A DNA stretch of 64,000 nucleotides from Bispira polyomma (lineage: Eukaryota). The translations under genes were made by a program, and so were the position numbers. The stretch spans positions 67,518,001-67,582,000 of the forward strand of contig OZ287751.1 of assembly GCA_965649765.1 (NCBI GenBank). The letters run 5' to 3'. Below the pieces are notes generated by a model. It was not told the origin of the DNA and did not search any database. It worked only from the letters and a program-made list of their open reading frames with translations. This document shows, piece by piece, positions 1 through 64,000 of this stretch (within the stretch, counting starts at the first letter, position 1; every line of letters begins with the position of its first letter).

Positions 1-745
1 CTCCGTTTGATCCCCTGCAATGATTATTTCAAACTGTTTAAAATAATCGTGACATAGCTCTCCCTTTCTCGAGGACGTCTCCAATCGTCTGTATAAGTAG
101 CATTACATAGCAGTAAGTAGTGAGATCGTCTTCACTCATCTATATTCATTATGGAACGTTTCACTAGGTAGCAAAACGCAGCAAAACACAGCTGTAAGCA
201 GCATACAGTAGATATACATAGTGATATCGTACCAGTAAAGTGATCGATTTTCCCCCCGCTCCGTGTGTATAACTACCAACATCGCCACAAGAACGTCACA
301 ATCGACTGCACCTTTGTCAAAATGATGTCACTTTGACACAAAACTACCCCGTTTTTAGATATATTGCTTTGCTATGTTGTGGGACACTAGCACGTGTAGG
401 TGTGACTGGGCTATAACATTAATATTGCCACTATGTACTCAATCCTGCCCCCAAGTTGAATGGGTCAATTGCTTACAACCGAATCCACAAATGCCTTACA
501 TATTATTTCTAAGACTTTATTAGAATAAAAACATCATTCTAGGCCTGATATAAATATTTATGAATACTGTAGTCTATACATGTGTGAAACTTTGCCCTGT
601 TAATTTACATTACCCACTTTGCTTAATAATAGTGGCTAAAGAGTATAAAAATAACGAAGTGCAGTAGAAATTGTAACTCCCTTTTCATGAAGAAAGTAGG
701 ATTCCCTCTTAGTATTTTTAGATTATTTTCACACCATTATTATAT

Positions 746-840
746 CGTGGTAACAATATGATCTTGTGCTCACAACTTAATTATTTTTTGGGGGGACAAG
801 ATAATTAAATTGTAGGCACAAGATCATATTGTTACCACGA
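746..840. repeat. Short inverted repeat / MITE-like hairpin
   Basis: tcgtggtaacaatatgatcttgtgc ... gcacaagatcatattgttaccacga. Confidence 0.65.
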
Positions 841-2225
841 GATAAAGGGTGCTTAAAAATGTTTGTATGTCCTAAAAGGGACTCCATAAGAAAAGGGCAT
901 TAATAGTAACGATCAAATTCTCAGTGAACTTTTCAATCTAGTGATATTCTATTTGGCACCTAAAATTCATACAATTACTGTAAACACTCGTGTCTTTTCT
1001 TGGTTTCGCTTTCATACCTGCACACACTGTAAATGATTGTGGGGTTATAGACAGAATTCTACCAACAAATCAATGTGAAGGGATATGTATTGTATAAACA
1101 TTGCTGCTGTATAACCTGTGACAAAAGTGTTCGTCCTTTTAGACTGAAGTTGTTGGCGTGATTATATTAAGTATATGTTAGAGTCCACATTTTAGTGTTA
1201 AATCTTATGAAAACAGAGGAGAGTTTTTGAGGTCCCTATAACAGTTATACTTCTATATATATCTATCGCCAATATTTATATCACATATATTTTATAGTTT
1301 TTTTGAGTGTCATAGACAAGTATTCACTGTTTTGTTACTGCACTGAAAATGAAGGACACTTGTCAAGTACTCAAGTCCCGAGGTGTTATTTAATGGGCGA
1401 TATATTTGGAAAGAGAAAAAAAATCTCACTTCTGGAAAAAAAAAACCACTTAACTAAATTTATTGGTCTTTGGTAAATAATGCCAGTCACAGAAGATAAA
1501 TAATTATATTATGCAACATTAATTAAAAATAAAAACAAAAAAAAGAAGAGAATTTGTATTTAAAAAAAAACACTTTTAACACTTAACTGACCACCAATAT
1601 ACTGATCATCACTGAACTGACCACCACACCCAGCCAATATAGTGAAACTTAATTCCAGTGAATGTTTGATGCAATTGGAAATATATGAAGATCAATGACT
1701 AGATTCATTGATCCCTGAGCAAGACATGAGCAAGCCAGAACATAATAAAACCATTAGATATAATAAAGCCTCATGATAACGTATATGTTATATATTGATC
1801 CAATTACACAGACATACATAAGAGCTGACATTATATACTATATATATATGTGGACACATACATGTACCACCACCACCACAGGTAGAGAAGTCTTCATAAA
1901 TAAAAGGTGTCTCCTTTCGTTTCTATGTATTATTCTGGTATTGATCTAATCATATTGGGGCCCTCAAGTCTAAATCGAAACCAGATGCACTTATGGATAA
2001 TATATCAGAAAGAACTATTTTCGGACCAGTATTTTCGATTGAATAAAAACACAATTAATGATTGAAACAGTTATTAATTGGATTACATAGGGAAGTGCTG
2101 GTTAAAATATAATACATGAGGTAAGTGTAAATTTGTTTTATTTAAATGGCTACATTGCTACATATAGGAGTTGGAGTGACTGTTAAACTGGCTAATAATA
2201 TGTGAACGTTTCATGCTTGAGTGAA

Positions 2226-2476
2226 TTTGAATTTGGATATTTAACGTCCACTCTAGTACCTTTTAGTAGGTTATATTGGGACGGGTAGTTGGAAACGCTG
2301 GAGGAAACACTGCATACAGTCGGTCCAGGTTCTGCAGAGAAACCAGCGGCCCACAGTAAGGAACTACCACCTTTCCCACATAGGCATCGACAGGATTCGA
2401 ACTCGCGCCACCCAGAGGTGAGAGACCAGTGATTGTGAAGCGCCATGCTTGCTAACCACTAGGCCACCGCGGCCCC
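2226..2476 (-). mobile_element. Full-length tRNA-derived SINE with 12-bp TSD
   Basis: Minus strand starts GGGGCCGCGGTGGCCTAGTGG (A box), has GTTCGAATCC (B box) and a CAAATT tail. TSD TGCTTGAGTGAA / TGCTTCAGTGAA; the paralogous site (~35290) is empty. Confidence 0.85.
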
Positions 2477-2589
2477 TGCTTCAGTGAAGTTTAATATTTG
2501 TAACATAAGGTTAATGTGATATATATATATATAGTTTATTTTGTTACAGGTTATGCGATATATGGAAGCGTTCATCAAATGAATACGGC

Positions 2590-3070
2590 CCTAGATGAGC
2601 TATAGCCCAACTTAGGATTATACGTTTGCCAGCCTATCTTAAGATGGACCAGCAGCCCATCTTACTAGCTAATCTTAAGATCGGCCAAGAAAACTAGCAA
2701 AACTTGAGATTGGATTAAGATTGAGAGCTAGCCCAACTTGAGATTTATTACGCAGGAACATAACATATAAAAATAGTTTTTAACTTTACAAGTATCCATC
2801 TTGACTTGTAGAGTATGACACTGTAGGGTTTGATTTATATACACAGCATGAAGTCATAATCACCAGTTACAATTCAATTTCTTTATTGGACTTTACCACA
2901 ATGCATAGATTGAATAATCTATCTCTATTCAGTGAGATTCCTTGCTGATATGTTGACGGACTCACAAAAATGGACAGAACAGATTGGCAAGTAAGATGAG
3001 CTGGTGGTCCATCTTAAGATAGGCTGGCAAACTTATAATCCTAAGTTGGGCTATAGCTCATCTTAAGGCT
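2590..3070. mobile_element. MITE-like long inverted repeat
   Basis: gatgagctatagcccaacttaggattata...ccagcagcccatcttact (2596-2667) is inverted at 2990-3063. Confidence 0.65.
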
Positions 3071-3639
3071 GGCCAAATTGTAAGTTGGGCTACAACATTT
3101 ACAATGACAACAATAAATCAGCCATTAAATACAATATGCCATGTATAAATAAATAGTAGAATTATTAAGAATAGATGTGCTTTTTTCCATTTTTGCCTCT
3201 TTTCCCTCACATTTATGTACATACAATATTACGTATATTACTGAATTGGCAATATTGTCCCATATTTGGCATAACATATAAAATGCAAGCAGTGAAAAGT
3301 TCACACTGTCACTTGGCCATAAATAGGATCAGAGTTTGATCGCTGTGTTTAGCCCATTGACAGAAGTAAAAATAAACATATTAAATATTTCTATACATAC
3401 AATGGCCATAATATTTGGTGGAATGATAAATAAATGCCATACCTATTAGTTGAACCACTAACATTTAAAAAATGTTGAGAACTGGTGAAGTTATATAGGT
3501 TCAAAGTCCAAAATATGCCTAAATTAGGATCATCATTTGATAAACGCTTCTAATTGTTACATTATTCTATTATTATATATTAAATCAAATGCTTCATATG
3601 ATTCATTATAAAAAACTGTCATGTTTAATAAATCCTTTA

Positions 3640-6535
3640 CCACTGTATTGACCACCAATATTCTAACCACCACTGTACTGACTACTGATATACTGACCAC
3701 CACTATACTGACCACCACTATACTGACAACTGTAATGACCACCACTATACTGACCATCAATAGACTGACCACCACTGTTCTAACCAGCTATATACATATC
3801 ACCACTGTACCGGCCACCAATATACTGACCACCAATGTTCTGGTTTACACTATACAGGCCACCACTGTACAGGCCACCACTATACTGGTCACCACTGTAC
3901 AGGCCACCAATATACTGACCACCAATGTTCTGGTTTACACTATACAGGCCACCACTGTACACGCCACCACTATACTGGTCACCACTGTACAGGCCACCAA
4001 TATACTGACCACCAATGTTCTGGTTTACACTATACAGGCCACCACTATACAGGCCACCACTATACTGACCACCAATGTTCTGGTTTACACTATACAGGCC
4101 ACCACTATACAGGCCACCAATATAGAGGCCACCCCTGTACAGGCCACCAATATACTGACCACCACTGTACTGACCACCACTGTACTGACCACCACTGTAC
4201 AGGCCACCAATATACTGACCACCAATATACTGATATACACTATACAGGCCACCACTATACAGGCCACCAATATGTTGGATACCACTGTACAGGCCACCAC
4301 TATACAAGCCACCAATATACTGGACACCACTGTACAGGCCACCAATATACTGACCACCACTGTACTGACCACCAATATACTGATATACACTATACAGGCC
4401 ACCACTATATAGGCCACCAATATACTGACCACCACTGTACAGGCCACCAATATACTGACCACCACTATACAGGCCACCAATATACTGACCACCACTACAC
4501 AGGCCACCAATATACTGACCACCACTTTACAGGCCACCAATATATACTAACCGCCACAATACAGGCCACTAATATACTGACCACTATACTGACCACCAAT
4601 ACACTGACCACCACTATACAGGCCACCACTATACTGACCACCACTGTACTGACCACCAATACACTGACCACCACTACACAGACCACCACTATACTGACCA
4701 CCACTATACAGACCACCAATATACTGACCACCACTATACAGACCACCAATATACTGACCACCACTATACTGACCACCAATACACTGACCACCACTATACA
4801 GGCCACCACTATACTGACCACCACTGTACTGACCACCAATACACTGACCACCACTACACAGACCACCACTATACTGACCACCACTATACAGACCACCAAT
4901 ATACTGACCACCACTATACAGACCACCAATATACAGACCACCACTATACAGGCCACCACTATACTGACCATTAGTATACCGACCATCAATATACTGACCA
5001 CCACTATATAACCTACTACCAACCAATATAACGACCACCCTTTTTAAATAATTTTTTGATTATATTAAATTCTAAGGCGTTACTGACATACACTATACTG
5101 ACCATCACTATACAGGCCACCAATATACTGACCACCACTGTACTGACCACCACTGTACTGACTACCACTGTACTGACCACCACTATACAGGCCACCACTA
5201 TAATGACCACCACTATATAGGCGACCAATATACTGACCACCACTATAATGACCACCACTATACTGACCACCAATACACTGACCACCACTATACAGGCCAC
5301 CACTATACTGACCACCACTATAATGACCACCACTATACAGGCGACCAATATACTGACCACCACTGTACTGACCACCAATATACTGACTATCACTGTACAG
5401 ACCCCCACAATACTGACCACCACTATACAGGCCACCAATATCCTGACCACTACTTTTCCAGGCCACCACTACACTGACCATTACTACACTGACCATTAAT
5501 ATACTGACCACCACTATATAACCTACTACTAACCAATATAACGACCACCCTTTTAAAATCATTTTTTGATTATATTAAATTCTAAGTCGTTACTGACATA
5601 CACTATAACTGACCACCACTATACAGGCCATTACTATACAAGCCACCATACAGGCCACCACTGTACAAGCCACCACTGTACTGACTACCACTGTACTGAC
5701 CACCACTATACTGACCACTAATATACTGCCACCACTGTACTGACCACCACTATACTGACCACTAATATACTGCCACCATTGTACTGACCACCACTATACA
5801 GACAACTACTGTACTGACCACCTCTGTACTGACCACCACTATACAGGCCACCACTGTAATAACAACCAATATACAGGCCACCACTATACAGGCCACCACT
5901 ATACTGACGGCCGCTATACTGACCACCAATATACAGACCACCAATATACAGACCACCACTATACAGACCACCAATATACTAACCACCAATATACTGACTA
6001 CCACTGTACTGACCACCAATATACTGACCACCAATATACTGACCACTTATATACTGACCACCAATATACTGACCACCACTGTACTGACCACCAGTATACT
6101 GACCACCACTGTACTGACCACCACTGTACTGACCACCACTGTACAGGCCACCACTGTACTAACCAACACTATACTGAGCACCACTATACAGGCCATCACT
6201 ATACTGACCACCACTATTCTGACCACCACTGTACAGGCCACCACTATACTGACCACCACTATAATGATCACCACTATACAGGCGACCAATATACTGACCA
6301 CCACTGTACTGACCACCAATATACTGCCTACCACTGTACAGACCCCGACAATACTGACCACCACTATATAGGCCACCAATATCCTGACCACCACTATACA
6401 GGCCACCACTGTACTGACCATTGCTACACTGACCATTAATATACTGACCACCACTATATAACCTACTACTAACCAATATAACGACGACCTTTTTTAACTC
6501 ATTTTTTGATTATATTAAATTCTAAGTCGTTACTA
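3640..6535. repeat. 15-bp minisatellite (ACCACCACTATACTG and variants) with higher-order structure
   Basis: Direct reading; three copies of a non-repeat spacer at ~5012, ~5521 and ~6461. Confidence 0.97.
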
Positions 6536-7084
6536 ATCTATACAAAGATCATTATCTGGGTATTTGTTATAGTTCTGGGTATCTGGGTACATGTTATAGA
6601 TGTTATCCCCAGGGGCAACTAAGGCTTTATAAAGTGGAAGTTAAACCATGGACCCTCCTATAACTAGGTCAACTCTCTAACCACTAGAACCACAGAAGAA
6701 CACTTTGGGGAGTGAATGGTCTTCATATTATACTTCAGTGACTTGGAAAATTCTCCAGGTTCACTGTGACACAAGCTTAACTCTAGGGTCTCCCTATCTT
6801 TCAGTGGAATGACTGAATATGACTGTATATTTAAATTCAGCACTAAAAGCTCTATCACAAAATGAATGATCAAAACTACATGTTATTTCCTTGTACAAGA
6901 GTTACACATAGCCTTCACTTAAGTTGAGACTCAGTTTTTGAGGTTGAGTTTTTTCTTTGGAGAAAATACTTGTTCTATACAGTGGAACCTCTTTGATGCA
7001 AACATGTTGGGAAAACAAGATCTTGTTCAGATACTAGAAAGTTTATCAAATAGAAGAAGTATATTCAGTATGAATAATCACATT

Positions 7085-7265
7085 GATTAATTGTTTGATT
7101 GGGGTTTAATGCTGCTTTCAAAACATTGTATTGGTCATTTGGCGATAGGCAGTTTTTGCTAAATTGGAGGAAAGCAGTGCATACTAGTTGGTCAAGTAAC
7201 TGACAACTTTCCTACATAAAGGAACGGTTGCGATTAGAACCCAAAACCTCAGATGTGGGTTGTGA
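7085..7265 (-). mobile_element. Degenerate SINE fragment (paralog at ~37116-37290)
   Basis: (GATT)n tail and similarity to the SINE body (aactttcc...cctcaga.gtg). Confidence 0.5.
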
Positions 7266-7307
7266 GTGTGTGTTAAATAATAAGAAAACATAAACATTAG
7301 GAGAGTG

Positions 7308-8353
7308 CAGTGTGTGAACTTCGCGGAAAAAGTGTGGTGGCCCTTTGGGCCACCAGATTTTATAGCTTGGTGGCCCGGATTAGAATAAGGTGGCCCAATA
7401 CTTGGTAATGAAAAATTAAGAAATTAAGCTATAAAATGTTTTTTTAGAATTTAATAAAAAATATATTGTGTAATTTCAAAAAAATTGGCTAAAAATTTAT
7501 CAGCCCCTTGGCAAAAGGGGTTGAGTCGACTGTGAAACACTGAATTCGAAATTTTGAAATTAAGCAAGCCCAGTCATTTAACCCCAAAGTGAGGGCCACA
7601 GGATGGGCTGAAAACACATTTATTTATTTATATACATTGTATATTTATTTTGAATGAAGGGGCCAGAGGGGTCGTGTTGACTGTGAAACACTGAATTTGC
7701 ACTGAATTCGAAATTTAAAAAATAAGCAAGCCTAATTATTTATTCTCAAAGAGGGGCCACAAGATGGGCCGAAAATATATTTATTTATATATTTATTTCA
7801 GTTAAGGGGGCGAGAGGGGTCGAGTTGACTGTAAAACTCTGAATTTGGACTGAATTCGAAATATAAAATTAAACCAAGTCGAGTTATTTTATCCTAAAGA
7901 AAGGGTCACAAGATGGGGTAAAAATTCGAAAAATTAAAGCACTAGCAAAGACCAAGCCAGTCAGTTAGCGGTGAGAGCACTGGACGATAATAGATGTAGT
8001 TAGTAAAATATGTGTAAAATTTGCTTTTAATTAGAAAGTATAAAGATCACATACAAAACTACTTACAAATATATAAAATCTTCAATTTTATTTAACAATA
8101 AGAGGGGTTCTCATCCATATCCTTACTTTTCAATAAAATAAAAAAAATTCACGGTAAAGTTTGTCTGCGCATGCGTGCCGAAGAAAAATGGAACAGTCTG
8201 GTACCCAAATTATACTGTTAGCCTGTGTAGCAAAAAAAAATCGAAGCCCCGGAAACAAAGTGGCCAAAAGGGTCACCGGAATTTAAAAGGAAGTGGCCCT
8301 TCCCATAAAGTGGTGGCCCTGGGCCACAGGGTCACCGGCAATTTCGCACACTG
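7308..8353. mobile_element. Non-autonomous hAT-type DNA transposon with 8-bp TSD and internal ~150-bp repeats
   Basis: TIR CAGTGTGTGAA...TTCGCACACTG; TSD GGAGAGTG at 7300-7307 and 8354-8361; single GGAGAGTG at the copy B site (~37323). Confidence 0.85.
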
Positions 8354-8437
8354 GGAGAGTGGGAAATGTGTTCATAAATTCGAATATTCAGATAAAAGAA
8401 GTTTGGATAATATGGGTTCCTACTGTATTTACAGACC

Positions 8438-8881
8438 ATGGGAGCAGATGTAACCAAGGTTGGGGACTATTCGGTGGAGAAAGAAGATCGCCAGAAACCC
8501 TTAGGTAAAGGCACCTTTGGGGCCGTGTACAAGGGCAAGCATATCAAGAAGGGATTCCTCGTAGCCATAAAACAGTGCATTGTACACAGTGACGGGCACG
8601 GCTCTATGGCCATGAAAGAAATTAAGAACTTCCAGAAGATCCCCCACCACAAACACATTGTCCGTATGTATGATTACGACTACCTAGAAAAGTCCTTTTG
8701 GATCGTGATGGAATACTGCGACCGTGGAGATTTAGACGGATACATGAAGAAATACGTGCCCAATCTGGACAGGCAGCTGAAGATCATGTATCAGTGTGCA
8801 TGTGCCGTGAGCCATCTCCATAGCCAAGAGGAACCCATTGTCCACCGGGACATCAAGCCACAGAACATTCTGTTTAAAAAG
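8438..8881 (+). CDS. Copy A exon 1: kinase subdomains I-VIb
   Basis: Acceptor tttacag then ACCATGG; motifs GKGTFG, VAIK, KEI, MEYC, HRDIKPQN; donor AAG|gtcagt. Confidence 0.95.
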
Positions 8882-11800
8882 GTCAGTCTTTGTACCCATT
8901 TATTTAAATGTTACATTTATACATCTTCTATTTGTAAATAATGTATTTTGCATTTCAAAACATGCCTTTTTCATGAGAGACATCTTCTCAAGTGCAACAA
9001 TAGTATTCGGTATCCTTTTGAAAACCAGAATAACCATATAGATATATTAAAAATTAATATTATTTTTTTCCCATTTTGTCCAAAACATATTCGCTTCTTC
9101 TTCTCAACATTACATAGGAGGACGGTAAGGAAGTGGTGAAGATAGCCGACTTTGGTTTGACCCGAGCGATGGAGAAAGGCACCCATAAAGGAGCAGTGGG
9201 GATGAAGACACAGGCAGGAACAGTCGCTTTTATGGCCCCGGAGATACTTGCTGGAGCGACCTACGACCAAAGTGTAGACACATTTGCGATGGGACTTCTT
9301 TTCCTGGCAATGATCAATTTTAAAGCCACTGATGAATATATGTTTCCGCTTGCAGGTATAGTTGGGTATTTGGTACTGACTAAAACATCAGATTAATCTA
9401 ATATCTAACTGCTACTGTGGCCTAGGAGGTTGAACACAATTGTGTAGGAACACACATTATCCTGGGCTTGATCCCAGTCTGGGGCAACCAGGTACAGGCA
9501 GAAAGATAGAGGTTTAGATGATCACGTAATATAGCAGTCCTATGTCATTGGGTCCTGTCTCCAATAGCAAGCTAAAGAACCTTGGGGACACTGGTAAATG
9601 GTCACTCCAAAGGGTCTGTCATAAGTAAGGGAAATGACAGTTAATTGATGCTGGTTGGCTGTTGGCAGTCAATAAATGGGTTAATGAGCTCTTTGAATAC
9701 CAGATACAGGTAGATAAATGTGAGTATAAATTTGAATACAGATTAGTATCTATGATATATTAAGTACCTTCTATAAAAAAAAACCAGCTTCACTTTTAAT
9801 GGACTTTCTCATATTATACACCCAATCTTGTTATATGTGTACAAGTTATCTGTTTGACAAAGCTTCTCCACCTTAGTGTTTTTCTGGTTTGAACTGTGGT
9901 AATATGGTTTCTGATTTCGGTCGTGCAAATTAGAATCCACCAGTACAAAATTAAAATAGGCATTTGGTTGCTGATTGATTGATTAGTTTGTTTAAATGAT
10001 TAGTTTGTTTAAATGTAACAAAAATCACCATCTACAATATCTGCTACAGTAACGCATAACAGGCAAAGTCAAAATTTATGTCTTCAGCACAACTATCATT
10101 ACAATTGTCATGTTTATGATGTATCAGCTGTCTGCCTTTTCACATGTGTGCTTGTTGCAGTTGCAAACAGTTATTATGTATTATTGTATCAATTGTATAA
10201 AAGCTGTATTTTTTTTTTTTTTTTTTGGAATTGGGATATTTAACATCAACTTTAGTACCTGTTTAGGTTATATTGGGACGGGTGGTTGGAAACGCTGGAG
10301 CAAACAATGCATACAGTTGATTAAGGTTCTGCACTAAAACCAGCGGCCCACAGTAAGGAACTACCACCTTTCCCACATAGGCATTGACGGGAGTCCAAGC
10401 CACGCCAGCCAATCCCAGAGGTGAGAGACCAGTGTTGTAAAGCACAATGCTTGCTAACAACTAGGCCACCGCTGCCCCCTATAACTACTTTACAACCAGT
10501 GCTAGAATATGTGATATTGCACTAACTCAGTTAAGTTTTTGGAGTTTAACTTGTTTCATATTACTACGCTTGTTTCAAGCCTCAACAGCTAGTTCATTGG
10601 TGGAAGAAATATGATCGGTTAGCTTTGCTTGTTGTTTTCCATTGGTTCCTTTCTGGTGTATTTTTTCAGCCAGTTCCATGGAAAAAGAAGATTTATCCTG
10701 TGTTGGACAAGACATGCTGCAAGCAGCGCTTGGGAAGGAACCATCACCTACCATTGTGAAACTTATTGCAACAGACTCAGTGAAAATGAAGGGCATTAAG
10801 AAATTGATCAGAGACATCGTGAAATATGAACCCGATGAGAGAATAGGCATGACAGAAGTTGTTGAGAGACTGCGGAATATTGCAGATGGTTTGTAATAAA
10901 ATGGTTTTCATCAGTATTCTAATGTAACTAAAAATGTCTATAGCACTAAAATGAATGTCCAGGCATCCTCTAAAGCACATCATCCATAGAGTTAACCAAC
11001 AGCATAGTGTAGTATATAATGGGATACGTAAGGAAAGTGTGAAGACATTACAGATATAGTAAATGATTGTATTGGATTATATATATATTTAATGTGCTTT
11101 ATATTAATGCGAGTTTCAAAGCGCAACAGCCGAATCAATCATGTTTCCTACAACATAGACTAGTTTGGCATCAGTAGGCAATGGCATGTTCACATCTTGC
11201 CCAAACACAGACAAAAAATTTGGCAGAAAAAGTTTCATTCAAAGGTTTACAAAATAAGCTAAAAAGTAAATCTACTGAAAGTGATGAAGATATATATTGT
11301 AGAGCCCCTACTCTCTGAATTTGTGTTGCCTGAATATACCTTTTATACAAAGTTCATATCCAGTAACTATATTTGTAACTTCTTTTTTGTACTATTTTAA
11401 ATCTATAGAGTATTTTTGGTGTCTATTATTCGAATAAAAACCTTGTTCTCCCTACATCTTCGGACATGTTACAATAACAGCAATTCAGATGTAAGTAGTT
11501 TGACATAGCCTAGTGGTTCGGGAGTTGGTCTGAAAATCAAATTATCCCAGGTTTAACCACCAGTTGGCGACTTTGTTTGGTAATCCTAAGTTACACGGTT
11601 TGACTCCTAGTAACACCATAATGGTTTAATAGAATAATAGAGAGCTAATTTACATATTTTTTCAATCTATTAATTAACTAAAACTATTGACATATTTGCA
11701 TGAAGACCTATATGATTGGTTTGCATAGTGTAAGCTGAATGCTCGCGTATTCCAAGGTTTTGCAGATTAAATGTATGTATTTTGTATATATGTTATAAAC

Positions 11801-14800
11801 AAAAAAAAATTAAAAACAATATTAAAAAAACTAGCAATCAGTGACCGATGAATTGGTCATGTATTCGTTTGCTAACAGTAATTATGTCAGCTGACGTAGT
11901 CACAGACTTATTCCTGTCAGGCTGTCTACCTATAACTTTAAAAAAATCATCTGTCTGTCTGTTGACCTATCAACCTAAAAGTAAAATAAAAATATATTAT
12001 CTGTCGACCTGTCAACCTAATAAACCTAAAGGCTACAAAAAAAATATTCATCTATCTCCTCACAAGTTTACTTAAAAGTAAAATAAACAAAATATTTTCT
12101 GTCGACCTGTCAATCTATAAATTACAAAAAAATTAATCTCTCTATCTGTCGACCTGTCTACCTATAATTAACTTGCAAAAAAAATTAATAGTCAACCGGT
12201 CAACCTAAAAGTAAAATTTAATATTATTATTTGTTGACCTGTCAACCAATAAGTTACCCCCAAAAATTATCTGTTCTCCCTGTAACTTAAAAACTTTTTG
12301 TTGATTTCTTCTTGGGAAAAATGAGCCATTTTTATTGTAATAATATACAGATATCGGGACTTTTAAATATATATGCTAAATGTACGTTCCCTTGTTGTCG
12401 GCTATATGTAGTCAATAATAATTAAACGTCCCTTGAAAAGGGCGCTTATTTGGTTTCACCCCTGGTTTCCTCGCTGCCGCCGCCGCCGCCGCATGGTCTT
12501 CCTTGAATATCTCCTTCAATATTATCTGCATCAAAATTATTTTTGGCAGTTCTCTTAACCAGGAGTGGGAAATTTTTTTCATATTCTTGGCTTTGAACTT
12601 TGGCCTATGTCAGGTGACCCTGGGGGTGTAAAAGTGCTTGTCACTAGGTTTTCTCAGAAAGTATTCATCATAGCTCAATGAAATTTGGTATGTACCTTGG
12701 TAAGGCAATTTTCAGGACGGGAGACGCTGATGAGATTAATCGGATGATAATTGACCGATTGCCAACCGATTGATTTTTATTGAAATGCGAAAAATGGGTA
12801 CTTTTTTGCTATCTTGGAAACTATTGGGATTTCGGCTTTTTCTTGGTATAAGTTATTCATCTACTTTTTGATTTTATGTATGATGTAGAAATCTCACAGT
12901 TCTAAGTCCAGTACTCAATGAGTACTGAGTACTTTAAATGAGTAGTTTGCTCTATTTTGCTCTATCTTGCACTTTTATCAACTTTTCTTTTGAAGTACTT
13001 GTGATAGTTCAATGAAATTTAGCATGCACATTGCAAATACCAAAGCATAGATGTCCGTAAAGTTTTAGATCAATCTGGTGATAATTGATTGACAGGGTCG
13101 ATCAATCATACAAAATGGGGAAAAAATGTGTTGATGGGTGCTTTTTTGAGCGTGTGAGGATTTTTTTTATTTTTAATTTTAGACCAGTACATGCAGCGCG
13201 TAACCTTTAAAGAATAGCCTGAATTTTTATGTATTTTTTACCCCATCCAAAAATATGCGATCGTTACTGATATAAAACAATTTCAATTTCAAAAATTTTA
13301 AAAACTAAGGTTTTTTTTTTTAAACGTCCATTATCTCGAAAACGGTGTTAGATAGAGCGATTTCGAGCTCATTTTTGACCCACAAGGTTAATTTGGCTTA
13401 TATATGAACTTTCAAAAAATTTTCAATTTTGGCGGCCTTCTTGAATTTCTGTGACTTTTACGAAAATGTCTGTTATCTCGGAAATGGTGCTACATAGAGC
13501 GATTTTGAGCTTATTTTCGACCCACAGGTTTGATTTGCTTATATGTAAACTTTAAAAAAAATGTTCAATTTTGGCGGCCATCTTGAATTTCTGCGCCTTT
13601 TTTGAAAATGTCCTTTATCTCGGAAATGGTGCTAGATAGAGCGATTTTGAGCTTATTTTCGACCCACAGGTTTGATTTGCTTATATGTAAACTTTAAAAA
13701 AAATGTTCAATTTTGGCGGCCATCTTGAATTTCTGCGCCTTTTAGGAAAATGTCCTTTATCTCGGAAATGGTGCTAGATAGAGCGATTTCAAGCTAATTT
13801 TCGACCCACTGAGCTGATTTTTTCTTTTATGTAAACTTTCAAAAAATTTCACTTTTTGTGGCCATCTTAAATTTCTGCGTATTTTTCGAAAATGTCCGAT
13901 ATCTCGGAAACTGTGCTAGATAGAGCGATTTCAAGCTTATTTTCAACCCTCAAGGTTGTTTTCAATGTTCGATTTTGGCGGCCATCTTGAATTTCTGCGT
14001 CTTATTCGAAAATGTCCTTTATCTCGAAAACGGTGCTAGATAGAGCGAATGCAAGCTCATTTTCGACCCACAGGGCTGATTTACTTTATATGTAAACTTT
14101 TGAAGTAATTTTTGATTTGGGCAACCATCTTCAATTTCTGCGTCTTTTTAGAAAATGTCTGTTATCTCGAAAATGGTGCTACATAGAGCGATTTTGAGCT
14201 TATATTCAACCAAAAGTGCTGATTCTGCTTACATGTCAACTTTTAAACAATATCAAACCTTGTACACTAAACAATTTGATTATTATTTCAACTTTAGGGA
14301 CGCTTCATTTTGTTATTAAAAACTGTTTTCTAGTTTTGAACGATCTTGCCAAAGGCAAGGGCTAGAATGTAGGGAGACAGCAGACTTCCGGGAACATGCT
14401 GAGATTTCCATTTTCTGGTCATTTCGAATTATTTAGTAAACATGGTCTCTAGAACTTTATTGTTTCGTAGAACTTGCTAGGTAGGGCTTGGAGTGACTGT
14501 GAAAATGTGCAATGTAAACAATTCTCGCAAAGATTGTTTGTAACTGTATAATTTACTAAAATTAAAATATTGGGTGATACAAGTGGTACACATTTAATAT
14601 ATGGCAAAAGATTTTTAATTCCCTTTTCGCTTATATACAGCGTTTTTATAAATACGGACCATATTTGCATGTCAGCAAATAAGAGTCAAATTTTATAGGA
14701 AAAAATTTGTTTTTGAAAATATTATTCAAAATTGAAGAACAATATAGAAATAATGTGTGTACACATATTGTGACTACAAGTAAAATCCCTATATTTGAAA

Positions 14801-17800
14801 ACACAATACAAAATATTTTTACAGAAATGCAGTAGAGCTGAAATACCATTTTATTCCTGAAAGTTTTACTTTAAATTAACTTTAAACACTGTTTCTAAAT
14901 ATTTGTAGGAGTGACACCAACCTCATTTTTTATATTGAAATTACATTTAGTATTTGATAGTATAATACTAAAAGACTTAATTAACATACCTCAGATTAAA
15001 TTAACTCAAGTAGGATAATATTACTGGTCAACATACAACCCCAACATACAGCCACCACAGTAATAAATACCACCTCAGCATCCCAAACACTCCTAAACAC
15101 AGCACAGACACCATGGCCACCCCTCCCCTTCCCCCACCTGCCTTTCATTTACTGCAGCAAATCCCCCCCTAGCCTCACATACACACACAGCACACGTGTC
15201 TTTTTCCACACACAATTCTTTGTGTGTGAAAGAAGACAAGGCTAGAAAGTAAAATAAGTTCTTTCTATGTCAAAGGTTATATCAGTGAGGCCTAGATTTT
15301 TAAAATGGTTATTATAGTTTTTTTATAATGAAAACGAAGTGACTGCATTTTCCCCAGAATTAAAAAAGTGTACCTAGTAAGTATGAAGTTGAATTTTCGA
15401 GCCGATTTCATGAAAGTGCTGTTCCCACAAGAAATTTTACACACTTTATAATGAGAGAGCAAGCTAGTCTTGCTTGCTCTCTCATAAAAAGATAAAAAAA
15501 ACCCCAAAAAACCAACAACATGCAACAACACCATAATGGTTAGTAGGAATAACATCCTTGGGCAAGATGTGAACATACCATGGCCTGATGATAACAGCCA
15601 ATTGGTATCAGAATCACAATCAATGGTTTTTCGATTCTGATATTACAACATAAATTTGTGACTGCACTCTTTGCAAGTTTCATTTATTTTAATAATTACA
15701 TCAATAAAATTTTCGTCACTAGCTGTCACACTACATTAGTGGAGTATCGATTCTCATGTGGATCTAGAAGATACATGGCTTTAAGAAAGTGCTATAAAAC
15801 TCTACAATAGAACGTAAAAAAAGGTCCAATATTTAATGTCTTTTGACAGGATCTGCTGACCCTGGATCCATGGTATCTGGTACAACGGCCGCCAGAGCCA
15901 GGCTTAGTCTGTCCAATATGAGCCTAGCACAGACTAGAGGAGGTGATCTCATGTCTACTATGGGGGGTAGGGACCTCAAAACTGTGGTAGCCAAGAAACC
16001 AGAACTGGCGACAGTTCTGGATGAGGAGGACGAATCTGAAGAAGTGGAAGAGAAGGATGAGAATGATAAAGATGATGAATCAATGGAGGTAGATCTAGGT
16101 GAGTGAAATAACTGTTAATGAAAGTAGATCTAGGTGAGTGAAGTAACTTATAAAAGTTGTGGTATAGGCACCAAACATTGTCAAACAATATAACAGAGAT
16201 GTTGATGAATCAATGAAAGTAGATTTAGATGTCTAAAATAATCGATAAAGGGTGTGGTGTAGAAGTAATTAAAGGTGAGTGAAATAACCGATAAAAGGCT
16301 GTGGTACAAACAGTAAACATGGTCAGTTAGTAATATCAGCTGAGGTACAGTCAGTGGGACATCGGGAGGGAGGATGAACCCAATAGATTATACAAGTTAA
16401 GATAATAGGTATTCTGGTCCTCTTATATAATACAATACATGTACCACTTAAATTTTCTTTACAAGGACAAATACATTGAAAAAAAACTAATAAAGAGTGT
16501 TTTGTTTACATTTTCTTCTGGAATAATTAGGCTACCTCCTGATGAGGCGAATGTTAGAAGATGCTGTCCGTCACAAAAAGGAAGAACAAATTCCAGAGGC
16601 TGCAGCAAGGGCAAGGGCTGAAGACGAGGCGGCCATGTTACCTTTACTGGCTCTTATGAAGTTAATGCAGAGTGACTCAGAGACTGGCTCCAAGGTATTT
16701 GTGGGAGATTTGTCTTTCTTATCCTGCACTTTGTTTACATTTTCCAGAAAAACCTAAAAGCGAATAAATATACTGTATTTGATGTCTTTACTCCATTAAA
16801 CACACACTCACTTTATTTGGTTAGTTTTTCATTCTGAATCCAAAGGCTTATTTAACTGTGTACAATAAGTAAAATAAGTAATGTCAAATATGATATGTGC
16901 TATGTCTACAGTGCTTATACTTACATATTGCACTGGGTGTGAGTTATATGTTTTCTTGACTGTATATTTAGAGCCAGTGAGCCACTTATAACCGTCATTA
17001 CCCCTTAATTAAATGTTTCACAGAAGCTTAAATTTGAATTTAGTTGGGTTTTAATTAATTGTTTTCAACAGCTTAGGCAGTATCATGACAACCATACTTA
17101 TATGGTGGAGAAAACTGTGCTGCGGGCACTGTGTAAACCACATGGCGGCAAGTACCTGACAAACTTCCCCACATGAAGGAACAAAAACAGGACTTGAATC
17201 TGCATCAGTGAGAGTTTGGTGACTATTAGCAAGAGCTTCTAACCACCAGGCCACTGCAGTCCCTAAATGATGCTTGATGATTTAAAAAAAAAATGTTTGA
17301 AGCTCCTTGGGTCATGGGGTACAGTGCCCAATATCAGACTGCCACTACCCACTTAATGTATTCATCCAAGCCTCCATGTATCTGTCCCTATTGGGAATCA
17401 AACCCAAGCCCTCTATATTGAGTGAACGCTCAGATATTCTTTGAACAAGTCCTCTTTTGAGATATGGCGGGTAACTAGGTGCGACTCTAGATATAATTAA
17501 TTCAACAATAAATTAGTGTTGAATTGATACTAAACATATTTGAATTGAAAAGATCCAAACAAGAAGGCACAATTAAAACAATACTGAATGTTTTGCTTTA
17601 ATGTAGCTATGTTGAGAAAACAACAAAAATGTAGCAGTGTATAGAACTGTGCTATACATACATTTAAAATGGTATTTCAGTGGTTCACAGTTTGGAGTTT
17701 GCTATAGGGTTATTGATAAACCGGAAGAAAGAGCCGCAAAAGTAATATTACGAAATTTATTACTACCTGTAACACAAGTCCTCTTTATTCAAATATTCCA

Positions 17801-20800
17801 ATGTATCAAGTCCCTGTACACAAATAATTGTTTGATTTTTTTTAACTCCAACAATAAACAATAATATTTTGGTTATTGCTTGGTCTATATATATATGTTA
17901 CATGTAAACCTATTCCTATTGAGAGGAAATTTTAAAAAACATGTTTCGAAATTTTTTCTTGTCATTTACACAATATAAAATCCCACTTTAGATCAACCCC
18001 ACTTATAATGCATAAAATAATCTTAATTCACACAATGAAATTCCTACCTGAGATAGTCATAATATGCGAAATAATTATGTATTTAAACAATGCTTCATAG
18101 AATTTAAGTCAACCTGCTGCAAAATAAAAAAAAAAACTCTCCATAGCTACAGACAGAGGCTTATTGTGTAAAAATATTCAAAGACATACCATTTTTACTA
18201 TACTTCCTCGACATCTTATCACAGAAAACTATGACCAACACCAATACACAGATTAACTGAAATCTCATAATACTGATCAGTTCATCTGTGTAAAAATGAA
18301 CTAAAATTTCAGTCATCACCGGAAATTTTAGTCATTATGCATAATGACTGGTGATTCCAGGCATTACGTGAAATGATTGAAAGTTTTAGTCATTACGTGT
18401 AATGACTGGTTTCACAGATTGCCTGTCATATAAATAGCTCTAAAAGTGAATAAATATCAGTCCTATGGGAAAGAAGCCAATAAGTGAAAAGCAGTATATA
18501 AAACGTATTTGGAGTTTATTTTAAAACATTGATTTGTTACCCTTTTTGTTACAACATTAACAACATGTTAGCATTACTATACACCACTGTCTGTTAACAC
18601 AACTACTTTGACACATTACTTTTGTTAAGATTATTAACAGCTTTTGTTATGACATTAATATTAATCTACTTGTTAAAACTCTACTACTGACACCTATAAT
18701 ACAATATAGCTGGGAAGCGTTTAGCTCATTGAGCATTCTAGCTTACATCTTTTATAGTTACTAATCAGGCATGCCATTTACCTACGGTGTTAAGCTATCG
18801 TTAACCATAGTTGAGGAATGTCTGGGGATACTAAACTTAAGTATCGAAATTTTAAACAATTGTAAAGGGCTAAATTAAAAGAACTTTAATCATGGGTAAG
18901 TGGAGGGTGGGTTTTCCAATATGGCGCTCAGCCCTCTAAACTTCCAACTGACTTTGAACCCCAAGTGCGGAGGTATTTATGCACATTGATTTCAGCAAGC
19001 CCCCATGTGCTTTAACAACTCACAGCCTCAGTATCAGAAGGCCCAGTTGTATGCAAGAAATGGGTAGACAGCCACCATGTGATTTAATATCTCAAGCTTT
19101 GCAGACACCTTGTGGTCTAGTTATGTGCAGTACATACAGGCCAACCTAGGGGTGACCTTCCACTTTAACCATTGAAACCCAAAAACTAATATTGATATGA
19201 AAATAGCAAGGCCACTTGTGTTTAATTTTATGTTTTTTAAGCTTTCCCTAAGACTGACACAGTTTGCTACTTAAATTCCGCAACACCCGTTACATTTATT
19301 TTACCTTAAAGGTCTACATTGTCCTCATACATGTTTGTAAGGTCTTAGATGTGTACATATTAGTAGCAATTTGTAATGAAAATTGGCGGAGAACTTTGTT
19401 CTGTGTTTTATCAGAATGTCCATATTTGTTGCCAGATATGTCCACAGAGCAATTTCTCAAGTTTTGTGCAGTCATTGCCTACTGATAAGATTAAAGTTTA
19501 TATTGCCTACAAATAGCAGCATTCATTGTGGTATTCATATGTACAAAATATACCCACAATTAATTGGTAACCTGTCATAAATTTCTAGAACTTTGAGACA
19601 CATCAGGTACAACCATGTTATGGGTACTCTATAAAAAGGTTGGACATTATATAGAGAAGAACCTCTATTACTTGGACATCTTTGGGGAACAACAAGCATT
19701 TGTGTCTAGGTACTAATAAAAATTTTATACAACAGGAGAGTGTTATTTTAATATAAAACAATAGAAAAGCTAAATCATTTTAGGAGAAGTAAACCTGTGT
19801 TTATAAAATGGAGTAGTAGGAAAATTTTTGGAATAATAGTAGTTCTACTGTATAAACTGATAGAATTTTGAATTTTCATTGTCTTTAACCTCTTATTTTC
19901 TAGTTTGAAGTTGGTGACCGAGTGAAAGTGGACAAGGATCTTGCACGTGCTAAGGACCTCCAAACAGGCCATGGAGGGTGGGCCCCTGGCATGGAAAAGG
20001 TTCGGCATAGTATATAGTCTGTTGTATAGTTCTGTACCACAGAGGTAGGACTTTAGCACTGAGAAGAATTGATCTTTCTCTTGACTATTTAGTTTTGCAT
20101 TTTGAGCAATTTAAACTTATTTGCAGTAATTTCTAGTCATAAATTGAAAAACAACATTTTTCATTGGAATTCCCAAATCTCTTGAATAAGTTTATTTAAA
20201 GAAAAAAGTATTCTATCAATTTTTACAATATCATTCCTGTGATATATTGCAATGTTATCTGGGAATTTATTTCCAGAAGCACATTAAATGCCATTTAATA
20301 ATATTTTGCTGCAATAATGAAAAAATTCTTAACTAAAGAAATTAGGGGCCGTATTCAGAAAGTGGCTGAAACTAAATTTTGTTTCAAGTTTTGATCTTAA
20401 CTTTATGGCCGACTTTGAGAGGTCTAGGTTTACTAACCACTTTGATATAGTAGCTACAAACAAGTGCTCCTGTGTACACTTACTTATTCATTTTCCTTTT
20501 TTCAGTATTTGGATGAAGAAGGGCAAGTGAAGGAAATCAAAGGGAATATTGTCAATATCCGGTTTGCTAATGGACAGTCGTGAGTATAGTACGGAACATT
20601 CTCCAGAAATAAAAAAATACCTTTTTTGAAGAGCATGTAGAATAAACCAGAAGACTTGTTTAATACAAAACAGAAAAAGTAAATATAAATTTGTGACAGT
20701 GGTAAATGTGAATAAAATCAAATATATTTGCAATAAAAATAACTTGGTTGAGGTTCTTCTGTATTGATATATCCACCACAGTTTGGGTTCATAGACTGTC

Positions 20801-23800
20801 CATTAGGTTAAATGTCCATTAGGTTAAATGTCCATTAAATGTTAACACTTTTAACACAATAAACTGTATCTTATACAGTGTAAATATGAGTACACATATA
20901 TATATATCTGTATATAGAATTTGATTTTAGTTTTTGAATTTAAATTTAGTTTTAATACAGTGTGGAGTTTAGAATTTAGTTTAGTTTTTGATTTTATATC
21001 ATGGCAGCCAGATTTACTGGTGAAAGAAACCAGTGCTGAAGCACTGTAAACCACCGACCTACAGCAAGTACCTGATAAACTTTCCTACAAGAGGAAATGA
21101 ACAGGATTCAAACCCACATTGGTGAAAGGCCAGTGATTATAAAGCAGGTGCTTCTATCCACTGGGCCACCGTGCGCCAATATCTATATGCTATAGAACAG
21201 GAGTTTACATGTGCAGGACTTTTCATCAAATAGAAACTTATTTCACTGCAGTAAATTCTATATAACATCTGCAGAGTGAGCTTGTAAACCACAAAATGTT
21301 CAGACAATAGAGGTTCTACTGTACTTATATATATGTTGCTTTCTTACAGGCTTCGATACAATGCTATGTTACTCACAAAGTTGCGTCCATCTGGGAAATC
21401 TTCGCCAGGAAAACTTGTAAAGGGCAAGTTTAAGAGGTATGAATCTCTTTAGTCCATATGAGTGACATATAATATGTAACATATGTTGGTCACTGACAAC
21501 ATACTTTCAAAGATGCACAACATGTATTTGTATGCCTTGACAGCTAGTTTAACCTTGCAGAACCTAAGTAGAACTTCGTTGAGTCAAATACTCTTTTATA
21601 TTGCAAAAAGTATTGTAGTCCAATTATGGGTATCCCCTTTTGAATATTTCACACATTCGATTTGAAAAGTGTTTGTATTTTACCACCATCTGAGAATATT
21701 GGTTAACTTCCTGAAATATAATGTTATATATCCAAAACATAGTTTGCATTTTATTGTAGGTCAACATTAATTATCCAGGGTTTAAATATGAGACATAAAT
21801 CAAGGGATTAGAGTCCGAAACAAGTTCAACAAAATTGGATTTATGTTTTATGTTTTCGCTCTCTTATTGATGTTCGACAAATAAAGTGTGAGAGCATACA
21901 ATATATTTGGCAGCATTTGAATCAGAAATAAACCAATGGATGCAGTCTGCACTGAATAAATTAATTAAATAGTACTCTGAACAAAAAAATGAGACATGTT
22001 TCAGCAGATGAATCTTTATCCGCATACCATGAAACATTTACACGATACAAAATCATACCATAGCATTGTTGTACCTTAGAATTTGCTAATATACAGAGAT
22101 TAAATGCCAAAAAGACACTTAAGATTATATTATATTTGGTGTCTTTTTCTGTGTTTAAAGGTTGGATATTGTAAAGTTCAAGGCCACAGAATCGCAGGTC
22201 AGGAAGGCTCAAGAAGGTCACGGAGAATGGAACGACAGGATGACAAATGTAGGTGGAAGGGTTTTACTGAAGATATGTGTTAATTACATTAAATTAACCA
22301 CATTCTGTATTATGTAAAGAGATAAGTATACAGGTTATCTATTGGTAACACTTTATAAACAACATACAGTAAATACCTCTGAATAATGAACCCATCTGAA
22401 TATTGAACACCTCAGAATAGTGAACACCTCTGAATAGTGAACACCTCTGAATAGTTAACACCTCTGAATAATGAACATCTCTGAATAGGGAATACCTCAG
22501 AATAGTAAACACCTATGAACACCTCACAATAGTGAACACCTCTGAATAGTGAACACCTCTGAATAGTGAACATCTTATAATAGGGAACACCTCAGAATAG
22601 TGAACACCTCTGAAAAGTTAACACCTCTGAACAATTATTTTAGCCCTCACATAGTGTAGTCCTTCAAGGCATAAACACACTGTATCTATTGATAACATTT
22701 TAGTAATCGCATACTGTAATTTGTAAATGCAGATAACATTTTATTAACTTCATACTATAATTTATAAATATATATATACAATTGTAAAATGTTGATAACA
22801 TTTTATAAACCAGCTACTATAAATTGTAAATACATAATTGCAATTCTACACCAAAATATTACATGTATAGTATATATTTTATACAAGTATACAAGTATGC
22901 AGTATATCTATTGATAACATTTTATCAAGCACATACTGTAATTTGTAAATACAAAAGTGTTACAATACATGTAATGATAACATTTTATCCACTGCATACT
23001 GTAATTTGTGAAAACATAGGACATTTTATTAACCAAAAAACTGTAATTTGTAAATTCATAACTTTTCACAGTTATACTTATTTCTAAGCCTAATATATAA
23101 TTTCATAATTTTTAATCCAATAAATTTTATGATGCCTTTTACCCTGTCAAAAACATAAATGACCACTATTTGGGGGCTAACATAAATACCCACTGTCTTA
23201 TAGTAAGTTGAAGAAAACATTAGTGAAATTAATCGTCAATTCTAAACCATGGTCAGCAATTCTGAACGGTGGTTAGGAATTCTGAACAGGGGTTGGCAAT
23301 TCTGAACAGTGGTTGACAATTCAAAATAGTTTTTAATTATCAATCAAAGATGGTTTTTGGCACTGTAATGTACAATTATTTTGTCTAATGTTAACATTGG
23401 AGCCGGTCATTATTATATATGTCCATTTTCAGGGCAAAATATGGTATCTCACTGCACAAAAGGGGAAGTAATATTAAAAATTATTCATAATTTTCAAAAG
23501 TTTAGAATTATCGACATGTTTAATATTTATGCTGCTTTTTGAGCATGCACAAATATAAATATAGTTTCTGGAGAGTGAGATTTAGTGTATATAGAATAAA
23601 GTATGCTGTTGTGCAAGTTTGGATAATACAGCTGACTCCTTATTTCTGGAATAATCTCCCATTCCACATCAGGGCAGCAAAGAGCCTTTCCTCTTTTAGA
23701 AAAGTAATCTTTTCTAACCTAGCCCTGGTTTTTCTTGGCTGAATTCTAATTTTGTTGACAACATTGGTTATGGTGAATTTACAATGTAAATCTGTTATTA

Positions 23801-26800
23801 TTATAGTGCCTTAATCTGAGGGGAGTTGTACACAGAGTGTTTGATGACGGGGATGTGTATGTGGAATTCCTGAATGGAGACAAGTAAGTCAATTTAGAAA
23901 TAACGTTTTGTTTGGACAAGGAAAAAGTATAATGAGTTCATTTATGAGACTGGAAAGACAATGCAAACTAGAAAAATTTCCATTCATGCAAAACATATGC
24001 AAATCCCAAGTGGGCAGGCTAAAGAACCTTGGGATCTGAGTGGCAACTTTTAATACAAAAAAGGGAAATACAAGTCCAGAGTAATCCAGCCTGTTATATT
24101 CTATTTGAAATAAAAGAGAAAGTATACTGGTACATTAAATACATAAAAGTTAACATTTGGTTTATAGACTCATGTTTGCTGTTGTTCCAGAAGGAGGGGG
24201 CGGGGCTCCCTGGCCTGTCCCCTTTGGCCCAACCTAAGAACATTGTGTGGATGCTATTAGTATTACAGTATTGTTTGTATAAACAGGTGGTGTGTGAACC
24301 CTGATGGTCTCCAGCTAGTGGACACGTCTGCCATAGAGATAGAGGCAGGAGACCTAGTGCTAGTGTTAGACGACAAGGAGAAAGTGAAGGCTTTACAGAA
24401 AGGGCATGGGGAGTGGGTGGAAGACATGGCACAGGTAAGATAATAGATAGGTAAAAGATAGAAGACAGGTAAGCGATTGTACAGGTAGGAGAGTGTACAG
24501 ATAAGAGATTGTACAGGTAAGAGATAGTCCAGGTAAGAGATTGTACAGGTCAGAGATGAATGAAATGGTACAGGTATGAGATGGAAGACATGGTACAGAT
24601 AATAGATGGTATAGGTAGTAGATGATACAGGTAAGAGATTGTACAGGTAAGAGATTGTACAGGTAGAAGATTGTACAGGTAAGAGATGTTACAGGTAAGA
24701 GATGGTACAGGTAAAAGATTGTACAGGTAAGAGATGGTACCGTTAAGAGATGGTACAGTTAAGAGATGGGAAACGTGATACAGGTAGGAGATCTAATTTA
24801 ATCTAATCTAGTCGTACTTTTATAGTGCTTAATCTTTGTACAACAAATTCTAAGGTGCAACAAACCCAAAACGTTAATTGAAAATCAATAATAGTGGGCG
24901 GATGGAAGTCGTAACCAGGGAGACTACCGTAAATGGTTGCGACGGCTAAGGTGGAAAAGCCTGTTCAAAAAGATAGGTCTTCAGCTTACTCCTGAAAGAG
25001 GAGAAAGTTTGAGCCAGGCGAACATGATCAGGTAGGCTGTTCCAAATGAGGGGGCCATCATGAGCTAGGCAGTGATTGAACTGAATTTTGGATTTGTGGA
25101 TGCGAGGGTCGAAAGTGGGAATGTTAAGGTATAATTTATCAGGGTTACTGCGCCTTGTCCTGACTGAGCATGTATATTTGGATAGATGGGGGCTAAAATA
25201 AGTGGGTAATCCAGAATTTAGAAATTTATAAATTATTGTTGATGTTTCAAAAGCAACACGATATTTTATTGGGAGCCAGTGCAGTGACTTGAGTACAGGA
25301 GTAATGTGGGAATATTTAGAAGTTTTGGTCACAATACGTGCCAATGAGTGTTGGATATTCTGAAGGCGTCTGAGATCACTACGAGATAAGGAACGGAACA
25401 AAGAGTTACAGTAATCAAGCCTACTGCTGACCAAAGCATTGGCAACAGTGATTGCAGTGGATTTGGAAAGATAGCGTCGAATCCGCCTGAAATCACGGAG
25501 GCCAACAAAACATGATCTACACACCGATGCGACATGGTTAGAGAAGGAGAATTCAGAGTCAAACACCACACCCAGGTTTCGTACTTTGTCAGCTGGAAAA
25601 AACCTGCTGCCAAGAATGTCAAGTGGAAAACAGCTGGACAATTTTTCCCGTTGCGACTTGGAGCCAAACAAAATAAACTCAGTCTTCTCAGGGTTCAGCT
25701 TGAGTTTATTTGCTGCCATCCAGTGGTGTACATCAACAAGGCAGTTCTGTAAGGAAGTGAAAGCTGCCTGGGCAGAGTCAAGTGTAAGGTGGATGTACAG
25801 TTGGGTATTATCAGCATAGAAGTGAAAGTTTATGTTTTTGTATGCAGCAATAATCTTGCTGAGTGGAGTGGTGTACATGGAAAACAAAATGGGACCCAGG
25901 ACGGAACCTTGGGGAACAACAAATTTTAACCATGTTGAGTCGGATAAGATATTGCCAATTTTGACTGATTGGAATCTATCAGACAAATATGCCATGAACC
26001 ACTTAAGCGCCATACCGCTGATACCGAACCAAGACGATAGGCACTCAAGAAGAACTTGTGATCAATAGTATCAAAGGCTGCTGACAGATCCAGCAGTACT
26101 AAGGCAGTAGGCATACTTTTGGATAAAGATGTATGAACATCATTTTTGATGCAGAGAAGTGCAGTCTCAGTAGAATGACCACTTTTGTACACTGACTGAT
26201 ACCTATTGGACAGATTGCTGACGTCAACATGTTGTTTGATCTGTAAGGCAACCGCGCGTTCTACCAACTTAGAGATATAGCAAAGGCCTGAGACAGGACG
26301 GTAATTTTTCAAGTCAGCCGTTGGAAGAGAAGGTTTTTTTATTAAAGGAGTGACAATAGCCTTTTTAAAATCATTTGAAGACGGTTGGTGGAGCTGTTGG
26401 TAAAGGGGCATTTGGGGCAGCTAATTTAAAACCGTCACGGATTAAAGATGGTACAGGTAAGAGATAGTACAGATTAGAGATGGAAGACATGGTACAGGTA
26501 AGAGATGGTACAGGTAAGAGATTGTATAAGTAGGAGATTTTACAGGTAACAGATTGTACAGGTAACAGATTGTACAGGTAGAAGATTGTACAGTTAAGAG
26601 TTTGTACAGGTAGAAGATTATACAGGTAAGAGATGGTACAGGTAAGAGATGGTACAGGTAGAAGATTGTACAGGTAAGACATGGTACAGGTAGGAGATGG
26701 TACAGGTACAACATGGTCCAGGTAAGAGATGGTACAGGTAAGCGATTGTACAGGTAGGAGATTGTACAGGTAAGATATTGTACAGGTAAGAGACAGTCCA

Positions 26801-28544
26801 GGTAAGAGATTGTACAGGTTAGAGATGGATGACATGGTACAGGTATGAGATGGAAGACATGATACATATAATAGATGGTACAGGTAGTAGATGATACAGG
26901 TAAGAGATGGTACAGGTAAGAGATTGTATAGGTAAGAGGTGGTACAGGTAAGAGATTATACAGGTAAGAGATGTTACAAGTAAGAGATGGTACCGGTAAG
27001 AGATTGTACAGGTAAGAGGTGCATGACATGGTACAGGTAAGAGATGGGATACATTATACAGGTAGGAGATGGAAGAGGTACAGGTAAGATGTGCTACAGG
27101 TACGACATGGTCCAGGTAAAAGATGGTACAAGTAAGAGATAGTACAGATTAGAGATGGATGACATGGTACAGGTAATAGATGGCACAGGTAATAGATGGT
27201 ACAGGTAGTAAATGGTACAGGTAAGAGATGGTCCAGGTAAGAGATGGTACAAGTAAGAGATTGTACAAGTAGGAGATTTTACAGGTAACAGATTGTACAG
27301 GTATGAGATTGTACAGGTAAGAGATAATACAGGTAAGAGATTGTACAGGTAAGAGATGGTACAGGTAGAAGATTGTACAGGTAAGACATGGTACAGGTAA
27401 TAGATGGTACAGATAAGACATGGTACAGGTAAGAGATGGTACAAGTAAGATATTGTACAGGTAAGAGATGATAAAGGTAGAAGATTGTACAGGTAAGAGA
27501 TGGTACAGGTACAGGTAAGATATTGTACAGGTAAGAGATGGATGACATGGTACAGGTAAGGGATGGGATACATGATACAGGTATGAGATGGAAGACATGG
27601 TCCAGGTAAGATATAGTACAGGTACAACATGGTCCAGGTAAGAGATGGTACGGGTTAGAGATAGATAACATGGTAAGAGAAAGATATGGGAGACATGATG
27701 TAGGTAGGAGATGGAAGAGATGGTACAGGTAAGAGATGGTACAGGTAAGAGATGAAATACTGTATAATGCAGTATGATTAGTGGAATATTAAGTTGTGAG
27801 TTGTTGTCAAATATCTGTATTTATTAATCTTGTATATATAAATTTATTCTATGTTTTGGGTTATTCCTTTTTTTTCAATAATTTGGAAATTATCAAATTT
27901 ACTTACATGTACAAATTCTTAAAAAATTATCATTGTACTTAGTATTGGACTAAGTTTAAAACTAAAATAAAATAATAATAGAAATAGTTTCCAATTCGTC
28001 AATGTGGTTCTATATTGCAGTGTCTTGGTGTGTCCGGAATTGTTAGAAAAGTGGGCATTAATGACGTGGCTGTGGTCGAGATATCAAGCACCAAGTGGAC
28101 GTGGAACACCAAAGCCTTGAGACCGGTGGCAAAAGGAGGTGAGTAGTGGTCCTTGTACAGGTTAGAACCTCGAGATCATCCAAACTGCTAGTCTTCCAAT
28201 ATTTATTCATATGATAAACATTATTCCTACTCTTCCAATACAGTCAAACTTGTCTCAAAATGTAGTCGGTCTTTATAAACCGGTAGTCTTTATATACGAG
28301 TAAAACATATAGCAAACAATAGTAAAGGGTATTTTAAAGCAAGGACTTTTGCAGGCCGGTGATTGCTTAATACATGTGGTATTTCCTACTGATTTGGCTG
28401 TGTGTCCCATTTGCTATTCTTTTTGACTAATTATTATATTCCATTCAGTCATCAAAGGGTTTAACAATCTGACGGATTGCTGATTGTAATTTTGTTACAG
28501 AGGAAATGGTGATGATCATGCTGAGGAAACAATTATTGGCATAG
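8438..28544 (+). CDS. Copy A gene model: Ser/Thr kinase + acidic linker + 3x Mind bomb REP (SH3_15) repeats, 681 aa, 13 coding exons
   Basis: join(8438..8881,9118..9355,10670..10888,15850..16098,16531..16694,19904..19999,20506..20579,21350..21436,22161..22248,23807..23883,24287..24434,28021..28138,28501..28544) = 2046 nt, open frame. All introns GT-AG, phases 0,1,1,1,0,0,2,2,0,2,0,1. The same exon set is conserved in copy B. The exon 3-4 join is inferred from phase compatibility. Confidence 0.8.
9118..9355 (+). CDS. Copy A exon 2: kinase subdomains VII-IX
   Basis: catag|EDGKEVVKIADFG...GTVAFMAPE...VDTFAMG; donor GCAG|gtatag. Confidence 0.93.
9412..9620 (+). mobile_element. Degenerate tRNA-derived SINE (paralog at ~38375-38455)
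   Basis: gtggcctaggaggtt A box and gggcttgatccc B-like box. Confidence 0.45.
10225..10479 (-). mobile_element. SINE, same family as 2226-2476
   Basis: Near full-length match (ccagcggcccacagtaaggaactacc...aggccaccgctgcccc). Confidence 0.85.
10670..10888 (+). CDS. Copy A exon 3: kinase subdomains X-XI (extends to stop at 10896 if the donor is not used)
   Basis: ttttttcag|; KKLIRDIVKYEPDERI with the conserved subdomain XI Arg; candidate donor GATG|gtttgt conserved in copy B. Confidence 0.88.
11500..11630 (+). mobile_element. tRNA-derived SINE head (paralog at ~40550-40680)
   Basis: catagcctagtggt A box, ccaggtt B-like box. Confidence 0.45.
11915..12290. repeat. Degenerate ~45-50-bp tandem repeat (tctgtcgacctgtcaaccta)
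   Basis: Direct reading. Confidence 0.75.
12424..14337 (+). mobile_element. HINE/DINE-1 (Helentron)-like non-autonomous element with an internal 142-bp tandem array
   Basis: Subterminal IR aaacgtccct (12424) / agggacgctt (14296), 3' ctagtttt end, (gcc)n microsatellite near the 5' end, seven ~142-bp units at ~13320-14250; absent from copy B intron 3. Confidence 0.6.
15850..16098 (+). CDS. Copy A exon 4: linker with acidic tract
   Basis: ttttgacag|GA TCT GCT ... DDESMEVDLG|gtgagt; conserved in copy B. Confidence 0.85.
16099..16335 (+). repeat. Short repeats derived from the exon 4 3' end and donor (copy A)
   Basis: gtagatctaggtgagtg-like motif recurs at ~16124, ~16219 and ~16265. Confidence 0.8.
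16531..16694 (+). CDS. Copy A exon 5: helical linker
   Basis: attag|(G)YLLMRRMLEDAVR...SETGSK|gtattt; conserved in copy B. Confidence 0.85.
17085..17265 (-). mobile_element. Degenerate SINE
   Basis: ggtggagaaaac...aacaggacttgaa...taaccaccaggccac, related to the other minus-strand SINEs. Confidence 0.55.
19904..19999 (+). CDS. Copy A exon 6: MIB REP repeat 1, N-half
   Basis: ttctag|FEVGDRVKVDKDLARAKDLQTGHGGWAPGMEK|gttcgg. Confidence 0.92.
20506..20579 (+). CDS. Copy A exon 7: REP1 C-half
   Basis: tttcag|YLDEEGQVKEIKGNIVNIRFANGQS|gtgagt. Confidence 0.88.
21000..21178 (-). mobile_element. Degenerate SINE
   Basis: caagtacctgataaactttcc...caggattcaaaccc...ccactgggccaccg. Confidence 0.55.
21350..21436 (+). 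CDS. Copy A exon 8: end of REP1, linker, start of REP2
   Basis: ttacag|LRYNAMLLTKLRPSGKSSPGKLVKGKFKR|gtatga. Confidence 0.87.
22161..22248 (+). CDS. Copy A exon 9: REP2 N-half
   Basis: ttaaag|LDIVKFKATESQVRKAQEGHGEWNDRMTN|gtaggt. Confidence 0.9.
22365..22635. repeat. 17-bp minisatellite GAACACCTCTGAATAGT (paralog 54640-54820)
   Basis: Direct reading. Confidence 0.9.
23625..23740 (+). mobile_element. L2/CR1 ORF2 3' fragment
   Basis: PYFWNNLPFHIRAAKSLSSFRK motif. Confidence 0.55.
23807..23883 (+). CDS. Copy A exon 10: REP2 C-half
   Basis: ttatag|CLNLRGVVHRVFDDGDVYVEFLNGDK|gtaagt. Confidence 0.9.
24287..24434 (+). CDS. Copy A exon 11: end of REP2, REP3 N-half
   Basis: aaacag|WCVNPDGLQLV...AGDLVLVLDDKEKVKALQKGHGEWVEDMAQ|gtaaga. 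Confidence 0.92.
24435..27760 (+). repeat. ~16-bp satellite GTACAGGTAAGAGATG/T in intron 11, split by a LINE
   Basis: Arrays at 24435-24790 and 26445-27760; the unit equals the exon 11 donor context. Confidence 0.95.
24795..26444 (-). mobile_element. 5'-truncated L2/CR1-clade LINE (RT, frameshifted)
   Basis: NYRPVS, STETALL, LLDLSAAFDTIDH, VPQGSVLGP, FYADN, SRLDYCN, WNSLP; (TTAGA)n-like 3' tail; absent in copy B. Confidence 0.93.
28021..28138 (+). CDS. Copy A exon 12: REP3 C-half
   Basis: ttgcag|CLGVSGIVRKVGINDVAVVEISSTKWTWNTKALRPVAKG|gtgagt. Confidence 0.9.
28501..28544 (+). CDS. Copy A exon 13: terminal coding exon EEMVMIMLRKQLLA*
   Basis: ttgttacag|, phase 1, TAG stop at the same position as in copy B. 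Confidence 0.75.
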
Positions 28545-28789
28545 GACACAAATAAGATTACACAGAAGAAACAAGAAAATGGACACTCTGGACTTGATTT
28601 GACTTTATAGTGGCTTTGTAGCCTCCGGTTTTTGCGAAGTCATAGCCACCAATTACTTGATGGATAACAATTCATTAAAGCATGTTTATTTTACATTTGA
28701 AGTTGTAAATTTCTAAATTTGCTTTAAGCAATCGTCTCTCCACCTCTGGTTTCCTACCAAAAAAGAGAAGCTGGTTCAAAATCATTCTT

Positions 28790-29025
28790 AGTTGTAGCAC
28801 CTGCTGAGTGGAATAGCCTCCCTACCAGTCTTCGGACTGAGACGAGCATCATGGGTTTCAGAAAGAGGCTCACAACACATCTGTATCAGCTCGCTTTTCC
28901 ACCCTAGCATGCATCTGATGGTCACGACTGAATCTCGGATCACAAACCTTTTTCCATCTACCGGACTATGCTCTTGCACACTTACTAGGATGCTATAGAA
29001 GTAAAAACATTAACATAACATTAAA
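28790..29025 (+). mobile_element. L2/CR1 3' end fragment
   Basis: APAEWNSLP motif and (AACAT)n tail. Confidence 0.55.
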
Positions 29026-30369
29026 ATGTGTAATCAAAATGACACACTGATTGCATTTAGATGTTTTTTTCCTTTATGTATTCATAGTATGGCTAATGCA
29101 CCCCATGGCCACTGGTCTGCTTTCCTATTTTGTAACCATTTCGTGTACACATTTTCTATATAATGTCCCCTATATATGAATTGAACAGGTTTTTCTTTAG
29201 TTAGATTTGATTCTACGAAGGAATCACAATAGGTTTCAGCGTACCTTAGGTGACATTTTAAAAATTATAAACCACTTAACCACTGGTTTTCAAATCTGAT
29301 TGAGTTACATTTTGTGTAAAGCTATGGCAGAAGAATTCGTTGTTGTAAACTAAATGTAAACTAATGTCAATTAATATAATATATAATTTGGTAAATAAAC
29401 TCTGTGAGATATGTATAAATATATTGTATTCAGCATCAAAGTTCCTCAATTTGGTATTTATTTTATGTGATAGGTATTATTGGAGTATAGTATTGAGATA
29501 TGAATTTTACTTAATTACAGTTAAACCCTTTTACGTAGAACTCTGTTAACATAATTTTCAACTTTATGTGGCAGGAAATATGTAGTCTCACAAATGCCTT
29601 CTCTTTTAAAATTTGCACTAATAATTTGAAATCCTGCCTTGGTAGCGGTATCTCTAACAGTGGCTTAAGGTTCAATTTAAAGGGGTTCAACTGTAATTGT
29701 ATCCCAATGAGGATACAGTTGATCAGATAAAACAGGGTGTATGTATGTGTTTTTTGTATTTTGTAAATATTTAGACACTTGATATTTTCTGTAACAATAT
29801 TGGGGTGTCAGTTTTAGAAAATAAATAATGTTAGCTTAACATTAAACTAGAGCTGTCTTGGTAAAGGAATGGTGACATAATAGTTTTTATGCCTCAAAGC
29901 TTATACCTCTGTTATCCATAAACCTTTCAAGATATCAAAATTGTTTGGATAATGGAGAACTTGTAGCATATACAATAGCTTGTGTGAAATCTTTCATATC
30001 AAATTCCCTTTTTTGTGAAAAACAGTATATAGTCTCACAAAGACCTTTTTGAAATCTATCCTGTTAGGAGTAAATTATTCTTAAATAGGGGTATTTCTTC
30101 GGTTCCCTGGATATTCGATTTAAAGAAGTATGTAACAGTAGATCAGCTATTAATGTTTTATGTCTATTAAAAATATTGTGTATGGGTATTAAATTTTTCC
30201 ACACATAGACAATTCACTATTTTATACCCTAGATGTGACAATGTCAAGAAATTAAGTGTTACTATTGACTTCTACTTTTTTTAACTTTTACGCCCATATT
30301 AGAAATGTGCGTTGCCCCTATTACTATAACATTTTTGATTTAAAGAGTCAGGAATTGTTTTTCACTGTC

Positions 30370-30632
30370 ATTTTGGCCAATGTCTTTGCCAGTAACACCC
30401 TAGACTACTGCAATTTCTTTTTTTGTTTGTTGCTAATGCCCTTGTCCGTAGTCACCTGGACTACTGCAATTTTCATCTGTTTGTGGCCAATACCCTTGTC
30501 AGCAATGGCCTGGACTACAGCTATTCTCATTTGATTGTGGATAATGCCCTTGTCAATATCTGTCTGGACTACTGAAATTCTCTTGTGTTTGCGTCTAATG
30601 CCCTTGTCAGAAGCTAGCTGGACTACTGTAAT
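30370..30632 (+). repeat. ~54-bp minisatellite derived from the LINE motif VANALVSSRLDYCN (paralog 62160-62340)
   Basis: Five units of gctaatgcccttgtc...ctggactactgcaatt. Confidence 0.8.
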
Positions 30633-30644
30633 TAATATAAATAT

Positions 30645-31612
30645 TGAATCTGTATTTCAAACTCTCGGTACATGAACAGGAGATACATGATGAGTTACAT
30701 GATATACATTATAATTACAAGAAATATAATACACACGGCAGGTTGATAATTATTGACATGTACAAACAAAATTTAGCATAAAATGTATTTCATATTTCTA
30801 AAAAAGAGAACATTCTCAATCTCTGATTGACAAAAGATCCATTATATTTCCAACATTTTGATAGTCAGATGGTGAATATCGCTTTGGCATGTTAGTATCA
30901 ATACTTCTATACATTAAGAGCATTACTTTTACAAATTGAGAATTTACTACATTTTAAGACTTCTGAAATTACGTTTAAGTTACCACAGCTCGCAAAGCTA
31001 CTACCATAATTGTTAATTTACCAAAAAAACTTTAAGTATATTTTCACTGTTGATAACATTGTGAATTAATTTGACAAAACATTTTATAAATTTGATATTC
31101 AACTGGTATATCACTCACAATTATTGGTAAGTTTTTATTTTGGGTTCTTGGCAAAATAGATAACAATTTACGTATACATTTACGCCATTGTGTGCAGAAT
31201 TAGTTCTATAGTACACATCCATATATATACATGCAAAAGGTTTTTAATAACTTATACTTAAAATCAACATATGCATCATTAAAAATCATTTCTGCATAAA
31301 TAACTAGACTCTGATCTAATCAAGTGACCCAATTGAGTAGCATATTAAGCTACTTTAATAGCTACATCATTATGATAATTTTTTTCAATTTTGCCATCTT
31401 TTTCGCTATTAAAATGTAATAGTTGGAATTTACTGGTATTAAATAGAAAATTATAGTCACTTCCAAAATGAATGTTGATATATAGAGGGCATAACTTTTA
31501 AGGCCTGAATACTGGGAGCCAGGATAACAATATCATCTGAATAACATAGTAAACCATAATAAAGATTTCCAATGCAACATCCAACTCCCGATAGTTTTAA
31601 CTTTATTAATAA

Positions 31613-31663
<51 letters not shown>

Positions 31664-33600
31664 GTGAACATGTGACAAAATTCCTCCTTGCTTTACACCA
31701 TTAGACACAGGAAACTCTTTGTAGTATTCTTATTATAAGGAGAAGACAAAAGCTTTTTTTTTTCATAGTATACCAAAGAGCTTTACATATTCAACCCTAT
31801 CAAAAGCTTTACTACAATCAAGTAGCATTACAAATACACTGGTTTTACAATTTTTATAATACTGCATAACTTCATTTAGGATATACATACATTGAGCAGG
31901 AGAATACTTGGCTTTGAAACAAAATTAAAGTTCAATAGCATTTAAAACATGTCTTTTTGTGTTTAATATTCTTAAATCCAGTAGTTTGCTAAACACACTG
32001 CTGATAGCTATTGCTCCGTAGTTATCAGTATCTTGGAGAGATTTCCGCTTATTTTTAACAATTTGTATTATATTTGCCTTGTACGATTCTAGAGGAGCTA
32101 AACCATTGATAACATTGAAAATCAGACTTGTCTAGGACAACCATTTATAATATTATCTGTGAAAAGATCTAAATTACCATCACTTTTACTAGCTTTTAAC
32201 TGATTCACCGATTCAGTACCATTGTCTATAGTAATTGAGCGTGTAGAGTAACACTTGTTCTTTCGACAGTTTAGGTTAATATCTAACTGTATGCTGTCCG
32301 TTTACCTCAATAACTCTTCTTTATTGTATAAAACACTATTGTGCAATTATTTGTACTTATTTGCAAATACATTACTGATATTTTCACTCTAAACAATATT
32401 ATCAAATGAAGAAGGTAAACCGATACTTGAAGATGTAACCTTTATTACATCCTTCCAAAATTCACCAGTTCTACTTTGTAGCAAATTGTAAGCCATGTGA
32501 TTTGCAACTATTTGGTTCTGTTCTTTTCCTTATGATGAATAGCTGATACTGCTTTACTACAGAATCTCATATTTGCAACATACTCACACCGAGGGGACCC
32601 ACTATTTTTCCACAGGTTGTGCCAATCAAGTGCCTCACTTCTGTGAAATTTCACATGTTTATTCCATCTAGGCACAGCTGCATTTGTAACTATATATTTA
32701 CTTTTTTTTTATGCTTGACACCAGCACTTAAATATGCATCAGTTACAGTACAATACAGTTTATTTAAGGAATCTATATGACCAACATTTGAACATAGAAA
32801 GTCTTTATATTGTAAAAAAGAACTGGGAAAATTTATATTAGAGAGATACTTATCAAGAACAATTTTAAATGTCTCAATGTCTTCCTTTTTGCCATTGCCC
32901 ATTTAATCTTACAATTACTGTGCATGTCAGGTTGTAATACACCATATGGAAATAAGGTATTAAGTTTAAGTACCTTAGAATTATGATTTGACAAGTAATC
33001 TACCTTACAATATGTGTTGTACATAGTAATACTTTCATATAGATTTTCACTAGCAAAGAAATGGTCAATCAGAGATTTAAAACCATTTATTTTGCTAATA
33101 AATGTGTAATCTACTTCAGACAGTGTTTGAGAAGGTGCTCATTTTTTTTGATGTGCTAACTGCTTAGTACTCATTTAAAACAAAATATGAATATATCCCC
33201 TTATAATTATATAATCAGCATACTCACATATTATTGCTGTAGCTACAGAGTTAAGCATGCCACACTATTCAGTCAAAACAGCTCTGTGTTACCTTTTTTT
33301 ATTATTGGCATATAAACATTGCAAATATTAAACTGTTTATCCTCATTCACTAGCCTAATGATAGCCACTCTATCACAGTCACATGGTACAGGCTGTATGT
33401 TAACCAAAATAGACTGCTTTCATAAAATTGCCCATCCTCCATGTGGTCGTCTTTATAGAACTTTATCAGAAGGGATGGCAGATACACAATGTGAATTAAC
33501 ATTTGCAATATGTTTATTGTAGATTCCAAACTGACACTCCATTAACCAGGATAAGAACAATGTCATGATTATTTGCAAGCCATGTAATGTAATCCAGCCT
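30645..33600 (-). mobile_element. Degenerate non-LTR retrotransposon (APE + RT), clade distinct from the L2 copies
   Basis: GVKQGGILS, CYSDDIVILAPS, AFDRV and IDHF (endonuclease) motifs with stops and frameshifts. Confidence 0.8.
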
Positions 33601-33625
33601 TTCTGGTCCACTACCTCGCGAGTTA

Positions 33626-33838
33626 CACGGGCGGTCACAATACCGGTCGGGTCACAATACCGTCTGTTGAAGTTTTAAATACTTTACCAATGGAAATTAA
33701 TACTGAAAACACATACTACTCTATGTCTATAAATTAAACTACAGAATACATTGTTTTGTTTGAAATAAATCTTCGTTTTAAGTATTTAAATGTGCGTCGA
33801 ACGGTATTGTGACCCGACCGGTATTGTGACCGCTCGTG
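33626..33838. mobile_element. MITE with 38-bp TIRs
   Basis: CACGGGCGGTCACAATACCGGTCGGGTCACAATACCGT ... ACGGTATTGTGACCCGACCGGTATTGTGACCGCTCGTG. Confidence 0.8.
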
Positions 33839-35549
33839 TGTAAGAGGCCAATGGAAATTCAGACGAGTCCAGTAAAGGTGGTAGTAGTAAATGTATAGGA
33901 ATGTATGTATGTATATGTATAGTATATAAGTTATTTTGAGTTAAACACTCTGCACACATTGTAGAACACAGAAGCCCATATACACCATGAATGACAGGTA
34001 TACTGATAGTGGCAAAAGTCCAGGGACAAAGTCCCAAAGCGAAGTTTTTCTTCTCAAAACAGGCTAATAAATAAAAATGCATACCATATTCAAAGCTCGG
34101 TGGGTTTCGAAAGAGCCTGGTCTGTCATAGTTTTTTGATATTTTTGTACTTTTTTGTACTTTGGACTGCAAACCACTTGTTGTTAATCTGATTTCCAGAC
34201 GTCCTAACATATTGTCCTCAAAAAAATGCACATTACAAGAAAACACCTATTTCAGGGGTATAGTGCAGTATGAAAAGTCATTTAAAAGTAAGATCTATAT
34301 ATATATATGGAAATAATAGTAGGTTAAAAAGACAGGCGCACAGTATGCAAAATTTTAATCTAACACCCTTCAGATTGGCCAGTTTTGGAGGTACACATTA
34401 GTTATACTAGTGTAGTTTTTTTAAATGTCATATATTTATATTACATATCTCACTTCTTTTGAGTGACACGAATAAGTATTCACTGTTGTTTTTTGTTAGA
34501 AAATGGAGGGCACTTGTCAATGGCTAAGTTCAGAGGTGTAATTTAATGGGTGATAAATTTTGAGACTGGAAAAAAGTACTGAAAGAGATGTATTGGCATT
34601 TTCTAAATAATCAGGGTCACACAAGTTAAATACTAATAATCTTATGTAACATTAAAAATAAGAAAGATCAGTCACTTTTCAGGATTAAAGAGAATTCAAA
34701 ATCGAGAAATATTCACAACTCAAATATTTTAGTTATTCAGCTGGTGAATAATGAAAATTAATTCTTGTACAGTATGTTGAATTGTACAAAAACATATGTC
34801 ATGCCAATATTTGATTTGATTGGAAATATATAAAGAGCAATGACTGGATTCATGGATCCCTGAGCAAGCCATAAGTAAGATAGAGTATAATTACTATATC
34901 AGTACATAAGGAATACATAAGATCTGCTATTATACTATATATGTACACACACATACACCAACGCAGGTAGGTAAATATATATATAAATAAAAGTTTTCTC
35001 CTTTCTGTGTATTATTCTGGTATTGATCCAATCAGATTGGGCCCCTAATCTAAATCAAATGTAATTCCAGATAATATATAAGGAGGGATTATTTTCAGAC
35101 CAGTATTTTGGATTGAATCAAAACACCATTAATGTTTCGAGCAGATTTTAAATTGGATTGCATAGGGAAGTGCTGGTTTAATATATAATACATACGGTAA
35201 GAGTTAAATCCAATTTTTTGATATTTAAATAGCTTTATTGCTACATTGGTTTTTGCTGTTAAGCTTGTTAATATGTGAAAGTCTATTCCTTGAGTGAAGT
35301 TTATTGTTTGTAACAAAAGGTTTGTGACATATGCATATTGGAGGCAATATATTTTGTTGCAGGTTATTATATATATATATATATAATTGTCATAATATTA
35401 TTATATTAGTATATATTAAATTGTAAACATTATATTACCCATGTTTAAATCTTTTTCTAGTTTAATCAGTCTGATTGTATAAATTAATTTACGTACACTG
35501 AGTGCACTACAAAATAATTACAATTATTTTCAAATATGTGAATTTAGTT

Positions 35550-36535
35550 TTGTACACTGTACTTACCACCAATATACTAAACATTACAGTAGTGATCACC
35601 ACTACACTGGCCACCACTATACTGATCACCACTGTACTGACCACCCCTGTACTGATCACCAATATACTAAATATCACAGTAGTAATCACCATCTACACTG
35701 ACCACCACTATACTGATCACCACTACACTGCTAACCACTGTAGTGACCACCTTGGTACTGACCACCACTACACTGACTACTACTATACTGATCACCACTA
35801 CACTGCTGACCACTGTACTGACAACCTCGGTACTGATTACCACTACACTGACCACCACGGTACTGACCATGACTACACTGACCACAACTGTACTGACCAC
35901 CTCAGTATTGACTACCACTATACTGACCACCACTGCACTAACTACTAATATATTGACCACTAATATATTGACCACCACTATACTGACCACAAATATACTG
36001 ACCACCACTATACTGACCACCACTGTACTGACCACCAATATACAGACCACCAATATATTAACCACTAATATACGACCACCATTGTACTGACCACTAATAT
36101 ACCGACCACCATTGTACTGACCACCAATATACTGACCACCAATATGCAGACCACCAATTTACTGATCACCACTGCACTGACCACCACTGTACTGACCACC
36201 AATATAGAGACCACCATTGTACTGACCACCAATATACTGACCATCAATATAGAGACCACCAATGTACTGACCACCACTATACTGGCCACCACTGTACTGA
36301 CCACCACTGATTGACCACCACTGTACTGACCACCAATATAGAGACCACCAAAATACTGACCACTAATATACCGACCACCACTGTACTGACCACCACTGTA
36401 CTGACCACCAATATACTGACCACCAATATACTGACTTTCACTATACTGCCCACCACTATACTGCCTACTACTGTACTGACCACCAATATACTAACCACCA
36501 CTGTTCTGACCACCACTTTACTGACCACCACTGTA
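35550..36535. repeat. 15-bp minisatellite, paralog of 3640-6535
   Basis: ACCACCACTATACTG units. Confidence 0.97.
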
Positions 36536-37406
36536 ATCCAATTTAAAGCCCAGTGTGACCACAGCATTAGGTGCTTGTTTCCCAATATTGTGTTTTCACA
36601 TATTGCCAAAGGATATTATCCAAATAGGCTAGTGTGGCTTTATAAAGTTGGAGTAAAACTATGGACCCTCCTATCACTAAGTCAACTCACTGATCACTGA
36701 AACCACAGGAGAACACTTTGAGGATTGCTTGGTCTTCATATTAATCTTCAATAGCCGTATTTTCCAACTTCTCATACTCAACTCCGACTCAAGCTTAACT
36801 CTAAAGTCTGCCTATCTTTCCCTCAAATAAAGATGCTCAAATTCTTACTGTATATTTAGATTTAGCACTGAAAACTCTATAAGAAAAGGTATGGTGCAAA
36901 GTACATGGTATTTCCTTGTACAAGAGTTACACATAGCCTTCACTTAAGTTGAGACTCAGTTTGTGCAGTGGTGAACTCTTTTCTATGGTGAAAATACAGG
37001 CCCTGTTATTATATGCAGTGAAACTGTATCATCCAAACATGTTGGGAGAAGAAGACTTTGTTCCGATAATAGAAGGTTCATGAAGATGATGTAATTTTCG
37101 GTGTAAACAATAAAATTGATTGATTGATTGGAGTTTAACGTCACTTTTAACACATTGTATAGGTAATTTCATGACAATTTTGCTGGTGGAGGCAAAGCCG
37201 TGCATACTAGTTGCTCAAATAACTGCCAACTTTCGCACACGAAGGAGCGGCCGAGACTGGTATCCACAACCTCAGAGGTGGGAGGCAAGTGCATATGAAT
37301 AATAAGAAAACATAAAACTTTAGGAGAGTGGGAAATGTGTTCATAAAATCAATTATTAAGAAAAAAAAAGTTTAAATAATAGGGGTTCCTACTGTATTTA
37401 CAGACC

Positions 37407-37850
37407 ATGGGAGCCGAGGTGACTAAGGTTGGGGACTATTCTGTGGAAAAAGAAGATCGCCAGAAACCCTTAGGCAGTGGGAGCTTTGGGGCTGTGTACA
37501 AGGGCAAGCATATCAAGAAGGGCTTCCTCGTAGCCATAAAACAGTGCATTGTACATAGCGATGAGCATGGCTCTATGGCCATGAAAGAAATCAAGAACTT
37601 TCAGAAAATCCCCCACCACAAACATATTGTCCGTATGTATGATTACGACTACCTGGAAAAGTCCTTCTGGATCGTGATGGAATACTGCGACCGTGGAGAT
37701 TTAGACAGATACATGAAGAAATACGTGCCCAATCTGGACAGGCAGCTGAAGATCATGTATCAGTGTGCGTGTGCCGTGAGCCATCTCCATAGCCAAGAGG
37801 AACCCATTGTCCACCGGGACATCAAGCCACAGAACATTCTGTTTAAAAAG
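37407..37850 (+). CDS. Copy B exon 1: kinase I-VIb
   Basis: ACCATGG; GSGSFG, VAIK, HRDIKPQN; AAG|gtcagt. Confidence 0.95.
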
Positions 37851-40800
37851 GTCAGTCTTTGTACCCATTTATTTAGATGTTATATTTACACATCTTCTAT
37901 TTTTAAATATTGTATTTTGCATTTTAACATGCCTTATCGATGAGAGGCATCTTCTAAAGCACAGCAACAGTAGTTAAGCCAGGATCTTTCTGATCACGAG
38001 AACAACTACACATATATTAAAACATAATACTATTTTCTCTATTTTTGTCAAAAACCTAGTTGCTTCTTCTTCTTAACATTATACAGGAGGACGGTAAGGA
38101 AGTGGTGAAAATTGCCGACTTTGGTTTGACCCGAGCGATGGAGAAAGGCACCAAAGGAGGGATGAATACACAGTCAGGAACACTCGCCTTTATGGCCCCC
38201 GAGATCTTCGCTGGAATGACCTACGACGAAAGTGTAGACACCTTTGCGATGGGACTTCTTTTCTTGGCAATGATCAATTTCAAGGCCACCGATGAAATTA
38301 TGTTCCCACTTGCAGGTATAGTTGGCTATTTGGTGCTGGCTGAAGCATCAAATTAATCTTATATTTATCTGCCATCATGGCCTAGTGGGTAAGACTCTAG
38401 GAACACAGAATACCTGGGTTTGATTACACCTTTGAGCGACCAGATACTGGCAGATACATAAAAACAGAAAAGCAATATTTACTAAAAATAGGACGTTTCA
38501 ATGTGTTATTTGACAAATTCAGTAGATTTAAAGTTTGGTTAAAGTTTGACGAAGACCAACACAAAACTGCCAGTCACCTGTACACCCTCCGAGACCTACT
38601 TGACAGGCAAGAATCAGTAAACAAAAGAAAAATTCCTCAACACTCCTCAATATGGCTGCCAAATGCCTCGAGCGTAAACTGGAATGCACTTGGCATCAAG
38701 ACATGTCCAGCATAACCCATAGCAGGTACCGCACCGCAGTAAATCACTATAATCATATGCTTAAACATTCCAAACATAGCCATTACACTAACCTTGTTAA
38801 TGAAAACTGCGATAACCCAAGGACCTTGTGGAACTCAATCAAAAAATTACTTCACAAATCCTCTATGGTTATACTACTTGACTGCAAATCAGTGATTGCT
38901 TTGGCATTGATAGCACCAGCCTTGGTTGGATCCAGTCCTTTTTAGAACGCAAACAAAAATTTCAATTGGTGATCAATTCTCGGAAGTTTTCTCACTCCAC
39001 CATGGTGTCCCACAAGGTTCTGTATTGGGCACTTTCCACTTCACTATATACAACATTGCCCTCATCAAATTCGTCTCTCAGTTTAATCTTACTCATCACC
39101 TGTATGCTGACGACAAACTTTGACTCAAGCATATCAGACTTGGCAAAATGCCTTGAGGCTGTGCAAAACTGGATGGGAAGTGTCAAGCTTAAACTCAACC
39201 CAGACTAAACTGAATTTATTACAATAGGCGACAAGGCTACCTGAGACGTTTGAAACAATTTTTCAGTCTCCTTGAAAATGACATGTCACCAGGAAGGCAA
39301 GCAAAGAACCTTGGTGTTAACTTATACAGTAGTGATGTTGCCAGTGTCTGTCAGGCCTGCTATTATCATTTATACAATCTGCACAGAATATGGTCACAGG
39401 TATGTCAGTCCTGAAACTGCGGTATAGGTGGCAAATGCCACGGTGAACAGTTGGTCGACTGGACTCTTTCAATTTCATGCTGTACGGTATTTGTAAGGTG
39501 AATATCACAATACTTCAAAGAATCTAAAATGCCTCTGCTGTATTGTGTACATGCTTGACAAATTCAGCCATGTCTCACCATACCTAAACAAACTCCACTG
39601 GCTACCTGTCGAACAGCGTATTTTTTTTAAATACAACCATCTTTTGTTCAAAGCTATAAAGCTGAACCAATCTCCATATTTGTCCTCATTCATCAACTCC
39701 TCAAGTAACTTTGGTAATCAGAGTGTTTTTCTTTCAAGTGGGCAATTTGGTTATTGTTTTTTTTTCAGCCAGTTCCATGGAAAAAGTAGAGTTATCCTCT
39801 GTTGGACAGGACATGCTGCAAGCAGCGCTTGGGAAGGAACCATCACCTACCATTGTGAAAATTATCGCAACTGACTCCGTAAAAATGAAGGCAATCAAGA
39901 AATTGATCAAAGACATTGTAAAATACGAACCCAAAGAGAGAATCAATATGACAGAAGTTGCTGAGAGATTGCGGAAAATTGCAGATGGTTTGTAGTAAAA
40001 TGGCTTACATCAGTAATTGTCATATATAATCTAATGTAATCAAAAATTTCTATCACCAAAATTTATGTCCAGGCATCCTCAAAAGAATATTATCCGTATT
40101 AACCAACAGCCTAGTCAGGTAAATAATGAGATTTGGAAGGAAAGTGTGGATACAGTGGATGTATGGTGACTGATTGTATTGTGTTATATAGTTTTAACAT
40201 GCATTATTAATGTGAGGCATGTTATAAAGCGCAACAGCCAAGTGAATCAACCAATGATGTGTGCCCAGATTGTCATCAGTGGGCAATGGCATGTTTCATT
40301 TAAAGTTTTATTAAATGTGAACAAACTAAGCTAAAACAGATATTTTGTGTAGAACCCCTGCTTTCTGAACTTGTGTTGCCTGAATATACATTTTCGCAAA
40401 TCTCATTTTCACTCTTCCATATTCGTAACTTCCTTTTTGCACTTTTTTATATCTATAGGGTATTTTATGAACTTTTTATTATTTAAGTGCAACTTTGCTC
40501 TCCCTACATCTTATGACATATTCCAAAAAAATTATTTAGATGTAAGTGGTTGGACATAGCCTAGTTGTTCGGAAGTTGGTCTGGCAATCAGAATGTCCCA
40601 GGTTCAGCACCCGGTTGGCGACTTGGTTTAGTGATATGAAGTTCAGCCCAGTTTGACTCCTGGTAACGTCATAATGGTTACTGCGGTGTAACATACTTTG
40701 GCAAGAAATGAATATGCCATTTTCTACTGATAATGACCAATTGGTATTATGATCACAATCAGTGGTTTATCAATCCTGATGTTGCATTTTGGAATGTGGT

Positions 40801-43800
40801 GGACAGAGGTCCACCACAAAGGTACAATGTATAATGTATTTTTACAGGATCTGCTGAACCTGGATCCATGGTATCTGGTACATCAGCCGCCAGAGCCAGA
40901 CTAAGTCTGTCCAATATGAGCCTGGCACAAACTAGAGAAGGTGATCTCATGTCTACGATGGGGGGTAGAGACTTGAAAACAGTTGTAGCCAGGAAACCAG
41001 AACTGCCGACAGTTCAGGATAAGGAGGATGAGTCTGAAGAAGAGGATGATGATGACGATGATGATGAATCAATGGAGGTAGATCTAGGTGAGTAAAATAA
41101 TTGCTAAAAGTTGTGGTGTAGAAGTGGATTTAACTGAGTAAAATAACTGATGAAAGTTATGGTGTAGAAATAGATCAAGTTAATGAAGTAACTGCTGAAA
41201 TGCTGAAGATAGGCAATAACATAGTCAGTTAGTATTATAAGAGAGAGGATGATGAATTGATCGAAGTAGATTTAGGGGAGTGAAATAACTGGTAAAGGTT
41301 GAGGTATAGGCAGTAACATAGTCACTCAGTAATATAACAGAGAGGATGATAAATCAATGCAAGTAGATCTAATTGAGTGAAAAAACGGATAAAGGGGTGG
41401 TGTAGGCAGTAAGCATAGTCATTCAGTATTGTAACAGAGAAGGTGATAAATAAATGGAAGTAGATCTACCTGAATGAAATAACGGATAAAGGGTTGGTGT
41501 AGGCAGTAAGCATAGTCACTTAGTAATGTAACAGAGAAGGTGATAAATAAATGGAAGTAGATCTATGTGAAAGAAATAACTGATAAAAGTTGTGGTACAG
41601 GGAGTTAACATAGTCACTTAGTAATATAACCGGGATGATGATAAATAAATGGAGGTAGATCGAGGTGAGTGAAACACTGATGCAATTTGTAGTACAGACA
41701 GTAAACATAGTCACTTAGTAATATAACAAAGACGATGATGAATCAATAGAAGTAGATTTAGGCGAGTGAAATAACTTATGAAGGTTGCCGTACAGGCAGT
41801 AACATGATCACTTAGTAATAACTAATACCAGCTGAGTTACAGTCAGTGGGAAATCGGGGAGGGAGGATGAACTCAATAGATAATACAAGTTGGTATAATA
41901 AATATTCTGGTCCTCTTATATATTAGATGTTACCAATTAATTATCTTTTACAAGTACAAATACATTGGAAAGAAATAATAGAGTGTATTTTTTACATTCT
42001 GCTAAAATACTTAGGATACCTTCTGATGAGGCGAATGTTAGAAGATGCTGTCCGAAAGAAAAAGGAAGAACAAATTCCAGGGGCTGCAGCGAGGGAAAGG
42101 GCTGAAGATGAGGCAGCCATGTTACCTTTACTAGCTCTCATGAAGTTAATGCAGAGTGACTCAGAGACTGGCTCCAAGGTATTTGTGGGAGTTTACTCCT
42201 TCTAAATCTGTACTGTGATTATGTTGTGTTATGCATTTTCTGTGTAAATGTGTGTGTGTAGGTTTATAGACTGATATCACCTATTTTGAAAGGTCTAATC
42301 TGACTTTACAATTTACATCCCAGCCTTGGTTCTTTCACTTGTCAACCAATTGTTTAGTCTCAGCTCACTAAGGAAGCATATTAACCATGCTCCCCCATAC
42401 AGCACACACAGACTGCTGACACCCATTAGCGCCCAGACTTAAGTCCAAAAAACATAAGCCAAGGTCATACATAAGGATCTGAGCTAGTACACGGGGGGGG
42501 GGGGGGAGCGGTGGGGGGAGAGGGGGGGGTGAAAAAGGGGGATTATGCCAGTTTGAAGAGGCAGGTTTTAAGCATTTTCCTGACCCAGAAAGTGTTTCAC
42601 GTGATCTACATATATATAGTGGTTATGTAGTGCATCATACAAGGATTTAGACATAAGCTGCGATTTAGGAGTGCAATGTTATAAAATAATGTATTGCACT
42701 TCTGGGTAATGAGGGGAGTATATATGTGTGCACAGACAAAAAAATGCATCATTACCGATAAAATATTTTAAGTCATCCTGCTTAAGTCAACCTGCTTAAA
42801 AATTAAGCTTAAGTCAACCTGCTTACATTAGTAGGTCTTATTACACCTCTGGCATAAAAACTTGTTTCAGCAATGCAGACCTGAAATTTCTCAAGGTGTC
42901 CCTATTTGACATAAGCGAGTACTGAAGTCAAACATTTGTATAAGTCGTTTTCCAACTTATGGCTTTTCAAAAGATGATGGGATTCTTTTCCCCATATAAT
43001 CTGACTGACCAGTTTACCGAGATTAAGAGACAAACCGTTGAATTAGATTAGATTGGCTATCATTTAGTAGTTGTTCTTTATTTATGCTCATTTGACGGGT
43101 ATTGATACTTGTGGAGCACCAGAAAGATTAAAATGCGTTTAATGTGCATAAAACATGAGTTTTTGTAGACAAACAGAATAAAGGAATACTCAACATTATT
43201 ATCATTATGAATTTTTAATGCGCTTTATTGATGCTAGGCATCTTCTAAAGCACAACAGCTAAATCATTAATCCAATCGTAAAGTCCATGGGCATAGCAAA
43301 GCCATAAGGAAAGAGGTGTGAGCATGTACGAGGGAAGCTAAGGTGGGTAGGCACGGTTAAAAAGATAAGTTTTAAAATTTTTCCTAAAACCGATGAGTAT
43401 ATCGACTGATCTGATGTCAACTGAGAGTTTGTTCCATAACAAGGGAGCTGCAATGGAGAATGCTCAGAATCCTGCCTTCCTGATGGGTCTGACCGAAGAA
43501 AGAGAGAGTCTGATGCTTCTCTTACGGCTACTGAAAGAGAGAAGAGAAGCAAGGTAGGAGGGCTGTTGAGTGACTACAGCCGTGAATCTTGAACAAAATA
43601 CGAGAGTAAATGGGCAGCCACTGTAATTTTTTGAGGTAAGGAGTGACGTCTGTGCGATAACCCAGGCGAAAAATAACCCTGCACAGGTAGTTTTAGATGG
43701 ACTTGAGCTTTTCGATCTGTGACTTGTTTACTTCAAACAGAAGAGAGTTGCAGTAGTCAAGGCAGCTGCTAACAAGGGCATTAGCCACCTGATCACTGTG

Positions 43801-46800
43801 TCCATTTACAGGTGTTTTTGTATTCTCTTGATGTCATGTATATGGTAATAGCAGGAGCGACAAATGTTAGCAACATGAGCGACAATATTATACCTAAAAC
43901 AAATTAACTGGCCAATATACCAACCAATATATCAAACTTTGTAGTGTGTAGTTTTCTCTGATCTTATGTTGATCAGACTTGGTTCGCCCTTTGGGAATGT
44001 CAGTGTCTTTTTTTACTTTATACCTGTGCATGCTCTGTAAAAGCAGTGAGTATAATGTTATTAATGTTGTTTTTTTGGTTTGCATAAATATAGGAATAAA
44101 ATATATGAATGAGTGTTTTATGTGCATTTTAAAAGATCGATGGGGTGGGTTTAATCAAAACTACCTTAGAGGTAGTTTATAATGCGCATAAAACACAAGT
44201 TTACATATTTTATTCCTATTCTAAAATAGTGAACCATTATTTTATTAACGAACAAAATTTTCTTACCTAATATGTACAAGCCATGGTCCCATGTTATGGC
44301 TGTTACATTATGTAGACACACATCGTAACTGAGTCGCAAAACAAAAGCCATTCAAATTTTCTGAGAAAACATACCTATAAGATAGGACATAATATCCATG
44401 CAAATTAAACCTCAAGTACATGAAAACACCAAAAACAGTAAAAAAAACAAACAATTTATTTGTAGAAATACAGAATAAAGGAATACTCATTTGACGGGTA
44501 TTGATACTTGTGGAGCACCAGAAAGATTTAAATGCGTTTAATGTGCATAAAACATGAGTTTTTGTAGACAAATAGAATAAAGGAATACTCAACATTATTA
44601 TTATTATGAATTTTTAACGCGCTTTATTGATGCTAGGCATCTTCTAAAGCTCTACAGCTTACAGTCGTAAGGAAGGAAGTGGGAGCATGCACGAGAGAAG
44701 CTAATGTGGGTAGGCTTGGTTAAAAAGATAGGTTTTAAGCTTTTCCCTAAAACCGATAAGTGTGTCAACTGATCTAAGGTCAACCGGGAGACTGTACCAT
44801 ACTAATGGAGCTGCAGTGGAATATGCTGATGGGTCTGAAGAGACTTGCAGTAGTCAAGGCGGCTGCTCACAAGGGCATTAGTCACAGTTATCGCTGTGTC
44901 CATTGAGAGGTGGTTTCGTATTATCTTGATGGAGCGTATATGGTATTAGCAGGAGCGACAGATGTTGGCAATATAAGTGTTGAACAAAAAAGCTGAATCG
45001 AAAGTGACACCCAGGTTTTTGGCATTTTTGAAAACTAGTATGTCTTTTCCCAGCAAGGAGATGGGAAACAAAGATTTTAAGAGTTCACTGTTTTTCTTGT
45101 TCCCTATGAGAATGAATTCTGTTTTATCCGGGTTAAGTTTTAGTTTGAAGTAGGTCATCCAAGCCTGGACAGCGGACAGACAGTCTGCAAGTAGTTCTAT
45201 ATTTTTATTTGCATTTTGTGGGTTGATGGAGAGATAGACTTGAGTGTCATCTGTATACATGTGGTGTTTTATATTATGATTATTGGTGACAGTGCTGAGA
45301 GGATGTGTATAAAGGGTGAAAAGTAGAGGGCCAAGGACGGATCCCTGGGATACTCTGTATGGTATGTTTATGGAAGATGATAGATGATCATCTAATTTAA
45401 TTCTTTGTGCTGTAAGAGTAAAGTAGGATCTGATTCATTTGAGGACACTGCCATTTATACCAAAGCACTGCTTGTGAGTGTTGTAGAGCAGGCCATGATC
45501 AATAGTGTCGAATGCTGCCAAGAGATCCAGAAGGGTACGGCCACTGTGTCATTGTGGTCCAGTGCAAGATTGCTGAAAGAAAAAAGGGCACTTTCTGTAG
45601 AGTGGAATTTTCTGTAAGCAGACTGGTGGCGATTTTCGATATTTTGTCTATTTAATTGGTCAGAAATTTGTTACTTTTAAGACGAAGCTGAGGTCATATG
45701 TACACAAAATGCTGTAAAAAGTCTTTTTATTTCCCCAAATTAAAAGTTATTGTGAAATGTCCTCTGGTAATTGTGTTTCCTTCAAAAATTTACTGGCTAC
45801 TTCTGAGCCCATAGATTTCTCCTAAGATACCATATTGTAATTATGGCATTTATTTTGATTCTCTTTTAAGCTTTCAGATAGGCTACATTTCTCAGTTTAG
45901 CTTAATTTCTCACATGATCCAATTTGTACCACTTTGACATCCTGAGAACTATTCTCGGATTTCCTATAACCATGCAAAGTATTGCTCATTTTTGAGGATC
46001 TTTATGACCGGTACTGATATTATATCATTCTGATTAAAGTTGGAGTGGGCTGTCTGTACTTGTTGTTGCACTAATACAGCGGTTAGTATAGAACTGGCTC
46101 AATCCTGCGGTTTCTGAAATGTCTTTCATTTTGTTTGAAATGGTATTAACTCAAACTGCTTTGTTGCAGTACCATATCAACTGGATTTCTAACTTTGTAC
46201 TTGATCACCCTCTGTCCTTTAATGGACATCAATAATGTCATAGCTCTTATACCAGGCTCCAGGAATGATCAGTTGTTTAAAGTAAAAAATAAAGGTGTCT
46301 GGGTTCCATTAAAAGATGTTGCTCTAAAGAAGCACTGTGCAAGGTGGTAGTAACAATGGTCTTAGAACCAGCCAAATACCCCTTTCACACCTTCCTGAGA
46401 ATGTTTCAAATTTGTTGCACTAGCTCACAAGCCTTTTTCAGCCTACTCCTAAACTTTGAGACATAATCTAACAGGTTTAGGCTCTCAGAGTTCTCAGATA
46501 ACCAATTTTCTTTCAACAACTTAAGAGGACCATGGACTGAATGACCAAACACCAACTCAAAGGGACTAAAGCCTAAAGACTCTTGCACTGATTCCCTTAC
46601 TGCAAACAATAAGTTGATGCCTTCATCCTAGTCTATCTCATTGTCTAAGCAATATATCCTAATCATATTTTTTAAAGTGGAATGGAATCTTTCAAGGGCA
46701 CCTTGTGATTCTGGATAATAAGCACTAGATTTGATCTGTTTGGCACCTAACTGAAACACGACTTGCTGAAATAATCCTGACATGAAATTTGACCCTTGAT

Positions 46801-49800
46801 CTGACTGGATCTCTTTCGGTAAGCCAACTAAAGTAAAGAAATTGACTAAAGCTTTCGAGATTTTCGGGGCTGTTATGTTGGTCAAAGGTATGGCTTCAGG
46901 GAATCTGGTTGAGGCACACGTAATGGTTCGGAGATATTGGTTTTTGGATTTAGTCTTTGGTAAGGGGTCTACACAATCAATTATCACCTTGCTGAATGGT
47001 TCCTCAAATGCTGGCATGGGTTTTAGAGGAGCTACAGGAATCTTTTGGTTTGGTTTTCCTACAACTTGACAAATGTGACAGTTTTACAAAATTCTGCCAC
47101 ACAAGGCTCTCAGAGTTCTCAGATAACCAATTTTCTTTCAACAACTTAAGAGGACCATGGACTGAATGACCAAACACCAACTCAAAGGGACTAAAGCCTA
47201 AAGACTCTTGCACTGATTCCCTTACTGCAAACAATAAGTTGATGCCTTCATCCTAGTCTATCTCATTGTCTAAGCAATATGTCCTAATCATATTTTTTAA
47301 AGTGGAATGGAATCTTTCAAGGGCACCTTGTGATTCTGGATAATAAGCACTAGATTTGATCTGTTTGGCACCTAACTGAAACACGACTTGCTGAAATAAT
47401 CCTGACATGAAATTTGACCCTTGATCTGACTGGATCTCTTTCGGTAAGCCAACTAAAGTAAAGAAATTGACTAAAGCTTTCGAGATTTTCGGGGCTGTTA
47501 TGTTGGTCAAAGGTATGGCTTCAGGGAATCTGGTTGAGGCACACGTAATGGTTCGGAGATATTGGTTTTTGGATTTAGTCTTTGGTAAGGGGTCTACACA
47601 ATCAATTATCACCTTGCTGAATGGTTCCTCAAATGCTGGCATGGGTTTTAGAGGAGCTACAGGAATCTTTTGGTTTGGTTTTCCTACAACTTGACAAATG
47701 TGACAGTTTTACAAAATTCTGCCACACAACGCCAGATTTGAGACCAGTAGAAATGCTTGGTTATTTCGCCATAGGTTTTATTGATGCCTAAATGGCCACC
47801 CATTGGAGACTCATGAGCTAACTTTAATACATCATTTTGGTACATTTTTGGTATTACAATCTAATGTAGTATTGACCAATTGTCAGATGTAGGGACATTT
47901 GGTGGCCTCAACTTTCGCATAAGCACACCATTTCTGACATAATAGAATACTGGGACCTTATCTAGCTCTACTGGTGGTAACACCAATTTGAATAGAGGGG
48001 CTAATTCAGGGTCATTTTCCTGCTCTACAATCAATTTTGATTTTGAGAGTGATACATCTGGATCATCAATTGGGTCTTGTGTCTCAGAATGTTTTCTGCC
48101 TTTAGGGTCAATATCACTATGATTTTGCACATCATGGTCACAGTTGTTTAAGAATGTATCTGATAAATCAATTAAGACATCTGTAGATTGTTTACAATCT
48201 TTTGGTTCTTCTTGGGCTTTTTAGCCATAGCTCAAGTCACAGCACAGGAAGGAAAGATACCAGGAATAACCTCTTCTAATTTCTCAGTGCTAACCAAAGT
48301 GATCGGCCTAGAAGTAACCTTAGGATGAGCAACCACCTTGCCACCTACCAAATCGTTTCTCAGCAGCAAAGACACCCCTTTAATGGGTAAAGTGGGCCTG
48401 GTACCCACCACAACTGAACCAGTAACTAAGTCTGATACTAAGTTAACCTCATGTAGGGGAATATTCACACAACCTCCTTCAATACCTTGAGCAATAACAC
48501 TCTCACCAGTAAAAGTGCTTACACTCAATGGCAATACACCTTCTAAACGTAGTGACTGAGTAGCCCCAGTGTCTCTTAATATCTTAATGGGAACTTGACT
48601 GGAACTACTTTTAAGGATACAAAACCCTCAGGTTTGAACTCTTCCCTAATATTAGACTTGTCTAAACCAATACTAGATTCTGCTCTATTGGAATTTGAAC
48701 GCCAATTAGATTTGCTAGAAATAAAGGCATTAGGTGTTGCCTCCTTTTCTCTCCTTTTCTTTAAGAGCCAACAGTTAGACATAACATGCCCAGGTTTTTT
48801 ACAGTAATGGCACACAGGAGCAAAGGACCTAGGTTTCCTATCCTTACTCATTGTCTGATTTGTTGTTTGAAACTTATCTGAACTCTTTTCTGGAGCTAAA
48901 TTTTCCAATTTCTTTCCTACTTCAGGATAAAATTTCTTTGTGGGACCAGACGATTTATTCTTGTTAAAAGTGGACTTGTGAGTCAGCGCATAATCATCAG
49001 CATAAGCTGCTGGTTTTTGCAAATTTTCTACTTTTTGTTCATCCAGATAGGTTTTAATGTCATCACGAACACCACTTTTGAACTCCTCAATTAAAATGAC
49101 TTGCCTAAACTTTTCAAAGTCTGTACCAACCTCTCTAGAATTACACCATCTGTCAAAGTACACTTCTTTTTCATGGGCAAATTCAATATAAGTTTGATTT
49201 TCTTGCTTACGGTAATTTCTGAATTTTTGACGATATGCTTCTGGTACCAACTCATCAAAATAGCATTTTTCACACAGTCATAGTCTTTACATTCAGAAAT
49301 TGGCAAAGCTGTATATGCCTCTTGGGCTTTGCCTTTGTTTTGTTTGCAGCAATAAAGGCCACTGGTTTGTGGGCCATTTGAAATTTTGAGCCATTTGTTC
49401 AAAGTGTTGAAAATATTTATCAACTTCCGACTCGTTGAAAGGTGGTACCAGTCGCATATTTTTACCCAAATCAAATTTGGTTGCCATGGACTCTTCGTAG
49501 GCAATTCGGAGAGCATTGAGTTCCAAAGCTTTCATTTCCCTTTCATGTTTAAGCTCAAGTTCTTTTTCATATTTTGAGCTTCGAGCTCTTCTTTTCGTCT
49601 TTGAGTCTCAAGCTCTTCTATTCGTGCCTCAAGCTGTTCTTTTTGCCGTTGAGCTTCAAGCTCTTCTTTTCGCTGTTGAGCTTCAAGCTCTTTAAGTTTT
49701 AGATCTCTTTCAATTTCTAATCGCCTGATCTCAAATTGTCCAGAAGGTTCAACAATAAGCCTTTTAAGTTCATGTTTACCTTTTCACCTCTAACGGTAAT

Positions 49801-52800
49801 TCTTGTGCTGTTTGCATTAACAAATCTTTTTTAAAAGTTTCCAAAACCTCAATAGATGGTTACTGTACAAACTCTTTAGCACTAGCCATTTTGAGCACTG
49901 TTGACTGTAATATATTTTCCAGCAAAATAAATGATTTTTCAAAAGCTAATTAAATAGTTAGATCAAATGGTTGTATCCCGGACGAGCCCCAATTTTCCTG
50001 TTACGGTCACGGGAGCAAGCACAGTAGCAATTACCGGTTGCTTTCAAGTTGCAACAGGAAAAGACAAATGTTTCACTCAACATATTTATTTAACAATAAA
50101 AATAACAATTACACAATTACACAATTTCAGAATTACAGTCAACTGAGATACTCTTAATAGTTCATACAATAATACAATCATACAATAATGAAACCAATCT
50201 GACCTGACCACAGTCCTGTCCATGAAAATAACAATTATACAAGTTTGTCCATTGTATCCAGCAATCTGTCTTGAGATCCGCTCGGTGTCCACAAAATGCC
50301 AGTATCCTGTTATCCGTTTTGGTGTCATTATATGTAACATACTGTAGCAGTAGATGTTTATTAAAATTATTTACTTACAAGAATTAGCTTTGCTATTCAA
50401 GGTCAAACTAAACAACGGTCAGACAGAGACTAAAAATAATCATTTTTTAACCCTAAAATACACAGTAATATTTTGGTTGTTGCTTTTTATACACATATAA
50501 ATTCGATATCAAAAGACTTTAAGCGTTTACATTGTCATAATGCATGTTTTTTTAAGTCTTAGTTGTTTACATATTACTATCTATTGTCAAATGGTCTATA
50601 TTTGTATAGAAAATCTGTGAAAAACTATTTCTGTGAAATCAAATTCTTTTGGCTTTGTGCAGTAGTCAGACTTATTGATAAGATCAAAGTTTATATTCTC
50701 CTAAATAACAGGGTGTATGGTGTTATTCATAAGTACAAAATGTATACAAGTAACCTATCATAAATTTGTAGAACTTTGAGCAACAGATACAACAATGTTA
50801 TGGATACTCCTTAAAATATTAGACATTATAAAGCAGAATCTCTATTACTTGAAATGCATTTTAATCGAAATTAATTGGAAAACATAAATTCGAGGGACTG
50901 AAAATGTGTTTACAAAATGGAGTAGTTAGATAAATGGTTGGATGATAGAAATTCTACTGTATAAACTCACGTAATTCACTATTATCAGTTTTCAGTTTTA
51001 ATTTTCTTCTAGTTTGAAGTTGGTGACCGAGTGAAAGTGGACAAGGATCTTGCACGTGCTAAGGACCTCCAAACAGGCCATGGAGGGTGGGCCCCTGGCA
51101 TGGAAAAGGTTTGGCATAGTATATAGTCTGTTGTATAGTTTTGTACCGCAGAGGTAAGAACTTTTAGCACTGAGAAGAAGTGATCTTTCTCTCTGACTAT
51201 TTTTGCATTTTGATAAATTTAAAATTGCACTAATTTTAATCATCAATGAACACAATATTTTTAATTGAATATTTCCAAAATCTCTTGTACAAGTTTTATG
51301 TAAAGAAAATAGTATTCTATTAAATTGGACAATATCATTCCTGTGATATCTGTATTCTGGATTTTTAACCTCAAAAGTATCTTGATTTGAAGCACTTTGA
51401 CAAGGCATTTTGCTTCATAGCAACCACTCAAGTAAGTCCTGTGAGGCTAAATATTATCAAATAAATATATTGCAATGCTATCATAGTTTATTGGCATGTG
51501 TATTGTAAACCTTGTGTTGAATCATAATGCCAAAAATACGTTATTTTTATGAAACTATTTGTGAAAATTTACATTTTAGAGATATGGTCTGCTGTGCCCT
51601 TTTTGTTATAACAAACTTGAGACTTTGTCTCAGCTGAGACTAAAGTTTTGGTCTCAGTCTTAAGATATGTTTATAAAATCTGCATATTTTTGCAATGTGA
51701 TTCTGTTTTCAGTGAAACCTACTTTGAAAGGACAAGGAAACAAACAAATCAGGCAACTAATAAACATGGGTTAAAACATGAACATACTGGGGCAGGTAAA
51801 AATAAAGGGAGCATGGGATATACCAAATCGGGCACAGTATTTTATTTTGCATTTTTAACACACTGTATTGATGCGATGCATCTTTTAAACTTCACTAACA
51901 CAATCAGTAAAATAATCGAGAAGTCCCAAAACATAGCTAGGTTGTAAGGAAGGCTGTGGTGGTTTACATTGGGAAAATGAGAGGGGGGGGGGGGTAAGGT
52001 AGTATGAAAGATAGATTCAAAGTTTTCTCCTTAACCAAGAAAGTGTTTCTAGCGATCTAATATCAACTGGGAGATTATGCCATAACGTAGGGGCGATTGA
52101 GAAAGGTCTACATCTAGCCCTATCAGTGAGGTTTACAAGGAAAACAGAGAGCCTCTGTCCTCTCTTAAAGTTATTGGCAGGAGGGTTGTTGAGTGACGTT
52201 GAGTGTTGATGTGGGTTTTAATGGGTCAAAAGTTGGTAATGCATGGGAAGCTAGTGTAACTTTTTAAAATGTGGAAGTACATCAGTACATATGCAGATGC
52301 CTAGGTGAAGATTGACCATCATAAATTGAAAGGAAGATTTCATAATACACTGTCATGCAACCACTTGACTATCGAAGTATTTTCAGAGGCACTTTCCCAA
52401 AAGATTCTCTTTTCTTTTGCATAGGAAAAGGTCAGTAGATTACGGTTTCACCCCTGTGTATAGTGTATTGGTTGATTTGTTTGTTACTTAGCTGAATTAT
52501 GCAAACACCATTGAACCAATGTAGAACCAAACATTGTAGAAGTCTAGGACATGAGCCAAGGAAGTAACCATTTCATAATAAGGTAGCACAATATCTTGCT
52601 GCATAAATATGGATTTAGCTAAGTGAGTATAATGAGTACAAGTATGTGTGGTTGAATATGTATTATTTAAATGGGTACATTGTAAATTGTACCTCAAAAA
52701 CTACTGGGAAAAAGGTGTTGATATGCAATCAGATGCTAGTGGATGGCTGACTTTGAGGTTGATATCTGTATCTAAAGCACAGATATGATACCCTTCAAAC

Positions 52801-55800
52801 TCTAACATTCGTCCACTACTGTTTTTGTTTAAACCTACTTTTTAATTTGGTTTTCCAGTACTTGGATGAAGAAGGCCAAGTGAAGGAAATCAAGGGGAAT
52901 ATTGTCAGAATCCAGTTTCCTAATGGACAGTCGTGAGTGTAGTACAGAACATTCTCCAGAATTTGAAAAAAAAACATTCAGTGGAACCTCATTATCACTT
53001 TTTTGAAAGGCAAATAGAATGAAATAATGGAGGTATTTTTTATATGAAATAGATAAGGAAAATATAAATTTGGGAGAGTGAAAATGTCTTCATTAAATCA
53101 AATATATTTGGATAAAAATAATTGAGGATCTTCTGTATGGATATATGGACTAGAGTTTGGGTTGATAGACTTCCGTTCTTTTATTTATACTCAGGACTTA
53201 ACCAAATACATATTATTTTGGTAATCTCTCTTTAATCTTTCTTTAATTTTTATGCACATTTGTTTTTGTACTCCACATTCAATGACTCAGCCTATGGAGA
53301 GTATACATTCAATAGTTGGTGCTATTGAATGTATACTCTCCACAGATAAATCATTGAATGTACACATTTCACAGTTAAGCCATTGAATTTACACATTCAA
53401 TAGTTGGTGCCATTGAATGTATACATTTAATGGTTATCTACTTTCAATACAACATATATATACACATGTTTATATAAGAACTTTTATTATCTGAACATGC
53501 TGTAGAACACGAATTTGCATGCATAATGCTATTCATAAAATAGAAAAATTTTAAGTGTAGTAAAATCTGCATAACATCTGCAGAGAGAGCTTGTAAACCA
53601 CGAAATGTTTGGATAATAGAGGTCTTATTTTACCGTGTGTTGCTTTGTTACAGACTTCGATACAACGCTATGTTACTCACCAAGTTGGGTCCAGCTGGGA
53701 AATCGTCGCCAGGAAAACTTGTTAAGGGCAAGTTTAAGAGGTATGAATCTCTTTAGTTTTTACATGGGTATGAGTAGCATGTGCACGAGTGATACATCAC
53801 AGATATTGGTCACTGACCACATACCTTAGGGATACACAGCATACATTGTCTACAGAGAATATTGTGGTTCCAGTAAAGCCATTCAAAAAACCCCATTGCC
53901 CTTGTTAAGTAGAAATATTTAAATAGAGTTTTGTGGGGTTCAACTGTGTATATATGACGTTTTCACTCAATTATGGGTATCCCCTTTTGAATATTTCACA
54001 CATTTGGTTTTGAAAAATGTTTGTATTTTACTGCCTTCTGTGAATATCAGTTCACTTCCTAAAATATATAATGTCATATATGTATATTCAAAACATACTT
54101 TAAATTGTTAACATAAATTTGAGCCATAAACCAAGGGATTAGAGTCCAAAACACATCCAGCCAAGTTCAGCAACATGGGACTTATGTCTTTTCCTGAATT
54201 CTCAAAGTGTAATTGTGCTCTAATCTCTGCTCGGAGGTTCCTTAATAAAATGGGTTGTTAGCTTAGAGTGTAACAATATATTGAAAAATCAATCCCCGTC
54301 TCCCCCCCCCCCCAAAAAAAAAAAAAAACAAACAAAAAAAAAACAAAACAATTGGACAAAATTGGAAAAGCTTGCAATACCTGTGCATAACAGACAACTA
54401 AGATTATATTATATTTGGTTTCTTTTTCTGTGTTTAAAGGTTGGACATTGTAAAGTTCAAGGCCACAGAATCGCAGGTCAGGAAGGCTCAAGAAGGTCAC
54501 GGAGGATGGAACGACAGGATGACAAATGTAGGTGGAAGGGTTTTACTGAAGATTAGTTTATATTGTATTAACCACATACTGTAATTTGTAGGTACATAAG
54601 TATACAAGTTATCTATTGATATCATTTTATTAACAACATACAGTAAACACCTCTGAATAGTGAACAGCTATGAATAGTAAACACCTTTGAATAGTGAACA
54701 CTTTAGAATAGTGAGCACCTCTGGACATACTTCTGAAAAGTAATCACCTCTGAATAATGAACACTGTAGAATAGTGAACACCTCTGAATAGTGAATACCT
54801 CTGAATAGTGAACACCTCCGATGACATATTGTAATTTGTAAAAACATAAGTGTTACAACATATGTATTGTTAACATTTTAAAAACTGCATACTGTAATTT
54901 GTAAACACATATGACATTTTAACAACCAAACATGAGAAAAATGGCCATGTCACTACAAAGCAAGTTACTGACGAATCTGAAAATAGTGAACCAGTCACTA
55001 GTTAGTGGTCTACTGGATTCCATCTTCAGTGGGCAGTAATCACACCGGCGGTGACATTATATAAGTAGAAACTATACCTTTGCAAACATCATTTTATATA
55101 ATTTTAACAACAATGAAGATCATGGCTTCACAATTCAATGCGATTTATTCTAAATAGCATATTTTATTTAATTTTTATATGGTTTTCGCAGTATTTTAAC
55201 TGCCATCAAATTGTGGTTATATATTGCTAGTAAATCCCCAGATTTTCAGCCAATCGTGTCTAACCTACAACTATATGCTGATAGGCTCACAACAGCTTTC
55301 AGAGACGGCCATTTTATAGATTTTGAAACAATATTTTAAAATGTGTACATCTCAGTATGGGCGGAATTTAATTTTGTAAAATTGTAGAAAGTGTATAAAT
55401 TTCTCTTTGTAGTCATATAAATCTTAAAATTGTAGCTTTATTGTTAATTTGTTCATTTTTGGAAACAGAAACGTGAGAGATCTGCTTTTGCTATAAAATT
55501 GCTGTTTCGACTTTTTGATTAATTTTGCGTCTTCGTAAGAATAAATTAGCAAGAGGATATCGATCGCACTACCGCGCATGTTCGGAAGATCACGTGTTCT
55601 TACTGCATACTCTAATTTTCATTCACAAAAACTTTCCATAAATGGATGGAGTTGAGATCACTTAATTTATTTCACGAAGATGGAAAATTGTGATAGAACT
55701 GAAGAACCAGAAATGGACTGTAATGAACCCTTCAATCAAATCTGGCGATCCCCAAAACAGAAAAATGGACGACACAAAACAGACCCCATATGTACGCCAA

Positions 55801-58800
55801 ATATGAAACCTGAAATCCTTTTAAGTTCAGAGATTACCCTGTCGAAATTTACCCATGTTCTTCCACTATAACCCCCATCTTCATGGTAAAGCATGAGAAT
55901 GCTAATAAGCATTGGCAGTCATCATGCAAAAACTGTAAATTGTTAATCCATAACTTATCACATGTTATACTAATTTCTAAGCTTAATATATAAAGTTTCA
56001 TACTTCTGAATCTAATCAATTTACCACCTGTCATGTCAGAACCATGACTTACTACACTTTTTGAGGGCTAAAATAAACGCCTGCTGTCTTATAATAAGTT
56101 GAAGAAAACACCAGTGAACGTCATCGGCAATTCTAAACAGTGGTTGGGAATTCTGAATGAGGGTTAGCAATTCTAAATGGTGGTTAACAGCGCTGAACGG
56201 TTTTACTGCACAAAGGGGGAAGTATTACTAAACATCATTCAGAATTTTCAACCCTTCAGATTTATCAACGGCCGTGTTTAATATTTCTGCTGCTTTTTAA
56301 GCATTCGCAAATATAAATATAGCTTATGGAGTAAAAAGAATTTGTGTAGCTATAACCGAAAATGCTGTTGTTGTGCGAGTTTGGATAATACAGCTTACAG
56401 TTGAATTGAATTTGGATATTTAACGTCCACTCTAGTACCTTTTAGTAGTTTATATTGGGACGGGTAGTTGGATACGCTGGAGGAAACACATACAGTCGGT
56501 CAAGGTTCTGCAGAGAAACCAGCGGCCCACAGCTTACAGGGTGTATGTATATGCCATATAGGGTTCCTTATTTCTGGAATAATCTCTAATTCCACATCAG
56601 GACTGCAAAGAGAAAAATCATCTTAAGTCATTGTTTTCAACCAAACTTTTCCAACATAGCCCTGATTTCCCTTGACTGAATTTTAATCTTTTTTTTTTGA
56701 TGACCTTGGCTATGATGAATTCACAATTTAAATATCTTCTTTTTATAGTGCCTTAATCTGAGGGGAGTTGTACATAGAGTGTTGGATGACGGGGATGTGT
56801 ATGTGGAATTCCTGAATGGAGACAAGTAAGTTATTAGGTTCTGTATAGACAAGGTACAAATGATAATGAGTTAATTTACGAGACTGGCAAATAAAATGTA
56901 AAATTTGTCAGTCATACAAAACATATGCAAATCCCAAGTAGGCAGGCTAAAGAACCTTCAGGCGATCAAGCCTCATTTAGGAAAAACCTTATTGGAACTG
57001 GTTAGCTCTACTTGAGTAGCCTAGGTCGATTGGTGTCTTGAATACCTGACCAAGGTGGATAAATGCAGTGAGTATAAACTTTGAATACAATAAAAATGCA
57101 ATACCTGTCCCCTGGGCCCCGCCTGTGAAAATTGTGCGGATGGTATTAGTATTGTAATATTGTTGTATATGTATTTGTATAAACAGGTGGTGTGTGAACC
57201 CTGATGGTCTCCAGCTAGTGGACACATCTGCCATAGAGATAGAGGCAGGAGACCTAGTGCTAGTGTTAGACGACAAGGAGAAAGTGAAGGCTTTACAGAA
57301 AGGGCATGGGGAGTGGGTGGAAGACATGGCACAGGTAAGATATTAGATAGGTAAAAGATAGAAGACAAGGCAGAGGTAACAGATTGAACAGGTAATTAGA
57401 GATGGCACAAGTAAGGCATGGAAGACATTGCTCATATAAGATATGGTACATGTGAGAGATGGTACAGGTAAGCCATGGTACAGGTAAGACATGATAAAGG
57501 TAAGAGATGGAACATATGGTACATTTAGGACATGGTACAGGTAAGAGATGTTACAGGTAAGACATGGTACAGATAAGAAATGTTACAGGTAAGAGATAGT
57601 CCAGGCAAGACATGATACAGGTAAGATATGGTACAGGTAAGAGGTGGCACAAGTAAGAGATGGTACATGTAAGGGATGGGATACTGTATAATGCAGTTTG
57701 ATCTACCACAGTGGATAAGAGTAAGAGATGGCACAAATATTGCATGGAAGAGTTGCACATATAAGATATGGTACATGTAAGAGATAGAAGAGAGAGTACA
57801 GGTAAGACATGGTTCAGGTAGGACATAATACAGGTAAGAGATGGAAAATATGGTACATGTAGGACATGGTACAGATAAGATATGTTACAGGTAAAACATG
57901 GTACAGATAAGAGATGTTACAGGTAAGAGATGCTAAGGTAACATTTGGTACAGGTAACATATGGAACAGGCACCAGATAGTACAGGTTAGACATGGTACA
58001 GGTAAGAGATGGAACAGGTAAGAGATGGTACAGGTGAGAGATGGTACAGGTGAGTGATGGTACAGGTAAGAGATGTTACAGGTAACACATAGTACAACTA
58101 AGAGATGGTACAGGTAAGACATGATACAGGTAAGAGATGTTACAGGTAATACATGGTACAGGTAAGATATGTTACAGGTAAGACATGGTACAGGTAAGAT
58201 ATAATACAGGTACAAGATGGCACATGTAAGAGATGGGATACTCTATAATGCAGTATGATTTACCACAGTGGATATTAATGATCTGTTGTCAAACCCCTGT
58301 ATCCATTGATCTTGTACATAAATATGTATTCTCTGTCATGGGTTTATTGTGGGTTTTTATCAATGGTAATTATCAAATTTACATAGATGTTTAAATTGGT
58401 AAATAACTATCTTTGTAGTAAGCGTAAAACTAAAATAAAATAATAATAATAAAAATGGTAGCCAATTTATCTATGTGGTTGCCCTACCCCTGCAGTGTCT
58501 TGGTGTATCTGGAGTGGTTAGAAAAGTGGGCGTTAATGACGTGGCTGTGGTCGAGATATCACGCACCAAGTGGACCTGGAACACCAAAGCCTTGAGACTG
58601 GTGGCAAAAGGAGGTGAGTAGTGGTCTTTGTACAGGATACATCCTCTAGATCAGTCACACTTCTAGTCTTCAAATATTTATTCATATGATGAACATCATT
58701 TCTATTCTCCAAAATGTGGTCTTTTTAATAGTAAATAGTATTTTAAAGCAAAGGTCTTTGTGGGCCGGTAATTGCTTTATACAGGTGGTATTTCTTTCTG

Positions 58801-59233
58801 GTTTGGCTGTATGTCCCATTTGCTAATCTGCTTTTCACCAACATATTTTATGAAATCATAACATTTTCAGCTGGCATAAAATCTTATTTAATTTACAATT
58901 TCTTTTGAAGTTTGCTGAAATAATTTTTTTTAGTTCAAGCGTCTGAATGTGCCCCTGTAGTCCCTACCACAGCAGCTACATAACGAAAATTTGAGCCCAA
59001 AGCAAAGCTAATAATAGTTTTCCATCAGTCAAACCACCAAAAATTTACCAATCTAACTGATTGCTGGTTGTATTTCATGCAGTCACCAAAGGATGTAACA
59101 ATCTGACTGTTTGCTGGTCATCAAAGTCACCATTTAGTCACCAAAGGGTTTATCAATTTGACTGATTGCTAATTGCTATTTTGTTACAGAGGAAATTGTG
59201 ATGATCATGCTGGAGAAACAGTTATTGGTATAG
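37407..59233 (+). CDS. Copy B gene model: paralogous Ser/Thr kinase + linker + 3x Mind bomb REP repeats, 675 aa, 13 coding exons
   Basis: join(37407..37850,38087..38315,39769..39987,40848..41087,42015..42178,51013..51108,52859..52932,53654..53740,54440..54527,56749..56825,57187..57334,58496..58613,59190..59233) = 2028 nt, open frame. Splice sites and phases match copy A, and the only length differences are in-frame (-9 nt each in exons 2 and 4). Confidence 0.8.
38087..38315 (+). CDS. Copy B exon 2: kinase VII-IX
   Basis: atacag|EDGKEVVKIADFG...SGTLAFMAPE; GCAG|gtatag. Confidence 0.93.
38560..39710 (+). mobile_element. Degenerate L2/CR1 LINE fragment in copy B intron 2
   Basis: GVPQGSVLG, HLYADD, LKLNPD, LHWLPV. 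Confidence 0.85.
39769..39987 (+). CDS. Copy B exon 3: kinase X-XI (stop at 39995 if the donor is not used)
   Basis: ttttcag|; YEPKERI; GATG|gtttgt. Confidence 0.88.
40848..41087 (+). CDS. Copy B exon 4: acidic linker
   Basis: tttacag|GA TCT GCT...poly-Asp...MEVDLG|gtgagt. Confidence 0.85.
41088..41830 (+). repeat. ~97-bp tandem repeat derived from the exon 4 end and donor (copy B)
   Basis: gtagat motif at 41266, 41363, 41460, 41557, 41655 and 41752. Confidence 0.85.
42015..42178 (+). CDS. Copy B exon 5
   Basis: cttag|(G)YLLMRRMLEDAVR...SETGSK|gtattt. Confidence 0.85.
43085..43885 (-). mobile_element. L2/CR1 LINE 3' fragment
   Basis: ANALVSSCLDYCN, APLLWNKL and LKTYLF on the minus strand; 3' flank shared with 44485-44650. 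Confidence 0.7.
44440..45690 (-). mobile_element. L2/CR1 LINE fragment
   Basis: YTDDTQVY, LKLNPDKTEF, QGSVLGP, LDLLAAFD. Confidence 0.8.
46479..47728. repeat. Near-identical 625-bp tandem duplication within the integrase
   Basis: ORFs 46628-47017 and 47253-47642 are offset by 625 nt and differ by one residue (I/T). Confidence 0.92.
49999..50339 (-). mobile_element. 5' LTR (341 bp, TGTTAC...GTAACA)
   Basis: Inverted termini; the adjacent PBS at 49975-49991 reads TGGGGCTCGTCCGGGAT on the minus strand (tRNA-Pro type). Confidence 0.8.
51013..51108 (+). CDS. Copy B exon 6: REP1 N-half
   Basis: Reads identical to copy A exon 6; ttctag| ... |gtttgg. Confidence 0.92.
52000..52290 (-). mobile_element. 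Degenerate L2-like 3' fragment
   Basis: LHXLPM and APTLWHNLP-like motifs on the minus strand. Confidence 0.45.
52859..52932 (+). CDS. Copy B exon 7
   Basis: ttccag|YLDEEGQVKEIKGNIVRIQFPNGQS|gtgagt. Confidence 0.88.
53654..53740 (+). CDS. Copy B exon 8
   Basis: ttacag|LRYNAMLLTKLGPAGKSSPGKLVKGKFKR|gtatga. Confidence 0.87.
54440..54527 (+). CDS. Copy B exon 9: REP2 N-half
   Basis: ttaaag|LDIVKFKATESQVRKAQEGHGGWNDRMTN|gtaggt. Confidence 0.9.
54931..55927. mobile_element. ~1-kb copy-B-specific insertion with CATG termini, unclassified
   Basis: Interrupts homology with copy A ~23035; begins CATGAG and ends CATCATG; TSD not clear. Confidence 0.35.
56401..56528 (-). mobile_element. 5'-truncated SINE with 11-bp TSD ACAGCTTACAG
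   Basis: Matches 2226-2356; TSD at 56390-56400 and 56529-56539. Confidence 0.85.
56749..56825 (+). CDS. Copy B exon 10
   Basis: ttatag|CLNLRGVVHRVLDDGDVYVEFLNGDK|gtaagt. Confidence 0.9.
57187..57334 (+). CDS. Copy B exon 11
   Basis: aaacag|WCVNPDG...LQKGHGEWVEDMAQ|gtaaga. Confidence 0.92.
57335..58245 (+). repeat. Intron 11 satellite (GTACAGGTAAGA...), copy B
   Basis: Direct reading; begins at the exon 11 donor. Confidence 0.93.
58496..58613 (+). CDS. Copy B exon 12
   Basis: ctgcag|CLGVSGVVRKVGVNDVAVVEISRTKWTWNTKALRLVAKG|gtgagt. Confidence 0.9.
59190..59233 (+). CDS. Copy B exon 13: EEIVMIMLEKQLLV*
   Basis: ttgttacag|, phase 1, TAG stop. Confidence 0.75.
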
Positions 59234-62200
59234 GACACAAAAACAGGTTACACAGAAGAAACAAGAAAACAGACTCTCTCGACTTGGGACTTGGACTCCG
59301 GGTTTAGGGAAGTCATAGCCACCAATCACCTGATAGATAACAATTCTACAAAGCATGTTTATGTTACATTTGAAGTTGTAAATTTCTTAATTTGCTTTGA
59401 GTATATTACTATGCATATTTCTATATTAATTCATTTTATTACACAGTACCCCACGTATACCACTCTACTACGATAGTACATATAAAATGTTCCGTACCAC
59501 CCATGAAAATGGCTATAAAACTTAAAGTGTACCAACATTTAAACCCATTAGCATTGTTTGCTATTAAATTTATTTAAATCAGTATTGTTTGTGTCAATGT
59601 ATGATTTTTGTATAATTATGTAAATGTTTGATTTCAAATGTAAACGACCATTCTGTGTATATTTGTGGCTATTTGCAGTGCATTACTACCACACTATTAG
59701 AGCTGTTGTGCTGTCGGTGGTCTATAAAGCTGGCCATTTGTGAATACGGCTCCAATCTCAGAGAATACTTGCCACTGGAAATTTTTATTTCATACTATAT
59801 ATTCTATTGTGAGTACACTTGCCCAATGTCATAGTCTGACCTATGTTTGACCTTAAGAGACTTGCTAACCTGCTCCCAGCTAATACAACGCGAATATGGG
59901 TAGTGATTAAGTCAGGTTCTGTGATTGAATAGTAACAGGATTAACATCAGATATCGGAACATTTGTTTTAACATTGGGATTGCAGGTGATATAGTAGCCA
60001 AAACATGAATTAAGTTGTAGGTTCTTCGAATATCAAAAAAAGGTAATAATATGCATGTGTAAAAGACTACTACCATTCGGTCCCTCATATGATCAGACAA
60101 AAATTAGAAAAATCTTTATTTTAAAAATGTTCGTTATGAATTTCACACATGTTTATGTTGTTGGCTTGGATCTAATGGTGTCTAGGTACACACTATATTT
60201 TGTATTGTTTCTAAAATAATGGTCAAATCAAACATGGATGGTATCATATCGGAAGCGATTAGCAAGACCCACTGTCCTTAAAACATGCACTTGGCTAAAA
60301 TTCCCGCCTTCTTTTGACAGCAAGTTCAAGGCCAAGGGTGAGGCAGACCCCAGTACTATCCATGATTTCTGTGATAGGCAGGGTCTGAGATATACTAGCT
60401 CTGTGACATCCTAATTTGACTTCATTTTGACCTGTCGCAGGAACTTCACATTTTTTATAAATATTCTTTTATGGGTTGTAAAGTCACAGCATACTTGTCT
60501 GACCTATTTGTGACCTTTAACCTTTAGTCAAAAAAAATCTTTTCTAATCTGTATATCAAAAATTACTCATCTTATTTTTTTATATTTGGTGCAAATACTC
60601 AATAGAGTTTTTAGTATGTTTTTCCCTTTTATGGATTCATAGTGTGATTAATTCACCCTACGAGTGCTGACCTCCCTTCCTATTTTGTAACCACTTGTTC
60701 TAAACATTTTCTATACAATTTCCCCAATATATAAATTTTACAGGCTTTTTTTATAAAGCAATTACAATTGGTTTCAGTGTACCTTAGGTTACACCTTTTT
60801 ATTATAAACCACTTTGGAAAGTTCATTTTGTTTGGTTTTTAAATCCGATTGATTTACATTTTGTGCCAAGCTATGGCAGATAAATAAGTTGTTGTAAACT
60901 AAATGGAAACTAGTGTTAGTTATTAGAATATATAATTTTGTAAATAAACCATGTGAGATATGTATAAATATGTTGTATTCAGCATCAAAGTTACTCAATT
61001 TTATATCTATTATATGTGATAGGTGCTATTGGAATATATTATAGGAATATATATTTTTACTTATTTACAATCAAACCTGTTTAAATAGAACTCTATTAAC
61101 TCAATTTTCATTTGATGTGACGAGAAATATATTGTCCCACGAATGCCTTCTTTTAAAAAGTCTTCCTTGTTAAATGAAAATCCTGCCTAACTAGTGGTAT
61201 CTCTCCCAACTCCTCAAGGTTTGACTTAAAGGGGTTCAACTGTAATTATATCCAAATTAGGATACATATCATTCATTCTAAATTTATAAAAAAAACACCA
61301 TTTAATGTGTTTTGTAGATGTTTTGTAGATGTTTGGCGTTTTTTCCGTTTTTTTTATATACTCCATGTATGAACATGTATAGCTAAAAACTGCGATATAT
61401 TGTTACCAATGTGTGTTACTGATAATAGTAATTTTGTGGAAAAACAGTAGAAATAAACCAGAATCTCTGTTATCCAAACACATTTTGAGAGATCTAAATT
61501 GTTTGGATAATAGAGAAGTTGTAGCATATACAAGAGCTAGTATGAAACCGTTTATGTTCTTCAATTTCCCTTTTTGTGAACCACAGTATGTAGTCTCATT
61601 ACAAAGGCCTTTTTTAAAGTTTACCCTGTTATGCATAAATTATTCTTAAATAGGGGTATTTCTTCCCTGGATATTCAATCTTACGAAGTTCAACTTTATA
61701 TATTGGTGTAAAATAGTATTGCGAAATGTGACAGAGTGAAACTGAGTTATTTGACCTGTCCTGTATAGGCAAAAGATCTAAGTATATATATTTTATCAAG
61801 TAGTTTATGTGGATTTTATCTTTTGTGCAATTTTTCTGTAAATAAATTAGCATATACAAAGTAAAATACATGTTTATTTTGATTCCACAACCAACTAATG
61901 CAACAGTAAACTGGCCATGTCCATCACAAATATTGTATAAGTGTCTTACATTTTGCTAGACCCAGACAGTTCACTACTCTATACCCTAGATGTGACAATG
62001 TCTTAAAAAGTTGAAAAAAAGAAATTAAGTGTTACTATTAACTCTACTTTTTTCACTGTAATTTTCAATTTTTTTTTTATAAAATGTGTACTGCTCCTGT
62101 TACTATAACATTTTTGATTTTAAGAGTCAGAAATTATTTTGTATGGTCATTTTTATCATTGCGGCTAATGCTTTTGCCAGAAAAACCCTGGACAACTGCA

Positions 62201-62342
62201 ATTATATTCTACCTTTTGCTATGCCCTTGTAGCTGCCTGCCCTAATGCAATTCTTTTTTGTTTGTGGCTAAGGCCATTGTCAGTAGCCACCAGGACTACT
62301 GCACCTATTTTTTGTTTGTGGCTAATGACCTTGTCCGAAGTT

Positions 62343-62585
62343 GGGTGGTCTCTTTGGCCCAGTTGTTACAGTGTCAGACTTTCGATCTTAGAGATCTTAA
62401 GAGCCCAGGTTCGATCCTTGCTGCAGGGCTGGAGATTGTACCCTTGGGCAAAGTGCTTTACACAAAGTTGTCCCTCTTTACCCAGGTGTATCAATGGTTA
62501 CCTGGCCACTAATGGGCATTAGTTATTGTGTGGCATATGTGGCAGCATGGCTAGTAGGCTTCCTGAGGGAACTGAGACTGAACAA
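62343..62585 (+). mobile_element. tRNA-derived SINE with CORE-like body
   Basis: tggcccagttg A box, ggttcgatcc B box, cccttgggcaaagtgctt...acccaggtgtatcaatgg. Confidence 0.7.
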
Positions 62586-64000
62586 TTTTTGATTTTGACA
62601 TGATGACAACTAAGGTTACTACCTTGAAAAATACTTTTTTTATCTTTCAGCAACTTCAATTAATAAACCAGAGAAACAGATTCAATTTGAAAAAAAATCA
62701 ATTCAACTACAGAAAATGTAAATTGGTTTTAAAGATCAATGTATTATGTATATAAATATAAACCCAGTGGTATTTATGAATGGCTGTGTAGTGTTCTCAC
62801 TGAGTTCTTAAATAATAGGATTCTTCTGTTTGTTAGGTAAATCCTCTTTAGCTCAGACACACACATATTGGTTCATATTCTATAATAGGATAGAACATAT
62901 ATATAAATATATAAATGCAATGACAACAGAAATAGTTAGTCCTTGATGATACTGATATTTTTGTAACCAGCAAATTTTTTTATTGAGATCTGGTAATTTA
63001 TGGAATGTATGTGTGTTATATATTTAGAAACATATATTTAGAAAAATATATGTGTTTTTTTCTATTGTTCAAATTGGACCTTTTACATTCTCTTTGTTAG
63101 TTATAAAGGTAACATTATATTCCAAAAGAAAGAAGAAAAAAACCCCGCAAAAATATTGAAGAGCTTATAACTTAACTTGCCTAGGTAAACCTTAAATTAA
63201 GTTATATATATATAGTTTCAGTCAATATATTAAATTTAATGGCTATTATATCAGCCCAAATTCAGGAATATTTATAAACTAGGATGAAAACAAAATATGT
63301 TGATTGTAATGCAAGTTATTCACCTTACAAAAAATGTATATATTAAATTTTATTTTTAATTTTATTTACAAATTGATTTCATAACACAATCGACTTATAT
63401 ATACATTATTTATTTACATAAATGTGGCGAGGGACATTAACAAGTCACATGGCTTATAAACGACTTCTGTAAAGAACGAATTACACAAATAAGTACAAAT
63501 AATAATAATAACTAGACAAGCAGCATTAGGGAGAGGACATACCTCGACCAAGGTACCACATTCAAACTCAATGACATACAGAATTTAGTGTATTTTCTGT
63601 TGTGCACAATCTACCTGGAAATAACAGCTATAACTATGGAGCATATATTTAAGTGCAATGTTATATTTATTGTTATTGTGGTGTTAACAAAGTAGTATAA
63701 TCCACCCACCCCCCACCCACCAAAAAAAAAGGATATATAGGATTACCGTAAAATATGCAATTACTGCTCTCTAAAATCTTCTCACCAATAATTAAAACAA
63801 CGCCCTCCTACTCAAATAACAGCGACTATTTTAAATGCTACAGTTTTTAAAAAAAATATTTTATATTGATCTCCACAAAAAATAGACATTACTATATATA
63901 TTTTACATGCATTTAATGAAGGAAATACAATTTCTTGTAGAGCATGTTTCCATGTGCATAGATTGCGGCTTGCAAATGCAGTTTGCGATTTTGAAATCGA

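What the first reader, a model, noticed from the sequence alone, without database searches (positions are those of the whole stretch)
8438..28544. Hidden chimeric gene: Ser/Thr kinase fused to three Mind bomb REP (SH3_15) substrate-binding repeats, with no E3 ligase modules
SEEN: thirteen GT-AG exons splice into one 681-aa frame. The kinase has intact catalytic motifs (GxGxFG, VAIK, HRDIKPQN, DFG, APE). An acidic/helical linker follows, then three repeats: FEVGDRVKV..LQTGHGGWAPGM..G.V..I..YNAMLLTK, LDIVKF..QEGHGEWNDRM..GVVHRVFDDGDVYVEF..WCVNP and AGDLVLVLDD..VKALQKGHGEWVEDM..LG.SG.V..WTWN. Most REP exons are missing from the ORF track. KNOWN: these match the paired REP repeats of the Mind bomb E3 ligases MIB1/MIB2, which help bind Notch-ligand tails. 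In MIB they sit with Mib-Herc2/ZZ, ankyrin and RING domains, none of which is found here. Plant KEG combines a kinase with related repeats but also has RING and ankyrins. INFERENCE: a lineage-specific kinase has captured Mind bomb's recognition module and may phosphorylate, or compete for, MIB-type substrates instead of ubiquitylating them. I know of no described animal protein with this architecture.
Basis: partly seen in the sequence, partly recalled or inferred. Interest (0 to 1): 0.92.

Follow-up and report, generated by a model that had tools for sequence, protein, structure and literature searches.

The report
Ancient kinase with Mind bomb repeats
This is a real, apparently undescribed animal gene that joins a protein kinase to three binding repeats taken from the Mind bomb ubiquitin ligase; it also occurs, in several copies, in a sea anemone, a lamp shell and marine worms, so it is old rather than peculiar to this species.

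Summary
Observation confirmed. Thirteen GT-AG exons (8438-28544) give an open 681-aa frame: Pkinase, linker, three SH3_15 repeats. A second intact copy lies at 37407-59233 (dN/dS 0.18), and the genome holds three more. No RNA run exists, so the exon 3-4 join is not shown directly. However, a phase-1 donor at the kinase end is kept in all five copies and in every homologous locus inspected. 'Lineage-specific' is wrong. The same architecture and most intron positions occur in Lingula anatina (five RefSeq models, one misnamed ATG1), Actinia tenebrosa, an annelid assembly (Owenia, from memory) and unnamed assemblies, usually as tandem copies. The repeat exons have the intron phases of this genome's own MIB1, and the gene stops where MIB1's ankyrin repeats begin. 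So the module came from a MIB1-type gene and gained a third repeat. It is not a Mind bomb ligase. The likely role is a kinase docked by REP repeats; Notch-ligand substrates are unsupported, since the main ligand-binding MZM module is missing. Plants have a look-alike kinase plus SH3_15 architecture. I found no paper on the animal family. Earlier scan notes cover this same window only.

The parts
8438..8881 (+). Copy A exon 1 (first coding exon; an acceptor AG lies 3 nt before the ATG, so a 5' UTR exon probably lies upstream): kinase N-lobe to catalytic loop
8882..9117 (+). Intron 1, 236 nt; absent in the 88%-identical ortholog L043 and in paralogs P1-P3, so probably gained recently
9118..9355 (+). 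Exon 2: DFG, activation loop, APE, alphaF
10670..10888 (+). Exon 3: end of kinase C-lobe; phase-1 donor GTTTGT conserved across homologues; in-frame TAA and an AATAAA (10895) just downstream in copy A
15850..16098 (+). Exon 4: low-complexity, acidic linker
16531..16694 (+). Exon 5: helical linker starting GY.LL/LM, recognisable in P1, P3, Lingula, Actinia and L027
19904..20579 (+). Exons 6-7: REP repeat 1 (completed by the start of exon 8, 21350-21436)
21350..23883 (+). Exons 8-10: end of repeat 1, spacer, REP repeat 2
24287..28138 (+). Exons 11-12: end of repeat 2 and REP repeat 3; the intron between them holds a satellite with 42 copies of CAGGTAAG and a LINE-like fragment
28501..28544 (+). 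Exon 13: terminal helix and stop, placed like the MIB1 helix between REP2 and ankyrin repeat 1
37407..59233 (+). Copy B: tandem duplicate with the same 13 exons, 675 aa

Best explanation
One gene of an old animal family, present before or near the cnidarian-bilaterian split. A Ser/Thr kinase became joined to the REP exons of a MIB1-type gene, cut just before the first ankyrin repeat, with one repeat duplicated to give three. The protein is most likely an active kinase. Its three SH3-like REP repeats would bind short motifs in unstructured tails of partner proteins, or set its location, and so bring the kinase to its substrates, which it phosphorylates instead of ubiquitylating. Shown: gene structure, selection, spread across phyla, REP fold, MIB1-like intron pattern (single-gene status about 0.93). 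Inferred: catalytic activity (from motifs), REP as docking module (by analogy with MIB1, MIB2 and KEG). Unknown: the substrates.
For: Open frame and purifying selection in two copies. Three more copies in this genome in the same exon order. Phase-1 donor after the last kinase helix in all five copies and in Lingula, Actinia, GCA_903813345.2 (both copies), L026, L027, L043, often as canonical GTAAGA, GTGAGT, GTAGGT or GTATGT. In L043 GTTTGT is kept but the stop after it is not. Lingula XP_013416219.1 is a 676-aa Pkinase + 3x SH3_15 model sharing eight intron positions and the same terminal helix. Host MIB1 shows the same REP intron phases (0, 2, 0, then 1 before the helix), MIB2 does not. AlphaFold of the Lingula repeats (pLDDT 80) matches MIB1 REP best (Foldseek E about 1e-12); by sequence 4TSE E 2e-24. 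REP binds the JAG1/Delta C-box (PMC11887331) and is needed for MIB2-FAT1 binding (PMC10082778).
Against: No transcript spans any junction: only DNA runs exist, and the Lingula and Actinia entries are predicted models. Kinase activity and REP binding are untested. The exon-1 kinase tree is weak and does not show the fused kinases as one well-supported clade; Actinia groups with Lingula (97) rather than Lingula with this host. The full-length AlphaFold model failed (pLDDT 36), so nothing is known about kinase-REP contacts.
Confidence: 0.6

Rival explanations
1. Same gene, with a role in innate immune or cell-death signalling: a fast-duplicating kinase family whose C-terminal module is a swappable sensor or adaptor. 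Compatible with the docking mechanism; it names the pathway.
For: Tandem copies in every genome with enough DNA to tell (host 5, Lingula 5, Actinia 2, GCA_903813345.2 2, L048 at least 2). In Actinia a neighbouring paralog splices the same kinase to an AIG1/septin-like GTPase beside a DED-domain gene. MIB2 acts in TNF/RIPK1 signalling (PMC5912950).
Against: Copies A and B are under purifying selection, with no sign of diversifying selection. MIB2 binds RIPK1 through MZM, not REP. The module looks MIB1-derived. No expression data.
Confidence: 0.3
2. One reading: the protein binds Delta/Serrate tails through REP and phosphorylates them or competes with Mind bomb, modulating Notch signalling.
For: REP binds the ligand C-box; Drosophila Mib1 lacking MZM is dominant-negative in a REP-dependent way (PMC11887331). 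Three repeats could raise avidity.
Against: MZM carries most ligand binding and Mib1 without REP rescues almost fully. The fusion lacks MZM. Best exon matches to MIB repeats are only about 45-55% identical, and binding residues could not be checked (PMC4355479 not held). Variable copy number and patchy spread fit a core Notch regulator poorly (inference).
Confidence: 0.15
3. Two neighbouring genes, or mainly a kinase-only product: exon 3 reads through to the stop at 10894-10896 and is polyadenylated at AATAAA 10895, while the repeats start from the ATG in exon 4.
For: Weak donor GTTTGT, stop two codons later in both copies, AATAAA in copy A, ATG in a good context in exon 4. Some databases annotate kinase and repeats apart.
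Against: Donor position and phase are conserved across phyla while the sequence and stop after it are not. Copy B has no AATAAA there. The split Actinia model is explained by N gaps, and its twin is annotated as one 653-aa gene. A minor kinase-only isoform remains possible (about 0.25).
Confidence: 0.07
4. The patchy spread comes from horizontal transfer between marine animals rather than ancient inheritance with losses.
For: Actinia and Lingula proteins are 51-53% identical and group together (97), closer than Lingula to this protostome.
Against: Introns in the kinase N-lobe differ between Actinia and Lingula while the REP introns are shared. Old paralogy or faster evolution in the host explains the tree equally. 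The protein searches missed known members, so the gaps may be artefacts.
Confidence: 0.1

Closest known systems
Mind bomb E3 ligases MIB1/MIB2 (REP domain, Pfam SH3_15, PDB 4TSE/4XI6)
   Same: Homologous SH3-like repeats with the same fold; intron phases and the helix after the repeats match host MIB1.
   Different: Three repeats instead of two; no MZM, ankyrin or RING; an N-terminal kinase instead. The host keeps full MIB1 and MIB2 elsewhere (C3).
Lingula anatina XP_013416219.1 ('ATG1'), XP_013389779.1, LOC106156501, LOC106181717 and a 'STE20-like' model; Actinia tenebrosa 653-aa model and LOC116304135
   Same: Same architecture, length (about 650-680 aa), linker helix, terminal helix and most intron positions: the same family.
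   Different: Automatic annotations only, with misleading names; no paper found. About 40-49% identity in the kinase.
Plant KEG and the plant kinase + SH3_15 cluster (ESM Atlas, 85 Streptophyta members, 630 aa; probably KOC1/At4g32250-like, from memory)
   Same: Kinase combined with SH3_15/HERC2-like repeats that mediate protein interactions (PMC3697954).
   Different: KEG also has RING and ankyrin repeats; KOC1 is a chloroplast outer-membrane kinase. The animal repeats trace to MIB1, so the likeness is probably convergent (not tested by tree).
ULK1/ATG1 and PDIK1L/PBK-like kinases
   Same: Nearest kinase domains: ULK1 in PDB (E 4e-30); PDIK1L-like and PBK clusters in the Atlas.
   Different: Only generic kinase-level similarity; no ATG1 C-terminal domain found by Pfam; orthology not shown.

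Membership tests
Mind bomb E3 ligases | MZM region (two Mib-Herc2 domains and a ZZ finger) | tested here: not met
   PF06701 matches only on C1, C2, C3, none at the five fusion loci on C4; MIB2 queries hit the window only in REP exons
Mind bomb E3 ligases | REP (SH3_15) repeats | tested here: met
   three repeats
Mind bomb E3 ligases | Ankyrin repeats and C-terminal RING fingers | tested here: not met
   stop in exon 13, conserved in B, P1 and Lingula; no match in window
Mind bomb E3 ligases | Binding of Notch-ligand tails | not testable with these tools
   needs binding assay; structure paper not held
Active eukaryotic Ser/Thr protein kinases | Gly loop, VAIK Lys, alphaC Glu, HRDxKxxN, DFG, APE | tested here: met
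Active eukaryotic Ser/Thr protein kinases | Measured phosphotransfer | not testable with these tools
   needs enzyme assay
ULK1/ATG1 kinases | ATG1 C-terminal domain after the kinase | tested here: not met
   Pfam on P0024 finds only kinase and SH3_15 families
KEG | RING + kinase + ankyrin + HERC2-like repeats | tested here: not met
   no RING or ankyrin; KEG layout from PMC3697954
Plant kinase + SH3_15 proteins (KOC1-like) | Kinase and SH3_15 in one chain | tested here: met
   Atlas row 29
Plant kinase + SH3_15 proteins (KOC1-like) | Common descent of kinase and repeats; membrane anchor | not tested
   no plant sequence was fetched; the animal C-terminus is a short charged helix
Lingula/Actinia kinase-REP3 family (unnamed) | Kinase, GY.LL linker helix, three REP repeats, terminal EEM helix, shared intron positions | tested here: met

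The most novel reading that the evidence does not exclude
An unrecognised kinase family as old as the eumetazoans, lost from the usual model animals, reads the same tail motifs as Mind bomb and puts phosphate instead of ubiquitin on them, giving a parallel control of Notch ligands or other MIB clients in cnidarians and spiralians.
Probability: 0.15. Interest if true: 0.85.

Novelty: new variant of a known kind. Interest (0 to 1): 0.6.

Why it matters
It adds an apparently unnamed kinase family to the animal kinome, hidden under wrong names or split gene models, and shows exon by exon how a ubiquitin-ligase recognition module was reused by a kinase. It offers a natural REP-only protein for asking what REP repeats bind without MZM, a point left open by the Drosophila work, in lab-accessible animals such as Lingula and Owenia.

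Tried and rejected
The joined 681-aa model was not searched, aligned or folded; all searches went exon by exon by reference, with the Lingula protein P0024 as full-length stand-in. RNA evidence: no RNA run holds the stretch; the contigs laid were genomic, showed both copies and no exon-exon joints. Atlas feature search of the repeat half gave only noise. Word-based protein searches had low recall: they missed P0160 twice and the Actinia 653-aa model, so absence elsewhere is not shown. Papers: no match to an animal kinase + SH3_15 protein in the listed titles and abstracts; the KOC1 and MIB1 structure papers are not held. Rejected: broken Mind bomb gene (full MIB1 and MIB2 exist on C3); A and B as alleles (dS 0.22, different insertions); a fourth repeat in paralog P3 (an intronic echo of the exon end); intron 1 as a mobile introner (only a 65-nt part is repeated elsewhere). 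A related stand-alone kinase without nearby repeats lies in GCA_000328365.1 (Capitella, from memory).

Full report
Check of the observation. All twelve introns are GT-AG, the phases fit, and the frame is open for 681 codons. Pfam, run exon by exon, gives Pkinase on exons 1-2 and SH3_15 on exons 6, 9, 10 and 11. A tandem copy at 37407-59233 keeps every exon and phase, with 618 of 668 residues identical, dS 0.22 and dN 0.039.

The weak point is the join between exons 3 and 4. The donor is GTTTGT, read-through gives a stop two codons later in both copies, copy A has AATAAA there, and exon 4 has an ATG in good context. No RNA run is available, so I tested the join by comparison. The genome (1.04 Gb; mitochondrial code 5 and giant-haemoglobin linker genes suggest a protostome, probably an annelid) has three more copies: one just upstream of the window and two at C4:16.94-17.00 Mb, about 50% identical in exon 1, each with the kinase exons followed by the three repeats in order. 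All have a phase-1 GT donor within one codon of the same place, as GTATGT, GTAAGA and GTAAAA. So do Lingula, Actinia, both copies in GCA_903813345.2 and three unnamed loci. In the 88%-identical ortholog L043 the hexamer GTTTGT is kept but the stop after it is not. A donor kept across phyla, with random sequence after it, marks an internal exon. I put one gene at about 0.93; a minor kinase-only isoform in copy A is still possible.

Spread. An unfiltered search with exon 1 returned Lingula anatina XP_013416219.1, 676 aa, Pkinase plus three SH3_15, named 'ATG1'. Lingula has five such models. Its gene shares eight intron positions with the window gene and ends in the same helix. Actinia tenebrosa has two tandem copies, one annotated whole (653 aa) and one split by assembly gaps, plus an inverted paralog in which the same kinase is spliced to an AIG1/septin-like GTPase. 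GCA_903813345.2 (Owenia fusiformis by my memory of the accession; the tool gave no name) has two tandem copies under fragmented annotation. Whole or partial loci occur in ENA assemblies ERZ22147071, ERZ27279858, ERZ25878582 and ERZ25069863. The family is therefore not lineage-specific. Its true range is unknown because the word-based searches missed known members. That human, fly and worm kinomes lack this architecture is my own knowledge, not tested here. The exon-1 tree is weak: the fused kinases fall in one group of 30 rows (support 83) apart from the host's other kinases, and Actinia joins Lingula (97), which fits old paralogy, rate differences or transfer.

Origin of the repeats. The host has complete MIB1 (C3:1.32 Mb) and MIB2 (C3:19.39 Mb) genes. 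In MIB1 the REP exons run: phase 0 in mid-repeat, phase 2 before the Trp, phase 0 in mid-repeat, no intron before the last Trp, phase 1, then the helix ERLSALLKKLF that precedes ankyrin repeat 1. The fusion has this layout with one extra unit and stops at the end of that helix. MIB2 lacks the phase-2 intron. The simplest reading is capture of the REP exons of a MIB1-type gene followed by one internal duplication (inference). The Lingula repeats fold with pLDDT 80 and match MIB1 REP best by structure and by sequence; overall TM-scores are low (0.28 by query, 0.46 by target), probably because the repeats are placed differently.

How it probably works. All catalytic motifs are intact and under purifying selection, so an active kinase is likely (inference). 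REP repeats are binding modules: MIB1 REP binds the JAG1/Delta C-box (PMC11887331), MIB2 needs REP to bind FAT1 (PMC10082778), and the related KEG repeats mediate protein interactions (PMC3697954). I therefore favour a kinase brought to partners by three REP repeats on a long acidic linker (0.6). Which partners is open. The Notch reading is weak (0.15) because MZM carries most ligand binding and is absent, although Mib1 without MZM is dominant-negative through REP. Tandem expansion in each genome and the swapped GTPase module beside a DED gene in Actinia hint at immune or cell-death signalling (0.3), without direct evidence.

Comparison and verdict. It borrows part of Mind bomb's recognition module but is not a Mind bomb ligase: MZM, ankyrin and RING were tested and not found. 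It is not ATG1/ULK1 beyond general kinase likeness. A kinase plus SH3_15 cluster exists in plants, probably KOC1-like from memory and probably convergent. My paper searches found no description of the animal family. Real, apparently undescribed, old and multi-copy; a new variant of a known kind; interest 0.6.

Noticed in passing
window 24435-28020 and 57335-58495: Intron 11 holds a 16-bp satellite that repeats the exon 11 end and donor (42 and 18 copies of CAGGTAAG). Similar echoes of exon ends follow exon 4 (97-bp unit at 41209-41820) and occur in paralog P3.
   Followed up: partly
window 8882-9117 and 37851-38086: Intron 1 is absent from the close ortholog L043 and paralogs P1-P3, so probably gained recently at AAG|GAG; a 65-nt part is repeated across the genome, the whole intron is not.
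   Followed up: partly
exons 6-12 versus exons 1-3, copies A and B: Synonymous divergence is three times lower in the REP exons (dS 0.095) than in the kinase exons (0.31), p 1.6e-4; gene conversion or splicing constraint on short exons.
   Followed up: partly
L042:10001-17401: Actinia paralog XP_031562348.1 splices the same kinase, through the same phase-1 donor, to an AIG1/septin-like GTPase; a DED-domain gene lies upstream.
   Followed up: partly
G000:C4:79.90-79.91 Mb (L032, L033): Partial, near-identical duplicate of the host MIB2 gene (REP and first ankyrin exons) with no Mib-Herc2 match nearby.
   Followed up: partly
window 24946-26411 (-): LINE-like reverse-transcriptase fragment (judged from the ORF translation) inserted in the intron 11 satellite of copy A only.
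   Followed up: no
window 46628-49535 (-): Gypsy-like gag/integrase fragments (judged from the ORF translations) with a 625-bp internal tandem duplication in intron 5 of copy B.
   Followed up: no
window 3639-6458 and 35555-36532: 15-bp minisatellite upstream of both copies, duplicated with the gene.
   Followed up: no
L005-L010 (C8, C9, C10), also C5, C12: At least nine further related kinases with long first coding exons and no SH3_15 match on those chromosomes; they group apart from the fused kinases.
   Followed up: partly
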